DNA of 64,000 nucleotides from Candidatus Binataceae bacterium (GCA_963752805.1 CAVWAA010000008.1:78384-142383); one strand, 5' to 3'; positions 1 through 64,000 are shown, counted from the stretch's first letter. Notes: generated from the letters alone by a model not told the origin. Numbers and translations are program-made.

Positions 1-338
1 CATCTTCGTTTTAACTCCTGCCCCAGATAGTTAGAATTGCAGAAGGGATAATATCTTTTTCCCGTGCTTCACTGTCAGCGCCGAGCTAGCTGCGCGCAAG
101 CTCGCAATCATTTTACGCATGCAATATCACGGGTATCCAATGAACCTGTTCACTTGCTGCGGCTTCGCTCCGGTCCTTAGGCGGCGGCGCCGAAATCGCC
201 AGTCGCGTGGAAAAACTGCTTTAGTCGATGGGTCCCGTGTGATTTGCTGGAATGCTCGGCCAAGATAGATTAAAAATTTGACTCGTAAGCGCAGGGCGGC
301 CCAGGCGCCGCTCACGGTCACAAGCGCCCTCTCCTCAG

Positions 339-440
339 CCTCTCCCGCAACTAAGCGGGCGAAGGTAACAAAGGAAGGGAGCGTGACATAACCAGGCACC
401 CCTCACCCCAACCCTCTCCCGCAGCTAAGCGAGCGAGGCA
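339..440. repeat. Two copies of a ~27-bp direct repeat (ctctcccgcaRctaagcgRgcgaRg; 339-365 and 413-440) with internal short inverted repeats, upstream of fdxA
   Basis: Direct visual alignment of the two copies; each contains cccgc...gcggg-type self-complementarity. Sits in the fdxA 5' region. Confidence 0.4.
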
Positions 441-476
441 AGGGAGGGGAGCTACGTATAGAGAGGATTTGCTCTT

Positions 477-833
477 ATGCCATGGACGATAACCCGGCTC
501 TGCATCGATTGTGTTGACACGGGATGCGTCAGCGTCTGCCCGGTCGATTGCATTTACGAATATGTCGGCGACGATCACGAAAATTTTCCCAATATGCTCT
601 ATATTCATCCGGACGAATGCATCGACTGCGGCGCGTGCGAGCCTGAATGCCCCTGGCAGGCGATTTTCGAAGAACCCGCCGTCCCCGAGGTTTTCAAGGA
701 CGACATCGAACTGAACCATCGAACCGTCGATCAAGCAGAGGTATTCAAAGTGAAAAGCTTCGAAACCAAAGAGCACCCGACCGCCGAACAGGTTGCCGAA
801 AACAAAGTCAAGTGGGGTTGGACCGAAGGCTGA
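477..833 (+). CDS. fdxA: 7Fe-type ferredoxin (one 3Fe-4S plus one 4Fe-4S cluster), FdxA-like with C-terminal extension
   Basis: 118-aa ORF with [14 protein letters not shown] and [12 protein letters not shown] cysteine motifs and the conserved [11 protein letters not shown] segment, characteristic of Azotobacter-type ferredoxin I. Confidence 0.8.
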
Positions 834-1084
834 CGCACAGCGGCGACTCTCTTGTCAGTATGGCACGCTCACCCGGGACTATCTTGGCAAGTCCCGCGCT
901 CGCAGGTCCTCCCACCGATCAAACCGGCGCGATCAAATCTCGCGCCGGCTTCATGTTGCTGTGGCAGTGTTCTGTTTCAGAAATCGCGCGTTCCAGGCCC
1001 AGCGGCGCGGTCGCGATTGCTCCTCCTACCTGAAGAGACTCGGCAGAGCGCTGTTTAAGCGGCTGGGATGCGGCGGTTGTCAAC

Positions 1085-2104
1085 CTATACGATTCTCTTC
1101 TGACCGTGTTTGAAGCCGCCCTGCTGCCCCGGCGGGGTACGCTCGCGCTCACGGCTACTTTCCTGGCCGCGCTCTCGACGCCGGTCACGCCCTTTTTCAC
1201 CTGGTCCTTCACGGCGTTCATCAACCGGCATTATCTCGACCGAGCGCAGGAAACCCTCACCCGATGAGCGCGTGGTGATCAATGGATCATCCTTGAGCGC
1301 CAAATGAATGATGCGCCGATCGCGAGGCGGCATCGGGTCAAGCGCCACGGCCAGGTGCTCGCGTTTAGCCTGCTCCCCTTTTGCGAGCGCCATGCGATGG
1401 AGTTGGCGCCGCCGCCGGGCACGATAGGATTCGGTGTCGATCAATACCGGTGCAGCGGCATCCTTAAGCTTGCGCGCGAGAATTCGGTTGACGACATATT
1501 CCAGTGCATCGAGCGTCTGCCCGTGACGCCCGATTAGCAGCCCGGACCCGTCGCCTTTGATGTTGAGTTCGACATTTTCGGCACTGCTGTCGTCGACGGT
1601 CTCGATTTTGGCCTTTTCGCCCATCAACTCGAGAATTCGCGCCAATACCACGGTTCCTTCGCGCGCCAGCACGGCTGGTTCAGCGAGATCGGTATGGTCG
1701 GACGGTTCCTCGGCGCTGACCGGCGCCTCCTCGATTTCGCCATCCTGCTCGATCTCCAAAACCCCGACCTCGGCGCGTGTAGTGTTGGCCGGGATGGCTG
1801 GCTCTCCGGCGGAGGTACTCGAAGTCGGGTTCGGCCGAACGGCCGTAGCCGTATCGCGACTCGGCTCATGCACGACTGGCGGTGCCGGCGGCGGTGAGGT
1901 CACACCGCTGCTGGCTGCCTCTGGGGCACGGCGCGTGACGCGAACCCGTGCCTGGCGTGCACCCAAGCCCAGGACTCCTGCACGCGGAGTGCTGAGAACC
2001 TCGATCTTGACGTCGTCCTGATCCGCGCCCAATTGTGCGAGCGCTTGAGTAATCGCTTGTTGGATAGTCGGTGCAGTTATTTCGATAGAATCATTAGGGT
2101 TCAT
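1085..2104 (-). CDS. khpB: Jag/KhpB RNA-binding protein (Jag_N, KH and R3H domains) with long Pro/Ala/Ser-rich linker
   Basis: KH-like segment LNIKGDGSGLLIGRHGQTLDALEYVVNRIL and R3H-like segment RRIIHLALKDDPLITTRSSGEGFLRSVEI. Immediately downstream of yidC, the conserved position of jag. Confidence 0.75.
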   Translation of the reverse strand: MNPNDSIEITAPTIQQAITQALAQLGADQDDVKIEVLSTPRAGVLGLGARQARVRVTRRAPEAASSGVTSPPPAPPVVHEPSRDTATAVRPNPTSSTSAGEPAIPANTTRAEVGVLEIEQDGEIEEAPVSAEEPSDHTDLAEPAVLAREGTVVLARILELMGEKAKIETVDDSSAENVELNIKGDGSGLLIGRHGQTLDALEYVVNRILARKLKDAAAPVLIDTESYRARRRRQLHRMALAKGEQAKREHLAVALDPMPPRDRRIIHLALKDDPLITTRSSGEGFLRSVEIMPVDERREGPGEKGRDRRRERGQESSRERERTPPGQQGGFKHGQKRIV

Positions 2105-3783
2105 GTCGTTGTGACGGGGCTATACTGCTTGAATTCACGGTTGAGGATAAATTGCTGGACGACGCCAAGCAGGTTGGAGAAAAAATAATAAAGAGACAAT
2201 CCAGCCGGCAATTCTATGAAGATGACGCTGAAGACTACCGGCATGTACATCATCATTTTCTGCTGACTCGGATCGGGGTTGCGCGGTGAGATCCACTGCT
2301 GCACGAACGCCGTCAACGCCATCAGCAGCACCAGCACCGGGATTCCGTGGAGGTCGGTGAATGGCACAGTCACACCCGGTATTGGCAGACAATCAGGTGC
2401 CGCCAAGTCGCGGATCCAGCCGATAAACGGCGCATTGCGCAGCTCGACCGCATTCAGCAGCGCCTCGTAAAGGCCGATAAATACCGGGAATTGAATTACC
2501 ATCGGCAGGCATCCGCCCATCGGATTGACGTGATTACGCTTGTACAGCTCCATCATCTCATGATGAAGCTTTTCCTGTTCATTTTTATACCGCTCACGAA
2601 TGCGCTCGACCTGAGGCTGCAAGCGTTGCATCTTCATCATCGAGCGCTGCCCCTTTATCGACATCGGCAGGGTTAGCAGCCGCACCATCACTGTCAGGAG
2701 GATGATAGCAACCCCATAGTTGGGCGCAACGTCATAGAACAGCTTCAGCAGGCGCAGGAAGGGGATCGCGATCACGCCCCAAAAGCCCATATCGAGCGCC
2801 TTACTGAGTGCAGGGTTGACTGATTCCAGCGTCTGCAACTCCTTCGGCCCCATATACACTTGGGTGGTGACAGCATTAACAGCCGGGAAGAGGAGCTTTG
2901 CGTCAGCCTCGCTTCCCGCGTATTCCATAGCCACCGTGCCGTGAGCAGGATTGGCCGGCAAAAACGCTGAGAGGAAGTAGCGGTCGCCGAACCCGGCGTA
3001 AGTAATACTGCCGCTCGACGCCTGTGCACCTTTTTGGAGCTGCTTTTCACCTACGCTTAAGGCTTTGCCGTTCACGTCAGACTGAAGTGTAGGGTAATCG
3101 CGGTAACCCGACAATTCAGTTAAGGGCTGACTCATCGTCAGTCCCACCCCGTCAACCTTAATGCCGCTCTCAACCTTCACGTCGGCAGCGAAGCTGAAAA
3201 CGTAACTCGAATCCGGGAATGTGAAGGTTTTCTGGATAGAGAATCCATCGCTGGTCTTGCCCGCAAAGGTCAAAGTGGCCGGGTGGCTGGCGGTCGCCTC
3301 GATTGCTGACGGCGCTTCGGTAGTATAGACAACGTCACCATCGTCCGTCGTTTTGCCCGCGGAGCTGACTAGAACGCCCATCGGCAGCCGCTCACCGGGG
3401 CGGATCATCTGGTAATCGGGGCTGTCTGGCTGACTATTTTGCTTGAACTTCTTGAGTCTGAAGCTTTCCAGCCGACCTCCATAGCCGGTTAACAGTGCTT
3501 CATAGTAGCTCGTATCGACCTTAATGGTCTGCACAGGCGCTGCGGTTATTTCCCCCCGTTTCGTCCTGCGGTTCTCCGAGGCGTTGCTCTCAGGAGCCAG
3601 AGTTATGGGCGTCGGCACGGCAGCCGACCCCTGCTTCGCAGCCCCCGATGCTCTTGCGAGCTGCTGCGCTTGTTTACTTTTGGGCCCGTAAAGGTCGGGA
3701 TACCGCCATTGCAGCAGCTCCTGGTATAGGAAAAGTATTCCGAGAACGACGACAATCGAGATGAGGAGACGATTAGTATCCAA
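2101..3783 (-). CDS. yidC: Membrane protein insertase YidC
   Basis: 560-aa ORF with N-terminal TM, large periplasmic domain, C-terminal 5-TM core (motifs GCLPMVIQFPVFIGLY, YMPVVFSVIFIELPAGLSLYY). Synteny rpmH-rnpA-yidD-yidC-jag. Confidence 0.9.
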   Translation of the reverse strand: MDTNRLLISIVVVLGILFLYQELLQWRYPDLYGPKSKQAQQLARASGAAKQGSAAVPTPITLAPESNASENRRTKRGEITAAPVQTIKVDTSYYEALLTGYGGRLESFRLKKFKQNSQPDSPDYQMIRPGERLPMGVLVSSAGKTTDDGDVVYTTEAPSAIEATASHPATLTFAGKTSDGFSIQKTFTFPDSSYVFSFAADVKVESGIKVDGVGLTMSQPLTELSGYRDYPTLQSDVNGKALSVGEKQLQKGAQASSGSITYAGFGDRYFLSAFLPANPAHGTVAMEYAGSEADAKLLFPAVNAVTTQVYMGPKELQTLESVNPALSKALDMGFWGVIAIPFLRLLKLFYDVAPNYGVAIILLTVMVRLLTLPMSIKGQRSMMKMQRLQPQVERIRERYKNEQEKLHHEMMELYKRNHVNPMGGCLPMVIQFPVFIGLYEALLNAVELRNAPFIGWIRDLAAPDCLPIPGVTVPFTDLHGIPVLVLLMALTAFVQQWISPRNPDPSQQKMMMYMPVVFSVIFIELPAGLSLYYFFSNLLGVVQQFILNREFKQYSPVTTT

Positions 3784-3794
3784 CGGTGTTCCGT

Positions 3795-4136
3795 TTAGCG
3801 CGACAGGCCTCGATGCCCGCCGATGTTAGCTTCGCTTGCGCGACGCGGCGCTGGTAAAGGATCGAAACCCCAGCCACCTAGCGGTCTGCATTTCATAAGG
3901 CGCTTGAGGGCAATCCACACGCCACGCGTAAGGCCATAACGCGCGATCGCCTCTGCGGCGTAGGCCGAACAAGTCGGCTCGAATCGGCACGCTGGTCCCA
4001 ACACTGAGAACAAAATCGGAGATAGCGCAACTCGATAAACCGCGATGACCGCGAGCGCGAGGGGTGAGAGCGATTGTGCCACGTAATAGGGGAAGACTAC
4101 GACGGGCGGCTTCCAATGCGGTTGATCACTATTCAT
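3795..4136 (-). CDS. yidD: Membrane protein insertion efficiency factor YidD
   Basis: Conserved YidD core [63 protein letters not shown]. Lies between rnpA and yidC. The true start may be internal. Confidence 0.75.
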
Positions 4137-4512
4137 GGCCTTGCTTCAGGCGAAGCTGAACTTTCGTTACCGCATCGCCAAGTTCCCCCATTAGCGATTG
4201 CATGTCGAGTGCTCCCGCGCCTGACCGGCCAATTACTACCACGGCGGTACCGGCCGGAAGTCTCAATCGCAAGCTGAGCCGGAAGCATTCGCGTATTCGG
4301 CGCTTGATTCGATTACGGATTACCGCGTTTCCGAGCCGCCGTGAGATTGTAGTACCGAGTCGAACCGCTTGCGACTCGGGAAAGCGCACCGTGTAAACCA
4401 CAAAATGATCGCTTTGAAAGCGCGCACCCATACGCTGGACACGTAAAAACTCGGCTCGGGTGCGCAATCGGTCGGCGGCGCCGAAACCGAGTCGCGATCC
4501 GGGCCGCCCCAC
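4129..4512 (-). CDS. rnpA: Ribonuclease P protein component
   Basis: C-terminal 127 codons of the 290-aa track ORF. RnpA-like [16 protein letters not shown]...[10 protein letters not shown] region. In-frame GTG start at 4512, 6 nt downstream of the rpmH stop. The upstream part of the track ORF is shadow over rpmH. Confidence 0.8.
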
Positions 4513-4517
4513 GCCGC

Positions 4518-4676
4518 TCAACCAGGTTGCTTCGGCGGTATCGAGATCGCAAGCCGTTTCCGGCCCTTGGCGCGGCGTCGTCTGAGCACGTTGCGGCCGC
4601 CGGGCGTCGCCATCCGGGCGAGAAAGCCGTGGGTGCGTTTGCGTCGACGATTGTGGGGTTGATAAGTTCTTTTCAT
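4518..4676 (-). CDS. rpmH: 50S ribosomal protein L34
   Basis: Not in the ORF track (52 aa). Manual reverse-complement translation gives [52 protein letters not shown], a textbook L34 sequence. Positioned directly upstream of rnpA. Confidence 0.85.
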
Positions 4677-4861
4677 CGGTCGCGGCCAGCTCCGGTCCCG
4701 AAACTCGCGCTGAGGCTCTCACCTGCGATTGAATGTCGCTCTCAGGCCGGATAATGCGGAACCACGCGGCCCTCGACATTTTTATCTCACCATAAGGCGT
4801 CGGCACGGGCAAGCGCCACCGGCTCAATCTGACCTCATCCACGGCGTAGACTCCCAGCGCT

Positions 4862-6244
4862 ATGTATCTCGAAGACACCATCGTAGCACCAGCAACGCCG
4901 CCAGGACGCGGCGCTATAGCGGTCGTGCGTCTGTCTGGACCCAGGGCTATCGAGATAGCACATAAGCTATGGCGTCCGCGGCACCAGTTAGTCCGAATCA
5001 CAGCTCGCCGACTTCAGTTAGGTGAAATTCGTGATCCCCAGAATGGTAAACCGCTCGACCGCGCGATGTGTGTGCTGATGCCCGGGCCCCGGAGCCTGAC
5101 CGGCGAGGATGTCGCCGAACTCCACTGTCATGGCGGCGTTTACCTGGTCCGCAAAATCGTCGCGCTGGCCGCAGCCGAGGGAGCAAGGATCGCCGAGCCC
5201 GGAGAATTTAGCCGCCGTGCCTTCCTCAACGGCCGCATCGATCTAACCGAAGCCGAAGCTATTGCCGACCTGATCGATTCCCGCGGCGCGAGCGCTTTGC
5301 AGCAGAGCCTGGCCCATCTGGCGGGGGCGCTAGCGGCGCGAGTGCACAGCCTGCGTAAGCAGGTGATCGCAATTCGCGCTCATCTCGAAGCCGAGATTGA
5401 TTTCAGCGACGAGGAAATCGATTTGCCCTCGCGTGAGACAATCGCCGCACGTATTGTCGCGCTAAATGACGACATCGCTGTCCTGCATCAGAGCTTCACC
5501 CAGGGGCGCTTGATCCGCGAAGGGGCACGCGCCGCCATAATCGGTAAACCCAACGTCGGCAAATCGAGCATTCTCAATCTGCTGCTTGGCGTCGAGCGCG
5601 CTATCGTCACTGCCGTTCCGGGCACCACTCGCGATGTCATTGAGGAGTCCATTGACCTTGGCGATTATTCGCTGGTTCTCCTTGACACTGCAGGTATCCG
5701 CGAGAGTCCTGAGGATGTCGAGCGAATAGGAATCGAACGGGCGCGCGCTGCGGCCAAGCAGGCTGACCTGGTAATCGCCGTGTTCGATTCCGCACGTTCG
5801 ATCGAGCCAGAAGACGCCGCGGTGATCGAGCTGGCTCAGGGGCGAAGAGGACTTGCGCTCCTTAACAAACGCGACCTTCCACAATGTATTCGCGCGAGTG
5901 ATTTGCAAAGCCGGGGGTTGTGGTTGCCAATTTTGAATTTCTGCGCGGTTACTGGCGACGGTCTCAGCCAATGCCGGGAGGGGCTCGCGCGAGAAATTGA
6001 AAAACTAGCGGGCGGAGAGATCACCAACGAAGTCGTGATATCACGTGAACGGCATCGCGACGCACTCGCCCATACGCTCGAAGCACTAAACTCGGCATTG
6101 CACGGGCTGATGGGACGGATGCCGCCGGAGATCGTTGCGGTCGATATCGCGCTAGCCGCTCAATTGCTGGGTTCTATAACCGGCGAAGTGTCAACTGAAG
6201 ACCTACTGGACGCGATCTTCCGGGAATTCTGCATTGGCAAATAG
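4862..6244 (+). CDS. mnmE: tRNA modification GTPase MnmE (TrmE)
   Basis: N-terminal [22 protein letters not shown]-domain [19 protein letters not shown], and C-terminal CIGK motif that defines MnmE. Confidence 0.9.
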
Positions 6245-6589
6245 GTCTGCTGGTACTAAGTTGCGTAAATCCGCGTAAGGCTCGTGGCGACGGAATAGGT
6301 CTGCAATCCCTCCCCCTGACCAGAGGGAGGATCAAAAGCGTACCAACAACCCGAACATGCCACGTCGAGAACTCAAACTCTTGTAGCGCGAAATCATGCA
6401 ACTAACCACTAGGTGGAATGCGATCGCCAATTTTTTGTAGGAGCAGCTTTGATTTAACTTTCAATTGCCAATCAACGTTATGGGACACGGCGCAGCATCA
6501 TCACCAAAGAAAGCACTTCCATAAGCTCGCAAATCGGCGTATATGGGCAAGTGCGCATAGTTTTGAGTGCGTTATAAGTTTTGATTGGA

Positions 6590-6662
6590 GGGCGGTCCGC
6601 CCCGAAGGCTTCGGCACACATCGCGGTGGGGGGGAGGCCCGCTAGCGTACCTAGGACCGCCC
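6590..6662. ncRNA. Candidate structured RNA element in the unusually long mnmE-mnmG spacer
   Basis: Perfect 9-bp outer inverted repeat gggcggtcc (6590-6598) / ggaccgccc (6654-6662) enclosing inner hairpins (gccccgaaggcttcggc; gcgg-N13-ccgc). No family assignment possible by eye. Confidence 0.2.
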
Positions 6663-6852
6663 ATTCGCTCCCCTTTAAGACTGTTAGTGGGAGTCGAAAG
6701 AAATTTTATCCCAAAACCGATGCCAAAGAAACATACGCCCAATATGATCGCGCATTCCGGGCGCCCGCGCTCCAGTTTTGTTTTCGTCGTACGCCGGCAA
6801 TGGCAGACTCCCTCTGAGCGCCTCCATTAACAACGCGCTGCACGAATAACAA

Positions 6853-6888
6853 AGTCAGAGCAACGTAGTCAGAGCAACGTAGTCAGAG
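6853..6888. repeat. Tandem repeat of 14-bp unit agtcagagcaacgt (2.6 copies) ending 2 nt before the mnmG start codon
   Basis: Direct reading of 6853-6888: agtcagagcaacgt agtcagagcaacgt agtcagag followed by aATG. Confidence 0.6.
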
Positions 6889-6889
6889 A

Positions 6890-8776
6890 ATGATGAGCTA
6901 CGACGTGATCGTGGTTGGCGCCGGCCATGCCGGCATCGAGGCCTCGCTGGCGGCTGCGCGGATGGGTGCGCAGACGCTGATGATCACCTTGAACCTCGAC
7001 CACATTGGTCAGATGTCATGTAATCCTGCTATCGGCGGCATCGGCAAAAGCCATCTGGTACGCGAGATCGACGCGCTGGGTGGTGAAATGGGTGTGGCGA
7101 TTGACGAAACCGGCATCCAGTTCCGATTCCTCAATACTCGCAAAGGACCTGCAGTACGCGCTCGTCGCGCGCAAGCCGATAAGGCGGCTTATCGGGCCCG
7201 GATGAAGCGAGTGCTCGAAATCGCACCGAACCTCACGATGCGGCAGGCTAGCATCGAGCGAGTTGTCGTCGAGGATGGCGCTGTGCGTGCGGTGGAGTCG
7301 CAGATCGGCGAGAGATTCGACGCCGCTTGCGTCATCCTAACGACCGGCACTTTTCTTAAGGGCCTGGTCCACATAGGGCTCAGGAATTACAACGCCGGCC
7401 GCGCCGGTGATTTCGCCGCGATGGGCCTAAGCGAGAGTCTGGTTCAACTGGGCTTCCGTATCGGGCGCCTCAAGACCGGCACTTGTCCCCGCCTCGATGG
7501 CCGGACCATCGATTATTCCGAACTCGAACTGCAGTCCGGCGACGAGCCGCCGCCGCCATTCTCATTCCGCACCCGCTGCATCGAACAAGTTCAGATTCCC
7601 TGTTATTTGTCTTACACCAACGCCGCGACACACGAGATCATCCGGAGTGGAATCGACCGTTCACCGATGTATTCCGGCGTGATCCAGAGCCGCGGACCTC
7701 GATATTGCCCTTCAGTCGAGGACAAGGTGATGCGTTTTCGCGACAAGCAGCGTCACCAGATTTTCCTTGAACCCGAAGGTCGCGATACGGTCGAGGTCTA
7801 TCCTAACGGTCTCTCGACCAGCCTGCCGCTCGATGTCCAATTCGCTATGGTGCGCTCAATCAAAGGCCTGGAGCAGGCCGAAATCATGCGTCCCGGCTAC
7901 GCGATCGAATACGATTTTTCAGATCCGACTCAGCTTTATTCTTCGCTCGAAACCAAGCTGGTGCGCGGACTTTACTTCGCCGGGCAATTGAACGGCACGA
8001 CCGGCTACGAGGAAGCAGGTGCGCAAGGACTGCTTGCTGGAATTAATGCCGCACTTAAGGTGCGTGGCGAATTGCCGATAATTTTGCGGCGCGATGAAGC
8101 CTACATTGGTGTCATGATCGATGATCTGGTTACCCGCGGAATCGGCGGTGAGCCCTATCGGATGTTTACTTCGCGCGCCGAATACCGCCTGCTGCTGCGC
8201 GAGGATAACGCCGACCGGCGGCTATCCTCACTCGGCGAACAGCTTGGATTGCTTGGCGCCGAAGCGAGCGCTCGCGTGCGAGCAAAAACCGCGGCCGTCG
8301 AATGCGAGATAGAACGGCTGAAAACAACGCGGGTCCCGCCGTCGGGCGAGGTCAATGAGTTTCTCGCGGGTCTCGGTTCGGCTCCCATTCATACTATGGT
8401 TCGTGCTTTTGAGTTGCTGCGGCGGCCCGAGGTCCTGTATCAAGACCTGTTGCGAGTGACTGGCCTCTCGCCAATGCTCGACATCGACCAGGCGGCCGAA
8501 CTGGAGACCGAGATCAAATACGAGGGTTACGTGCGCCGCCAAACTGACGCGGTGGAGCGTTCGAAACGGCTGGAGGATACCGCAATTCCCGAATGGCTCG
8601 ATTTTAGGGCGGTGAAGGGTCTTTCAACCGAGGTGTGTGAACGCCTGTCACAGGTGCGGCCGTGCACGCTGGGTCAGGCAGCTCGGATGCCAGGGATTAC
8701 GCCAGCCGCGGTCGCATTGCTGGCTGTACAGATTCGGGCGAGGCGAACTCAAAAAATCGCCGATGAGCTCCGCTGA
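6890..8776 (+). CDS. mnmG: tRNA uridine 5-carboxymethylaminomethyl modification enzyme MnmG (GidA)
   Basis: 628-aa ORF. FAD-binding N-terminus YDVIVVGAGHAGIEASLAAARMGAQTLMIT, conserved MSCNPAIGG and GPRYCPSVEDKVMRF motifs. Confidence 0.92.
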   Translation: MMSYDVIVVGAGHAGIEASLAAARMGAQTLMITLNLDHIGQMSCNPAIGGIGKSHLVREIDALGGEMGVAIDETGIQFRFLNTRKGPAVRARRAQADKAAYRARMKRVLEIAPNLTMRQASIERVVVEDGAVRAVESQIGERFDAACVILTTGTFLKGLVHIGLRNYNAGRAGDFAAMGLSESLVQLGFRIGRLKTGTCPRLDGRTIDYSELELQSGDEPPPPFSFRTRCIEQVQIPCYLSYTNAATHEIIRSGIDRSPMYSGVIQSRGPRYCPSVEDKVMRFRDKQRHQIFLEPEGRDTVEVYPNGLSTSLPLDVQFAMVRSIKGLEQAEIMRPGYAIEYDFSDPTQLYSSLETKLVRGLYFAGQLNGTTGYEEAGAQGLLAGINAALKVRGELPIILRRDEAYIGVMIDDLVTRGIGGEPYRMFTSRAEYRLLLREDNADRRLSSLGEQLGLLGAEASARVRAKTAAVECEIERLKTTRVPPSGEVNEFLAGLGSAPIHTMVRAFELLRRPEVLYQDLLRVTGLSPMLDIDQAAELETEIKYEGYVRRQTDAVERSKRLEDTAIPEWLDFRAVKGLSTEVCERLSQVRPCTLGQAARMPGITPAAVALLAVQIRARRTQKIADELR

Positions 8777-8784
8777 TTTGGCGG

Positions 8785-8800
8785 CGTTTCACGTGAAACA
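8785..8800. promoter_or_regulatory. parS: parS centromere-like site (15/16 match to consensus TGTTTCACGTGAAACA)
   Basis: Sequence cGTTTCACGTGAAACA is a palindrome matching the ParB-binding parS consensus. Located 9 bp after the mnmG stop. Confidence 0.7.
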
Positions 8801-8949
8801 TTGTCAAATTTCGGACGCCCTCCCAATGAAATTCCCGATTTTCACCAGCACAGACGGAAGCAACAGGATTTGCGCGGCCGTAGCTTTTTTAATTTGCTCC
8901 TCGTGGACTCGTTAGCTCGGCGCCGTCATTACTCCGCCTAGAGCCCGCG

Positions 8950-9306
8950 TCATATTGGATTTATGGTTCTGGTCCGTGCCTGCTGCGGACGAAGAACTCG
9001 GCCCGTCCCGTGCTGCGAGCTCGGACCGGTCACGCGTTTGCTCGTATAGACTACCTGTACGAACTCGTTGGTGCCGACGGGCGGCGACAACACGTCTATT
9101 TTGATATCATCCGAGTTGCCGTGGGCTTCGCCCAGAGCCTCCATCAGCAGGTCGTACATCAGCGCGTTGTCGCGGTGATCCATCTTGTTTTCGTACAAGA
9201 AGACGATGTGCCCATCGGCAAGGTCGTTGACGACCTGCTTCCGGTGGATCTCGATCTTCTCTTTGCGAAGATGGCGAATGTTCCAGGAGATCACCGAGAG
9301 TTTCAT
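8950..9306 (-). CDS. Hypothetical protein, possibly an N-terminal fragment of an endonuclease/exonuclease/phosphatase (EEP) domain
   Basis: 118-aa ORF in the ~800-bp insertion between mnmG and rsmG. N-terminus MKLSVISWNIRHL...HIVFLYE weakly resembles the EEP N-terminal motif (SWNv...DIvcLQE) but is far too short for a complete domain. Confidence 0.3.
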   Translation of the reverse strand: MKLSVISWNIRHLRKEKIEIHRKQVVNDLADGHIVFLYENKMDHRDNALMYDLLMEALGEAHGNSDDIKIDVLSPPVGTNEFVQVVYTSKRVTGPSSQHGTGRVLRPQQARTRTINPI

Positions 9307-9579
9307 GGTTCAGCCGCCCTCGCGAAGCACATCGGTCCTTTTGAACCTATACGCCAAGGAGATGCAAGGCCAACCACTCGCGCGCGATTTTTACGCCGTT
9401 TCGGCTTCTTGGTTGGGCTCGGCCAGGATGAGTTGCCTGGTTGCTGGCAATCGGGCAATGGCGGGATGCTTCGCGCGGCAGCCACAGCGAGAATGACACA
9501 AGCGGCAGGTTCCCATGTCTGTAAAGCTACTTGCGGGACGCCATACTAGTTTGCGAGAGAATAACGAAAGAGAGGTCCT

Positions 9580-10335
9580 GTGGGCCGAAAATCGTTGGAG
9601 GCGGACGAGCGAAGCCATGCGAAAAACCTTGCGGCGCAGGTCCGGTACCTCGTAGCTGACTACCCTGATATCATCCGCCTAGCTTCGGAGCGTGTCCTCT
9701 TCCTGAACCGGATCGAACGGCTGGCCGCACTGATTGTCTTCTGGGGCGCCCGGATGAATCTTACCGCTGAACCAGACAATCCGGGCGAACTGGCTTTTCA
9801 TATCATCGACAGTGTGATCCCAGTTATAAGCGCCGATAGTGAAGAATTTCTGCGACACGCCTTCTGCGCCGGCAGCCGGGTGCTCGATCTTGGCAGCGGC
9901 GCCGGATTTCCTGCGTTGGTGCTGGCCTCAGCCTCGCGGGCGAACTTCACGTTGATTGAAAGCCGCCGAAAACGGTCGAGTTTCCTTGCAGTCGCCGTTG
10001 CCGAAATGGAACTGAAAAATGTCGTGGTAGAGTCCGGGCGAGTCGAGCAAAATCGCCCGAACTCCAGCCGATCGGGCAAGAACACACGGGCTAACGAAGG
10101 CCATTTTGACGTGGTCACCGCCAGGGCTTTTGCCCTCCCCTCGACATTTCATTCTTTAGCCGGCTCTGCTCTCAAGCCCGGCGGCATCGGGATTCTGTAT
10201 GCGAATCCGGGGCAGAACCTGGCTCTGCCGGACGCCGAAAAAAATGGCCTTCATGAATTTCTACCGGTAGCATACACGGTCCCACGCGGCGATCGCCTGA
10301 TTGAGCGCATCCTGGGGTTGTGGCGCCGGCGCTAG
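9580..10335 (+). CDS. rsmG: 16S rRNA (guanine527-N7)-methyltransferase RsmG (GidB)
   Basis: SAM-binding motif VLDLGSGAGFPALVLA, conserved HIIDSV and VVTARA segments. Follows mnmG as in most bacteria. Start codon uncertain. Confidence 0.85.
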   Translation: MGRKSLEADERSHAKNLAAQVRYLVADYPDIIRLASERVLFLNRIERLAALIVFWGARMNLTAEPDNPGELAFHIIDSVIPVISADSEEFLRHAFCAGSRVLDLGSGAGFPALVLASASRANFTLIESRRKRSSFLAVAVAEMELKNVVVESGRVEQNRPNSSRSGKNTRANEGHFDVVTARAFALPSTFHSLAGSALKPGGIGILYANPGQNLALPDAEKNGLHEFLPVAYTVPRGDRLIERILGLWRRR

Positions 10336-10442
10336 GTCCGGCTGGATCGCTGCCCTGAGCCGCCTTTCATCGAAAGAGGAAGGAAAGATTTTGCTTTTCC
10401 TGCAGAACGGCTATTATGATGTGGTGTGAGGAGGCGGTCTGA

Positions 10443-10458
10443 TGTTTCACGTGAAACA
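10443..10458. promoter_or_regulatory. parS: parS centromere-like site (perfect consensus TGTTTCACGTGAAACA)
   Basis: Perfect 16-bp palindrome, extended to a 20-bp palindrome gatgtttcacgtgaaacatc, 17 bp upstream of the parA start codon. Confidence 0.85.
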
Positions 10459-10475
10459 TCGGAGGAGGCTGGGAT

Positions 10476-11375
10476 GTGGGGCGGCTCGTCGTTATAGCCA
10501 ATCAGAAAGGTGGCGTTGGCAAAACCACCACTGCAATCAACTTGGCAGTTGCGCTGGCCCAAACTAATCAGGCCCTCCCAAATCTGCCGATCTTGCTGGT
10601 CGATTTCGACCCTCAAGGTAACGCCACCTCGGGCTTGACGCCGCCTGCGGAACTCGGCGCGATCAAAGTTTCCGGCAGAACGATCTACGAGGTAATCGTT
10701 GGTCGCATCCCAGTAACTGATGCGCTCCGCAAGATTCGGCAGGACATCTTCTTGCTGCCGTCTGGCTCCGATTTGGTGGGTGCAGAAGTCGAACTGGCCG
10801 CGGTCGAGGGGCGCGAACGCCGCCTCAAGGAAATCCTTAATCCGCTCCGCGCTCAATACTCCTTCATCCTGATCGACACTCCGCCGTCGCTCGGCTTGTT
10901 GACGCTCAATGCCATGGTCGCGGCAGACTCGATCCTGGTGCCGATGCAATGCGAATACTATGCGCTGGAAGGTCTCAGTGCGCTGCTCAGTACGATCGCC
11001 AAGGTTCGCAAGGTACTGAATCCCGCGCTTCAGATCAGCGGAATCGTCCTGACGATGTTCGATGCTCGTAATCGGCTGAGTCACGAGATCGCGAGCGACG
11101 TCAACCGCCATTTCCCCGACAAACTTTTTCAGAGTGTGATTCCACGCAACGTTCGCCTCTCCGAAAGTCCCAGCCATGGACTCTCAGTGATTGAATACGA
11201 CAGTAAATCGACTGGCGCAGAAGCTTACCGGGCATTGGCTGAAGAAGTAGCACAGCGGGCCGGCGCCGCTCCTGCGGCCCCCCTGGCCGAGCCGTCAGCC
11301 GAACAGCCTCGAAAGTCCTGGAATCTGCGGGCGCTCTTTAGCCGGGACAGCGAGCGAGTGAGGAGAAGCGGATGA
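10476..11375 (+). CDS. parA: Chromosome partitioning ATPase ParA/Soj
   Basis: Deviant Walker A KGGVGKTTTAINLA, conserved LLVDFDPQGNATSGL and ILIDTPPSLGLLTLNAM. GTG start. Confidence 0.9.
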   Translation: MGRLVVIANQKGGVGKTTTAINLAVALAQTNQALPNLPILLVDFDPQGNATSGLTPPAELGAIKVSGRTIYEVIVGRIPVTDALRKIRQDIFLLPSGSDLVGAEVELAAVEGRERRLKEILNPLRAQYSFILIDTPPSLGLLTLNAMVAADSILVPMQCEYYALEGLSALLSTIAKVRKVLNPALQISGIVLTMFDARNRLSHEIASDVNRHFPDKLFQSVIPRNVRLSESPSHGLSVIEYDSKSTGAEAYRALAEEVAQRAGAAPAAPLAEPSAEQPRKSWNLRALFSRDSERVRRSG

Positions 11376-12299
11376 CACGAAGACCTTTGGGTCGCGGATT
11401 GGACGCTCTGATCGGTGGCGGTGATGCGGCCACGCCAGCTAACGGGCACATGGAGTCTGCAACAGAGCCAGCAGGGACGTCCCCGCTCACCGTATTGATG
11501 GTGGAGCCGGACCGCATTGTGATCAGCCGGTTTCAACCACGCCAGGTATTTGAGCCAAAGGCACTCGACGAACTCGCCGCCGCAATCAAAACCCAGGGCA
11601 TAGTCGAACCATTGATCGTGAGACCTTCGACTGCTGGCAACTACGAGCTTATCGCCGGTGAACGCCGACTGCGTGCGTCGCGATTAGCGAAGCTCGAGCG
11701 GGTACCGGTAATCGTACGCGAGTTGGACGACCGCGGCGCGCTGGAGATGTCGCTGGTCGAAAATCTTCTGCGTGAAGACCTTAATCCCGTCGAGGAAGGC
11801 AATGCATTCAGCCGGCTAAGCCGTGAGTTTGTGCTGACTCATGAGGAAATCGCCAGCCGGATCGGCAAGAGCCGGACCTATGTCACTAACATGATCCGGC
11901 TTACCGAACTGCCGCCGACGATTCTCGAAATGATCAATGCGAGGTATCCTGACCGCTGGTCAGGTACGGCCTTTGCTTACCCTTCAATCGGTCGATGAGC
12001 AAATCGAGCAAGCCCGACTTATCGCGGAGGGCAAGCTCTCAGCGCGTAACGCCGAACAGCTAGCGGCCGAGCGGAAGCGCTCTGGCAACAAGCTAAGCCC
12101 TATTTTACGGGCGAAAAACAGCTCTCATCCTGATCCAAATCTGAGGGCGCTGACAGAATCAATTCAACGCGCGCTCAAGCGCAAAGTACAGATAACCCAG
12201 CGCCGCGGCCGCCGCCCCGGACACATCGAGTTGGAATATTATAGCGACGACGACCTCACCATTCTCGCGCGCACCCTATCTCAACACGTGACGCAATAG
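11372..12299 (+). pseudogene. parB: Chromosome partitioning protein ParB, split into two frames by an apparent single-base insertion near 11942
   Basis: N-terminal 208-aa ORF carries the ParB box (LIAGERRLRASRLAKLERVPVIVREL) and ends prematurely. The overlapping 120-aa ORF in another frame carries the ParB C-terminal dimerisation region (...GHIELEYYSDDDLTILARTL). Removing one base in gcgAggt restores ...EMINAGILTAGQVRPLL... Confidence 0.75.
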
Positions 12300-12465
12300 G
12301 TCTTCTGTTATTCCGTTTTGCGACTGCTCCTCGGTGCCTGGGACGACAGGGTGGCACCAGAAGGCCATCGTCAAACGCATAATGGGGCGGCATAAGGAAT
12401 GCTCCTTTTTAACAACGAAACTGGACACGGCGAAGTAGCGTCTCTTAGATCAGGGAGTAATTGTT

Positions 12466-12939
12466 ATGAAGTCAAAAAGGAGAGTCCTAACAGCCCTCAT
12501 CGGACTCAGCTTATTGAGCATACCGCCAGGCGCGATGGCAGCCGTTCATTCGGATCGGCCCTCAACTCAGGTGACCTCTGTATCGCAAGTACCGTCGCAA
12601 CATTCGCCGATTGTTCTCGCCTATGAGGACGATGAACAACAATGGCGCCAACATCATCAGGATCACGACCGGGACCATCACAATGCCTATTGGGATCATC
12701 ACCACCTGAATCAGAACGACTACAACTGGGGTGGCCAACATCGGTATCAATACGCGCCGGGATGGTTTAACAGTCCGCCGTCAGGATGGGCTGGTGACCG
12801 CCGCCGCGAATACCTGGAGGAACGCCGCCGGGCAGCAATCAACATGCAACAGCAAATGCTGGCGCGCGGCGACACGAACGCCGCCCAGCGCCTGGGCGTT
12901 GTGATCGGCCAACTCAACAGTCAGCTCGGACATCGGTAG
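12466..12939 (+). CDS. Secreted histidine/aspartate-rich protein of unknown function (possible periplasmic metal-binding protein)
   Basis: 157-aa ORF with signal-peptide-like N-terminus (KSKRRVLTALIGLSLLSIPPGAMAA) followed by HHQDHDRDHHNAYWDHHHLNQNDYNWGGQHRY. No recognisable family. Confidence 0.5.
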   Translation: MKSKRRVLTALIGLSLLSIPPGAMAAVHSDRPSTQVTSVSQVPSQHSPIVLAYEDDEQQWRQHHQDHDRDHHNAYWDHHHLNQNDYNWGGQHRYQYAPGWFNSPPSGWAGDRRREYLEERRRAAINMQQQMLARGDTNAAQRLGVVIGQLNSQLGHR

Positions 12940-13039
12940 GCACTGCCGCCGGTGGCGCATTCGTTGGCTCGGCGCACCGGCTGCACTTTGGCGCCGGTGC
13001 GCTGCAAACTGACGGCGGAAGACGAGCAGGCACAGCTAT

Positions 13040-14044
13040 TCAGCGCCATGCAGTAGCGACTTCTTCCATTGCACGCATTACGCGGCGGCGCTTTTGTTCC
13101 GGGTCTGGTTGGAATGACGTAAATTGCAGGGCGGTCGTGGTGATCCCTGCCTGTTCGTAATCGCGGAGACGCCGGGCGATCTGTTTGGCTGTACCGAAGA
13201 CGAAAATAGATTCGATCATATGGTCCGGTACCAGCGAAAGCGCCTTGCGGCGGTCGCCAGCGTTCCACGCTTCGAGCGCCGCCCGGGCCTCGTCACCGTA
13301 GCCGATCCATTGAAAGAACCGGTTGTACTGCGGCACCGTCAAATAGGCAGTCAGCTCGCGGCGGAGATTTTCGCGCACGACCTCCTGCTCATCGTCAACC
13401 GCGACCAGAATGCGGCAGGCGATGTCGAGTGAATCAACGCTTTTGCCCCCTCTCTGCGCGCCTTGCCGAATTTCATTGAGCATCCGCGGAAAAGTCTCCG
13501 GCGTGATGTAATTGACGATCACGCCGTCACCGATTTCGCCTGCGGTCCGCAGCATCAATTCCCCCTGTGCACCAACGTAGATCGGCGGCGGCGTCTCGGG
13601 CGGTGCGCCGAGACGAAATCCGTTAATCGTCACCGCTTTGCCTGATGTGGTGACCCTTTGCCCCGTGAAGGCAGTGCGCAAGGCGGCGACGGTCTCGCGC
13701 AGACGGGTCAGCGGCATCCGATACGGCACACCCATCCATTGCTCGACAATCGTCGGGGTGGAAATGCCGACGCCGAGCACGAAGCGTCCCCCGGAGAGTT
13801 GCTGCACGGCCGCGGCCGAGAGCGCGATGAGTGCGGCGGGACGCGTAAAGACGGGCACGATGGCGGTCCCCAGCCGAATTCGTTCGGTGACGGCGGCAGC
13901 CGCGGCCACAGGAGTGAACGCATCGCCGGCCAATGTTTCATAGCTCCACGCGTCAGCGAACCCAAGCTTTTCGGCATGCTGCACGAGTTCAACGAAATGA
14001 CGATTCTGGAAGCCGTCGAGGGGAATAGTAATTCCGAGTCGCAT
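13040..14044 (-). CDS. LLM-class (luciferase-like) flavin/F420-dependent oxidoreductase
   Basis: 334-aa ORF. N-terminal MRLGITIPLDGF...AEKLGFADAWSYET and GGRFVLGVGISTP are hallmarks of the bacterial luciferase-like monooxygenase fold. Confidence 0.8.
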   Translation of the reverse strand: MRLGITIPLDGFQNRHFVELVQHAEKLGFADAWSYETLAGDAFTPVAAAAAVTERIRLGTAIVPVFTRPAALIALSAAAVQQLSGGRFVLGVGISTPTIVEQWMGVPYRMPLTRLRETVAALRTAFTGQRVTTSGKAVTINGFRLGAPPETPPPIYVGAQGELMLRTAGEIGDGVIVNYITPETFPRMLNEIRQGAQRGGKSVDSLDIACRILVAVDDEQEVVRENLRRELTAYLTVPQYNRFFQWIGYGDEARAALEAWNAGDRRKALSLVPDHMIESIFVFGTAKQIARRLRDYEQAGITTTALQFTSFQPDPEQKRRRVMRAMEEVATAWR

Positions 14045-14160
14045 GACTAAGAGGTTACCCTTCCTCCGAGTTTTTCAGCAACTCAGCAGTTGGGGCTTGT
14101 CTAGTAGGACTGGCTTTCAAGCTTGTCCCACAACTACCTGAGATGGAAGCAATGCGAGCG

Positions 14161-17022
14161 CTATGCTTCTTGCTTTATATTCAGGGCCTGTGCCAAGTGC
14201 ATTGGGTGCCGCCCGTTGCAGAATTGTCTAATTTGGGAGCGGCAGGCGAAGCCGTCGGCGATGATCAAAGTGTCTTCTGCGCTATCTCTGACGGCAGGAA
14301 TCAGCACACGCTCAGCGATCGCGCGCGACACCTCGAAGCGGCGGGCATCGTAACCGAAGGCACCCGCCATCCCGCAGCATCCGGCGTCGGGCGCCTCGAC
14401 GCACAAGCCTTCCGCTTTCTTCAGCAACGCCAATTCGCTGTTCATTCCTGCGAGCGCTTTTTGGTGACAATGGCCGTGGACCAGGGCGGCGCCCTTAAGT
14501 GGAGGGGGGCTGAATTGCGGTGCCTTGGCGACTAGAAATTCGTCGAGCAGCATCGCATTGTGCGTTAGTTTGCGTGCGGCGGAAAGACGCGGGAACAGCG
14601 CCGGCAGCTCATCCCGCAAAGTCAACAGGCAACTCGGCTCAAGGCCGACGATGCTGACGCCTCGCTCAACGAAAGGGCTCAGCTCGGCGACGATTTCGAG
14701 CAAACGCGAGCGGCCGGCGTCGAGCTTCCCGGCTTCGTACAATGGCCGTCCGCAACACAGGTCCTTCGACGGCAGGATCACTTGGAAGCCGGCGCGTTCG
14801 AGCACTTCGGTGGCGGCAATCGCGACCTCGGGTTCGAAGAAATTGTTGAACGTGTCGGGAAAGAGCAGCGCCTGCGGTGAGTCGTGGTTTCGCTCGGGCC
14901 GGTGCGCGAACCATCGGCGGAACGATTGCCGCGCAAACCTTGGCAGATTCCGTTCGGGATGGAGCCGCAGGAGACGTCGTAAGATCGAACCTGTGGACCC
15001 CTGCTGCAGAGTATTCAAGAGCATCGGCGCCAGCGATGCAGCGCGGGCGATTTCATGGATACGGCCGAAGAATTCCACCGGTAAAGGGCGGCGATGACTT
15101 TCGTAAAAATTGGCGAGGAATTCGGCCTTATACGCCGCCATGTCAACCGACGCAGGGCATTCGCTCTTGCAGGCCTTGCATGACAGGCAAAGCTCCAATG
15201 CTTCGTGCAGGGCGGGGTCGGCAAAGCCGTCAGCCAAGAGATCACTGGTGAGCGCCTCGTAAATCAGGTGCGCACGCCCGCGGGTCGAATGGGCCTCCTC
15301 GCGCGTGGCCATGTAAGAGGGGCACATCACACCGGCGTCGGTCTTGCGGCATTTACCAATTCCGACACACTTGAGCGCGGCGCCTGCCAGTCCACCTTCC
15401 GCGCTGAAATCGAAGCGGGTGCGGAGGGATTGAGGGCTGTAATTGATCCCGATTCGTAGATGCGCATCGAGCGGTTCTGGATGGGCGAGCACGCCCGGAT
15501 TCATCATCCGGTCAGGATCAAAAGCGGCCTTGAATTCATGGAAGGCGCCGAGCAGTTCCCTGCCGTACATCTTGGGGAGCAATTCGGAGCGGGCCCGGCC
15601 GTCGCCATGCTCACCGGACAGTGACCCGCCGAATTCCACCACCAGGTCGGCGATGTCGGTCATCGCGGCGCGGAACTTGGCGATGCCTGCGGCGGTGAAG
15701 AAGTCGAAGTTGATGCGGCAATGCACGCAGCCTTCGCCGAAATGACCGTAGTAGGTTGCTGCCGCAAGTTCATAACGCGCTAACAAAGGCACCAGGCGCC
15801 GCAAAAAATCCCCGAGCCGGGCGGGTGGCACTGCGCAATCTTCGGCGCCGGGCCAGGTACGGGCTTGACCAGGCAACAGAGCGCCCGCGCCAAGTCCGGA
15901 TTCGCGAATGCCCCATACCGCGCGCTGCTCGGACGTCTCCTGCAATATTGCCACACCGGTGCAAGCGGCAACTCGTTCAGCATCGCGCCTGACCGCTTCC
16001 GCCGCGGCCCGGAGATCCTCATCGGTTTCAGCGCCGAGTTCAGCAATCAAAAAGGCTCTGCCGTCTGGCAGGTATCGTACGCCGGGCATACCTCTTTCAC
16101 GAGCGAAATCAGGCAGACGATGGTCGAAGCCTTCAAGCGCCTGCGGCCGATGCTCCAGTAACCATGGCGTCTGATCGGCGGCGCCAAAGATATCGTCGAA
16201 GCCCATCACGACCATCGCGATTTTCTTGGGAATCGGCACCAGCCTGACCATTGCGCTGAGCACGACCGCGAGAGTTCCTTCAGAGCCAACGACCGCGCGA
16301 GCGAGATTGAACGCATTTTCGGGTAGGAGTTGATCGAGGTTATAGCCGGATACGCGGCGCGGAATTTTAGGATAGCGCGCGCGCACCAATTCACCGTAAC
16401 GTGCGGCGAGTTCGCGCATTTTGGTGTAAAGCTCCGCAACCCGCCCTCCATTCGTCATCGCCGCTAAGTATTCGCCTTCACCGCCAGCACCCAGCAGAAG
16501 ACGCGTGCCGTCGTAGAGCAGGACGTCGAGACTAACGATATTGTCGACTGTCTTGCCATGCGCCGCCGAATGCGCGCCACATGAATTATTGCCAATCATG
16601 CCGCCGAGCGTGCACCGATCCTTGGTCGCGGGATCGGGCGCGAAGAATAGTCCATATTTGGCTGCGGCGGCATTGAGCTGCGCCTGCACGGCGCCGGGTT
16701 CGACTACCGCCACCCGTTGATCGGGATCAACCTGCCTCACGGAATTCATGTACTTGGAGAAATCGAGCACCAGGGCCGTATTAGCGGTTTGTCCGGCCAA
16801 TGCGGTGCCGCCGCCACGTGGCAGAATAGGGATACGGTTCTCGCGCGCCAGCGCAACCGCGCGTCTCACGTCCTCCTCGTGCCGGGGGATTACAACCCCG
16901 ATGGGCACGAGGCGATAATTGGAAGCGTCGGTCGCGTACAGCGCGCGCGTACCCGTGTCGAAGCGCACCTCGCCCTCGATCACTTGCGCGAGTTTGTCTT
17001 TGAGGATGTCGATAGAAGTCAT
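14161..17022 (-). CDS. FAD-binding oxidase fused to Fe-S/CCG-domain subunit (glycolate oxidase GlcD-GlcF-like / D-2-hydroxyacid dehydrogenase, YdiJ-like)
   Basis: 953-aa ORF. N-terminal PCMH-type FAD-binding domain (VVIPRHEEDVRRAVALAREN...PRGGGTALAGQ). C-terminal ferredoxin-type cysteine cluster CLSCKACKSECP plus CCG-like cysteine motifs (CCGRPL, CCGMAG). Confidence 0.85.
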   Translation of the reverse strand: MTSIDILKDKLAQVIEGEVRFDTGTRALYATDASNYRLVPIGVVIPRHEEDVRRAVALARENRIPILPRGGGTALAGQTANTALVLDFSKYMNSVRQVDPDQRVAVVEPGAVQAQLNAAAAKYGLFFAPDPATKDRCTLGGMIGNNSCGAHSAAHGKTVDNIVSLDVLLYDGTRLLLGAGGEGEYLAAMTNGGRVAELYTKMRELAARYGELVRARYPKIPRRVSGYNLDQLLPENAFNLARAVVGSEGTLAVVLSAMVRLVPIPKKIAMVVMGFDDIFGAADQTPWLLEHRPQALEGFDHRLPDFARERGMPGVRYLPDGRAFLIAELGAETDEDLRAAAEAVRRDAERVAACTGVAILQETSEQRAVWGIRESGLGAGALLPGQARTWPGAEDCAVPPARLGDFLRRLVPLLARYELAAATYYGHFGEGCVHCRINFDFFTAAGIAKFRAAMTDIADLVVEFGGSLSGEHGDGRARSELLPKMYGRELLGAFHEFKAAFDPDRMMNPGVLAHPEPLDAHLRIGINYSPQSLRTRFDFSAEGGLAGAALKCVGIGKCRKTDAGVMCPSYMATREEAHSTRGRAHLIYEALTSDLLADGFADPALHEALELCLSCKACKSECPASVDMAAYKAEFLANFYESHRRPLPVEFFGRIHEIARAASLAPMLLNTLQQGSTGSILRRLLRLHPERNLPRFARQSFRRWFAHRPERNHDSPQALLFPDTFNNFFEPEVAIAATEVLERAGFQVILPSKDLCCGRPLYEAGKLDAGRSRLLEIVAELSPFVERGVSIVGLEPSCLLTLRDELPALFPRLSAARKLTHNAMLLDEFLVAKAPQFSPPPLKGAALVHGHCHQKALAGMNSELALLKKAEGLCVEAPDAGCCGMAGAFGYDARRFEVSRAIAERVLIPAVRDSAEDTLIIADGFACRSQIRQFCNGRHPMHLAQALNIKQEA

Positions 17023-17436
17023 CGGCGTTTCACAGGCTGAATTGCCAACTAGCCGAAAAGGTCAAAATCAGTTCTGTGCGCGGAGATTTTACTTCAGCCA
17101 CCAGCAGCGGGAGAAGAACCAAGCATGGTGGAAGAAACGACTCCGCGCGTAAGAATGAGCGTTCAACAGAAATAGCCAAACCTCCAAGACTTTGACCATG
17201 GCAAAAGCTTTTTAAGAGCGCCCTCCGGTGGCGGCCACCGCTCCCCTACGGGGAATTAACCTAGACTTCGTCTTCCCTGATGCGCGAGTTGCCTTCTGTC
17301 CCTTGCAGCGTTTTCCGCTAGCGCTACGTGATTCCATTTCTGAGCGGACGTTTGCTGATGGAAACACCGCTCCCGTGATGGTTCGCCCTCGCCGATCGCG
17401 TTCGATGCTCTCTAATTCCCGAGTTGGCAAAGTCCC

Positions 17437-18741
17437 ATGGCTGTGCCTAATCTCGCCTGGGGGAACAGTTGTCCGTTTACATGGAGGGGACCCATGGCAA
17501 ATGGAATCGGGACGCGTGCACCGGCCTACCGATGGATGATCGAAGCGCTGGTTGTCGTAATGCTCATCGTGCAGGTGATGGCGTGGTTGGCGCCGGCTCC
17601 GATCCTGGCGCCGATTGTCGCTTCACTGCACATCGGTATGGGCCAGTTCGGCCTGATTATCTCGATTATCTCGCTTTGTATCGGGATATTTTCCTTTCTC
17701 GGCGGTATCCTGACTGAGCGCTTCGGCACGCTGCGAACCCTACTGGTAGGCATTTGGCTACTGGCGTTCGGGGAAGTGGCGAGCGGGTTCAGCGGCGGAT
17801 ATGGCGCTTTGCTGCTCTGCCGCGTGGTAGAAGGAGTCGGTTATGGATTGATGATCGGGCCGCCGGCCGCGCTGGTTATGGAATGGTTCAGTGAACGTGA
17901 ATGGCCTTATATCAATACCGCCAACTCGATGATCGCCTATCTAGGTATTGCCGCTGTGTTCGCCATCACGCCACGCGTATATCATGCGCTCGGGTCCTCA
18001 TGGCAGGGGACGCTGACCTGCTATGGCGTTAGTGCAGTAGTCGCGGCGATACTATGGAGCCTGCTCGGCCGGCAGCGCCGCAGTGCGGCGAGTGCAGCGC
18101 ATCAGGCTCATTCGCCATCGAATCTTCCCGAAGTGCTGCGCATGCGGGGCGTGATCCTGATGTCGATAGCACTATTCGGGGGCATGTGGGTTTTCCAGAT
18201 CTATACATCGTTTCTGCCGGAGTTCTTCCGCGAATATCGCGGACTGGGGCTCGAAGAAGCGTTGACCCTGACGGGGTTACTGCCGCTTACCGGTATTTTC
18301 GCGGCCGGGCTGGGCGGCGTCGCCAACGGGATATTAGGCCTGCGCAAACCATTTTTGTGGCCGATGGCGATCCTGTCACTGGTCGGATATCTAGCGGCGA
18401 TTCTGCTAACCGAGATGGCGGGAATCTCGACCGGCTTGGTGCTGGTCGGAATTGGCGCTTCCGGCGGGTTGGCGGCGACGGCGACGCTGATGATGGAGTT
18501 GCCGGGAATGACGCCCGCGAAAATGGGACCGGCGTTTTCCACGATCTGGGCAGTCGGCTATACCGGCGCGTTCATCTCGCCGATCCTCGGCGGAATGCTG
18601 GTGCCATCGCTGGGTTTGCGCAACGTGTTGTTGCTGGCGGCAACCTTGCAAGTGCTGCCAATCATTTCCATGTACATGCTGCCGGAAACCGGCCCCGGCC
18701 GCCGTCCGCTGGCAATGGCCGCGTCACCGGCGGGCCGCTGA
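17437..18741 (+). CDS. MFS-family transporter
   Basis: 12 predicted hydrophobic helices. MFS-like motifs (GILTERFGTLRT after TM2). True start probably the internal Met at ~17495. The 3' terminus is duplicated at 22832-22876. Confidence 0.8.
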   Translation: MAVPNLAWGNSCPFTWRGPMANGIGTRAPAYRWMIEALVVVMLIVQVMAWLAPAPILAPIVASLHIGMGQFGLIISIISLCIGIFSFLGGILTERFGTLRTLLVGIWLLAFGEVASGFSGGYGALLLCRVVEGVGYGLMIGPPAALVMEWFSEREWPYINTANSMIAYLGIAAVFAITPRVYHALGSSWQGTLTCYGVSAVVAAILWSLLGRQRRSAASAAHQAHSPSNLPEVLRMRGVILMSIALFGGMWVFQIYTSFLPEFFREYRGLGLEEALTLTGLLPLTGIFAAGLGGVANGILGLRKPFLWPMAILSLVGYLAAILLTEMAGISTGLVLVGIGASGGLAATATLMMELPGMTPAKMGPAFSTIWAVGYTGAFISPILGGMLVPSLGLRNVLLLAATLQVLPIISMYMLPETGPGRRPLAMAASPAGR

Positions 18742-18820
18742 AGCTGCAAGCGGAGGATTAAGAGGCCCGGGAACATGCGGTAAGTCCTATTGCGCTATAG
18801 GCGGGTTTGTTGCCTGGACC
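18697..18820. repeat. Left copy of ~120-bp imperfect direct repeat flanking the low-GC islet (overlaps MFS gene 3' end)
   Basis: Aligns at ~80% identity with 22832-22951. Conserved core ggaggattaag-ggccc-ggaaca-gcgg-taa-tcctattgcgctata. Confidence 0.65.
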
Positions 18821-18904
18821 ATCCAGGTGGCTTCGTGGTCGGCACGGCCAGCGAACGCATAAGTTGAGGCATCCGCCTGCACGAACTCGAGTAGCTAGCT
18901 TAAT

Positions 18905-19180
18905 ATGTCGAAGTACTGTCCCGCTAACTGCAACGGTGCGGAGAAGATTCCGTCTGAGCTAACACCCGCACAGGTTGAGCTGATCAGGTCCGAGATAGCC
19001 GCAAAGAAGTACAAGGAACTTCCAGAGCTAGCGCCAGGGCACTATTTCTACACCTGCGACTATTGCCACGTAGTCTGGCAGGCGCCTGGCCAGTTTTCGA
19101 CCGATTCAGCGAGGCGGATCCTTGGCCGCATCACCAGAGAGACTTGGCTGCCTTTCCCAGCCAAGGGAGGCTGGGAGTGA
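18905..19180 (+). CDS. Hypothetical small protein with CxxC...CxxC zinc-ribbon-like motif (islet gene 1)
   Basis: 91-aa ORF. CPANC and CDYC pairs. Lower GC than the genome background. No family recognised. Confidence 0.45.
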   Translation: MSKYCPANCNGAEKIPSELTPAQVELIRSEIAAKKYKELPELAPGHYFYTCDYCHVVWQAPGQFSTDSARRILGRITRETWLPFPAKGGWE

Positions 19181-19941
19181 AATCCTAGGCTGGCCCCCCG
19201 CCTGGCGTCAGCGCCATTACGTTCTATGGGGCCGACCTAGCCCTGTGGCTCTTTCTCTGGGTCCTTCCGAATTATGTGTACTTCAAGAGACGTAGGGTTC
19301 TTGTTCGCGGGGGGCTGCTCAGCACGCCGGCGGCGCGGTTACAGCACCACACATTATCCTGCTTATTAGGGGAGTAATTCTTTGTCATGGAAGCGCTAGA
19401 CGATCTTAGTACGCTTCGAAGCGTTAGCGCCCTGTTCTTCAATGCCTTGGTTATTGTCAACTGATACAGAATAGATGAGAAGGACGCGAACGCAACCCGC
19501 GATGAACTTGAAATCGTAGGGTCGCGCCTTGAACCTCTGCGGACTCCGCCGATGCCGCCCCAGCCTTCAGGCGTAATGCCACAGAGGCTTACTCGTCTGC
19601 ATGTATCGGACGAGCTACTTACAGCATTGGGATTAACAGCAGATAATCTACGAATCACGGTTGAATTATTCAAGCCACGGCACCACGGACGGCGGGTGCG
19701 GCGTCTATCCTGGCTCAAATCGAGACCGCGGGCGCGCCGGAGGCGCAAATCGAACGGGTCCGCGAGGCGCTAGCCAAGCGTGAGTTGATCGACAAAACTC
19801 CGTGGTTTGGGTTGGTGCTTCCTTGATGGCTCAACGAGTTGAACTTAACTGCGAACGCGGGTTGCAGCCGGCCGACAAAGGTCTCTCACGGGCTGGTTCA
19901 GTTTCAGAAAGATCCATTCGACAAAACACGGTCCGCTTATA

Positions 19942-20631
19942 GTGCGGTTAATGATGGCTGCCAACGACATCGAGCTAGCCAACTGGACCTTGGTCACTTG
20001 GCATGAGGAGCAACCGGGAATGCGCCGTCACATGCAACAAGGTGCGATCCAGTACTTTGTTCGGCTTCAATGCGCGCATCTCAGGGAGGCAATCAATCTT
20101 GTCAGCGAGCTACGTAAGCAGCCGGATCTTATGGATAGGCTTTCGAGATGCACTCCAGAGGCTAGACGGGCGTTCACCAACCTTTTGGATTGCCTTCGCG
20201 ATGGACGGAATTACCAAAAATACGAAACCCTGATAGGCCGTATCAGAAACAAAACCGCCTTCCACTATGACCCTGCGCAGGTCACAAAGGCGCTGGAAAG
20301 ATTAGCCGAAGGGAATTCGTTCACAGCAAAAGTTACCCTAGGGATGGATCTCTTTCTTGAGAGGTTTAATCTCGCCGACACCGTGATGGACACGATTTTC
20401 GTTCGCGAGATCGTGGGCGTTGGACCGGGTGGCGACGTTAATAAGGAATTCAATCGCATTCGGGATTTCGTGAATGAACTGTGCACCAGCTATCTCCGCT
20501 TTGTGAGAGAATCGCGACCAATTATCTTCGCGAGTGCGCCGGACCGTGACTATAACTTAGCGGATTCGCTGAAATGCGACTTGCGGAAACTCTGCCCGGG
20601 GGCTGGAGTACCCCTTTTCACCCGTCCTTAG
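19942..20631 (+). CDS. Hypothetical protein (islet gene 2)
   Basis: 229-aa ORF in the low-GC region. Good coding character, no recognisable motifs. Confidence 0.5.
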   Translation: MRLMMAANDIELANWTLVTWHEEQPGMRRHMQQGAIQYFVRLQCAHLREAINLVSELRKQPDLMDRLSRCTPEARRAFTNLLDCLRDGRNYQKYETLIGRIRNKTAFHYDPAQVTKALERLAEGNSFTAKVTLGMDLFLERFNLADTVMDTIFVREIVGVGPGGDVNKEFNRIRDFVNELCTSYLRFVRESRPIIFASAPDRDYNLADSLKCDLRKLCPGAGVPLFTRP

Positions 20632-21086
20632 GAAAGGAAGTGTCACACTCCCCACCCTCCGGCGGGATGCACTCAGCCGTTCTTCCGCATGGTTATCCTG
20701 TCTAGTTGCCTTCGAAAACATACTATTGAATGAGGCGCTTCTGCGTTGGGCCCACCCCTTACTGCCCCACAATACGCGGGTTTACGCAACGGTCCCACGC
20801 CCAAAGGATTCGGTTTTTGGATGCAAGCGACGACACTCGGAAGCTGTGTCAATTATTGCGTCAATCAACCTCGCGCTATTCGTCTTGAAAGCCCTTTTTA
20901 GGGCAAAGTGGCTGCTAACATTGGAGCTCGTATACGGGGATCAGTCCGACGCGCCACACCGGCGGACTGGTAGGATATTGCAGATTATTAGTCACCGCAG
21001 TTTTCGGCTCGTCTTCTGGGGGAGCGAAATATATCCGACGATGACGCTGCAACCGACACCGCCCGAGACTGCCGCCAGTCCGCAAT

Positions 21087-22778
21087 ATGGCCGCTGAGGA
21101 AGCAGGACGCGGAAATCGGCCTTCAGAAGTTCGGCATGAGGCAAATAAGACTGCCGAGGAGGCAAAGCAGAGCGACGACGCACCCGGCAAGTCGCTCCTG
21201 CGGAAAAGATTCGGCCCGTTCACGATCTCACGCGGCAGGCGCATCCACGGCAAAGATAGCGGTTTCGCGAGCATTATAGAGTCGCGCGGCGGTCAATTGT
21301 GGATGATGTGGGACAGCACCTGGGTCACAGTCTTTGAAGGCGAAGAGCGCGTGTGGCCGTCCTTCAAGCACATCAGCCACTTCGCACAGCGGCTCGAACA
21401 GCTCGAAGGGCGGCCTGGGCGTACCGTGGCCGAATACGAAGATACAGAGTCTTTGCGGGCCTGGCGCCGCCGCCAAGAGCGACTTAGGTACGGCAGAGAA
21501 ATATGTGTCCCCGAGTTGTCTCAGACTTTCGGTTTTCACGCTTATCGTATGCACCGGTGGAGCAACAGGATAACGCTCGTGTTCGATCTACCCGACACAA
21601 CCGTCGAAGCGGTTCTGCCGGTTACCGAAACGTGGCCATGGAAAGAGGAGTCATTGGCGGCTGGACTTTATTGGTGGAGCTGTCTTTTGGTAGGCGAGGT
21701 TCGTTCAGGTGTTTTGCAACACTCAGAACGTTTGTCACTGGAAGACCAAAGGAGGTTACGGTTGGAAAATGCTATCGTGGGTGCTCTCCTAGACGTAGGG
21801 TGTAACGACAATGTTATCAGGTTGATAGCATTAAACATGGCGCGTCACGATGAAGAAGCAGAGCGAAAGCTGGCGGAAGAAGAACATCGTCAAGAAGCTT
21901 TGCGCATATCAAACTTGAGGATCGGCAAACCGCCGCAACCTCCATACGGAAACGAAATCATAGATGAGAAGCTGAACGCTTTCGGTGTCCGTGCTTATCT
22001 CGGTGTCCGTGCTTATCGAAGAAGCGACCCAGTTACGTTCGTCTTTCAGCTACAGCATGCCGTTCGTGACACGTCTTCTATGCACGAAGTCGCAATAGCC
22101 GCGAGGCTGACACCCGACTATTGGGCTGGCAGGCGGCTAAAAATCTACCAAGTGACAGAAATGCTTGTCGCGGCCGGGCGTGACTTCCGTAAATTCCGGT
22201 CAGACACCGGCGCCATCAGGGACCCCATCGACAATCTTCTCCTCAGTTGCTGGCGCGACGCATTTTTGGAATCAGGCCACGGCGATGAGGTGTTCAGAAA
22301 AGTCGCTCTTCAAATGGCCGAGATGGAGCCTCGCATTCGAGAGAACGGTGGTGCTCCGATAACAAAGACGGATGCGAACGCTCACGCGCCGCAGGCCGCT
22401 CCTAAACGGCAGCGCGATTGGTTTTTGCGCCACGATTGGTTTTTGCGCCACGATTGGTCGCTTATACTAGTTCAACTAGCGGGAGGTGTGGGTGCACTAT
22501 ACGTAACCACCAATGGTACTGACGATAACTATAGGTCTTATGAACACCTTTATCGCGTGGTCATTTGCGGGCTGAGCGTTTATTCCGCGTGCGTCGCGGG
22601 CATGTCACGTCGCGCCGGCTGGGCGTGGCTTTTCGGAGCTGTGGCGCTGATCTACAACCCAATTGTTCGGGTACATATGGAGGACTACGAGTGGGACGCT
22701 TCGAACTTGATCGTTGGTCTGATATTCGTTGCGTCAGCTTTGCGGACCCTTTTCGGTCGAGCCAAACAACTGGAGTAA
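21087..22778 (+). CDS. Hypothetical protein with internal tandem repeats and C-terminal transmembrane helices (islet gene 3)
   Basis: 563-aa ORF. In-frame tandem 18-bp repeats at 21983-22018 (GVRAYL GVRAYR) and 22415-22458 (RDWFLRHDWFLRHDW). Three or four hydrophobic helices in the last ~110 aa. No family recognised. Confidence 0.55.
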   Translation: MAAEEAGRGNRPSEVRHEANKTAEEAKQSDDAPGKSLLRKRFGPFTISRGRRIHGKDSGFASIIESRGGQLWMMWDSTWVTVFEGEERVWPSFKHISHFAQRLEQLEGRPGRTVAEYEDTESLRAWRRRQERLRYGREICVPELSQTFGFHAYRMHRWSNRITLVFDLPDTTVEAVLPVTETWPWKEESLAAGLYWWSCLLVGEVRSGVLQHSERLSLEDQRRLRLENAIVGALLDVGCNDNVIRLIALNMARHDEEAERKLAEEEHRQEALRISNLRIGKPPQPPYGNEIIDEKLNAFGVRAYLGVRAYRRSDPVTFVFQLQHAVRDTSSMHEVAIAARLTPDYWAGRRLKIYQVTEMLVAAGRDFRKFRSDTGAIRDPIDNLLLSCWRDAFLESGHGDEVFRKVALQMAEMEPRIRENGGAPITKTDANAHAPQAAPKRQRDWFLRHDWFLRHDWSLILVQLAGGVGALYVTTNGTDDNYRSYEHLYRVVICGLSVYSACVAGMSRRAGWAWLFGAVALIYNPIVRVHMEDYEWDASNLIVGLIFVASALRTLFGRAKQLE

Positions 22779-22831
22779 ACAATCCACATCAAGCCAGGCT
22801 GAGTCGGAGCTACGACATGAATCGAATCCCA

Positions 22832-22951
22832 GGCCGCCGTCCGCCGGCGATGGCCGCGTCCGTGGCGGAGCATTGAAGCTGTACGGAGGATTAAGCGGCC
22901 CAGGAACACGCGGGTAAATCCTATTGCGCTATAAAAGGGCGTTACCTGGAC
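22832..22951. repeat. Right copy of the islet-flanking direct repeat; retains a relic of the MFS C-terminal coding sequence
   Basis: Encodes ...PGRRPPAMAASVAEH*, matching the MFS gene end ...PGRRPLAMAASPAGR*. Aligns with 18697-18820. Confidence 0.65.
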
Positions 22952-23283
22952 GCCTCATGAGACCGGCTTGACCGGGATCGGCTCGGTGGCATTGAGGTTT
23001 AGACACAATCAACGGAGTCGGTAACGGAGCGAATAAAAGCGCAATGAAAATCGAAGGGCGAAAACGCGGGACCCTTTGCGCGGCAACCACGCGCGAGGGT
23101 GACAGAAAAGCGTGGCGCGCCCCTGGTCTTGCCGTGCTCAATGCGTCGGCTCTGCCCGGGCGCCGCGCATGCGGAGTATAATCCCATCCCAACTTCAGCG
23201 GCAAACTGGCGGGACAGCAGTTCCGCGATGGGATTAACAGCAAACTCAACGGCAGCGACACTATCGCGCCGCAGCTCGCGCAT

Positions 23284-23397
23284 ATCTACTTCTATCAATT
23301 CCCCTGCGACCGCCTGCGCATAGCGGCAGGCGGGGTCGGCGGTAAACACCTTGCCGTTCAACAAGATCAAATCGGGACGAACTGGGGTATTGCTCAC
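23284..23397 (-). pseudogene. 5' fragment of an amidohydrolase-family gene (truncated or frameshifted)
   Basis: N-terminus MSNTPVRPDLILLNGKVFTADPACRYAQAVA is the typical start of metal-dependent amidohydrolases. The rest of the ORF has no amidohydrolase character. Confidence 0.3.
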
Positions 23398-23500
23398 GGC
23401 CTGCCCTCCGCTGGCAATCAGACTGATCGTAACGTTTCGCAGGACTCAGGCTAACCTCCCTCAGCCGCGCGGCCGGGACGCCGCGCAAGCCCTCCCGGTT

Positions 23501-24331
23501 TCAGGAGGTTTTCGGACGGTCAGGGTGCGGCACCAACCGTTCAATCTCCTCGTGCAGCAGCGCGTTGGAGGCGACGAAGCCTTTGAGTTTCACCGACGGT
23601 TTGTTGAAAAGCATCTCGCTGCCGTCGATATCGGTGATGCGGCCGCCAGCTTCGACGATTAATGCCGCCCCCGATGCAATGTCCCACTCACTTTTGGGTG
23701 TGCGGGTAAAGGTGGCGTCAGCGCGTCCGGCAGCGACCAGCGCGAGCTTGTACGCGACGCTGCCGATTGGATTTACCCGCAGTTTTCCCTCATAGGTCTT
23801 CCATTCGCCGCGTGAAGTCTCACTGCGGCTCGCCAGCACTGTGGCGTGTTCCAAGGTTGGCGTCTGGGTGACGCGCACCTGGCGCGAGTCCATGTAGCAT
23901 CCGCTGCCGCGCGCGCACCAGAACATTTCGCGCTTAATCGGATTGTACGTCACGCCCAGGATGGGATGACCGGCTTCGGCGAGCGCAATTGCGATCACGA
24001 ACTCCGGAATGCCTTTGATGAACTCTTTGGTGCCGTCGAGCGGATCGACGATCCACACTCGATGGCAAGCAAGCCGGTCGGAGTTGTCAGCGGTTTCTTC
24101 CGAAAGCCATCCATATTCCGGGAAAGGAGCGCGGAGCAGGCGTTTAATTTCGTGGTCGGCGTCGAAGTCGGCGGTGGTGACAGGGTTGTCTTTGCCCTTC
24201 TGGTCAATTTCAAATCCACGATCGCGAAAATACCGCTCGAGAATCTCGCCCGCTGATAGCGCGGCCTCGCGTGCAAGGTCGAGTTCGCGCTGCAGGTCCG
24301 CGGAGGGTGGTGTCACTTCGTTCGAGGGCAT
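23501..24331 (-). CDS. Inositol monophosphatase family protein (SuhB/CysQ-like)
   Basis: IMPase signature WIVDPLDGTKEF and downstream WDIASGAALIVEAGG motif. Confidence 0.8.
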   Translation of the reverse strand: MPSNEVTPPSADLQRELDLAREAALSAGEILERYFRDRGFEIDQKGKDNPVTTADFDADHEIKRLLRAPFPEYGWLSEETADNSDRLACHRVWIVDPLDGTKEFIKGIPEFVIAIALAEAGHPILGVTYNPIKREMFWCARGSGCYMDSRQVRVTQTPTLEHATVLASRSETSRGEWKTYEGKLRVNPIGSVAYKLALVAAGRADATFTRTPKSEWDIASGAALIVEAGGRITDIDGSEMLFNKPSVKLKGFVASNALLHEEIERLVPHPDRPKTS

Positions 24332-24345
24332 CCTAGGTTGCTTCC

Positions 24346-25485
24346 TTATACTCTTCTTGCTGCCGCTTTCATGCGTGGTTGCCTACGGCGCACTTTTTCA
24401 TAAGCGTCGGTCAATTCCTTGAGCATTGCTGCGCGCCGTTCATAAAGGCGGCGTGGTTGGCGCGGCCTGGCACGCGCCAACGCATAGGCGGTTATCAATG
24501 GCAGCGCCACTGTCGCGTCAACGTAGCACACAACGGAGTCCGGCAGCCGTTGCGGATCTATTTTACCCCAACTGACCGCCTCGCTGGGAGTTGCACCAGA
24601 GAGTCCGCCGGTATCGGGCCGCGCATCGGTGACCTGCAGGAAATAATCGTGGCCTTTTTCCGCTACGCCCATTACCTCCTGGATTTGTGGCTCGGTCTGC
24701 AGCACAAAATTTTTGGGCGAGCCACCACCCAGAATAAACACCGCGCTCTTCATTCCGTGTTTCTTTGCCGAGTACACAATCGCCGCCGTCTCGTTGACAT
24801 CGGCCAGGGGATCGAGCCGGAGGCTGCGCCCCTCAAACTGCAGCAAGGCGAGATTCATTCCTATCGAGGAATCGCCGGGTGACGAGGTATAAACCGGCAC
24901 CGCATGATCATACGCTGCCGCCAACAGCGAGCGGCCCTTGAGTTTAAGCACGCGCCCACGTTCGGCCACATAGCGCCCCGCCCGATAGTGGAACTCCGCG
25001 GTGCTCATTGGCTGTTGGAATTCGGCGTTTGCCGCGAGCTGTCGAAAAAAAGCATCGGTCGAAAGCAGTACCTCGTAATCGAAAAAAATGTCGTAGATGC
25101 GCACCACACCGGACTTGCGCAAGGCAATATCGTCAGCTTCGGACCAACCCTGGAACATCTTGAGGCCGATGCCGAAGTGCGTATCGTGATAAAGGTTGGC
25201 GCCGGTCGAGACGATCCAATCAACGAAGCCGTTTTCGATAAGGGGGATAAGGCATGACATGCCTAGTCCGGCGGGCGTGAGTGCGCCGGTTAGGCTCATG
25301 CCGACGATCGCATCAGGGGCGAGCATTTTTTCGGCGAACAAGCGGCACGCATCGCGCAGGCGGCGGCCATTGTAGGCGAGGAAGGCGTGGTCAACGAGTT
25401 CGGCTGCGCTCATCTCACCACGCACTGGCGGCGGCGCGATGGTTGTGCCACGCAGGAAAGGATTAGCTGAGGACTTCCGGGCCAT
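24346..25485 (-). CDS. Deoxyhypusine synthase-like protein (homospermidine/deoxyhypusine synthase family)
   Basis: Conserved [11 protein letters not shown] and [10 protein letters not shown] segments. The track ORF starts at 25554 but the Met at 25485 (MARKSS...) is a more likely start. Confidence 0.75.
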
Positions 25486-25768
25486 TTTCGGGCGTCGCCT
25501 CGATGCGTTGAGCGCCGCGCGGCCGTAAATGGGCTCGCTGCGGTACGCCCACAATGGTAGCCGCCGTAATCCGCCGATACCATCGTAACGCCGGTCGCAT
25601 CATTTCCTGAAGCATTTGGGCCGAGGCTCGTGCCGGATCGAACCGCACCGCTGAGATCCTTCGCCACCGGGGGTCAGTATGAATGTTCAGCATACGGCGC
25701 GGCCGTTTGCCAGCGGGCGATACTGCCCCTAAGATAGCGCGGGGATCGATCCGCCGAGGGGACAACCT

Positions 25769-26590
25769 ATGGCGATAATTGCACTCACGCAGCATTTGGG
25801 GACGCGTGCGTTTGCTCTCGGCCGCCTCACGGCTGAACGGCTGGGCTATCGTTTCTTAACCGCCGACGAGCTAATCGCGCAGACCTCGTACGTCTTCAAG
25901 GTCACGCCTGAGGAACTGGTGATAGTCAACGAGCGCCGTCCGCATTTCTGGGAACGGCTCAAAACCGACACGCAGCGCGTTGTCGCCTTCTTCCGCGCCG
26001 CCCTGCTAAAGGAAATGGCGACCAATAATCTCGTCGTGGCCGGTCGTTCAGTCACCTTTCTGCTGCCGGACTGCGGATGCGGGCTGCGGGTTCGGCTGAC
26101 CGGCCCATTCAAGGAACGGGCGCAAGAAGTAGCCCGGGAGGAAGGACTCACGCCGGCGGTGGCCGAGCGCCGGGTGCGTGATTACGACCGCGAGGTGCGG
26201 GCCCGGGTGCAGACGCTGTTCAACTATGACCTGGATGACCCGGCCAACTTTTCACTGGTGCTGAATACTTTTGCGATGCCACTCGGCACTGCCGCGTCAA
26301 TGCTGGCTTCGCTGGCAATCGAATTGGATCACAGCACGCGGCCAGAGCAATGGGCCCGGATGGGCGACGCCGCACTCGAAGCGCAGATTCGCGCGGCGCT
26401 TATATTACATCCCAAGATCGGACATGCACCGGTCGAGGTTCAATGCGCCGAGGGCGCGGTCCAGATCAACGGTCCGGGGCTAGTGCCACCATGGGACGAT
26501 CTGGTGAATGAGGTGGTGCGTCAGGTCGATGGAGTGATCTCAGTCGAGGTGGTCGCCGACGAACAACCGGTAACAGTCCGCCCAGCGTGA
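25769..26590 (+). CDS. Cytidylate kinase-like family protein (AAA_28/Cytidylate_kin2-type) with C-terminal BON-like region
   Basis: N-terminus MAIIALTQHLGTRAFALGRLTAERLGYRFL resembles the cytidylate-kinase-like family (degenerate P-loop). C-terminal GVISVEVVADE is BON-like. Confidence 0.55.
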   Translation: MAIIALTQHLGTRAFALGRLTAERLGYRFLTADELIAQTSYVFKVTPEELVIVNERRPHFWERLKTDTQRVVAFFRAALLKEMATNNLVVAGRSVTFLLPDCGCGLRVRLTGPFKERAQEVAREEGLTPAVAERRVRDYDREVRARVQTLFNYDLDDPANFSLVLNTFAMPLGTAASMLASLAIELDHSTRPEQWARMGDAALEAQIRAALILHPKIGHAPVEVQCAEGAVQINGPGLVPPWDDLVNEVVRQVDGVISVEVVADEQPVTVRPA

Positions 26591-26617
26591 TCGATACGTG
26601 TCCCGACAGGGAGAGGA

Positions 26618-27394
26618 ATGATTCGCGGAATCGATCACATCGTCATTGCCGTGCGCGATCTCGAGACCGCGATCGCGGATTACTCCACTCTGGGATTTAC
26701 CGTGGTGCGGGGCGGGCGGCATTCCGGGCTCAATACTCATAATGCATTGATTGCTTTTGTTGACGGCTGCTATTTCGAGCTGATTGCTTTTCCGGGCTCG
26801 CCTACCGCGGCGGCGCATTGGTGGTACGAGGCTTTGCAGCACGGCGGCGGCCTCACTGATTTCTGCGTGCAGAGCGACAGTGTTGAGGATGATGCGGCAG
26901 CATTTCGGCGGGCAGGCGCCGCTATCACTGCTGCCTTCACAATGGGCCGTGAACGGCCCGACGGCTACCGAATTAGCTGGGAGTTAGCAGTCAACGAGGG
27001 CGACACGCGCGGGCTGGTGCCGTTTTTCATCCGCGATATCACACCGCGAGACGAGCGCGTGCCACGCAAGCGCATACATCACAACGGCGCCGCCGGGGTA
27101 CAAAGCCTCGCCATCGTGGCCGCCGGCGTGAAGTCAATTGGGCTGATCTACGAAATGGCTTTGAGTCGGTGTGGCGAACGCATCGAGCGTGACGATTTGC
27201 AAGCTGACGGGGTGCGTTTTGCGTTAGGCCGGCACGAAGTTCAACTCATCGCGCCACGCAATGGTGCGGGCGTGGCAAGCGAGCGCTTGCGAACGCGCGG
27301 CCCGTCGCCGCTTGAAGTGAAAGTAGGCGGTGGCGCGACTCAGGGCCTGCTCGACATGAGCCGCGCGCACGGAGCGCGCGTCGTGCTAGCGTGA
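26618..27394 (+). CDS. VOC-family (glyoxalase/bleomycin-resistance/dioxygenase) protein
   Basis: MIRGIDHIVIAVRDLETAIADYSTLGF N-terminal VOC beta-alpha-beta-beta-beta module. Confidence 0.7.
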   Translation: MIRGIDHIVIAVRDLETAIADYSTLGFTVVRGGRHSGLNTHNALIAFVDGCYFELIAFPGSPTAAAHWWYEALQHGGGLTDFCVQSDSVEDDAAAFRRAGAAITAAFTMGRERPDGYRISWELAVNEGDTRGLVPFFIRDITPRDERVPRKRIHHNGAAGVQSLAIVAAGVKSIGLIYEMALSRCGERIERDDLQADGVRFALGRHEVQLIAPRNGAGVASERLRTRGPSPLEVKVGGGATQGLLDMSRAHGARVVLA

Positions 27395-27534
27395 CAGGAA
27401 AAGGTCGTCCGCTCCGCCGAAATACCTGCCCTGAAAGTGCATCTTCTTCCAGCCGCCAATTGAGCGGGGTCAATTGTGGATTGGCGCCGTGGCGCCGCTT
27501 GCGCATGGCGTAGTCAGCAGCGGACGATCAGGGT

Positions 27535-30500
27535 GTGCATGGAGTGACTAAACCGGTCAGGCGGTTATTCGTCTCAGCGCGGGCCGCGAAGCGAATTGCG
27601 GTAGCTCGGGCGGCATTGGAGGAACTGGCCGGCGGCACCAAAGCGCTGGTGCTAGCGCCGACGCAGGAAGCCGCCGACGAATTGGTGCGCGCGGTCTCCA
27701 TAAAACGAGGCGCGCTCTTCGCTGTCGAACGGCTGATGTTGAATCGGCTGATCGGATTGCTCGCGGGTGACTCCGCCGCCGACAAGAGGCTGGCCTTTCT
27801 TAGCCGCCTCGGTGCTCGGGCGGTTGCCGCGCGGGCGATTTTCCGCCTTCGAGACGACCCGCGCATGGAGCAGTTTCACGGGGTCAACTTGTTGCCTGGC
27901 TTTGCTGCAGCGCTTGCCGAAGCTCATCAGACATTAAAGGAAAACTACGTTGACCCTTCACGGCTGCGATTGCTCGGCGGCGCAGGCAACGGGTTGGCCG
28001 CGCTGCTCGAGCAATTTGATATGGAACTGCTTACCGCTCGGCTGCTCGACCGTGCGGGAATGATCGAAACTGCAATCCGATCACTTACTGAAGGCGCCGG
28101 TCGGCGGTTCGCCGAGGTATCTCTCGTTCTCCTCGACCTCAGGATTGAGTCGCAGTGCGAACGTGATCTAGTCGCCGCGCTGGTGACTTACTCACCAGCA
28201 GTCATCGCGACTGTGCCAGCCGGCGACGAGCGTTCCGAGAAGTTGCTGGCCGAGGCGCTCGACCTAACACCCAAGGAGATCGAACAACCGGAGGTGACCG
28301 GAGCAGAAACCGGCACGCTCCCCACATCCCTGGCGCGCTTGCAGCGTTACCTGTTTGCGGCAATGGCGCCGGCAGAAGCGCCGCGCGACGGGACAGTGAC
28401 CGTGCGTCCGGCGGCGGGCGAAATGCAGGAATGTGTGGAAATCGCGCGGGACATCCTGGCTGAGGCGAAAAGTGGGACGCCGTTCGACCGGATCGCGCTT
28501 TTATTACACACGCCGGAGCGTTACGCCCCATACGTACGGGAGGCGTTGGCGCGCGCCGGGATTCCGGCTTGGTTTGCCCGTGGCGCCTCGCTGCCCGAGC
28601 CGGGCGGCCGCGCATTGTTGGCGTTGCTAAATTGTGCGGCAGAACGGTTTTCAGCCCGCCGCTTCGCCGAATATCTGTCGCTCGCCCAATTGCCGGAGAC
28701 GGAATTGCAACCTGGCCCAGGCCCGCGCGGCGCGTTTGTGCCGGCCGAGGCGGATTACATGCCGGCCAGCGTTGAAATTGCGGCCACTCCCAGCGCGGAA
28801 GCGGACCCAGATCCAGATGTCGCGACCGCGGCGCGAGCGCCATGGCGATGGGAGCAGTTGCTGGTCGATGCCGCAGTCGTCAACGGGCGCGAGCGATGGG
28901 AAAAGCGGCTTCATGGATTAGAGAACGAACTGCACCTCCAGCGGGGCGAGGTTGGTGACGACGATGCACGCGCCGCCCTGCTGGAGCGGAAGTTAACGGA
29001 CCTTGTGCACCTCAAAAAGACCGCATTGCCGATTATCGAACGGCTTGCTGCTTTGCCAAAAGCCGGCAACTGGGGCGAATGGCTGCAACAGCTGCGCGCA
29101 CTGACGGCGCATGCGATCCGCGACGACGGCGAGGTGCTGCGAACGCTCGCCGACCTGGAGCCAATGGCACCGGTTGGGCCAATCACGCTCGACGAGGTTC
29201 GTATCGTGTTGTCGGAACGGCTCGGGCATTTATTCTCACCACCGGCGCGCCGCCGCTACGGGGCGGTTTTCGTTGCGCCGACTTCGTACGCGCGCGGACT
29301 CGAATTCGATGTGGTGATGGCGCCGGGTTTGGCCGAGCGCATGTTTCCGAAGAAACTGACAGAGGATCCCCTGCTGTCCGATTCGATGCGGCGCGAGATT
29401 AGCGCTGAGCTGCCGCTGCAGCGTGACCGCGTTGCCGACGAGCGGCTCGCGTTGCGGCTGGTGGCCGGATGCGCTGAGCGGGCGATTTTTTCTTACCCCC
29501 GGGTCGATATGGATCAGGGACGGCCGCGGGTCCCCGCATTTTATACGCTCGAAATTTTGCGCGCCGCGGAGGGGTGCTTGCCCAGCTTTGACCAGCTGGC
29601 GAAGCGGGCGGCCGGTGAACGCGCGAGCCGGCTCGGTTGGCCCGTGCCGAAACAGCCCCAGGACGCTATCGATGAAGTCGAATTCGATCTCGCTGTGCTC
29701 GATCGGCTGCTAGATGCAGCTCCTGAAACGACGGTCGGCGCGGCTCATTACTTGCTCGACGCCAATCCTCATCTGGGGCGAGCATTGCGAGCGCGCGCGC
29801 GCCGCTGGCTCCACCGATGGACGCCTAACGACGGCATGGCAGAACCCGACTCCCGGCAATTGGCCTCCCTCGCCCGCCATCAACTGGCGGCACGCTCATA
29901 TTCGCCGACCGCACTGCAAAATTACGCCGCCTGCCCTTACCGCTTTTTTCTTCAAGCGATCGTGCGCCTCGAACCGCGCGAGGAGATCAGCGCGATCGAA
30001 GCAATCGATCCACTCACACGCGGAGCGCTTTTTCACGAGGTGCAGTTCGAAACCCTCAGCGCCCTACGCGCCATGGAATTACTGCCGGTCACCAATGCCA
30101 ACCTCGAACGGGCATACACAGTGATGGAGGAGAGTCTGGGGCACGTGGCCGAGCGTAAGCATGAAGAGCTAGCGCCTGCAATAGAACGTGTATGGCTCGA
30201 TGGCATCGAATCGATCCGTGCCGACTTGCGCGAATGGATGCGCCGAATGACGGCCGCCCCCGATTATTGCCCAGAGCGCTTCGAGCTGGCCTTCGGCCTG
30301 GCCGACCGCAAGCAGGCCGACCCCGCCAGCGTCGACGCGCCGGTGCCGCTAACTGCGGCAATCAATTTGCGCGGCTCGATCGATCTTATCGAGCGCGGCC
30401 CGGGCGCGCGGCTACGCGTGACCGATCATAAGACCGGCCGCGTCCGCGCCGAAAAGAACCTGGTGATCGGTGGCGGCAAGAGCTTGCAGCCCTTGTTGTA

Positions 30501-30825
30501 CGCGCTCGCCGCTGAGCAGATTCTGCAGGAACCGATTTCCGCCGGCCGTCTTTACTATTGCACCGCCGCGGGCGGCTACGAAGAGCGGACGGTCGTGCTC
30601 GACGACTCCGCGCGCGCCGCCATTGACGAATTCGCCCAGATTATCGGAGCGGCACTGAGCCAGGGTTTTCTGCCGGCGGCGCCGGGCGAGCGCGAATGCG
30701 AGTTCTGCGACTACCGCCGGATATGCGGCCCGAACGAGGCGTACCGGGTGAAGCGAAAACTCGAAAAAACAAAAGAGACCAAAGCGCGGCTGGCAGAATT
30801 GGAGAAGCTCAGGGGAATGCGGTGA
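27535..30825 (+). CDS. addB: ATP-dependent helicase/nuclease subunit AddB-like (inactive-helicase N-domain plus PD-(D/E)XK nuclease with Fe-S cysteines)
   Basis: 1096-aa ORF. C-terminal RecB-family nuclease motif (DLIERGPGARLRVTDHKTGR) and cysteine cluster CEFCDYRRIC. Directly precedes and overlaps (GTGA) the UvrD-type addA. Confidence 0.8.
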   Translation: MHGVTKPVRRLFVSARAAKRIAVARAALEELAGGTKALVLAPTQEAADELVRAVSIKRGALFAVERLMLNRLIGLLAGDSAADKRLAFLSRLGARAVAARAIFRLRDDPRMEQFHGVNLLPGFAAALAEAHQTLKENYVDPSRLRLLGGAGNGLAALLEQFDMELLTARLLDRAGMIETAIRSLTEGAGRRFAEVSLVLLDLRIESQCERDLVAALVTYSPAVIATVPAGDERSEKLLAEALDLTPKEIEQPEVTGAETGTLPTSLARLQRYLFAAMAPAEAPRDGTVTVRPAAGEMQECVEIARDILAEAKSGTPFDRIALLLHTPERYAPYVREALARAGIPAWFARGASLPEPGGRALLALLNCAAERFSARRFAEYLSLAQLPETELQPGPGPRGAFVPAEADYMPASVEIAATPSAEADPDPDVATAARAPWRWEQLLVDAAVVNGRERWEKRLHGLENELHLQRGEVGDDDARAALLERKLTDLVHLKKTALPIIERLAALPKAGNWGEWLQQLRALTAHAIRDDGEVLRTLADLEPMAPVGPITLDEVRIVLSERLGHLFSPPARRRYGAVFVAPTSYARGLEFDVVMAPGLAERMFPKKLTEDPLLSDSMRREISAELPLQRDRVADERLALRLVAGCAERAIFSYPRVDMDQGRPRVPAFYTLEILRAAEGCLPSFDQLAKRAAGERASRLGWPVPKQPQDAIDEVEFDLAVLDRLLDAAPETTVGAAHYLLDANPHLGRALRARARRWLHRWTPNDGMAEPDSRQLASLARHQLAARSYSPTALQNYAACPYRFFLQAIVRLEPREEISAIEAIDPLTRGALFHEVQFETLSALRAMELLPVTNANLERAYTVMEESLGHVAERKHEELAPAIERVWLDGIESIRADLREWMRRMTAAPDYCPERFELAFGLADRKQADPASVDAPVPLTAAINLRGSIDLIERGPGARLRVTDHKTGRVRAEKNLVIGGGKSLQPLLYALAAEQILQEPISAGRLYYCTAAGGYEERTVVLDDSARAAIDEFAQIIGAALSQGFLPAAPGERECEFCDYRRICGPNEAYRVKRKLEKTKETKARLAELEKLRGMR

Positions 30826-33599
30826 GTGCCATCGTAGAGCAGGGAAATCTGGGGAGCGCGGCGGGTACATCTGCGCAAGAGACAGGAATCACCGGCTCCG
30901 AGCCTCCGCCACAGCCAGAGAATACCGGCCCGTGGCCAGTGCCAACGGATCAGCATGTGCGTGAGCGGATTCGGCATGATCTTGGCACCACGCTGATAAT
31001 CGAGGCGGCGGCCGGCACCGGTAAGACTACGGCACTGGTTAACCGCATCATCGCGGTGATCGCATCCGGCGCGACCACGCTCGACCGGATCGTTGCAGTG
31101 ACCTTTACCGAAAAGGCGGCCGGCGAACTGAAACTTCGCTTGCGTAGCGAGATTGAGCGAGCCCGCTGCGACAACCCAAGTCTCAATGATGCTGCGCGCG
31201 AGTACCTGACCAGGGGTCTGGAAAAACTCGAAGAAGCCCGCGTTGGCACGATTCATTCCTTTTGTGCCGACCTGTTGCGTGAGCATCCAATTGAGGCGTG
31301 CGTCGATCCGATGTTCGAGATTGCCCCGGATGAGATCGCGGACGACCTGTTTGATCGGGCGTTCGAGCGCTGGTTTCAGGCCGTGCTGGAGAATCCAGGT
31401 GAAGGCGTGCGGCGCGTCCTCCGGCGACGTGAAGTCGCCGACCGCGAGGGTCCGCGGCGGATTTTGCGCGCTGCGGCGGCCGCGCTAAGGGAATGGCGCG
31501 ATTTTGATTGCGTTTGGCAGCGCGAGCATTTCGACCGTGAGCGAGCAATTGACGCATTGGTCGATGAGATTATCGCGCTCGGAAAACTGGCCGAGCGCGC
31601 CGACGCTGACGATTGGTTGCGGCGCTCGCTTGAAACAATCAGCCGGCCGGTTTTCGAAGCAATTCGACTCGAAGTGGTTCAAGTGCGCGATTACGATGTG
31701 CTCGAAGATACTTTGATACGTCTCCTGCGAGGATATCAGCGCTACTGGGCATGGAAAGGCCGCGGCCAGAATTTCGGCCCTGTCGCGCGTGCCGAAGTCT
31801 TCGCACGCCGGAGCACACTCCAGCAAAACCTGATTGAATTTCGCGAACGGGCCGGCGCCAATCTGGCGCCGATGCTGCGCTATGAGATCTGGCCGTTGCT
31901 CAGCGCTTATGGCGAACTCAAGCAGCATGCCGGGCGGCTTGATTTTCTCGACCTACTGCTGAAGGCCCGCGACCTGGTGCGAGACAACCGCGCAGTGCGA
32001 GCCGAATTGCAGCAGCGCTTCACCCATATTTTTATCGACGAATTTCAAGATACCGATCCATTGCAAGCCGAAATCCTGCTGTTGCTGGCCGCTGATGATC
32101 CAGCGGAGGACGATTGGCAGCAGGTAACGCCACGTGCCGGCAAGCTGTTTATCGTGGGTGATCCGAAGCAGTCGATATATCGCTTCCGGCGCGCCGACGT
32201 TGCGCTATATCAGCTTCTCAAGCGGCGTTTGTTGGCACGCGGTGCCGCCCTCGAACAGCTCTCCGTGAGTTTCCGCGCGACTCCCGAGCTCCAGGCGATC
32301 GTGAACGCGGCCTTCGAGCCGCTGATGGCACAGGAGTCGGAGACCCAGCCTGCCTACGAAGCTCTGCATCCATCCCGCTCAGGGTTCGCGAATCAACCCG
32401 CCATCGTCGTTCTTCCTGTTCCGGATCCCTACAATCAAGACGGCCGCATCACCAAAAGGCAGATCGACGATTCGCTTCCGCACGCCATTGGCGCCTTCAT
32501 CGAATGGGTGGTCAACGAGAGCGGTTGGACGGTGACAGAACGAGATGATCCGAAACGCCGAATCCTGATCCGCCCGCGCCACATCTGTGTTCTGTTCAGA
32601 CGATTCAACTCCTACGGCCGTGACGTTACGCGTCCTTACGTGCGTGCGCTCGAAGCGCGTCAGATTGCGCACGTGCTGGTGCGCGGCGGATCGTTCAACC
32701 AGCGGGAGGAAGTCGAAGCAATTCGTAACGCACTGGCCGCCATTGAGCGGCCGGACGACGAGCTGTGCGTCTACGCGACTTTGCGCGGACCGCTGTTCGG
32801 ATTTGCGGATGGAGCACTGCTCAGATTTCGGGAGAGTTGCGGCAGCCTCCATCCGTTTCGACGGCTTGAGGAAGGGCTGCCATTGGAGTTGAAAGAGGTC
32901 GGCAACGCGCTCGAAGTGCTGCGCCGGCTCCATCGCGGGCGCAATCGGCGCCCGATTGCGGAGACCATCTCACGGCTGCTGGCTGTGACGCGCGCGCAGG
33001 CCGCTATTGCGATCTGGCCGACCGGTGAGCAGGCTCTGGCCAATCTGATGCGGCTGATGGACCTGGCGCGGCGTTACGAGAAGAACAGCGGAGCAACCTC
33101 ACTGCGCGGTTTTGTGGACGAACTCGAGGCGAAAGCTGAGTACGAACAGGCAGGCGATGCGCCGGTGGCCGAGGAGGGCACTGAAGGCGTGCGCATCATG
33201 ACGGTGCACAAGGCCAAGGGGCTCGAATTTCCGATCGTCGTGTTGGCCGATCTTACCTGCAACGAAACCCCGCGCGAGGCCCGCCGCTTCGTCAACCCGG
33301 CTCGCAACCTATGCGCCCAGGTGATCGCCGGTTGCGAGCCGCGCGAAGTGCTCGACCATGGAGAGGAGGAGGCGCGGCGTGAGTCCGAGGAAGCGGTGCG
33401 CGTCCTCTATGTGGCATCCACACGAGCGCGCGATCTGTTGGTTGTACCGGCGGTTGGGGACGAGTGCCATGATGGATGGCTCGGGCGTCTGAAGCCAGTC
33501 ATCTATCCCACTCCCGCGCTGGCCCTGACGCCACTGAAGCGCCAACCGGCGGGCTGCCCGAATTTCTCTCGCCACGTGTCGGAAACCGTTCGCCGCTGA
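30822..33599 (+). CDS. addA: ATP-dependent helicase/nuclease subunit AddA (UvrD/Rep-type helicase part)
   Basis: Walker A AAAGTGKTTAL, UvrD motifs VTFTEKAAGEL, HIFIDEFQDTDPLQ, FIVGDPKQSIYRFRRAD, VHKAKGLEFPIVVL. Ends prematurely at 33599. The nuclease domain follows in other frames. Confidence 0.8.
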   Translation: MSAIVEQGNLGSAAGTSAQETGITGSEPPPQPENTGPWPVPTDQHVRERIRHDLGTTLIIEAAAGTGKTTALVNRIIAVIASGATTLDRIVAVTFTEKAAGELKLRLRSEIERARCDNPSLNDAAREYLTRGLEKLEEARVGTIHSFCADLLREHPIEACVDPMFEIAPDEIADDLFDRAFERWFQAVLENPGEGVRRVLRRREVADREGPRRILRAAAAALREWRDFDCVWQREHFDRERAIDALVDEIIALGKLAERADADDWLRRSLETISRPVFEAIRLEVVQVRDYDVLEDTLIRLLRGYQRYWAWKGRGQNFGPVARAEVFARRSTLQQNLIEFRERAGANLAPMLRYEIWPLLSAYGELKQHAGRLDFLDLLLKARDLVRDNRAVRAELQQRFTHIFIDEFQDTDPLQAEILLLLAADDPAEDDWQQVTPRAGKLFIVGDPKQSIYRFRRADVALYQLLKRRLLARGAALEQLSVSFRATPELQAIVNAAFEPLMAQESETQPAYEALHPSRSGFANQPAIVVLPVPDPYNQDGRITKRQIDDSLPHAIGAFIEWVVNESGWTVTERDDPKRRILIRPRHICVLFRRFNSYGRDVTRPYVRALEARQIAHVLVRGGSFNQREEVEAIRNALAAIERPDDELCVYATLRGPLFGFADGALLRFRESCGSLHPFRRLEEGLPLELKEVGNALEVLRRLHRGRNRRPIAETISRLLAVTRAQAAIAIWPTGEQALANLMRLMDLARRYEKNSGATSLRGFVDELEAKAEYEQAGDAPVAEEGTEGVRIMTVHKAKGLEFPIVVLADLTCNETPREARRFVNPARNLCAQVIAGCEPREVLDHGEEEARRESEEAVRVLYVASTRARDLLVVPAVGDECHDGWLGRLKPVIYPTPALALTPLKRQPAGCPNFSRHVSETVRR

Positions 33600-33648
33600 T
33601 CTCCGGGACCGGGGTCGGCGTGCTCCAGGAGCGCATCGTCCTGAGGCC

Positions 33649-34385
33649 GGTGAGCATTGCGTGGTGTGGTGGGATCCTGCGGCGCTCAAGCTGAATGCTC
33701 GCGAGTCGATGGGGCTCAGGCAGATGAAGCTGCTGGAAGCAGACGCATCGGCTCAGCGGTCGGAGGCCGGCAAGCGCGATTACCAGCAATGGCGGGCCGC
33801 TCACGACGCGACGGTTAACGCCGGTCAAGCGCCCAGCGTCAAGCTCGCAATAGCGACTGAATTGGCATCGTCAGCGCAGCCGCCTGAACTGCCCGAAGCC
33901 GCAGAAGTGCGGATTGTCGAGCTCCCGCGGGCCGCTCACCGTCCCCATGGAGTCCGCTTTGGCACGCTGGTGCACGCGACGCTGTCGCGCGTCACGCTCG
34001 ACGCGGGAGCACAGAAGTCGCGGCGACCGTCGATTTTTTTGCGCGAACGCTTGGCGCTAGCAACGACGAAGTTGCGGCGGCAACCGAAGTGGTCAGCGGC
34101 GCGCTGGCTTCTAAGGTGGTGGAGGCTGCGCGCAAGGCGGCGCAAGTGCGGCGTGAAGCGACCTTGGCGGTGGTGTTGGACGATGGCACGCTGGCCGAGG
34201 GCGTTGCCGACCTCGCATTCACCGAACAGAGCGGAGCTGCTCTGCAGTGGGTCGTAGTTGATTTCAAGACCGACGTCGAAATTGCCGGCCGACTGGTCGA
34301 ATATCGCACCCAACTCGGCCTGTATCTGCGTGCAATTCGGCGAGCGACGGGATCTCCGGCCCGCGCGATTCTATTGTGGATCTAG
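33649..34385 (+). pseudogene. addA: AddA C-terminal RecB-like PD-(D/E)XK nuclease domain, present in shifted reading frames
   Basis: Frame +1 ORF 33661-34257 contains GVRFGTLVHATLSRV (nuclease motif I-like). Frame 0 ORF 34089-34385 contains EGVADLAF...WVVVDFKTD...YRTQLGLY (motifs II/III and QxxxY). At least two frameshifts relative to the helicase part. Confidence 0.6.
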
Positions 34386-34478
34386 CTCGCGACGACAGTT
34401 CTGCCGCGCAAACAAATTGCTTCACTTTGAGTACAACAAGACGCCACTGTCGATCCTGCTGATGTCCGGAGATATGAT

Positions 34479-35432
34479 TTGAAACAGCGAAAAGTGACAG
34501 CGGCTCGCCGAGAGGCGAGTCTGACATCGTGGAGGTGGAGATTGTCGTCTGATGTGAACCGGACACTGCTGGTAATCGGCTACGGTTCTTTGCTGAGTGG
34601 CTACGGAATGCTGGCCCATCGCCGCGGCGGTGGCAGCAAACTGGTAGCGCGTGATGCCTTTCCGGTGATGCTGCACAACGCACACCGCGGACTGGCGAAG
34701 CCGTCCAGCCATGGTAGTTATCTGGCGATGGACCTTGAGCCGACGGAGCCGAACCTGCCAATCGTGGCCGACGCGGCGGGCGAGGACGCGGATGGAATAG
34801 GGGCGCTGGGGCTCGTTTTCGATCGGCAATGGGCCGAGCGGCTGGCGCGGCGCGAAGAATACGACCCGGCGAAATTCCTCGAGTTACTCGATTTCGCTGA
34901 TCGGGCCCGCAAACCCTTGGGAGAGTTTTTGCTGCAGATCGCCGAACGCACTCACTTCAACCTGCTTGCCTATCGGTGTGCGCTGCGCGAAATGCTTAAC
35001 TACACGTCACACGGCTACATCTTCCATCCCGTGCCGTTTCGCGACGGACGTGTGGCGATTGCCGCAATTGGTTCAGGCTTCGAGGGCAGTGGTGATCCTG
35101 CCGTGCGCTCCAAGCGCAACGAGTTCGGGATGGATCGGCTTCTGGGTTTAGCTGAAGCGTTGAAGATTACCTCGCTCACCCTCGACTATGATGGTCAGGT
35201 TGGCTATTTCGTCGAATGCGTGCTGGGTGGACTTCATGGACTTGGAGTTGGCGACCTGGTGGCAGGACTGTCACTCCCGAGCGGCTCTGGGTCTGATTTT
35301 GCGCGGCGGATGGGCGCTGCCGTCCCGCTCGAACGCGCACTCTTTTTGCAAGCCACTTCGCTTGACGAAACCGGCTATCGCAAAAGCTTTACGGGCGTTC
35401 CAGTGCGAACGTTGCAGGCGCTGTTCGGATAG
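34479..35432 (+). CDS. Hypothetical protein, possibly gamma-glutamylcyclotransferase/ChaC-like
   Basis: 317-aa ORF. N-terminal LLVIGYGSLLSGYGM resembles the GGCT/ChaC fold signature (YGSL). The rest is unassigned. Confidence 0.4.
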   Translation: MKQRKVTAARREASLTSWRWRLSSDVNRTLLVIGYGSLLSGYGMLAHRRGGGSKLVARDAFPVMLHNAHRGLAKPSSHGSYLAMDLEPTEPNLPIVADAAGEDADGIGALGLVFDRQWAERLARREEYDPAKFLELLDFADRARKPLGEFLLQIAERTHFNLLAYRCALREMLNYTSHGYIFHPVPFRDGRVAIAAIGSGFEGSGDPAVRSKRNEFGMDRLLGLAEALKITSLTLDYDGQVGYFVECVLGGLHGLGVGDLVAGLSLPSGSGSDFARRMGAAVPLERALFLQATSLDETGYRKSFTGVPVRTLQALFG

Positions 35433-35467
35433 AAGCGAGGAGAAGGAATAAACCTTGGAGAACAGTA

Positions 35468-35962
35468 GTGGCGGATTTTTCCATTCACGTGGCGAAGGAG
35501 AATCTGAAGTTCTCAGCCGCTCATTTTATCGCCTATCCCGGCTTTCGTGAGCCGCTGCATGGCCACAACTATCAAGTCGGCATCAAGGTCGAAGGCCGCC
35601 TTGCGAGCACTGGCTACGTGCTCGATTTTGGACTAATTAAAAAACTCACCCGGCAGATCGTCGAGCGCCTCGACGAACACACCATTATCCCCTCGCAGAG
35701 CGACTGCCTCGAGATTCGCCAACAGGACGGTCAGGTGACCGTCGCCTACGAGGGCGACCGTTTCGTCTTTCCCGCTTCCGATGTTGCGCTGCTCCCGATT
35801 ATTCACAGTTCGGCGGAAGAGCTGGCGCGTTTTATCTGGACCGAATTGCATCGCGAGCTGACCCAGCGCAGCGCGCTGGGCGACGTCAGCGCGATGGAAG
35901 TGTCGGTAGCCGAAGGACCAGGCCAAGCCGCGATTTATAGGCAGGAATTATTTCGGAAGTAG
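35468..35962 (+). CDS. 6-pyruvoyl-tetrahydropterin synthase family protein (PTPS / QueD-like)
   Basis: FSAAHFIAYPGF...EPLHGHNYQVGIKVEG zinc-binding His motif typical of PTPS/QueD. Confidence 0.8.
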   Translation: MADFSIHVAKENLKFSAAHFIAYPGFREPLHGHNYQVGIKVEGRLASTGYVLDFGLIKKLTRQIVERLDEHTIIPSQSDCLEIRQQDGQVTVAYEGDRFVFPASDVALLPIIHSSAEELARFIWTELHRELTQRSALGDVSAMEVSVAEGPGQAAIYRQELFRK

Positions 35963-36150
35963 GTAGTTTTCCTATTCCGACTAGTATAGCGGCCTATATT
36001 CCTCTCTAGTGCGACAGAATAGGATTTATTCGTACAAGGCGAGCTTTAACGGAGCTAGTAGAGCCGTACGACTAGACTCGTTTGCCCGCGATTCGAAATA
36101 GATGTGACAATCCTAGCGCTGCAGGAGCACTGGTGGAAACAGAGGGGAAT

Positions 36151-37179
36151 ATGGCAGTGGCATCTCAGCTCAGCACCGCGGACGCGGCTTGGCGTTCGGC
36201 ACCGGAGCACACTCTAATTGGCAGTCATCCGACGATCGCCAAACTGCGTGCGCTGATGGAACGGGTCGCCCCGACGGATACCACCGTCTTGCTTACCGGC
36301 GAAAGCGGCAGTGGCAAGGAGATTGTCGCAAGGGAGATTCACGCACTCTCGCGCCGCTCGATGCGCAACTTCGTCCCGGTCAATTGCGCCGCGATTCCGA
36401 ATGAATTGATGGAGTCCGAGATGTTTGGCCATCAACGCGGCGCCTTTACCGGGGCCGCATTGCCCCGCCATGGGCTGTTCAGCCTGGCCGATCGCGGCAC
36501 GATTTTTCTCGACGAAATCAGTGAAATGCCTCTGCAACTTCAGGCCAAGCTACTGCGCGTGCTGGAGGACGGCTTGGTGCGCGCGGTCGGGTCGGATCGG
36601 GCGATCCGTGTCGACGTGCGCATAATCGCGGCCACTAATACCGACTTGGTGACGGCAGTCAAGAAGGGCAGGTTTCGCGAGGATTTGTTCTACCGTTTAC
36701 AAGTCGTGCCGGTGGTGGTTCCGCCGTTGCGTGAACGCCGATCCGATATCCCGATGCTGGTCGATTTTTTCCTGGAGCGAAACCGCGATCGTTTTGATGG
36801 GCAATGGAGCATCACGCGTGAAGCGATGGTTCATTTGTGGTCCTATGACTGGCCCGGCAATGTGCGCGAACTGGAAAATCTCATCGAACGGCTGATCATC
36901 CTGAGCGACGGCCCGATGATCGACGTCTCGCTGCTGCCGGAAAACCTGAGGAAGGGGCACTGCGGCCTCGCCGAGGCCCAAATGACGGCTGAAATCGGCG
37001 AAGGCGGCGTCAACCTGAATGCATTGGTTCGTGAACTTGAAGGACGAATGATTAACGAAGCTTTAAAGCTGGCGGCCGGCAACAAGCAAGCGGCCGCACG
37101 GTTGTTGGGACTCAAACGTACGACCTTTTCGGCCAAATTACGCCGATGCGGGGTAATCGCGTCCGACACCAGCGACTAA
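36151..37179 (+). CDS. Sigma-54-dependent transcriptional activator (AAA+ domain plus C-terminal Fis-type HTH; no receiver domain)
   Basis: Walker A GESGSGKE, GAFTGA motif (FGHQRGAFTGA), ESELFGH-like, arginine finger region. C-terminal NKQAAARLLGLKRTTFSAKLRR HTH. ATG at 36151, alternative upstream TTG at 36082. Confidence 0.85.
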   Translation: MAVASQLSTADAAWRSAPEHTLIGSHPTIAKLRALMERVAPTDTTVLLTGESGSGKEIVAREIHALSRRSMRNFVPVNCAAIPNELMESEMFGHQRGAFTGAALPRHGLFSLADRGTIFLDEISEMPLQLQAKLLRVLEDGLVRAVGSDRAIRVDVRIIAATNTDLVTAVKKGRFREDLFYRLQVVPVVVPPLRERRSDIPMLVDFFLERNRDRFDGQWSITREAMVHLWSYDWPGNVRELENLIERLIILSDGPMIDVSLLPENLRKGHCGLAEAQMTAEIGEGGVNLNALVRELEGRMINEALKLAAGNKQAAARLLGLKRTTFSAKLRRCGVIASDTSD

Positions 37180-37190
37180 GCCTGACTTCT

Positions 37191-37649
37191 ATGAAGCAGG
37201 ATGAGCATTGCCCTGAGATTATGGTCGTTGATGATGACCCGGACGCTTTGTCGATTCTCGTACGCTACATCAAGCGCGAAGGCTTCGCCGCCGTGGAAGC
37301 ATGCTCTGGTGCCCAATGCCTGCTCCTCGCCAGACAACATCCGCCCGATGTAATCCTGCTGGACCTGATGATGCCCGAAATGGACGGGTTCGCTGTTTGC
37401 CGCGCGCTGAAGGCGGACTCGGCTACAGCCGAAATCCCGGTAATCATGCTGACGGCGCGCGATGATGTCGAAGCTCGTGCTGAAGGGATGGAACTCGGGG
37501 TCAGCGACTTTATCGCCAAGCCGATAGTGCGGCGGGAACTGGCGGAGCGGATTAACGCGCAACTCGATATGCTCGCCGCCGGTCGCGCCAACTTCGCCAC
37601 GCTCGACCAACTGAACCGTAGCAAGCTCAGCGGCAGCAAGAAACTATAG
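37191..37649 (+). CDS. Stand-alone response-regulator receiver (CheY-like) protein
   Basis: IMVVDDDPDALSIL..., phospho-acceptor region DVILLDLMMPEMDG, conserved VIMLTARDD (T/K switch residues). Starts 12 nt after the sigma-54 activator stop. Confidence 0.8.
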   Translation: MKQDEHCPEIMVVDDDPDALSILVRYIKREGFAAVEACSGAQCLLLARQHPPDVILLDLMMPEMDGFAVCRALKADSATAEIPVIMLTARDDVEARAEGMELGVSDFIAKPIVRRELAERINAQLDMLAAGRANFATLDQLNRSKLSGSKKL

Positions 37650-37740
37650 CCCACCGCCACGAGGGGCTTTTTGCGGCGAGCTTGAGCCGAATCTCGTCGT
37701 TCAGCGGCGCTATCAGCGCAGCGCGACCTGGATTGCGGTA

Positions 37741-37926
37741 TCAGTCCTTGATTTGGAGCGCACCGGATGGACATGCGGCGACAGCCGCGCGTACTTTGTC
37801 GTCGTCAGCGGCGCTCGGGTCGATAACGAATTTGCCGCTTTCGACCTTGAACACCTGCGGCAGCGTCTTCACGCAATTGCCGGAATGGATGCAAACGTTT
37901 TTGTCCCAGGTCACCTGAACTGCCAT
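37741..37926 (-). CDS. Small ferredoxin-like protein (divergent single-cluster Fe-S domain)
   Basis: 61-aa ORF MAVQVTWDKNVCIHSGNCVKTLPQVFKVESGKFVIDP...AVAACPSGALQIKD. The C-x5-C...C-P pattern resembles 3Fe-4S/divergent 4Fe-4S mini-ferredoxins. Confidence 0.55.
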   Translation of the reverse strand: MAVQVTWDKNVCIHSGNCVKTLPQVFKVESGKFVIDPSAADDDKVRAAVAACPSGALQIKD

Positions 37927-38134
37927 CGCTCGCTACTCCAGTCACCTTAATTTTTTCATCCGAGTCTCCACTTTTTGTCGTGCACGAGGCGCATGCTAGC
38001 CGTTGCGCTTCGCTGCGGCTATTTGTGGCACGGCGCACGATGATTCTCAACCGCCCGCCTCCTGAGTAGAGAAGCGGACGGACCTGGGTTGACTATGCCA
38101 GAGTCTTGAGCTTAGCCTTTATCCTCTCGCGGGT

Positions 38135-38210
38135 GGGGCTGTAGCTCAGTTGGGAGAGCGCCTGAATGGCATTCAGGAGGTTGACGGTTCGATCCCGTTC
38201 AGCTCCACCA
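38135..38210 (+). tRNA. tRNA-Ala (anticodon GGC)
   Basis: 76-nt cloverleaf GGGGCUGUAGCUCAGUUGGGAGAGCGCCUGAAUGGCAUUCAGGAGGUUGACGGUUCGAUCCCGUUCAGCUCCACCA. G3:U70 Ala identity pair, anticodon loop AUGGCAU, encoded CCA end. Confidence 0.9.
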
Positions 38211-38297
38211 ATAAAATCAAGGACTTTTTGCTTGTCAGAGATAAGCCGAGCGGCATCAGGACATCGCGTGCGGTTGAGCTGATTAGGAGCGTTTGAA

Positions 38298-38681
38298 ATG
38301 ACGAGCGAGCATAGTAGACAAGCCCTTCGTCCCAGTGCGGGCGGAATGATGACCGTCAAATTTGCTGACGAAATTGCGCGTCTCAAGAGCACGGACGAAT
38401 GGAAGTCTGCGGATCGTCACGCCTTAAGTCTCGTAAAGGATGATGCTCTGAATGTGCTGCTGATGGTGCTCAAAAAAGGCGCCCGGTTCAGCAAGGTCGA
38501 GCGAATCTTGCCAAAGCCCCCTGATCCAGATGACGCTCCCATCGTTCTCTGCGCTCCTCCGCGGTTTCAAAACTCAGGCTCTAAGGTCGGGAGCCATGTC
38601 AAAAGGGCTCCAGCATCGGTCCCGAAAATTCATCACCACGGAGGTTTCAAATCCTTTGCGTGCACCGCTTTTGGTAGGTAA
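38298..38681 (+). CDS. Hypothetical protein downstream of tRNA-Ala (N-terminal part cupin-like; possibly frame-disrupted)
   Basis: 127-aa ORF. The first ~70 aa have good coding character (VKFADEIARLKSTDEWKSADRHALSLVKDDALNVLLMVLKKGARF). The remainder is low-complexity, and overlapping ORFs in the other two frames suggest frameshifts. Confidence 0.3.
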   Translation: MTSEHSRQALRPSAGGMMTVKFADEIARLKSTDEWKSADRHALSLVKDDALNVLLMVLKKGARFSKVERILPKPPDPDDAPIVLCAPPRFQNSGSKVGSHVKRAPASVPKIHHHGGFKSFACTAFGR

Positions 38682-39275
38682 AAGTACTTTCGCATGCGGC
38701 GAGAGCGAGCGGAAGGCCTCAACCTCCAAAGCGCGAAGCTCCTCGTGGCCTCCCGGCAAGCGCCGGCTGCGGGAACTCGTTAAGGACGCCATCGTAGACG
38801 CCTACAACGACTCGGAGCAGCGTACCGGATTGTTCACTATGATCAGGAGCACCTCACGCTTCCGTTCGAAACGAAGATTTTGGGTGTGACAGTCAGCGTC
38901 GAGCGGGTCGACCTTACGCTTGCCGAGGAGATCGTGGTAATTTGCCGCCGCGGCGGCAAGCGTCAATCAATTCCGATTCTCGACTTGCCGCTCCCCAATG
39001 CGCGGCCCGACGGCGCGGAATAGATTGAGGCATACCGCTACTGGGTGCGCGGCGCCTAAAGCACTGTGCGGTCAAAGTGCGAGGCTTATTTTCAGAGCCT
39101 GGCTGACCTTCGCCATGGTGGCAGGCCTCAGTTGGCCCGCAGCTCGCGCCGGGCGCTTCTCATCAACCGACCGAATCTGTTGCACTGCACCACACTATCC
39201 CTGGTCAATCCGCCTTCGCCTTTTCGCAATGGAGATATCAACCGGATAATGCTTTAGGAACGTTCTCGGCACCCC

Positions 39276-39587
39276 TTATCGCGGCCACGATAAGGATCGG
39301 AGAGAATCGGTTGCCGATATCGTTTTGGACAACGACGCAGGGACGCGCGTCTTGTTGGCTTTGCTGCCGACAACCGGCTCAAGGTTGACTTCGACCACAG
39401 CTCTTTTTACGCATTTGCCACGCGTCGGCTTTGGCAGTTCTGAACCAACGTACGAAAAGGCTTCCGCGGTCTCTTGAACTTGGGAGGCGTTGGCTACATA
39501 ACGTTCCGCCAATTTCTGCTCAAGTTCTTCCTTGCGCCATTTGTCCAAATACCCGCACCGCAGAGCAATCACAGTGATCCGATTCAT
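39276..39587 (-). CDS. Hypothetical protein
   Basis: 103-aa ORF MNRITVIALRCGYLDKWRKEELEQKLAERYVANASQVQETAEAFSYVG... downstream of the LigD-Pol gene on the same strand. No family recognised. Confidence 0.35.
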   Translation of the reverse strand: MNRITVIALRCGYLDKWRKEELEQKLAERYVANASQVQETAEAFSYVGSELPKPTRGKCVKRAVVEVNLEPVVGSKANKTRVPASLSKTISATDSLRSLSWPR

Positions 39588-39734
39588 GAGAGTTCGTCAG
39601 TTGCTCTCTCGGTTTCGGTGTACAAAGCTGGCGGAAATTCAACGATAACCTTGCGTCTGGACCGCGTGGCGACGATTTTCTTGCGTTTCTTTCTCGATCG
39701 CTGGGCTTTCATATGCGCCTGTGCGATCACGCGG

Positions 39735-40736
39735 CTAATGTTCGCTGCGGGTGACATCGCCAGCTCCGCCCAGCCGCTGCATCGCGATTGTCAACGGGCG
39801 TTCGCTGTCGCAATATTCCTCCCACGCTGTGGTGCCTGACATGAGGCCCGGAGCTGTTCGCAGTGTGAAGCGCTGCGGGTCGAGTCCCCTACGTACGTGC
39901 TGCCATGACAACGGCATCGATACCGGTGCTCCCGCGCGCATCCGCGGCGACAGTGGCGCGACCGCCGATGCGAACAGATCGTTACGCAGGTAATCGAGGT
40001 AGATGCGGCCGCTTCTTTCCTTCTTTGCCATCTTGATCAGGTAACGGCTGGGATTGTCCGCGGCCATTCGCGCGCAAAGCTTGCGTGCAAAGGCTTTGGC
40101 TTGCGGCCATGTCACTTCGCCGTTCTTCTCTATTGCCAGCGGCGTCACCACGTGCAGGCCTTTGCCCCCGGTGGTCTTGCAGAAACTGAGCAGGCCGAGT
40201 TCGTTCAAGCGATCGCGAATTTCTCGCGCAGCCTCAATTACCACAGTGAACTCGACTTCGGGAGCAGGATCGAGGTCGAATATCAGCCGCCCCGGCACTT
40301 CAGGCTGGCCGGGCTGGCAGTTCCAGGGATGAAGCTCCAACGCCGCGATTTGAGCCATCGCCACCAGACCCTCCACGCGATCAATCTGCAGATAGGGTTC
40401 GCTGACACCTCCGACCTTCGCCATTTCCAGGAGCTTCGCCGAGCTCCCTCTCATCGGATGGCGCTGAAAGAAATGTTCACCGCCTATGCCGTCGGGCGCT
40501 CGAATGATTGAACATGGCCGGCCTTTCAAATATCGCATCATTCGTGGGCCGACCGATTCGTAGTAACGCGCCAGCTCCAGCTTCGTAATCGGATTGCCAT
40601 CGCCGCCGTCGGGCCAAAACATTTTATCTGGTCTGGAAAGTTCCACCCCCATCACGGTTGTGTTGGCAGCGCTCGCCTTGGATGATCGGCGGGCGTGGGT
40701 TCTGAGCCTGTTTTTTGGGGCGGCCGGCGGCACCAT
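39735..40736 (-). CDS. Non-homologous end-joining DNA polymerase/primase domain protein (LigD PolDom-like, stand-alone)
   Basis: AEP-primase motifs IFDLDP (motif I) and [10 protein letters not shown] (motif II), N-terminal [13 protein letters not shown] resembling the LigD-Pol start. No ligase or nuclease domain attached. The start may be the internal Met at 40655. Confidence 0.8.
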
Positions 40737-40856
40737 TCCTCAAGAGTAATCCCGACTAACCGATTAGCTGAGCTACCGTACGAGTATAGCTCACTTGCCC
40801 GCGCGACGCGGGATTTTTTGCCCTGCGAGCGAGGCTCGGCGAGCAAAAAGCACGGC

Positions 40857-41699
40857 TCAGCGCGCGAAATGGTCGAGCACCCAGCGGCCATTCCCGAGCA
40901 TAAGTGCATTTTTTAACGCGCGCGTGGTAAAGCGTTTTGCGCGATTGATCGCCGTTTCGAGCTCGATCCCCCGTGCCAGCCATGCCGCAATCGCGGCCGA
41001 CAAGGCGCAGCCCGTTCCATGTGCACCCTCACCCGGAATTCGCGCGGCGGCGAATTCGATATAGCGGCGGCCATCAAAAAACAAATCAACCGCCTTCGGT
41101 CGATGACCATCGCCAAGCGTTGCCGGCCAATGTCCTCCCTTTATCAACACCGACCGCGGGCCGAGCCTGTGCAACGCTTGGGCCGCGCGGCGCATTGCCA
41201 TCAGCCCATCGATTTTTATTTCGCTCAGGATCTCAGCTTCGGGAATATTCGGCGTCACTACCGCGGCCAGCGGGATTAGTCGCGCGCGCAAAATGCGCTC
41301 GCCGGCGGTTTCGAGCAAGCGTGTTCCGCTGCTGGCAACCAGCACGGGATCGAGCACCGGTGCAGGCAATCCGAGCGATTCCACGCTCTTTGCGACAATA
41401 TTTGTGACCGCGGCTGAGGCCAGCGCACCGATTTTGAGCGCGTCGGGCATTCGTTCCGCAACGACAGTTTCGAGCTGAGCGGCGACCATATCGGGTTCGA
41501 CCGCTTGCACCCGCGCCACATGCGCGCTGTTCTGCGCGATGACTGCGGTTATTACCGAGAGGCCATAAACCTTAAGCGCGGCAAATGTCTTGAGGTCCGC
41601 CTGCAATCCGGCGCCGCCGCTCGGATCACTCCCCGCGATCGTCATCGCAACTGGAATCCGCGCGACCGCGGGGAGCGCGGCAATGCGGTCTCGTTTCAC
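40857..41699 (-). CDS. thiD: Hydroxymethylpyrimidine/phosphomethylpyrimidine kinase
   Basis: VAMTIAGSDPSGGAGLQADLKTFAALKVYGLSVITAV N-terminus and GxGC-containing C-terminus (AHGTGCALSAAIAAWLARG), typical ThiD/PdxK ribokinase fold. Confidence 0.85.
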   Translation of the reverse strand: MKRDRIAALPAVARIPVAMTIAGSDPSGGAGLQADLKTFAALKVYGLSVITAVIAQNSAHVARVQAVEPDMVAAQLETVVAERMPDALKIGALASAAVTNIVAKSVESLGLPAPVLDPVLVASSGTRLLETAGERILRARLIPLAAVVTPNIPEAEILSEIKIDGLMAMRRAAQALHRLGPRSVLIKGGHWPATLGDGHRPKAVDLFFDGRRYIEFAAARIPGEGAHGTGCALSAAIAAWLARGIELETAINRAKRFTTRALKNALMLGNGRWVLDHFAR

Positions 41700-41739
41700 T
41701 CATGCTAAGCTAGCACATAGCCGGTGGTCAGGTTTGCGT

Positions 41740-43560
41740 ATGCGGCTTGATCCAGCGGAAAATGCAAAGATATCTTTCGAATCGAGGTGGACGCAGGCTT
41801 TAGCGTGTGCTTATGAGGATGATGCTGAAGGCTGTCTCACGTTTGTTGGGTGTATGGGCACGGTCAGGCAAGAAGACTTCCTCGATCTACCATTTCAGGA
41901 GAAACTCGAATTTCTCTACGGTCTGCCCGCACGCCAAAAGCGCGATCTGATTCTATCGTCGCCCGAGGCTGAGCGGCTGGTCCGTTCATTCGCTCCTGAG
42001 ACGCTTTTTTACACGCTCAAGGAGATCGGCGTCGCAGATGCGGGCGACCTGCTGAGTCTCGCGATTCCCGAACAGGTTCGCTGGTTGTTTGATCTCGATT
42101 GCTGGCATAAGGACCAGCCTAATCTGTCCCGGATGCGTGAATGGATCGAGGCGATTTCCGAAGGCGGGCGCAAGCGGCTCGCCGATAATCTGATGGGGAT
42201 CGATCTCGAACTGGTATCATTGCTCCTACGCCGATACATCCGGGTGCATCGGCTCGACGCGCCTCAGGACGTCCCTGATGCGCCGTCGAATCGCTTTGTT
42301 CAATTTGACGAACACTACCTGATAGAATCGATTCGCTACGACACGATTCATCAGTACTTGCTGGAGTTTCTGGAAGAAGCATTCGAGCGGGATTACAATT
42401 ACTTCGCCGCGTTAATGGAGGAGATTTATTGGGGGGTCGAGGCCGAACTCGAAGAACAGGCCTATCAATTTCGCAGCGCGCGCCTTGCCGATCACGGGTT
42501 TCCCGATTACTACGACGCGCAAGCGTTGTTCAGCTATCTCAATCCACAGAAATTTCTCGAACTCCGCTCACAGTATGTACCGCCGCTGCGTGATGCGCTC
42601 GACGCCAATGGTTCGATACCGCCGGAGCTGGCTCCGGTTTCCAGCGTGGCCGAGAATTCGCTGTTCAATACCGCGCTAACCGCCGGCTTCGCCGCTCAAG
42701 GCCAGCGGCAGTTACGTAGTGAAATGGCGATGGTGTCGAATCAGGTACTGGTGGCGCGCTCGGTCGATTTCGGCGACCCGGAGGCGGTGCGCGTCGCGGT
42801 CGAGATGACCCACAATTACCTCAACCTCGGCCTTGAGAATCTCGCCGGAGGCGACCTCGCCGCTGCGATCGAACACTTGCGCGCGACCCATCTCCAGTTG
42901 CTGTTCAGGCTCGGTGTTAGCCTCACCATTGATCTGCGCAAGCGCGCCGCGGCGTTGATGTCCAAACTCGGGCTGACCAGCGAACGCCCGCGCGAGATCC
43001 TTTATTTGGATTCGCCCTATCGCGAGGCACTGGCCGGTTTCCTTCAGCGGCAGCCGCAATTTTATGGTGGACTGGACCGTAATGGTTCGGCGGCGATGCG
43101 GGACTTTCGCTCAATGCATGATCTGCATCTTAGCTACGTCATATTGGAGCAACTCGACGTGGTTCCCGCCCTGTTCAAGGCGCTGGTGGGGCTGGATATC
43201 GCTTCGGCTCGCTTTCGTGCAAATATCGCCGGCCACGAGATCCGGCTCAGCCAGATTTTGCTGACGATGCTCACGCGTCAGTGTCTCGATGCGCGGCTAA
43301 TGCTGGAGCCGCTCGAAGCCGCGCGCTTGCGTGAGGCACGCAACGCCATCATGACGGCCAGCCGGCCAGCGCGCTTGTCAGAGCAGTTTCAGCAATCGGT
43401 GCGCCTGGTCTTGGAGACTCGACTGGATCCAAACCTGCGATCCCGCAGCGAGGGTTTTGTCAACTCGTGTCTCAATATGCTGGAAGAAGATCTGGCCGAA
43501 CTCGACCCATCGCAGGAAATCGATCCTAGATTTATTCGCAGTCTGCTGATTCAGCGTTAG
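41740..43560 (+). CDS. Large conserved hypothetical protein (DUF-type, ~600 aa, alpha-helical)
   Basis: The track ORF starts at 41590 inside thiD. The Met at 41740 (MRLDPAENAK...) avoids the overlap. No catalytic motifs recognised. Confidence 0.55.
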   Translation: MRLDPAENAKISFESRWTQALACAYEDDAEGCLTFVGCMGTVRQEDFLDLPFQEKLEFLYGLPARQKRDLILSSPEAERLVRSFAPETLFYTLKEIGVADAGDLLSLAIPEQVRWLFDLDCWHKDQPNLSRMREWIEAISEGGRKRLADNLMGIDLELVSLLLRRYIRVHRLDAPQDVPDAPSNRFVQFDEHYLIESIRYDTIHQYLLEFLEEAFERDYNYFAALMEEIYWGVEAELEEQAYQFRSARLADHGFPDYYDAQALFSYLNPQKFLELRSQYVPPLRDALDANGSIPPELAPVSSVAENSLFNTALTAGFAAQGQRQLRSEMAMVSNQVLVARSVDFGDPEAVRVAVEMTHNYLNLGLENLAGGDLAAAIEHLRATHLQLLFRLGVSLTIDLRKRAAALMSKLGLTSERPREILYLDSPYREALAGFLQRQPQFYGGLDRNGSAAMRDFRSMHDLHLSYVILEQLDVVPALFKALVGLDIASARFRANIAGHEIRLSQILLTMLTRQCLDARLMLEPLEAARLREARNAIMTASRPARLSEQFQQSVRLVLETRLDPNLRSRSEGFVNSCLNMLEEDLAELDPSQEIDPRFIRSLLIQR

Positions 43561-44277
43561 CTCGCTCGCCGATCGCGAGTATTCGGCCCCCTATGAAAGC
43601 TGCAAATGCCGGCCAGTACTGACGCAACGCTCAGCGTCGCACCAGGTGACGCATTTGCCGTGATAAGAACGGCCCGCTATTCAGAAACAGAGGCAAGAGC
43701 GACCGGCTCGGCGCAAGTGCAATGTCCAGATTCTATATGCTGCACAAGATCAAGCGCCGGGCTGAGGTGCCGGTCTAACCCAGTCTACCCCATTCCACTT
43801 GCTGCCACACCTTTGGTGCGACGGGGGTTGAGCTATTTCCGAACGGGGGCACGCTGGAGCCCTTCCAGACCATCACGAATCCCGAAGTCGCGAACTGCCA
43901 AGCTGTACGATCACACCCGCGAGGAACTGTCGTTCGAAGAAGTCGTGAGAATCAAATGCTAAATGACGACACCACGTCGGACTTGCAGAGCGACTGCTTA
44001 CAATGACGAGCGGCGAGCCACGGGACGGATCCGGTCTTCGGGCGTAGTCGACGGATTCGCGCGAGAGTGAGCCGGTAGTGTCCTGATGTCGCACTAGCAC
44101 CTCATCGATCTCAAATTAGGACAATATCAGCGAGCAGCTAACTATTGCATCGATATTCCTTAGAGGCTAGCTTGGGGCGCGAAAATTCTCGAGTCGAGGC
44201 AATCGATTCGAGTTTATGCCAGAGAGCCGATCTCAACATCGAGCGACCCTTGCAGTTCGACCGGCTCTGATCACGTT

Positions 44278-46433
44278 TTGCGAGAATCGTTGATGCGCAC
44301 ACAGGTGCGCCGTGTTCTTTCGGGGGGAAAGGTGAAGAGAGAAATAAAACTTGGAGTCAGCCGCTATGCGCTAAGCCTAACAAGAGTTGTGCAATTGATG
44401 GCTTGCGCCGCGACCATTGTCGGATTCGCGAGCGTCGCCGCTTCACAAACGTCGTCAGGAATAGTGTTGCGGTCTATAACCGCAGCGAGTACCGATCTAG
44501 GTGGCGGTAGTAGCTTGACGCTAGGGCAGCCGTCGGGAATGGCAGCAGGTGACGTCCTCATCGCCCAGCTTGCGGTTCGTGGCGGTACGGATCTGACGCT
44601 AACGGCGCCTCCCGAATGGATGCTGATCCGGCGGGACAATTACAATGGCTCGATTGCCCAGGCAGTATACAGCAAAGCCATATTCAATCTGTCGACAGAA
44701 CCGACTCAGTATACATGGTACTTCGATAGTGGCAACGATGCCGAAGCCGGAATAGCAGATTACGCGGGAGTCGGTAGCATTGTTGCTAACAGCGGCCAAG
44801 GTGTTGCCAGCTCGAATTATGTGGTCGCGCCATCTGTTCAGATTCCTGACGGGAGCGCCGCCGTTACCGTGAGCGGATTCTTCGCTATTGCTTCGGGTGC
44901 ACCTGTTGTACCTCCGGCTAAGATGTCTCAACATTGGTCATTTCGTGCCACCGGCTGGGGAATAGGCGTCGGCATGGGGGACCTGACCATGGCGCCGGTT
45001 CAACCCACCGGAAATCAGATAGGTACGGTCAGTCAGGCGGCGAGCAACGCAGGAGCATTGGTAGTGCTTTCCGGGGTGTCTTCACCCACGCCAACCCCGA
45101 CCGCTACCTCTACGCCCAGTCCTCAGCCCAACTCTCACCCTAACTGGAATCACCTACTACATTTCCCCGACAGGTAGTGATTCAAACAATGGTACGTCCC
45201 AAATCTCGACGTGGGCGACCATTCAGCACGCCGCCAATGTGATGCAACCGGGGGACACCGCAATCGTTCTCGCGGGGAATTACAACCAGCGCGTGAGAGT
45301 ATCGAGATCAGGCCAGAACAGCAGGCCAATTACGTTCCAGGCTCTAGCTGGTGCGACGGTAACAATGCAGGGGTTTCAGGTCAATGCCAGCTATATTCAC
45401 ATTGTCGGGTTTGATATCACCAACCATAACCAGACTGACCAGACGGCCTGGGGGATCTACCTGATTGGTTCCGACAACACCGTGAGCAGAAACAATATTC
45501 ACGACCTGTGCGCCCAGGGGATCTACGTGTCGGGCAACGGCAATCCCAATTCGACCGGCACCGCTAATAACATCATCAGCCACAACAGCTTTATCCGGGA
45601 CGAGATGGCGGGGGCGCAGATCGAGGGGCAAAACAATCTCGTTGCCTACAACACTGTCAGCGGCACCTTGCAGTACCCGCCGAACTGCTACACACGGAAT
45701 GGCGCCGACGCCGACGGGTTGCGCTTCTTCGGCAACGGGCACGTGTTCCGCAGTAATACTCATCGAGAATATCCCGGTTCCTGGCAGCCAATATAATCCC
45801 AATCCGCACACCGATTGTTTTCAGAGTTGGGGTCCGGCGACCAATATGACCTTCGATTCCAACTGGTGCCAGTGGCCGGCTCCGGGCACCAGTCCGAGCG
45901 GCGGCAGCAATCACATCGGCATGGTGGAGAACTTCGCTGGCAAAGTCAGCAATCTGCTGTTCATGAACAATGTCTTCGTGAACATGTATCAGGGGCTGCT
46001 GGTCGATGGCGATGGAGGTTCGACCATCACGAGTCTGCAGTTCTTCAACAACACGGTGGATAATGTGACCCAGGAAGGGGTCGTCTTGATAAAGAACGTT
46101 CCGGCGACGCAAATTATCAACAATATTTTCTGTGACGTCGGAAACGGAGGCGACAACTATCTCGCAGCAGACAGCAGTTCGAGCAACTTCACGGCGACCC
46201 ACAACGTTATGTGGATGTCGAATGGTTCGATGCCCGGCACTTACGGCAGTAACGCGACGTACATCAATGAAAATCCCAAATTCGTCAATCTGAGTGGACT
46301 GAACTTCCATTTGAGCTCGTCTTCGCCAATGATCAATGCTGGCCAGGCGTTATCGCCAGTTACACATGACTATGACGGAGTATTGCGGCCCCAGGGACCG
46401 GCGTACGATATCGGCGCCTTCGAATATCACTGA
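44278..46433 (+). pseudogene. Secreted right-handed parallel beta-helix (pectate-lyase-fold) repeat protein, fragmented over three reading frames
   Basis: ORF1 (44278-45177) has a TM/signal sequence, a Thr/Pro linker and ends in a stop. Frame +1 continues with ITYYISPTGSDSNNGTSQISTWATIQHAANVMQPGDTAIVLAG (classic beta-helix protein N-terminus) into ORF2 (45239-45796). ORF3 (45642-46433) continues the beta-helix repeats (NNIF..., NNTVDN...). Frameshifts near 45130 and 45770. Confidence 0.6.
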
Positions 46434-46806
46434 GAGCGCGTAAACCGCAGGCAGCGAGTGACAGGGCTGGCGGAGTAACGCGAAAGGATTTAGATTAGAG
46501 CCTCACGCTTGAGCTCCTGGTCGAAGAGTTCGGCCTCGATTCTCTGACGCTTCGAGAGACGTCCAAACCCTTTCCAGCGCACGGATGCCTAGTTAGCGAA
46601 CTGTTTAAAAGCTTTTCGGCGTTGGTGACAGATGTCCGCGCTGTTCCCTGTGCTGGTCTGCGACCACTGAGATACTGAGCATGACGCCGCTGCAGGCGTT
46701 ATATTCGTCAGGACCGAGAGGACCCCAAGGGCTGCTACAGCCTACACTACGGCAGGTGTTGCACTGTATCGCAGCTGACCGCCCAAGGCTTCCTTGGGCT
46801 CTAACC

Positions 46807-47223
46807 TCACGGTGTTCCCACGCAAACGACTTCAGACGCCGGCAGCGAATGAGAATCTCCTCTTGGCGTGATTGAGTTGAGAATTACGACGCCATCTGGG
46901 TACGCTGAAACTGGTTGCGGGAAAGCATCAAAGGACAGATCCGGTGATTGCTTCCCGGATATACGGGTTCCCTGATTACTGATTGTGCAACTGGGCGTTG
47001 TTGAAAAGAGGCCCGTAGCAAAGCCGATCACTAGTGTGCCCTTCGCCTGATCATAAGAGGAGGAACTGATCCACCCCTTGGGCACTTGGCTGGTGATTTT
47101 ACCCGTCGCATCGAAGTTTGCGGACGCGCGCAGCGGAGAAGATCGGTTAGCGGCGCCAGCGGGAAGCGCACCGACCAATAGCACTATTGCGATCACTACC
47201 CGCCCTCTAACAATTACGCCCAT
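46807..47223 (-). CDS. Hypothetical secreted protein
   Basis: 138-aa ORF with signal peptide-like N-terminus MGVIVRGRVVIAIVLLVGALPAGAA. Confidence 0.4.
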   Translation of the reverse strand: MGVIVRGRVVIAIVLLVGALPAGAANRSSPLRASANFDATGKITSQVPKGWISSSSYDQAKGTLVIGFATGLFSTTPSCTISNQGTRISGKQSPDLSFDAFPQPVSAYPDGVVILNSITPRGDSHSLPASEVVCVGTP

Positions 47224-47398
47224 GATTTTGCCTCCTTGGAATAACTTCTGAAATCGTAGTACAGTGACGGTTTGAACCTAGGTATCGTGCTCTCATCGCT
47301 TAGTGGCAAGCCTTAGCCGCTACGGCTGTCCCAACCCGGCGATGCATAGCACACCCGCGAATCACTAACAGAAGCGAAACTCGTTTCCCACTTGTGGT

Positions 47399-48683
47399 CT
47401 AATCGCGCCGCGGATCTAGCAGGCCGGATCGCCAAGCGGCCATAAGAGGGTCGGCGCTCAGAAGCTTTACGGACGCAGCAGTAGCGCCATCGCCAGCGAT
47501 TCGAGCTGTTTGGCCATTTGATTCGAGCCGCATCGCGGAGCGTCTCCGCCACCAAGCTGCGACTTCCGATGGAAGCGCGCGCCACGCCCGCTCGACCTGG
47601 CTTAAATACCTAAGCAATTCTTCGTACTCATTCAGTGCGGGCGGATCTCCACTATAGTCAGGGTGTGTCAACGTCAGGATCATTCCACCTATTGACGAGA
47701 GCCATTCGGCTTTCTCGATCCAGGTACGGCTCGCGTCTCGGCCAACCAGATTCATCAATGTGTGATCCTGAGGCAGCGTATACGGCAATTCGACCATATG
47801 CCCCATGAAAAAAGGGAACGTACTGCATGATCCGCCCGGCTGTGGTTCATACGGGTCAGTGTCAGCGAAGCTCGAATCGAAATCGAAATCCATCGTACGA
47901 AGCAACTCCATCCGCCTCAAAGTAGATGGGGAACGAAAGCCGCGCAGGCCATGTGCTCGCGCCAGACGCTCGACTTCAGGTCCAAGAACGCGAAAGTCTT
48001 CGTCAGAGCGGAACAGGCGGCCGTCATGAGCCAGGCCGTGGGCACCCAATTCGAAGCCTGCGCGGCGCATTATTTCAAGTTCAGCCCAATCTATACGGAA
48101 CTGCCCGAGCGGAATATTCCAGGCCGACCGAAAACCATACTTACGCTCGACCTCTGCCATTTTGGCTATTTGATAGAGGCCGGCACGACTTTCCACGTCG
48201 TGAGTCAGCACTATGCAACAGTCGTAACCATCTGGCCAAAACCCAACATACCAGCCGTCCTCACAACTCGATTTGCTTCAAGGCATCCTCTAGCCAAGAA
48301 CATCGGAGCGAGAGCAAAGTAGCCTCGTAAGGCCAAGCCGGAAATGGCATTGGTGGACGCATGGTGACCACATACCTATTAAGCCTGTGGCGAATCGCAC
48401 GTGGTATGAGACCCTTCAACGCGTAGTAAAGGTCTAGCCTTGGCGGACGGCGCTGTCGCTCTGACAGGTATTGTTCGAACAAGTACTTTTCGGCGCATAC
48501 CCTGGATTGCTCGATGTCTGATGACAACTCACCACGCCAACCCTCATCCAGTTTCCAGAATGCGAACGAATCGTTCGATTCGAACTCACTACTCCAGTTA
48601 GCCGTGCTCTTCCCTGGCTGTTGAACAATACCGACCGTGGCTCCGGAGTCCGCGATTTCCGCGACTGAAAAGCGAGCCGCCAA
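47399..48683 (-). CDS. Polysaccharide deacetylase family protein (NodB-like; PEP-CTERM locus type), N- and C-terminal parts in different frames
   Basis: C-terminal ORF (47399-48211) begins ...DGYDCCIVLTHDVESRAGL (NodB motif 1 TxDVE-like) when read upstream in-frame. A separate 140-aa N-terminal ORF (48261-48683) ends 50 nt upstream in another frame. Confidence 0.65.
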
Positions 48684-48803
48684 GATCCGTTCGTGAAAGA
48701 TTCTCCGGCGATTTCAAAGTTGACAAACTATCCACTACTGGCGACCTTCCTACGATCCGTGGCTCCGGCCCTTGCTAGCTTCCATTATAAGTCACCCCGT
48801 TTC

Positions 48804-50279
48804 TCAGCCGATCGGCCCGAACAGGTTTATCGTCTTAGACACCGGTTTGCGTTGATTCAGGTCAAGCCGTTGTCTCTCGGCCAACGCCCAAGCCAGCATC
48901 ATGAGCAGTCCTACAGAGTATCGGCAGTCTCCGGCGGAACTTTCGGCGAAATTGAGAATGAATATAGGCAGGACAGCAATTAGACCAACCCGTTTGAGAC
49001 CGAGCGGGTCGCATTCCTGCCGGAACAATACTACCCACGGGCGCAGCATTATGAAAACCCACAAGAGCGCCGCCGGTACGCCCACTCCCACTGCTCGCGA
49101 TAGGTAGTTCTCGTGCAGCGAACTATGCGGACCACTATCCCATGGGCCATACCAAAGCGGAAAATACTTATTATCTAGAATGGCACCTTCGACCTCATAG
49201 CCGTAACCAAACAACGGACGGTGCTTTATTTGGTCGATGGTATAAGCCCAAATATCTGAACGGCCGGTGAAGCTGGTCACGTCACGATTAACGTAGCTAC
49301 CCACCTTTGGGTCGGCGAGAATCAAGCCGATGACCAGCAGAAAGGCCAGTCCAAAGCAGACTAGAACCGCGCGAAATCGGTATTTAAATATGGCATAAGC
49401 TGCTGCGCCAGCCAGGATTGCCGCAGCGGATGTGCGCGAATCCGCAAGTGCCATTAATCCCAAGGCGAGAACCATTACGAATGCCAGCAGGATTCTCCTT
49501 CGCTTTGAAGCGCCGTTCCAATAGATCAACGCAAGAGCCATGGTAGTCAGCATAACCTCGCCGATCTGGTTGGGAGAGCCAAGGAAACCCTGGAAACGCA
49601 GCATTCCACCGCGGCTGAAAAGCACGCGGCCGGACTCGTTGACGATATCATCACTCTGCCAGGTGACGGCCGCCGGCAGGACGCCTGCGGCGACACATAA
49701 GAGGCCCACGATTATCGTGCAAGCGAGCAAAGCACGACCCAGCACACGATTCACATCCTCATGGGTCGTTATTTCGGACGCGCAAAGGCAGACGGCGGCG
49801 ACGAGCAATGACGTGTTGAGGATGCGACCCAGCGAAAACACGGGCGATATGGAATAGCTGACCGTTACCAAGCCCCATGCCATGTAAAGGAAAAAGAGAC
49901 GAAACCCGCCTCTCCGCCAGATATCTGAACACAAAAAAGAGGGGACGATCGGCAAACAGAACAAAGCCTCCAGCCCGTATCGTCCTATTGTAGTAACATT
50001 ATCTGGCAATATACTGCTGGACGCGAGCACCTCGATCATGAGGATGGCGAAAATCAGCCATTCGTGGTGCCGCGATGTATAGATCGCACTCCAAATGAGA
50101 AAAGCGGTTCCAGCAATGCCGAGGACTGCAAGTCTCACACCGCCAAATGGATCCAATGCGGCACTCGCGATCGCCAACCCGACTATTCCTGCGAGCATTA
50201 GGCGAAGCAGCGCAGTTGAGGTATCGTCTCGAACGCGCGGAAGGGAGAACGCTGCGTCGCCGTGACTCGAGGTTGTCAT
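48804..50279 (-). CDS. O-antigen ligase/polymerase-like membrane protein (Wzy_C domain)
   Basis: 491-aa polytopic membrane protein. Wzy_C-like segment LALADSRTSAAAILAGAAAYAIF...IGLILADP followed by a periplasmic loop and further TMs. Confidence 0.75.
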   Translation of the reverse strand: MTTSSHGDAAFSLPRVRDDTSTALLRLMLAGIVGLAIASAALDPFGGVRLAVLGIAGTAFLIWSAIYTSRHHEWLIFAILMIEVLASSSILPDNVTTIGRYGLEALFCLPIVPSFLCSDIWRRGGFRLFFLYMAWGLVTVSYSISPVFSLGRILNTSLLVAAVCLCASEITTHEDVNRVLGRALLACTIIVGLLCVAAGVLPAAVTWQSDDIVNESGRVLFSRGGMLRFQGFLGSPNQIGEVMLTTMALALIYWNGASKRRRILLAFVMVLALGLMALADSRTSAAAILAGAAAYAIFKYRFRAVLVCFGLAFLLVIGLILADPKVGSYVNRDVTSFTGRSDIWAYTIDQIKHRPLFGYGYEVEGAILDNKYFPLWYGPWDSGPHSSLHENYLSRAVGVGVPAALLWVFIMLRPWVVLFRQECDPLGLKRVGLIAVLPIFILNFAESSAGDCRYSVGLLMMLAWALAERQRLDLNQRKPVSKTINLFGPIG

Positions 50280-50389
50280 TAATATTCCTAACGGTTCACC
50301 GGATCCTGCTGCACGAATGCGTTAGCTCGCGCGCAGATCCTATCGTCGGAGCCGCAGACGCCTTGTGTAAGCTCTGCAAACCAGAACAC

Positions 50390-51163
50390 CTATTCAGCGT
50401 CGCGGCTCGCGCCGTTTGATTTCACTTCGGGCGCCTTCGCAAGCTCCAACTCACTCCTGCGAAGTTCATTAGATTCAAGCATTACCCGCAAAAGCGGAGA
50501 GGCTGCCAGGCGTTGCAGCAGATTGATGTTGGGGATCACGCAATGTCCGCCGATAAATCCGGGAAAATATGACTGCTTTGGCAAGAAGTCAACCTCCTCA
50601 AAGAACCTAATTGCCTCGGGGTAGTCAGCGCCGACTCGCGAAGCAAAGCGGTTCAATTCCTGGGCAAAGGTGATTTGGAGGCCGAAGTAAGTAGTTTCGG
50701 CGAGCTTCGCCAACTCCAGAGTTTCGGGGCAGTCCATCGCGGCGGTCTTCATCCCCGCAGCCTGAAAGTGCTGTTCGGCCCGTCGCGTTACTGCCGGGGT
50801 TAGTGCCGAAACGAACTTGGTGTAACCCCTGAGGTCCTCGGCCATCTTTACGTGCTTGCCTCGAACCGGGCTGTATGCAATCGCTGCTCCCGTAGCTTTG
50901 GCGATATCTCGGGTCGTGCCAGGTAAAACGGTACTGTTAATCACGACTAGGCGCGGATTGAACCTCTGGATATACGTGCGCACCGCACTTTTGAATTGCT
51001 CGGAATTGCAATACGGGAAGCATATGTGCATCACGCTAATGGCTTCATAGATGTCAACTGGTTTCATGTCGTGAACGAGCACTGGCCCGGTGGCTTCCAG
51101 AACGGCCGCCAGCGCCGACCCAACTTCGCCCACCCCGACGACCAGAGGTTTAGCAGCTTGCAT
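50390..51163 (-). CDS. Nucleotide-sugar dehydrogenase-like protein (UDP-glucose/GDP-mannose dehydrogenase family, short form)
   Basis: N-terminal Rossmann VVGVGEVGSALA, central ELAKLAETTYFGLQITFAQELNRFASRVGAD and catalytic-Cys-like GFIGGHCVIPN. Lacks the C-terminal UDP-binding domain. Confidence 0.55.
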   Translation of the reverse strand: MQAAKPLVVGVGEVGSALAAVLEATGPVLVHDMKPVDIYEAISVMHICFPYCNSEQFKSAVRTYIQRFNPRLVVINSTVLPGTTRDIAKATGAAIAYSPVRGKHVKMAEDLRGYTKFVSALTPAVTRRAEQHFQAAGMKTAAMDCPETLELAKLAETTYFGLQITFAQELNRFASRVGADYPEAIRFFEEVDFLPKQSYFPGFIGGHCVIPNINLLQRLAASPLLRVMLESNELRRSELELAKAPEVKSNGASRDAE

Positions 51164-51181
51164 TACTTAAAGTTCTCCCTA

Positions 51182-52606
51182 TTAGTGTCCCTGTCCCTGT
51201 AAAACAGCGGGAATTGTTCGAAAAAGGATTTTCAGATCTGACGTTAAACTCCAGCCATTAAGGTACTCCAGATCGAGGCGGACCATGTCGTCAAATCCTA
51301 ACCGGTTGCGCCCATTTACCTGCCAGAGGCCGGTGATGCCAGGTAGTGCGTCTAACCTGCGTCTATGCCAGTCCTGGTAGAGTTCCAGTTCATAGGGCAA
51401 TGCAGGCCGTGGCCCGACCAGGCTCATGTCGCCGCGCAAAACATTTATCAATTGCGGCAATTCGTCGATTGCCAGATGCCGCAGCGCTTTGCCTATTCTG
51501 GTGATGCGGGGATCATCGACCAGCTTGAAAATCTGCTGACCCTTCAATTCTGCCGCGTGCCCATTTTGCCCGATCCATTTCTCTACATATTCGCGATGCG
51601 CCCCGTCACTCGCCCCTGTTCGCATGCTTCGAAACTTGAGCAGCTCGAATGGCCTGCCGCGGATTCCGATGCGCTTTTGCCGAAAGAAAATCGGGCGTCC
51701 ATCACTAAGCCAGATTGCGATAGCAACAATTGCTACCAGCGGTAACATAACAAGCAATATGGCGGCGGCGACGATGATATCAAACAGTCGCTTAGTGACG
51801 AAGTTGAGGCCTTCTATGTTGCACGACACCGGGCCAACAAGTGGCACACCACCGGCAAGGTCGAAATGCAGCGCGCTAGGCAGAGAGCGAAATAGCGGGG
51901 GTACTACATGCCATCGCACACGGTTCGCCTCACACAGCCGGATCAGTTCCTCGTGACGCTCAACAGATTCGTCGGGGCTCGCAACAATGAGTTCGAGACC
52001 AGGATGACGCTCGGCAAGAGTGCCCAATTCGTCTATTCTTGCCAGAACTGGATACCCATGATAGGAAGCGTCCAGAGCCGCGGAGTCGTCAACAAACCCG
52101 ATCACCTCATATTGAGTTAGATCATTGGCAATCTGCTTGCAGAGGCGCTGCGCAAATGGATTGAAGTCAGCAATTACAAGTGGAATTGCTATCTTGGGAT
52201 CGGTATAGAGCCGGCGTAAAAAGCTGCGGGTTAGTTTGCGGCCGAGCATAACAAAGACAATGCTAAGTAGGAACCCGACCGTCATTACCAGGCGGTGCAC
52301 ATAGACATGGGCAATATAGCCCAGCAAGAGCGTCAGCGCCGCCGCGAATGCACTGGCCTTAAACACGCCGAACAGTTCGTTGAGACCACCGCTGCGAAAA
52401 CGATAAAGGTCGAACGCGTGAAATACCCGTATCCACAGCAGCACGAGCCCACCGCCGGCGACGAGCAGCAGATTTGCGTTTGCATGAGGTTGCGTCGCGT
52501 GCGCCCAGCGTTCCAGCAGCGAACCGAGTCCGAAAGCGGAAAGCACTGCGACTGCGTCTACCGACGCGAATACCGCCTTTTGCCGACGATGCTCCCCCGC
52601 AAACAT
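51182..52606 (-). CDS. Exopolysaccharide biosynthesis polyprenyl glycosylphosphotransferase (initiating sugar transferase, WbaP/EpsB family)
   Basis: Bacterial sugar transferase C-domain: RLFDIIVAAAILLVMLPLVAIVAIAIWLSDGRPIFFRQKRIG...PFELLKFRSM...ITGLWQVNGRN. N-terminal TM helices. Confidence 0.85.
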   Translation of the reverse strand: MFAGEHRRQKAVFASVDAVAVLSAFGLGSLLERWAHATQPHANANLLLVAGGGLVLLWIRVFHAFDLYRFRSGGLNELFGVFKASAFAAALTLLLGYIAHVYVHRLVMTVGFLLSIVFVMLGRKLTRSFLRRLYTDPKIAIPLVIADFNPFAQRLCKQIANDLTQYEVIGFVDDSAALDASYHGYPVLARIDELGTLAERHPGLELIVASPDESVERHEELIRLCEANRVRWHVVPPLFRSLPSALHFDLAGGVPLVGPVSCNIEGLNFVTKRLFDIIVAAAILLVMLPLVAIVAIAIWLSDGRPIFFRQKRIGIRGRPFELLKFRSMRTGASDGAHREYVEKWIGQNGHAAELKGQQIFKLVDDPRITRIGKALRHLAIDELPQLINVLRGDMSLVGPRPALPYELELYQDWHRRRLDALPGITGLWQVNGRNRLGFDDMVRLDLEYLNGWSLTSDLKILFRTIPAVLQGQGH

Positions 52607-52608
52607 CG

Positions 52609-53802
52609 TCAGGCTTCCTCCCTGGGTACCACTCGTCGAACCACATCAGCTACGCGTTCTACTTCATCGATAGACAGATGTGGATGCATCGGAAGCGAAA
52701 GAGCCGTATCTGCAAGCTTCTCAGCATACGGAAAGTCACCTCGTTGATAGCCGAGGAATTTGCACGCAGGTTGAAGATGCAATGGCACCGGATAGTGAAT
52801 GCCGGATGCGATATCGGCGCTGCCAAGGGCGTCGCGCAGCTTGTCACGTTCCTGGCTGCGAACTACATAGAGGTGATAGCAGGAGCGGTAGCCCTCGGGC
52901 TCATGAGGCAACTCCAGGTTGGTCTCGGCCAGCAGTTCACGGTACAGATCAGCGACTTCGCGGCGGCGGCGATTCCACTCCGCCAGACGGCGTAGTTTCG
53001 CGGTTAGCACGGCTGCTTGGAGCGTATCCAGCCGAGCATTGTAGCCGAGCAGATCATGTGTGTAATGCGATGTTCTGCCGTGATCCCGCAAACGCAAAAC
53101 ACTTTCGGCTAATTCATCATCATCGGTCACGACTGCACCAGCCTCTCCCCAGGCCCCGAGGTTCTTTCCCGGATAGAAGCTGAAACAGGACGCGTCAGCT
53201 AGCGCTCCGCCAACCATTTTCCAATTGTTATGAATCCGGATGCTAGCGCCGTGAGCCTGGCACGCATCTTCAACCAGCTTGAGCCCGTGCGCGGATGCCA
53301 GCTCGCGAAGTTCTTGTAGCGGAGCCGGCAGGCCATACAAATCAACCGGAAGGATTGCGCGAATAGCCTCGTGCCCGTGGCCCTTAAGATATCGGGCTAC
53401 AGACGATGAGCAGATATTGCCAGTGACAGGATCAATATCGACGAATACCGGGCGCGCTCCTGTTTGGACTATCGCCGCAACCGTGGCAATGAACGTCATC
53501 GGGGTGGTAATGACGGAGTCTCCGGGCCGCACCCCGAGGGCCAGCAGGGCCAACCGCAGTGCATCTGTACCGCTGCTGATGCCGACCACGTGCTTCACGC
53601 CAATGAACTCGGCAAACGCGCTCTCGAAAGCTGAGACCTGTTGACCACCTACGTAAGAGGTGGAGCAGTGTATCTGGTCGATCAGGGCCTCCGCGTCGGT
53701 TTTTGTTTCCGCGTTCTGCGCGGCCAGATCGACGAATTTTATCTTCATTGCCGCTCCTGTCTGATACTCGAAAGCATCACAGCGCGAGCGGGAATACCGC
53801 AA
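52609..53802 (-). CDS. DegT/DnrJ/EryC1/StrS-family sugar aminotransferase (WbpE-like)
   Basis: PLP-aminotransferase motifs including ...VGISSGTDALRLALLALGVRPGDSVITTPMTFIATV. Probable start MKIKFVDLAAQ at ~53746. Confidence 0.85.
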   Translation of the reverse strand: MRYSRSRCDAFEYQTGAAMKIKFVDLAAQNAETKTDAEALIDQIHCSTSYVGGQQVSAFESAFAEFIGVKHVVGISSGTDALRLALLALGVRPGDSVITTPMTFIATVAAIVQTGARPVFVDIDPVTGNICSSSVARYLKGHGHEAIRAILPVDLYGLPAPLQELRELASAHGLKLVEDACQAHGASIRIHNNWKMVGGALADASCFSFYPGKNLGAWGEAGAVVTDDDELAESVLRLRDHGRTSHYTHDLLGYNARLDTLQAAVLTAKLRRLAEWNRRRREVADLYRELLAETNLELPHEPEGYRSCYHLYVVRSQERDKLRDALGSADIASGIHYPVPLHLQPACKFLGYQRGDFPYAEKLADTALSLPMHPHLSIDEVERVADVVRRVVPREEA

Positions 53803-54254
53803 ACAACCGCGCCGCGCGGGACATTATGAGTAACCAGCGCGCCGGCCCCCACTAATGCCCCCTCACCGATCTCGACTCCACACATGATAATTGCTCCGCT
53901 TCCTATCGAGGCGCGCCGGCGGACGATTGTCGGTTCGAGCTGCCAATCCTCTTCACACTGAGGCGTTCCATCTTCATTGGTAGCTCGCGGGCGCCGGTCG
54001 TTGATGAAGACTACGCCATGGCCAACGAACACTTCATCCTCGATACTCACACCTGCGCAGATAAAACTGTGGGTGGAGATTTTGCACCGACGGCCGATGC
54101 GCACGTTCTTTTGCACCTCGACAAACGCGCCGATTCTCGTGTCGTCACCGATTTCGCATCCGTACAGATTGACAAATGGCGCCAAGCGCACACGCTCTCC
54201 CAGCCGCACGTTGGACGCGATGCATACGTTGGGTCCAAAATCAGCTTGCGTCAT
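53745..54254 (-). CDS. Hexapeptide-repeat sugar N-acetyltransferase (WbpD/PglD-like)
   Basis: Left-handed beta-helix hexapeptide repeats (IGDDTRIGAFVEVQKNVRIGRRCKISTHSFICAGVSIEDEVFVGHGVVF). Start taken as MTQADFGPNV. Confidence 0.8.
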   Translation of the reverse strand: MTQADFGPNVCIASNVRLGERVRLAPFVNLYGCEIGDDTRIGAFVEVQKNVRIGRRCKISTHSFICAGVSIEDEVFVGHGVVFINDRRPRATNEDGTPQCEEDWQLEPTIVRRRASIGSGAIIMCGVEIGEGALVGAGALVTHNVPRGAVVCGIPARAVMLSSIRQERQ

Positions 54255-54358
54255 CTTACCAACCGATGATCTTATCGATCGGGCAGGTCTGCCCGCCGCC
54301 GCGCAGAGACTTGTTTGCCGCTTCCAGCACACTCACTACACGCAACCCGTTAAATCCA

Positions 54359-55351
54359 TCAGTGTTTGGCGTCAGCGCCTGACTTTATACATTCAACGAA
54401 GTGATCGCACTCGATTTTCAGCGGTTCGTTTTCCTCGATGCGCGGAATGTTGATATCGCCGTACCGATACGAAAACTGAAATTCTCCATAAGTATCGTAG
54501 TAGCGGCTTACATTCACTCCCTTGTCATAAATGCGAATCTTTTCCTGGGTCGCTGTATCGTCGTAAACCAGCATCTTGCGCGAGCCAATAACCGTCATTC
54601 GCCGAATCTTGTTGGGGTCGAGCCAGCTCGCATGTACAAACGCCATTACGTTATCGGGGAAGTAGAGCGAGAGCAGAGCGACGTCCTCCTCGCCGGTTCG
54701 ATAATGACTATTACCGTGACAGCTCACCCGTTCAGGCATCTGACCCAGAAGCATGAGGATGATCGAGACGTCATGCGTGGCCAGATCCCATACTACGTTC
54801 ACATGATGCTGGAATAACCCCAGGTTGGCTCGAATGGAGCTAATGTACAGTATCTCTCCGAGCTCGCCTGATTCGATCACTTCACGCGCCTTCACCACCG
54901 GAGCGCTGTATTCAAAGGTGTGACCGACCATAAGAACTCTGCCGCGTTCGCGTGCCAGGTCAACCAGTCGCGCTGCCTCGGCCTGGGATGTCGCGAGCGG
55001 TTTTTCAACCAAAACTGATTTGCCTGCACTAAGGCATTGTTTTGCAATTTCGTAGTGCGTATTGACCGGAGTCGCAACTACGACTCCCTTAATCTCGCAG
55101 TCGCTCAGTACATCGTTCAGGTCCGAAGTGAGTTCGACGTTAGGATAGAGTTGTTGAATTCGCCTCCGCCGTTCAAGCGACAAATCGCAGCAGATGATGC
55201 GTTCGGCCGAACGCGCCTGGCACAGATTCCGCACCCAATTTGGTCCCCAATAGCCCAAGCCTACTACTGCTAGTGCCCGCAGCCGCTTCTCCGAGTCAGT
55301 CGCCGGAAGCTGATTGGGGCTACCGGTCAGTTCTGTAGAGGCCGTGTCCAT
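54359..55351 (-). CDS. Gfo/Idh/MocA-family oxidoreductase (WbpB-like UDP-sugar 3-dehydrogenase)
   Basis: N-terminal Rossmann LRALAVVGLGYWGPNWVRNL and conserved EKPLA motif (VLVEKPLATS). Confidence 0.85.
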   Translation of the reverse strand: MDTASTELTGSPNQLPATDSEKRLRALAVVGLGYWGPNWVRNLCQARSAERIICCDLSLERRRRIQQLYPNVELTSDLNDVLSDCEIKGVVVATPVNTHYEIAKQCLSAGKSVLVEKPLATSQAEAARLVDLARERGRVLMVGHTFEYSAPVVKAREVIESGELGEILYISSIRANLGLFQHHVNVVWDLATHDVSIILMLLGQMPERVSCHGNSHYRTGEEDVALLSLYFPDNVMAFVHASWLDPNKIRRMTVIGSRKMLVYDDTATQEKIRIYDKGVNVSRYYDTYGEFQFSYRYGDINIPRIEENEPLKIECDHFVECIKSGADAKH

Positions 55352-56166
55352 GCTTTTAATCCTTCCTTATTTTTAACGAACAAGCGCCGGATCCATTGCG
55401 GAATTGCGGATTCAGTAGCGTTCAGGACGAGTCCCCTGACTGGTCTTCCAATGTTGGAGAAAAGGTTGATAGTAGCCAACAAGTCGCTACGTTCCGTGTA
55501 TCCGGAGCGAACTACCAGCAACACCGGGTCGTCCGGACGTACCAGCGGCAGCGTGCGTGGATCGAGGCGCACGGCTCCCAAATCGATCACTGCGGCAGGA
55601 AAGGCCCTGACGCGATCATTCAACTCTTCAAGGGACGGAGGTTCGCCTGTCTCCAACGCAGAGGTGATAGTAGCGACTTCCAGCTTCGCCCAGTTGCTGG
55701 AACGAACTATAATTCCCTGCTCTGATTGCAGTTGCATGACAGTCTTGGCTTCCAGTGCGAGAATTGGCGTCTTTCGATTCGCAAACATCTTCAGAATTCG
55801 CGGGCGGCAGATATTTCCGTCGACCAGCAACGTCCGCACGTTGAGGCGCTGTGTGAGGTCAAGCGCAATTGCGGCCGCTACCGACGAGCAGCCGTCGCTC
55901 ACTGCACATCCTGCGATTACCAGCCGCGCGTCGCCCAAGACGCTGGCGACACCTGCAAAGCTTTCTGTTATCCGATGTATCCCCTTCAAGCGAGCGAGAG
56001 CCGGTGGGACCAGGTTGTCCGAGGGTGCGTCAACTCGCGCCAATCTCTCAGACCGATTTAGCGTGCGCAGATCCGGCGAGGACGTGTGCGAATGTTGCAC
56101 AGGTAACTCTTCGTGCACCTGCGGCTCAAGCGCCTCGCGCTTCATGGCCTCGAAAAATTTTGTCAA
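55327..56166 (-). CDS. BY-kinase (CpsD/CapB/Wzc C-domain)-like P-loop protein with degenerate Walker A
   Basis: Architecture and downstream motifs of polysaccharide tyrosine-autokinase ATPase domains (LLVDGN..., VIDLGAV..., LVVRSGYT..., GLVLNA). The canonical GEGKS/T is replaced by SDGCSS. Confidence 0.5.
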   Translation of the reverse strand: MTKFFEAMKREALEPQVHEELPVQHSHTSSPDLRTLNRSERLARVDAPSDNLVPPALARLKGIHRITESFAGVASVLGDARLVIAGCAVSDGCSSVAAAIALDLTQRLNVRTLLVDGNICRPRILKMFANRKTPILALEAKTVMQLQSEQGIIVRSSNWAKLEVATITSALETGEPPSLEELNDRVRAFPAAVIDLGAVRLDPRTLPLVRPDDPVLLVVRSGYTERSDLLATINLFSNIGRPVRGLVLNATESAIPQWIRRLFVKNKEGLKAWTRPLQN

Positions 56167-56181
56167 ACTAATGTTCCTCTC

Positions 56182-57474
56182 TCATTCGGAATCGGCTGGC
56201 AGGAAGACAGTCTGTCCCGGGTATATCAGGTTAGGATCGGCAAGTAGGGGATTGGCTTTCACCAACCGTTGAACTGCCTCGTGGTCATCAGATCCCAGAT
56301 TGACTTGTGCCAGACTGCTTATGGTGTCGCCGTCCTCGACGACAACTGAGCGAGGTACGTTGTGTTTATTTTCGGGAGTCCTATTTGGGCTAGACAATAG
56401 CTCTGGGACGGCAGCCAATGAGTGCGCATCAAGTGCGGTGATTAGCGGCAGACCGCTTGACGCGGCGAGATTTTCAGAAACGCTTTTCGCAGCGACACGA
56501 GGCGCGTCTTTCGCAGGACGGAGATTTACTGGTTCGTCGTGCAGATTTGCGGTTGCGCGGGGCAGCAAGAGTAATGAGCTGAGGGTTGCTCCGACAAGAA
56601 TCGGCACTGTCGCCGTTTGCAGCCGCGTTGTCTTGAAGTACTTCCGGCAGCGACGGAACAACCCGCCACTCGACCCTTGCGGACCATGATAGTGTCTGAG
56701 CGCCTCCCGAATCAGCCCAGCGGTCACCCGGCGCCTACCGCCCCCATACGCGAGGATCAGGGCACCGTGGCATATGAGGTTGATTTCACGGGGTACAAGC
56801 ACGCCATTGCGAACCAGGCTGCGCAAGGCTGCCATGCTGAAAAGCTTATGGACCGAACCACCGCTTGCGAGCAGGCGATGCTCTACATATTTGCGCACTT
56901 CGCTGGGCGGCAGCGGGAGCAGTTCGGCGCGCGTGGCAATTCGCTGGTCCAAGGCGCGGAGCGCTGGTTGCTTCAAGCGATCCAGCAACTCCGGCTGGCC
57001 GATGAAGACTATCTGCATCAGCGCTGACGCATCTACGAAGCAGTTGGCGAACAAACGCAACTGCTCAAGGGTAGAATTGTCCAAGGCCTGTGCCTCATCG
57101 AAGAGCAACACCAGTCGCGTGCTGAGGGAGTTCACTCTTCGTGTGATGAGCCGGGCCAATTCGTTAGCACTGGCGTTTGGCCGGTTAATTTCAAGTTCGG
57201 CTGCGATCGAATCCAAAATCTCTGCAAACGACCACGTCTGTGAGAGATTGATTATCCTAATGCCCTGGTGCTGATTTTCGAGTAGGGAAAATACGAGGGA
57301 GGTCTTGCCAGTGCCGGGTTCTCCCACGATAAGCGCAAACCCGTTCGGATCGCGGAGGCCCCACTGCAGTGCTGCAAAGGCTTCGCGATGGGCGGAGCCC
57401 ATATACATCGAACCACCCTGGCTTGGAGTTACCGCGAAGGGGGGGGCGTTTAGCCCGTAGTAACGGTAGTACAT
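56182..57474 (-). CDS. ExeA/GspA-like AAA ATPase with C-terminal LysM peptidoglycan-binding domain (PEP-CTERM-locus secretion ATPase type)
   Basis: Walker A GEPGTGKTS, Walker B LLFDEAQ. C-terminal VVVEDGDTISSLAQ...NPLLADPNLIYPGQTVFLP is a LysM motif. Confidence 0.75.
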   Translation of the reverse strand: MYYRYYGLNAPPFAVTPSQGGSMYMGSAHREAFAALQWGLRDPNGFALIVGEPGTGKTSLVFSLLENQHQGIRIINLSQTWSFAEILDSIAAELEINRPNASANELARLITRRVNSLSTRLVLLFDEAQALDNSTLEQLRLFANCFVDASALMQIVFIGQPELLDRLKQPALRALDQRIATRAELLPLPPSEVRKYVEHRLLASGGSVHKLFSMAALRSLVRNGVLVPREINLICHGALILAYGGGRRRVTAGLIREALRHYHGPQGSSGGLFRRCRKYFKTTRLQTATVPILVGATLSSLLLLPRATANLHDEPVNLRPAKDAPRVAAKSVSENLAASSGLPLITALDAHSLAAVPELLSSPNRTPENKHNVPRSVVVEDGDTISSLAQVNLGSDDHEAVQRLVKANPLLADPNLIYPGQTVFLPADSE

Positions 57475-57475
57475 C

Positions 57476-58987
57476 TTAATTTGCCGTAGATTTCAGGATG
57501 GCTACTGTCGGGAAGCCGCTAACTTTGGTAATCGTCGCTGCGGAAAACACCCGTTCATCGCGGAGTTCGCTCCACAGCACCGCACCTACACCCCCAGCGA
57601 AACCAAGGAGCATGCCCACGAAGAGGTTAATCGGCATTTTTGGAAACATCGGCTCGACGGGCAGAGTTGGCGGAGCCGCGATGCTAACATTGAGTATTTT
57701 ATTTAGATTCAGGGCGTCGGCAGCGCGCGCCTCTTCGCCTTTGCGCACATAGGAAAGATACGCCTCTTTATCGGTATCAACTTGCCGTTGAAGCCGATCG
57801 ATTTCGATGCCGACGTTCGTCAACTGGTTCAACTGCAGTTCGTAGTCAGCAATTTCCTTGGCGAGGTCCATCTGGCTCGCACCAATGCCGGTTGAGGTCA
57901 CCTTGGCTTCGGCAAGTTCACTCGAGAGGCTTTGCCATGTGGGATTGATAGTCGAGCTAACCTCCTGCACTTCCCTGGCGTCCTCGCGATGCAACACCGC
58001 TTTGGCCGCCTGCAGCTTTGCGTCAATGGACTTGATTCGCTCGCTATCGGGCCGGTAACGGCTGACCAATTCGGCCCGTTCGGCTTCAAGTTGCAAGACC
58101 TGCGGCTTCAGGGTCTGCAGCGCCATGTTTTGCACGATCTTGGTTTCGGCATCAACGTGCTCCGGGTAGCTGGTCAATTCCCGATTCAGGTAGTCTATAC
58201 GTTGATTAGTGCCGGCCAGTTGCGACTGGTTGTTGCGGTACTGCGCTCGAAATGCGGATAGCTGGTCAACTAGTGCCTTGTCCTGATCCTGCACGTCGAT
58301 CACGCCGGTCTGAACCTTTAGCGCTCGCAGGTTGTCTTCCGACACCGAGAGCTTCAGCTTGAGCAGATCAGCCTGCTGGTGAAAGAAATGCTCTGCCTGG
58401 GGGTCGTGTGACATGGTGGCGCGGAACTCAAGATAGCGGTCGATTAGTCTCGAGAGGAAATCTCGCGACCACCGGGCACTATGACTTGTAAATCTAATTG
58501 CTATTATGTTTGACCGCTTCAGCAACTCGCACGTCAGATGACTCCCCAGTCTCTTTTCCCACTGCTGTCGCGCGGTTGGAAGCTGCGTGCCGTGCAATGC
58601 CGAGTAGAGATAGCTGGGAATATTCAGTCCTTCCGAGATGCGTTCGAAAACTTCCTCGACAACTCCGTTCTTCGCGGGCACGAGGCCATCGGTCGCCCGC
58701 TCGATCAAATACGGGCTCGTCAGCAGTTCCACTTCGGAGTTCAGGTCTTGTTCGCCTGGCGGCGTGTTGACGACTGCCGGTTGAGTGATTTGTGCAGCTT
58801 CAAGATTCGGAGAGACGAGCAATTGGGCACGGTCTTGCTGCAGCAAAATCTCTGCATCCGACGCATAAAACGGCGGACATAGGAACGAGGCTAGGGTCAC
58901 AAAGAGCATGACCGAGCCGACACCGTAAGCAAATGCGCGACGGCGCCGGAAGAACAACTCGAGCCACGCTTCAAGATCATTTCCCAT
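57476..58987 (-). CDS. Polysaccharide chain-length determinant protein (Wzz/GumC family, PEP-CTERM locus subtype)
   Basis: N-terminal TM (VGSVMLFVTLASFLCPPFY), long coiled-coil periplasmic region, C-terminal TM (INLFVGMLLGFAGGVGAVLW). Confidence 0.8.
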   Translation of the reverse strand: MGNDLEAWLELFFRRRRAFAYGVGSVMLFVTLASFLCPPFYASDAEILLQQDRAQLLVSPNLEAAQITQPAVVNTPPGEQDLNSEVELLTSPYLIERATDGLVPAKNGVVEEVFERISEGLNIPSYLYSALHGTQLPTARQQWEKRLGSHLTCELLKRSNIIAIRFTSHSARWSRDFLSRLIDRYLEFRATMSHDPQAEHFFHQQADLLKLKLSVSEDNLRALKVQTGVIDVQDQDKALVDQLSAFRAQYRNNQSQLAGTNQRIDYLNRELTSYPEHVDAETKIVQNMALQTLKPQVLQLEAERAELVSRYRPDSERIKSIDAKLQAAKAVLHREDAREVQEVSSTINPTWQSLSSELAEAKVTSTGIGASQMDLAKEIADYELQLNQLTNVGIEIDRLQRQVDTDKEAYLSYVRKGEEARAADALNLNKILNVSIAAPPTLPVEPMFPKMPINLFVGMLLGFAGGVGAVLWSELRDERVFSAATITKVSGFPTVAILKSTAN

Positions 58988-59006
58988 TATAAAGCCCCTC
59001 CTCAGT

Positions 59007-59747
59007 TCAGAGTGGTAATGGCAGATAGGGCTGCACCGGTATCAGGTCCTTGACGTACTGCTTCACAAACAGGTCGAGGTCCGCGATTTTGCTCCGCGGT
59101 ACATAAATGATGTCGCCAGGCGCCACGCCTGGATCCTGGTCGGGACCGGAACCGCTGCGCGCGCTCGCTAGGTCGAGCTTGATTCCTGCCGGTGTCCCGC
59201 AGGCGTCGCGTCGAATCAGGATCGTGTTCGCAAAGGCGGCATTGTCGGTAACGCCACCCGCCTCAGCCACCGCCTGCAGGGCGGACATTCGAGGCGGCAT
59301 TGCGAAAGCGCCCGGATGCGCGACCTGCCCATCAACGTAAACGAGCCTGCCGGGCGTGGATTTCACGTGAACAGTAACGCCGGGCGAGTACAACTCATGC
59401 GCGTAGGCCTTATCCAAGTCCTGCGCTAACTCTGCAGGGGTCCGTCCTTTCGCCTGTACTTCGCCTACCAGACGTAGGCTGATTTTCCCGTCAGGCCGGA
59501 CGACTTGCTCGTCGTTGAACTCGGGACTCAAGTAGAACTCGACGTTGAGCACGTCATTTGGTTCGATGCGATAATTGCTCTCGTCATCCACGGACGGATT
59601 GGAGATGGCCGCTGCGATACAATATTCCGGAGACATCGCGGCACGTGGCGAAACCGATGGAACATCCCCTCGGTTAGTTTGGGTGCCACAGCCGAGGAGA
59701 ACGACAAGCGCGGCCAAGCGCAGTGTTTTGTGCGGCTCCTTAATCAT
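59007..59747 (-). CDS. Polysaccharide export outer-membrane protein (Wza/EpsA-like; Poly_export plus SLBB domains)
   Basis: Signal peptide/lipobox-like N-terminus (LLGCGT). Poly_export motif PNDVLNVEFYLSPEFN...VRPDGKISLRLVGEVQAKGRTPAELAQDL. SLBB-like C-terminal half. Confidence 0.85.
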   Translation of the reverse strand: MIKEPHKTLRLAALVVLLGCGTQTNRGDVPSVSPRAAMSPEYCIAAAISNPSVDDESNYRIEPNDVLNVEFYLSPEFNDEQVVRPDGKISLRLVGEVQAKGRTPAELAQDLDKAYAHELYSPGVTVHVKSTPGRLVYVDGQVAHPGAFAMPPRMSALQAVAEAGGVTDNAAFANTILIRRDACGTPAGIKLDLASARSGSGPDQDPGVAPGDIIYVPRSKIADLDLFVKQYVKDLIPVQPYLPLPL

Positions 59748-60033
59748 AATAAAGATTGGTACGGCATGTTTGACAGCTTGAAACTAAGGATAAATATATA
59801 GCAAAGAAAAATAACTATAGTCAAGTATTAATACATAAGATAAACATGTGTAATTATCAACCAAGCATCAAGACATATTGATAGTGCCATATTGATACAG
59901 ATAGCGATAATCAAGTAATAGGGAATCGCCGGTAAGGAGCGACGATGCCTCCATACGCGTCTGAGCTGAGCTGATCCCGTCAGATGCGTCGTTATATAGG
60001 ATGCGTAGCTGCTTAAAGGCGCTTTCTCGGTTT

Positions 60034-60066
60034 ATTCCTCTTACCGTCGGTGGCGGTAAGAGGAAT
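60034..60066. promoter_or_regulatory. Perfect 13-bp inverted repeat (attcctcttaccg-N7-cggtaagaggaat) in the intergenic region between divergent EPS operons
   Basis: Read directly from 60034-60066. No downstream T-tract, so it is more likely an operator/binding palindrome or RNA hairpin than an intrinsic terminator. Confidence 0.3.
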
Positions 60067-60973
60067 ACAAGACATTGCTGACGGGCTCATGTAGGCTTTC
60101 GCACTCCGTTGCCAAAGCGGGGCAGCTCAGCGATACTGGATGGCTGCAATATCGTAGGGCTTGTTTTGCGGGCGAGACACGCCGTCAAAGTCATGCAAAC
60201 TTCGGGCAGATTCATCCCAATGCCGATCAAGCGGGACACCACCGTCAGATGGAAGTCGAACGCATCCGCATGAGGAAACCCGTGGTCGAATTTCAGGCGC
60301 TAGGACCTGCTGCCGTGGGAGCCTCGCTCGGACCCATTCGACCTGTACATATCGTTGCGTTCAGCGACGAAGCTCCGGATTCGAGGGCGACGAGCGAGTA
60401 ATTGTCTGTCGTAAAAGTGATGGGTTTGCCGGGTCCTCCAGATTTAGATGGCTGCCACCCGCTCATTGTATCTCTCAGCTTCCCCCACAATCGTGTCGCT
60501 AGGGTCCGTCGCCTGAGCCGAGTGAATCGCATGCTGAATTGAACCCCAGGGCGAATCTCGCGAGTTCCCAGGACCCGAATCGCTCGCATTTGTTGAAACG
60601 GAGTAAACGCTGCCCCGGCGTAGCATCCATCGGGATAGATTTGCGCTCTGAATTCCCTGCGGATGTTTGTCCGACACGCTGCTTTTCCGGTGCGGCTTGG
60701 TAACTAACCATGCTACGCCACTCGGTTAGCTTTTTCTTTCTTTAATCCTCGCTTAAAAGTGGATTCACTTGTCACGGAGTAGTATACATAAATTTAGATA
60801 GTTATAAAGTGTAACAATATCGTTTAACAATTAAAACATTGCTAATTCTGCTTGACTTAGCCTTAAGCTTTAAATAAAACCTTTTGCTAATCAATATCCT
60901 GAGCATCGGAGCGAAGAACGGGAATGTCACTCGGCCGCAAAGGGTGCGGTCGTTCAAATACCAAAGCAATTTG

Positions 60974-62053
60974 ATGGAAGTTGCAGCAACCAAGATCCCG
61001 ATATACGACTGTGCAGATGAATTTGGCATAACCAACTTCCAGTTGCAGCCTCTTGACCAGAGTAAAGTGAAATGGGAGTGGCTGATTGATAATGCTCCAG
61101 GAGTCTCGTTCTATCACCACCAATCGTGGATAGAGCTTCTCTCCCGCGCTTACGGCTTTTCCTTTTCGCTCGCGTTTATCAGCGGGAGTGGCATGCCAAC
61201 AGCAGGGTGTGTGCTAGCGCGCGCCAGGAGCCCGTTTGGTCAACGGTTCGTCTCGTTGCCCTTCTCTGATACGTGTGCCCCTCTCGCGCTGAACGGAGAA
61301 GCCGCTCACGAGCTGTTGGCCGCTCTTACACTTCAAGGTCCTCAGAACGCCGCTTACGAAATACGCGGCATCAAAGCGCCTCGGCCTTGGCATACAGTCG
61401 AGTGCTTTGCCAACTGGACCTTGGAACTGGGTTGCCCGTCGGGGGTGCTAGAGCGTGGCCTCGCCATCAATTTTCGTCGCAATGTCAAGCGGGCCGTTCA
61501 ACGCAATATTCGGATAGACCGCGGGCACGAGCTCTCGTATGTCCGCCGCTTTTACAAACTTCAACTCGAAAGCCGGCGTCGACAGGGTGTTCCGCCCCAA
61601 CCCTGGCGGTTTTTCAGACTGCTTCACGAGATCTTTGCGCGCACGGGAAATCTTGAAGTTTGGATCGCACTAGAAAACGAAGAGGACGTCGCGTGCGCAG
61701 TGTTTCTTACTGATGAGAACTCGGTTCATTACAAATGGGGCGCTCGCCGCGCCGGCCGCCAGTCCTGTGCAAATCACTTGCTGTTCTGGACCGCTATCGA
61801 AGAGTTTGCTGGGCGGAAAGGCATCGTCGATTTGGGGCGGACCGATGTCCGCAACCATGGCCTGATGCGGTTTAAGAAGGAGCTGGGGGCAAAACTCTCC
61901 CCAATTGCCTTTTCCTTTTATCCGCGTGCGCCTGGTCAAATCAGCTCGGAAGTACTGACCGGCAAACGTAGCGTGGCAGCCGAAATTTTAAGGAGGCTGC
62001 CGATCCTCGCCACCCGGGTACTCGGTGAAGCCGCCTACGGGTTCTTCGCGTGA
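60974..62053 (+). CDS. FemAB-family/GNAT-fold acyltransferase (PEP-CTERM/exosortase-locus-associated type)
   Basis: Length and pattern are those of FemAB-like peptidyl/aminoacyl transferases. Start taken at ATG 60974 (MEVAATKIPIYD) after an AT-rich promoter-like tract. Confidence 0.65.
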   Translation: MEVAATKIPIYDCADEFGITNFQLQPLDQSKVKWEWLIDNAPGVSFYHHQSWIELLSRAYGFSFSLAFISGSGMPTAGCVLARARSPFGQRFVSLPFSDTCAPLALNGEAAHELLAALTLQGPQNAAYEIRGIKAPRPWHTVECFANWTLELGCPSGVLERGLAINFRRNVKRAVQRNIRIDRGHELSYVRRFYKLQLESRRRQGVPPQPWRFFRLLHEIFARTGNLEVWIALENEEDVACAVFLTDENSVHYKWGARRAGRQSCANHLLFWTAIEEFAGRKGIVDLGRTDVRNHGLMRFKKELGAKLSPIAFSFYPRAPGQISSEVLTGKRSVAAEILRRLPILATRVLGEAAYGFFA

Positions 62054-62166
62054 CCGTTGTGCGATCTCATGGAAGCTTTCGCCGGCTCGGTTGAAAACAC
62101 AAACCAGATCGGCCCGACCTGATTCCCCGAATGGGAGCACAGTCGCGCCTTAAAAAGGAGAAACCA

Positions 62167-63384
62167 ATGAAAGAATGGGGGGTTGTAATCCTGGGTGCCG
62201 GTCCTTACGGACTCTCTGCTGCCGCGCACCTGAAAGCCGCCGGGATCGACGTCAAGGTTTTCGGCCGCACGATGGAATTCTGGGAACGGCAGATGCCTGC
62301 CGGCATGATGCTGCGTTCGTCGTGGGACGCCTGCCATCTTTCGGATCCCAACAATCAACTTACTCTCGGTCACTTTGCTATTGACGCCGATCTGAACCTG
62401 CCTCGTCCGGTTCCGCTCGACAGCTTCATCGCATACGGACGATGGTTTCAGGAGCACGCCGTGGCGGAGGTCGATCCGCGTCGCGTAAAGCTGATCGAAC
62501 GAACGGGCAAAGGATTCCGCCTGATAACGCAAGACGGAGAACCGATTGATGGCAGGCGCGTGGTGATCGCCACCGGGATCGCGCGTTATGCACACAAACC
62601 GCGCGAATTTGAGAGGTTGCCGTGCGAATTGGCCTCTCACTCGTCCGAGCATAGAGATCTATCAGCATTTCAGGGCAGATCGGTTGTGGTGGTCGGCGGC
62701 GGACAGAGCGCTATAGAGTCCGCTGCGCTGTTGAGTGAAAACGGCGCCGAAGTCGAAGTGATCATGCGAGCGCCGGCGGTCCGATGGCTGGTACGCAGTG
62801 CGGGACTGCATCGCCTGCCCCCAGCCGCAAGGCGGCTGCTTTATCACCACACTGACGTAGGACCGGCTTTGTTGAGCCAGTTGGTTGCACGGCCCAACCT
62901 GTTCCGCCTGCTTCCGCGCTCGCGCCAGGACCGGATTGCGTACCGATCGATTCGACCAGCAGCTTCGGCCTGGCTGAAACCGCGCGTTAATGGCGTGCGA
63001 TTTACCACCGGCCGCAAGATCAGCGACGCGCGGCGTCAGCGCAACAAGCTCCGTCTACGTCTGGATGATGGGAGTACACGAGAGGCCGATCACGTTTTGC
63101 TGGCAACTGGTTATCAGGTTGATATCGAGCACGATCGGTTACTGGCGCCTGAGTTACTAAGCGAGGTCAGCCGAGTCGACGGTTATCCCGAATTGGAGAG
63201 CGGCTTCGAGTCGTCATCAGTGCCGGGGCTCCATTTTATCGGAGCTCCCGCGGCCTACAGTTTTGGCCCGCTGCTTCGCTTCGTATCGGGAACCGATTAT
63301 GCCTCGCGGGCCATTACAAGGTGTGTCGCCGGCAACACGCCAGGTCGCGGCAAGAGGGCTGGCAATGAGGACGGGTCACTATGA
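62167..63384 (+). CDS. FAD/NAD(P)-binding oxidoreductase (two dinucleotide-binding motifs; flavin monooxygenase / pyridine-nucleotide-disulfide-oxidoreductase-like)
   Basis: GxGxxG motifs VVILGAGPYGLSAAAHL and VVVVGGGQSAIESA. ATG at 62167 preceded by an aaggag RBS. Confidence 0.75.
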   Translation: MKEWGVVILGAGPYGLSAAAHLKAAGIDVKVFGRTMEFWERQMPAGMMLRSSWDACHLSDPNNQLTLGHFAIDADLNLPRPVPLDSFIAYGRWFQEHAVAEVDPRRVKLIERTGKGFRLITQDGEPIDGRRVVIATGIARYAHKPREFERLPCELASHSSEHRDLSAFQGRSVVVVGGGQSAIESAALLSENGAEVEVIMRAPAVRWLVRSAGLHRLPPAARRLLYHHTDVGPALLSQLVARPNLFRLLPRSRQDRIAYRSIRPAASAWLKPRVNGVRFTTGRKISDARRQRNKLRLRLDDGSTREADHVLLATGYQVDIEHDRLLAPELLSEVSRVDGYPELESGFESSSVPGLHFIGAPAAYSFGPLLRFVSGTDYASRAITRCVAGNTPGRGKRAGNEDGSL

Positions 63385-64000
63385 GCCGGAAGCTGCCCGC
63401 CCGAGGTGATGGCGCAATCGTGATCGGAGGTGACTATCGAGGTCTTGGTATAGTGCGAAGCCTCGGCCGGCGCCGAATACCCGTTTGCGTCATAACCGAC
63501 GAACATACGCTCGGCGGATTCTCGCGGTTCGCAAGTTACCGCCTCGCGTGGCCGAAATTTTCCGATGAAGACAGGCTTAAGTTCCTGCTTGAACTGGGGT
63601 CGCGGCCAGAGTTCACAGGGTGGACGCTTTTTCCTACTACTGACGAAACCGCGGCGCTGATCGCCAAATGTTATGCGCCACTCACATCGAGGTTCGTGCT
63701 GACGACTCCGCCATGGGAACGGCTTCGTTGGGCCTACGACAAGCGTCTCACATACACGCTGGCGCGAAGCCTGGGTGTTCCACATCCACGCACTCTTTAC
63801 CCTGAGGGGCGGGAAGACCCGGTGCTTCGCAACGCAATCTTTCCAATGATTTTGAAGCCGGCGACCAAGAGGGAGCGCAGCCGTTTTACCCGCGAGAAAG
63901 CTTGGCTAGTGAGCGATCGAGCGGAGCTGATTGCGCGTTACGATGAGGCGTGCACAATGATCGAACCACGCCAGATCATGTTGCAGGAGTTGATTCCCGG
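63381..64000 (+). CDS. ATP-grasp domain protein (carboxylate-amine ligase-like), 3'-partial at window edge
   Basis: Not in the ORF track because it runs off the window. Translation MSRKLPARGDGAIVIGGDYRGLGIVRSLGRRRIPVCVI...IFPMILKPATKRERSRF... shows the pre-ATP-grasp and central ATP-grasp lysine region. Start overlaps the preceding stop (ATGA). Confidence 0.65.
   Translation, partial: MSRKLPARGDGAIVIGGDYRGLGIVRSLGRRRIPVCVITDEHTLGGFSRFASYRLAWPKFSDEDRLKFLLELGSRPEFTGWTLFPTTDETAALIAKCYAPLTSRFVLTTPPWERLRWAYDKRLTYTLARSLGVPHPRTLYPEGREDPVLRNAIFPMILKPATKRERSRFTREKAWLVSDRAELIARYDEACTMIEPRQIMLQELIP

What the first reader, a model, noticed from the sequence alone, without database searches (positions are those of the whole stretch)
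18697..22951. Low-GC 4.1-kb islet bracketed by direct repeats that duplicate the 3' end of the MFS gene, carrying three unknown proteins and no integrase
Two ~120-bp imperfect direct repeats (18697-18820 and 22832-22951, ~80% identity) flank a segment whose GC content is visibly lower (~48-55%) than the surrounding ~62-65%. The right repeat still encodes a relic of the MFS C-terminus (PGRRPPAMAASVAEH* vs PGRRPLAMAASPAGR*). That is the classical footprint of a site-specific insertion at a gene 3' end that carried its own copy of the target. Inside are only three convincing genes: a 91-aa CxxC...CxxC zinc-ribbon-like protein, a 229-aa protein, and a 563-aa protein with internal tandem repeats and a C-terminal bundle of transmembrane helices. 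There is also a possibly frameshifted small ORF at 19552-19827. None has a motif I can assign. A horizontally acquired, repeat-bounded cassette of a small Zn-ribbon protein plus a large membrane-anchored protein is a common defence-island architecture (abortive-infection-like sensor plus membrane effector). The absence of any integrase, recombinase or transposase is unusual.
Basis: partly seen in the sequence, partly recalled or inferred. Interest (0 to 1): 0.75.

Follow-up and report, generated by a model that had tools for sequence, protein, structure and literature searches.

The report
Decaying integrase-less islet at MFS gene
A 4-kb strain-specific insertion next to a transporter gene in an uncultured soil bacterium (Binataceae) is the eroded remnant of a mobile element that has lost its recombinase; it carries a few rare genes, one probably a HEPN-type toxin, and is an ordinary kind of genomic island, not a new system.

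Summary
The direct repeats are real (18693-18822 and 22828-22953, about 81-83% identical), and the left copy forms the last 48 nt of the MFS gene. The GC dip is modest: 54.6% against 59.5-60.4% in the flanks, the 9th percentile of same-sized windows.

Two close relatives lack the island. L075 has 99.2-99.5% identical flanks and L081 is about 96% identical. Both share one collinear arrangement at this site, so the island is derived.

The right repeat is a natural allele of the MFS 3' end, not an exotic attP. L081 carries a b-like version (92% identical) as its only copy.

The island is decaying:
- It is a deletion derivative of a larger tandem-unit island seen in L001.
- Its 229-aa gene has two frameshifts shared by independent assemblies.
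- The adjacent amidohydrolase gene has lost 1.7 kb.

No recombinase remains.

The gene content is as follows:
- The 91-aa ORF is an orphan.
- The 229-aa protein belongs to a 19-member Binataceae family found on mobile elements. It is probably a divergent HEPN domain.
- The 563-aa protein has only four relatives among 1.84 billion representatives and ends in a DUF6804 membrane anchor.

No known defence system matches. Verdict: a CIME-like decayed integrative islet, a new member of a known kind.

The parts
17437..18741 (+). MFS transporter gene (434 aa). Its last 48 nt lie inside the left repeat.
   Evidence: Pfam MFS_1, E 7.8e-30. Orthologs occur in 63 Binataceae loci.
18693..18822 (.). Left direct repeat (a-type allele): the MFS 3' end plus about 80 nt downstream. 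It is attL-like.
   Evidence: It is about 99-100% identical to the single copy in the island-less strain L075.
18823..18867 (.). About 45 nt that are a diverged (roughly 70%) homolog of the start of the 404-bp segment occupying this site in island-less strains. It includes the 3' half of the hairpin CCTGGA-N3-TCCAGG.
   Evidence: Alignments; fold.
18905..19180 (+). 91-aa orphan ORF with a CxxxC...CxxC pattern (possible zinc ribbon), followed by a terminator-like hairpin at 19224-19248.
   Evidence: Only identical copies were found among 5.8 billion proteins. No family hit. Cysteine positions; terminator-like site.
19552..19826 (+). Small ORF that reads through only with a frameshift. Its stop overlaps the ancestral ATG of the next gene (TGATG at 19824-19828).
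   Evidence: Three-frame translation. No Pfam or NCBIfam match for the repaired product.
19826..20549 (+). Gene of the 229-aa family (ancestral frame, about 241 aa), predicted to be a divergent HEPN domain. It carries 1-nt deletions at 19847-19848 and at about 20512. The longest intact ORF is 19942-20631.
20339..21303 (.). Segment present twice (84% identical) in the larger island variant L001. The window copy is a recombinant of the two, with the crossover at about 21147-21200.
   Evidence: The track of 211 informative sites switches from copy 1 to copy 2.
21087..22778 (+). 563-aa modular protein. It has an N-terminal module (aa about 26-130), two related B modules (aa about 145-275 and 295-415), and a C-terminal DUF6804 membrane anchor (aa about 455-560). 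It contains two 18-bp x2 tandem duplications.
   Evidence: Pfam DUF6804, E 2.8e-11. Only 4 relatives among 1.84e9 representatives. Module repeat E 3e-6. dN/dS 0.31. The AF2 model is poor, pLDDT 46.7.
22828..22953 (.). Right direct repeat (b-type allele), a second, ectopic copy of the MFS 3' end. It is attR-like.
   Evidence: It is 92% identical to the sole MFS 3' end of the island-less strain L081.
22956..23307 (.). Downstream segment F. It is only 89.8% identical to L075, while the flanks are 99.2-99.5% identical, so it was imported together with the island from another lineage.
23293..23397 (-). Stub of the amidohydrolase gene (first roughly 30-37 codons). The deletion scar is at 23306/23307, where 1735 bp present in L075 are missing.
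   Evidence: tblastn with the 531-aa L075 amidohydrolase matches only aa 1-37. No Pfam hit on the 132-aa ORF.
23501..24331 (-). Inositol monophosphatase gene. This is the conserved right-hand neighbour of the variable site.
   Evidence: Pfam Inositol_P, E 2.3e-56. It is directly adjacent to the MFS gene in L008.

Best explanation
The segment is a strain-specific, eroding remnant of an integrated mobile element. It sits at the 3' end of an MFS transporter gene in a Candidatus Binataceae genome, and it is CIME-like: att-type repeats are kept and the recombinase is lost.

SHOWN
- The locus between the MFS and inositol-monophosphatase genes is variable across Binataceae.
- Two close relatives carry an island-free arrangement here: MFS end, 404 bp, segment F, then an intact amidohydrolase gene.
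- The window instead carries 4.1 kb bounded by two copies of the MFS 3' end. The two copies are different natural alleles.
- The island has lost DNA by recombination between internal tandem units.
- The island carries fixed frameshifts.
- A 1.7-kb deletion has destroyed the neighbouring amidohydrolase gene.

INFERRED
- A circular element carrying about 130-170 bp of homology to the MFS 3' end integrated by a single crossover. The crossover was Campbell-type, most likely through a tyrosine recombinase acting near the 15-bp identical, partly palindromic core TCCTATTGCGCTATA.
- That event duplicated the target.
- The integrase and other core genes were later deleted.
- The island and its right flank then moved between strains by homologous recombination.

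CARGO
- One gene is a probable HEPN-type RNase (toxin or abortive-infection class), now frameshifted at both ends.
- One is a rare modular protein anchored in the membrane by DUF6804, still under purifying selection.
- One is an orphan Cys4 ORF.
- Nothing shows that they act together.
For: - Repeats.
- Island-free relatives. L075 has flanks 99.25% and 99.48% identical and a single repeat copy. L081 is about 96% identical. L081 and L075 are collinear at 95% across the site, so the island-free state is ancestral.
- Other Binataceae have nothing (L008) or unrelated cargo (L003, L004) at the same junction.
- Repeat alleles: the right copy is 92% identical to L081's sole copy and the left copy is about 99% identical to L075's.
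- Independent confirmation of the junctions: the left junction in L066, the right junction in L001 and L002.
- Decay. The crossover between L001's tandem units is visible in the window. The frameshifts are shared by three other assemblies. The amidohydrolase deletion is documented. L001 itself holds truncated and frameshifted genes.
- Mobile-element affinity of the cargo. 229-family members lie in a tRNA-Cys/integrase/HTH_17 element next to type I R-M (L068, L078). Others lie in a Prim-Pol/DUF3987 element (L079), and beside an LmuB-like ATPase with a DDE transposase (L069-74). A relative of the 563-aa N-module lies beside an integrase fragment and a SIR2 gene (L077).
- HEPN lead.
- Composition is mildly atypical.
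- The class is already described: CIME definition in PMC5704250.
Against: - No relic of an integrase, excisionase or transfer gene was found in the island or in its larger variant.
- No intact relative using this att site was found in the genome, metagenome or viral collections.
- The island-free site is not a clean attB. The island replaced about 400 bp, and the right repeat abuts segment F directly. An extra deletion at the right junction must therefore be assumed.
- The repeat copies are mosaic between strains (L066, L081). This shows homologous recombination or gene conversion in the repeat, and it would equally fit an integrase-independent origin.
- The compositional deviation is weak.
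Confidence: 0.65

Rival explanations
1. An integrase was never involved. A circular or linear DNA carrying a fragment of the MFS 3' end recombined by RecA-dependent (Campbell-type or homology-facilitated) recombination. The island has since spread among strains purely by homologous recombination in its flanks, as a flexible genomic island.
For: - Both repeat copies are natural chromosomal alleles, and mosaics of them occur (L066, L081).
- The right flank F is 90% identical while the outer flanks are about 99% identical, so import by homologous recombination from another lineage did occur.
- Identity between the window and L001 inside the island is mosaic.
- No recombinase relic was found.
Against: - The left edge of the repeat is sharp and lies inside a gene's 3' end. 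This is typical of integrase targets.
- The longest identical block is a partly palindromic 15-mer, which looks like a recombinase core.
- Relatives of the cargo genes sit in integrase-bearing elements.
- 126 bp at 81% identity is a poor substrate for RecA.
Confidence: 0.2
2. The islet is a working anti-phage or abortive-infection cassette. A small sensor or toxin (the Zn-ribbon protein or the HEPN-like protein) would act with the 563-aa membrane protein as effector.
For: - The 229-aa family is probably HEPN.
- Its relatives neighbour type I R-M, an LmuB-like ATPase and integrases.
- A relative of the 563-aa protein neighbours a SIR2 gene.
- The 229/563 gene pair was duplicated as a unit in the L001-type island.
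- The 563-aa gene is under purifying selection, dN/dS 0.31.
Against: - There is no PADLOC, PHROGs or NCBIfam hit for any island protein, or for any of the 17 family members.
- The 229-aa gene is frameshifted at both ends in every assembly of this population.
- The genes are not linked in any other genome.
- The 91-aa ORF is an orphan.
- The genes are separated by 456-760 bp gaps, and a terminator-like site follows the first.
Confidence: 0.1
3. Assembly artefact: the contig is a chimera of strain haplotypes joined at the 128-bp repeat, so the island is not really at this site.
For: - The source is a metagenome-assembled genome.
- Contigs L001 and L002 both break at the repeats.
- Island-bearing (L002) and island-free (L075) haplotypes coexist in one sample.
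Against: - The left junction (MFS end, repeat, island) is reproduced at 99.4% in an independent assembly from another run (L066).
- The right junction (island, repeat, F) is reproduced in L001 and L002 from two other samples.
- Only the amidohydrolase deletion junction at 23306/7 lacks independent confirmation.
Confidence: 0.03

Closest known systems
CIMEs (cis-mobilizable elements), i.e. decayed ICE/IME remnants that keep attL and attR, as defined for Streptococcus ICESt-type elements (review PMC5704250)
   Same: - The island is flanked by direct repeats, one of which reconstitutes the 3' end of the target gene.
- It has no integrase or transfer genes.
- It is present or absent among close strains.
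- It shows deletion and decay.
   Different: - No related intact element with an integrase for this att site is known.
- No tandem accretion is seen.
- The repeats are long (about 128 bp), only 81% identical, and correspond to two chromosomal alleles.
- The island-free site carries 404 bp of alternative sequence.
- The host is an uncultured Binatota bacterium, so mobilisation cannot be tested.
HEPN-domain toxins: the HEPN superfamily of Anantharaman et al. 2013 (PMC3710099), including the integron-cassette HEPN (PDB 3JRT) and HEPN/MNT toxins (PDB 7AE2, 5YEP)
   Same: - The 229-aa family has an invariant R-x5-H motif at the end of the third core helix.
- It has an invariant His/Glu in the second helix and helical inserts between helices 2 and 3.
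- Family members lie on mobile elements and next to R-M genes.
   Different: - No sequence-profile match to any HEPN family was found.
- Foldseek finds nothing significant.
- The protein is larger (about 240 aa) than minimal HEPN toxins.
- No MNT-type partner is present.
- The window copy is frameshifted.
Pfam DUF6804 small membrane proteins
   Same: The C-terminal roughly 100 residues of the 563-aa protein match above the gathering threshold and form 3-4 hydrophobic helices.
   Different: The profile is about 91 positions long, whereas here the domain anchors a 450-residue modular cytoplasmic region seen in only four other proteins. No function is known for the family, and no paper mentions it.
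Flexible (replacement or additive) genomic islands exchanged by homologous recombination between strains (comparison made from my own knowledge of the field; no paper was consulted for it)
   Same: - The same chromosomal junction holds different cargo in different lineages (L003, L004, L008, L075, window).
- The flanks show imported divergent DNA.
   Different: Such islands are not normally bounded by a duplication of the neighbouring gene's 3' end.

Membership tests
CIME / decayed site-specific integrative element | Flanked by direct repeats (attL, attR), one of which overlaps and reconstitutes the 3' end of the target gene | tested here: met
   Repeats at 18693-18822 and 22828-22953. The left copy supplies the last 16 codons of the MFS gene.
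CIME / decayed site-specific integrative element | Absent from the same site in close relatives (an unoccupied site exists) | tested here: met
   L075 (flanks 99.2-99.5% identical) and L081 (about 96%) lack the island and have one repeat copy. Caveat: the site holds 404 bp that the island replaced.
CIME / decayed site-specific integrative element | No integration, excision or transfer genes inside | tested here: met
   Pfam, PHROGs, PADLOC, NCBIfam and tblastn with two integrases found none.
CIME / decayed site-specific integrative element | Derived from an ICE, IME or prophage: relics of core genes, or a related intact element using the same att site | tested here: not met
   No relics in the window island or in the larger L001 variant. 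No other locus carries the att sequence. Only indirect support exists: cargo relatives sit on integrase-bearing elements at other sites.
CIME / decayed site-specific integrative element | att sites are recombination-competent (excision, or mobilisation in cis by a related element) | not testable with these tools
   This needs reads or PCR across a circular junction, or an experiment.
HEPN superfamily (229-aa protein) | Conserved Rx4-6H motif at the end of core helix 3, and a conserved acidic residue in helix 2 | tested here: met
   R102 and H108 are invariant in 17 sequences, as are H46 and E49. The motif lies at the end of helix 91-103, and H46/E49 lie in helix 26-58 of the model. The topology is as described in PMC3710099.
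HEPN superfamily (229-aa protein) | Four-helix up-and-down bundle structurally similar to solved HEPN domains | tested here: inconclusive
HEPN superfamily (229-aa protein) | Sequence-profile match to a described HEPN family | tested here: not met
   No Pfam, NCBIfam or PADLOC hit. One member matches HEPN_AbiA_CTD at E 0.077 only. The profile search of PDB sequences was negative.
Known anti-phage defence systems (PADLOC-DB 2.0) | At least one island protein matches a defence-system model | tested here: not met
   Zero hits for the four island products and for all 17 members of the 229-aa family. Relatives P0022 and the L077 DUF6804 protein are also negative.
Pfam DUF6804 | Match above the curated gathering score | tested here: met
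   43.9 bits against a cut-off of 27, E 2.8e-11, residues 484-551. Relatives P0001, P0022 and the 214-aa L077 protein are annotated the same way.
Transposon or IS with target-site duplication | Transposase gene, terminal inverted repeats, and identical short target duplication | tested here: not met
   No transposase and no terminal inverted repeats. The repeats are 128 bp and are two different alleles.

The most novel reading that the evidence does not exclude
The 229-aa family is a new HEPN clade. Together with the DUF6804-anchored 563-aa protein it forms a two-gene abortive-infection or exclusion module. The module is carried on an integrase-less, att-flanked islet that spreads among Binataceae strains by hitch-hiking on a resident recombinase or by homologous recombination.
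Probability: 0.1. Interest if true: 0.55.

Novelty: new member of a known kind. Interest (0 to 1): 0.3.

Why it matters
- It gives a well-documented example of island gain, erosion and strain-to-strain exchange in Binatota.
- It flags two rare protein families for follow-up. One is a likely divergent HEPN family linked to R-M systems and integrative elements. The other is a modular DUF6804-anchored protein.
- It does not reveal a new kind of genetic system.
- The apparent puzzle of an island without an integrase is explained by decay.

Tried and rejected
- Dispersed repeat or REP-like family for the repeat. Rejected: there are no other copies in the window or in 82 loci. The two exact-core hits in JGI/IMG-VR are chance matches in a 41% GC contig.
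- Long target-site duplication made in situ. Rejected: the two copies are different natural alleles.
- Frameshifts as sequencing errors. Rejected: they are shared by three independent assemblies.
- 229-aa protein related to the DUF5677 protein of L001. Rejected: hhalign probability 0.6%.
- Small upstream ORF as an AbrB/MazE-type antitoxin. No Pfam or NCBIfam support.
- 324-aa neighbour of P0018 related to the 563-aa protein. Not related.
- Hidden pseudogenes in the gaps 19181-19941 and 20632-21086. tblastx found only the frameshifted N-terminus of the 229-aa gene.
- RNA elements. No Rfam match at E <= 1 in 17000-24500.
- Plasmid or phage origin. tblastn of the two larger proteins against 72,556 plasmids found nothing. 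The 229-aa family is absent from IMG/VR. The scan with the 563-aa alignment could not be run.
- Recombinase acting in trans within the window. None was found with two probes, and 10 neighbouring ORFs annotated by Pfam are housekeeping or have no family match. This was not exhaustive.
- Structure of the 563-aa protein. The AF2 model with 4 sequences was unusable, pLDDT 46.7, so no fold search was done.
- The afdb50 fold library was unavailable.

Full report
**1. Observation**

The left copy is at 18693-18822 and the right copy at 22828-22953. They are collinear, with spacing of 4133-4135 bp. Identity is 80.5% over 128 bp by blastn, and ungapped blocks reach 81-95%.

The left copy comprises the last 48 nt of the MFS ORF (17437-18741; Pfam MFS_1, E 8e-30) plus about 80 nt downstream. 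The right copy still reads ...PGRRPPAMAASVAEH*. The repeat occurs nowhere else in the window or in any locus fetched later.

The compositional claim is only partly right. The island is 54.6% GC. The flanks are 59.5% and 60.4%, and the window mean is 57.8% (sd 2.55%). That is the 9th percentile of same-sized windows. Tetranucleotide distance is in the top 3.8%. GC3 is 0.58-0.59 for the two larger island genes against 0.66-0.70 in the flanking genes, but genes at 48-52 kb have similar values.

The three ORFs, the two 18-bp tandem duplications and the C-terminal membrane domain are real. No recombinase was found by Pfam, PHROGs, PADLOC, NCBIfam or tblastn probes.

**2. Host and locus**

MFS orthologs place the window in Candidatus Binataceae (Binatota): 63 loci were found, the best at 84% amino-acid identity. 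The junction between the MFS gene and the inositol monophosphatase gene (23501-24331, minus strand) varies across the family:

| Locus | Content between the MFS and IMPase genes |
|---|---|
| L008 | nothing; the two genes are adjacent |
| L003 | 7.5 kb (GH31-like and other genes) |
| L004 | 3.65 kb (Rrf2-type regulator, porin-like protein) |

Neither L003 nor L004 has a duplication of the MFS end.

**3. Island-free close relatives**

L075 is a 145-kb contig. It is 99.25% identical to window 11518-18838 and 99.48% identical to 23306-27531. Between those blocks, L075 has one repeat copy, 404 bp of unique sequence, a segment F, and an intact 531-aa Amidohydro_3 gene.

Relative to L075, the window differs in three ways:
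- 18839-22955 replaces the 404 bp.
- Segment F (22956-23307) is only 89.8% identical.
- 1735 bp of the amidohydrolase gene are missing. Only about 30-37 codons remain (23293-23397, minus strand), fused to junk.

A second island-free strain, L081 (JGI, about 96% identical), was found with the repeat core. It is collinear with L075 at 95% identity across the 404 bp, F and the amidohydrolase gene. Two lineages 5% apart share this arrangement, so the island-free state is ancestral and the island haplotype is derived.

**4. Nature of the repeats**

I aligned all seven repeat copies. The window's left copy is the a-type allele, like that of L075. The window's right copy is a b-type allele. It is 92% identical to the single MFS 3' end of the island-free strain L081. 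L081's own copy is a mosaic: a-like in its first third, b-like in the middle, and L075-like to the right. L066 also shows mixed positions.

The 19% divergence between the two copies therefore reflects different lineage origins and recombination within the repeat. It does not date the insertion.

After the left repeat, about 45 nt remain that are a diverged homolog of the start of the 404-bp segment. The right repeat abuts segment F directly (…CCTGGACGCCT|CATGAGAC…). The simplest reading is that the original duplication was longer and that the right copy was trimmed by a later deletion. That deletion ended in the loop of a CCTGGA-N3-TCCAGG hairpin. The longest block identical in all copies is TCCTATTGCGCTATA. 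It is partly palindromic and is a plausible recombinase core, but this is inference.

**5. Independent confirmation and a larger variant**

The left junction is reproduced in L066 (another run, 99.4% identical). The right junction is reproduced in L001 and L002 (two other samples).

L001 carries a larger island. Window segment 20339-21303 occurs twice there, at 84% identity between the copies. About 3.1 kb lies between them, holding a truncated 147-aa paralog of the 563-aa N-terminus, membrane ORFs, a frameshifted DUF5677 gene and the 3' remnant of a second 229-family gene.

At 211 informative sites the window follows copy 1 up to about 21140 and copy 2 from about 21147-21200 onward. The window island is therefore a deletion derivative, produced by recombination between the tandem units.

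**6. The genes**

*91-aa ORF.* It has Cys at positions 5, 9, 51 and 54 and is an orphan. Only identical copies exist among 5.8 billion proteins, and no family matches it.

*229-aa ORF.* It belongs to a family of 19 proteins, largely or wholly from Binataceae-type metagenome contigs; one is named Binataceae by its source. Compared with that family, the window gene has a 1-nt deletion at 19847-19848 (codon 8) and another at about 20512 that changes the C-terminus. Both are shared by L066, L067 and L001, so they are real. The conserved core is intact, and the family evolves under purifying selection (dN/dS 0.13-0.24).

3JRT is listed as the "integron cassette HEPN" family in the HEPN superfamily survey (PMC3710099). 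That paper places the Rx4-6H motif at the end of helix 3, a conserved acidic residue in helix 2, and frequent inserts between helices 2 and 3. The family matches this description:
- R102-x5-H108 is invariant and lies at the end of helix 91-103.
- H46 and E49 are invariant and lie in helix 26-58.
- Two short helices sit between them.

No sequence profile supports the assignment. I rate the HEPN assignment at about 50-60%.

*563-aa protein.* Among 1.84 billion representatives its N-terminal 455 residues have only four relatives:
- P0001, the L001 copy (92% identical).
- P0022, 486 aa, with the same architecture.
- P0023, the truncated paralog in L001.
- P0024, which has the N-module only and is followed by a separate DUF6804 gene.

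The protein is modular. It has an N-module, two related B modules (E 3e-6) and a DUF6804 membrane anchor (E 2.8e-11). dN/dS is 0.31 both against L001 and against P0022, so it is a real gene under selection. Its AF2 model is unusable (pLDDT 46.7).

*Small ORF 19552-19826.* It needs a frameshift to read through. Its stop overlaps the ancestral ATG of the 229-family gene. It matches no family.

**7. Context of the relatives**

229-family members lie in the following settings:
- A tRNA-Cys-linked element with a tyrosine integrase and an HTH_17 gene, next to type I R-M genes (L068, L078).
- A Prim-Pol/DUF3987 element (L079).
- Upstream of an unknown 324-aa gene, a Metallophos protein and an LmuB-like SMC ATPase (PADLOC E 1e-17), with a DDE transposase nearby (L069-74).

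P0024 lies beside an integrase N-terminal fragment and a SIR2 gene (PADLOC E 7e-14).

The cargo families are thus typical of mobile or defence-island neighbourhoods. The three island genes never co-occur outside this population, however, and none matches a PADLOC model. The 229-aa family is absent from IMG/VR, and neither larger protein has a match in PLSDB plasmids. Rfam finds nothing.

**8. Interpretation**

The best explanation is a decayed integrated element, equivalent to a CIME as defined in PMC5704250: repeats retained, integration genes lost.

Shown:
- Insertion polymorphism relative to two close relatives.
- Duplication of the gene's 3' end.
- Three separate deletions.
- Fixed frameshifts.
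- Import of the island's right flank from another lineage.

Inferred:
- The original single-crossover integration of a circular element at the MFS 3' end.
- The involvement of a recombinase.

The main rival is an integrase-independent origin, with spread purely by homologous recombination. The mosaic repeat alleles are compatible with that. A functional defence cassette is unlikely in its present state, and an assembly artefact is largely excluded.

**9. Verdict**

The defence-architecture part and the "unusual lack of integrase" do not. This is a new member of a known kind, with modest interest in two rare protein families.

Noticed in passing
window 27531-33600: Identity between the window and L075 falls abruptly from 99.5% to about 65-72% (in patches) at 27531. 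This is the start of two large overlapping ORFs (27535-30825, 1096 aa; 30696-33599, 967 aa). Their L075 counterparts are UvrD-helicase/PDDEXK_1 (AddAB-like) proteins. It looks like a second strain-variable segment: replacement of a helicase-nuclease pair by a divergent allele.
   Followed up: no
window 22956-23397: Segment F is 10% diverged from both island-free strains, while the outer flanks are about 99% identical. It is joined to a 1735-bp deletion that leaves only the first roughly 30-37 codons of a 531-aa Amidohydro_3 gene. The 132-aa ORF there is a fusion artefact.
   Followed up: yes
L001 2512-4688: The larger island variant carries an extra 3.1 kb with a truncated 147-aa paralog of the 563-aa N-terminus, hydrophobic ORFs and a frameshifted DUF5677 gene. 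A 2025 preprint (PMC12632615) lists DUF5677 among domains enriched near serine-recombinase-marked defence loci.
   Followed up: partly
window 39735-40736 (- strand): A LigD primase-polymerase gene (Pfam E 1e-82) is present, so the host probably has NHEJ. That fits the deletion junctions with short filler seen at the island's right edge.
   Followed up: no
L069 8001-13846 (also L070-L074): A conserved four-gene row: a 229-family member, an unknown 324-aa protein, a Metallophos protein and an LmuB-like SMC ATPase. HTH_17 and DDE transposase genes lie nearby. It was seen on 24 or more contigs and may be a Lamassu-like system with unfamiliar partners.
   Followed up: partly
L077 1528-5144: A relative of the 563-aa protein is split into two genes here: a 226-aa N-module protein and a 214-aa DUF6804 protein. 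They are flanked by a truncated tyrosine-recombinase gene and a defence-type SIR2 gene.
   Followed up: partly
window 18779-18837 and 22913-22953: The block identical in all repeat copies, TCCTATTGCGCTATA, is a near-palindrome (CCTAT-TGCGCT-ATAGG in the left copy). The left repeat ends inside a CCTGGA-N3-TCCAGG hairpin whose 3' half is missing from the right copy.
   Followed up: partly
window 45000-61000: This long stretch is as GC-poor (52-56%) as the island, and its genes have GC3 of about 0.58-0.64. It shows that GC alone does not mark foreign DNA in this genome.
   Followed up: no
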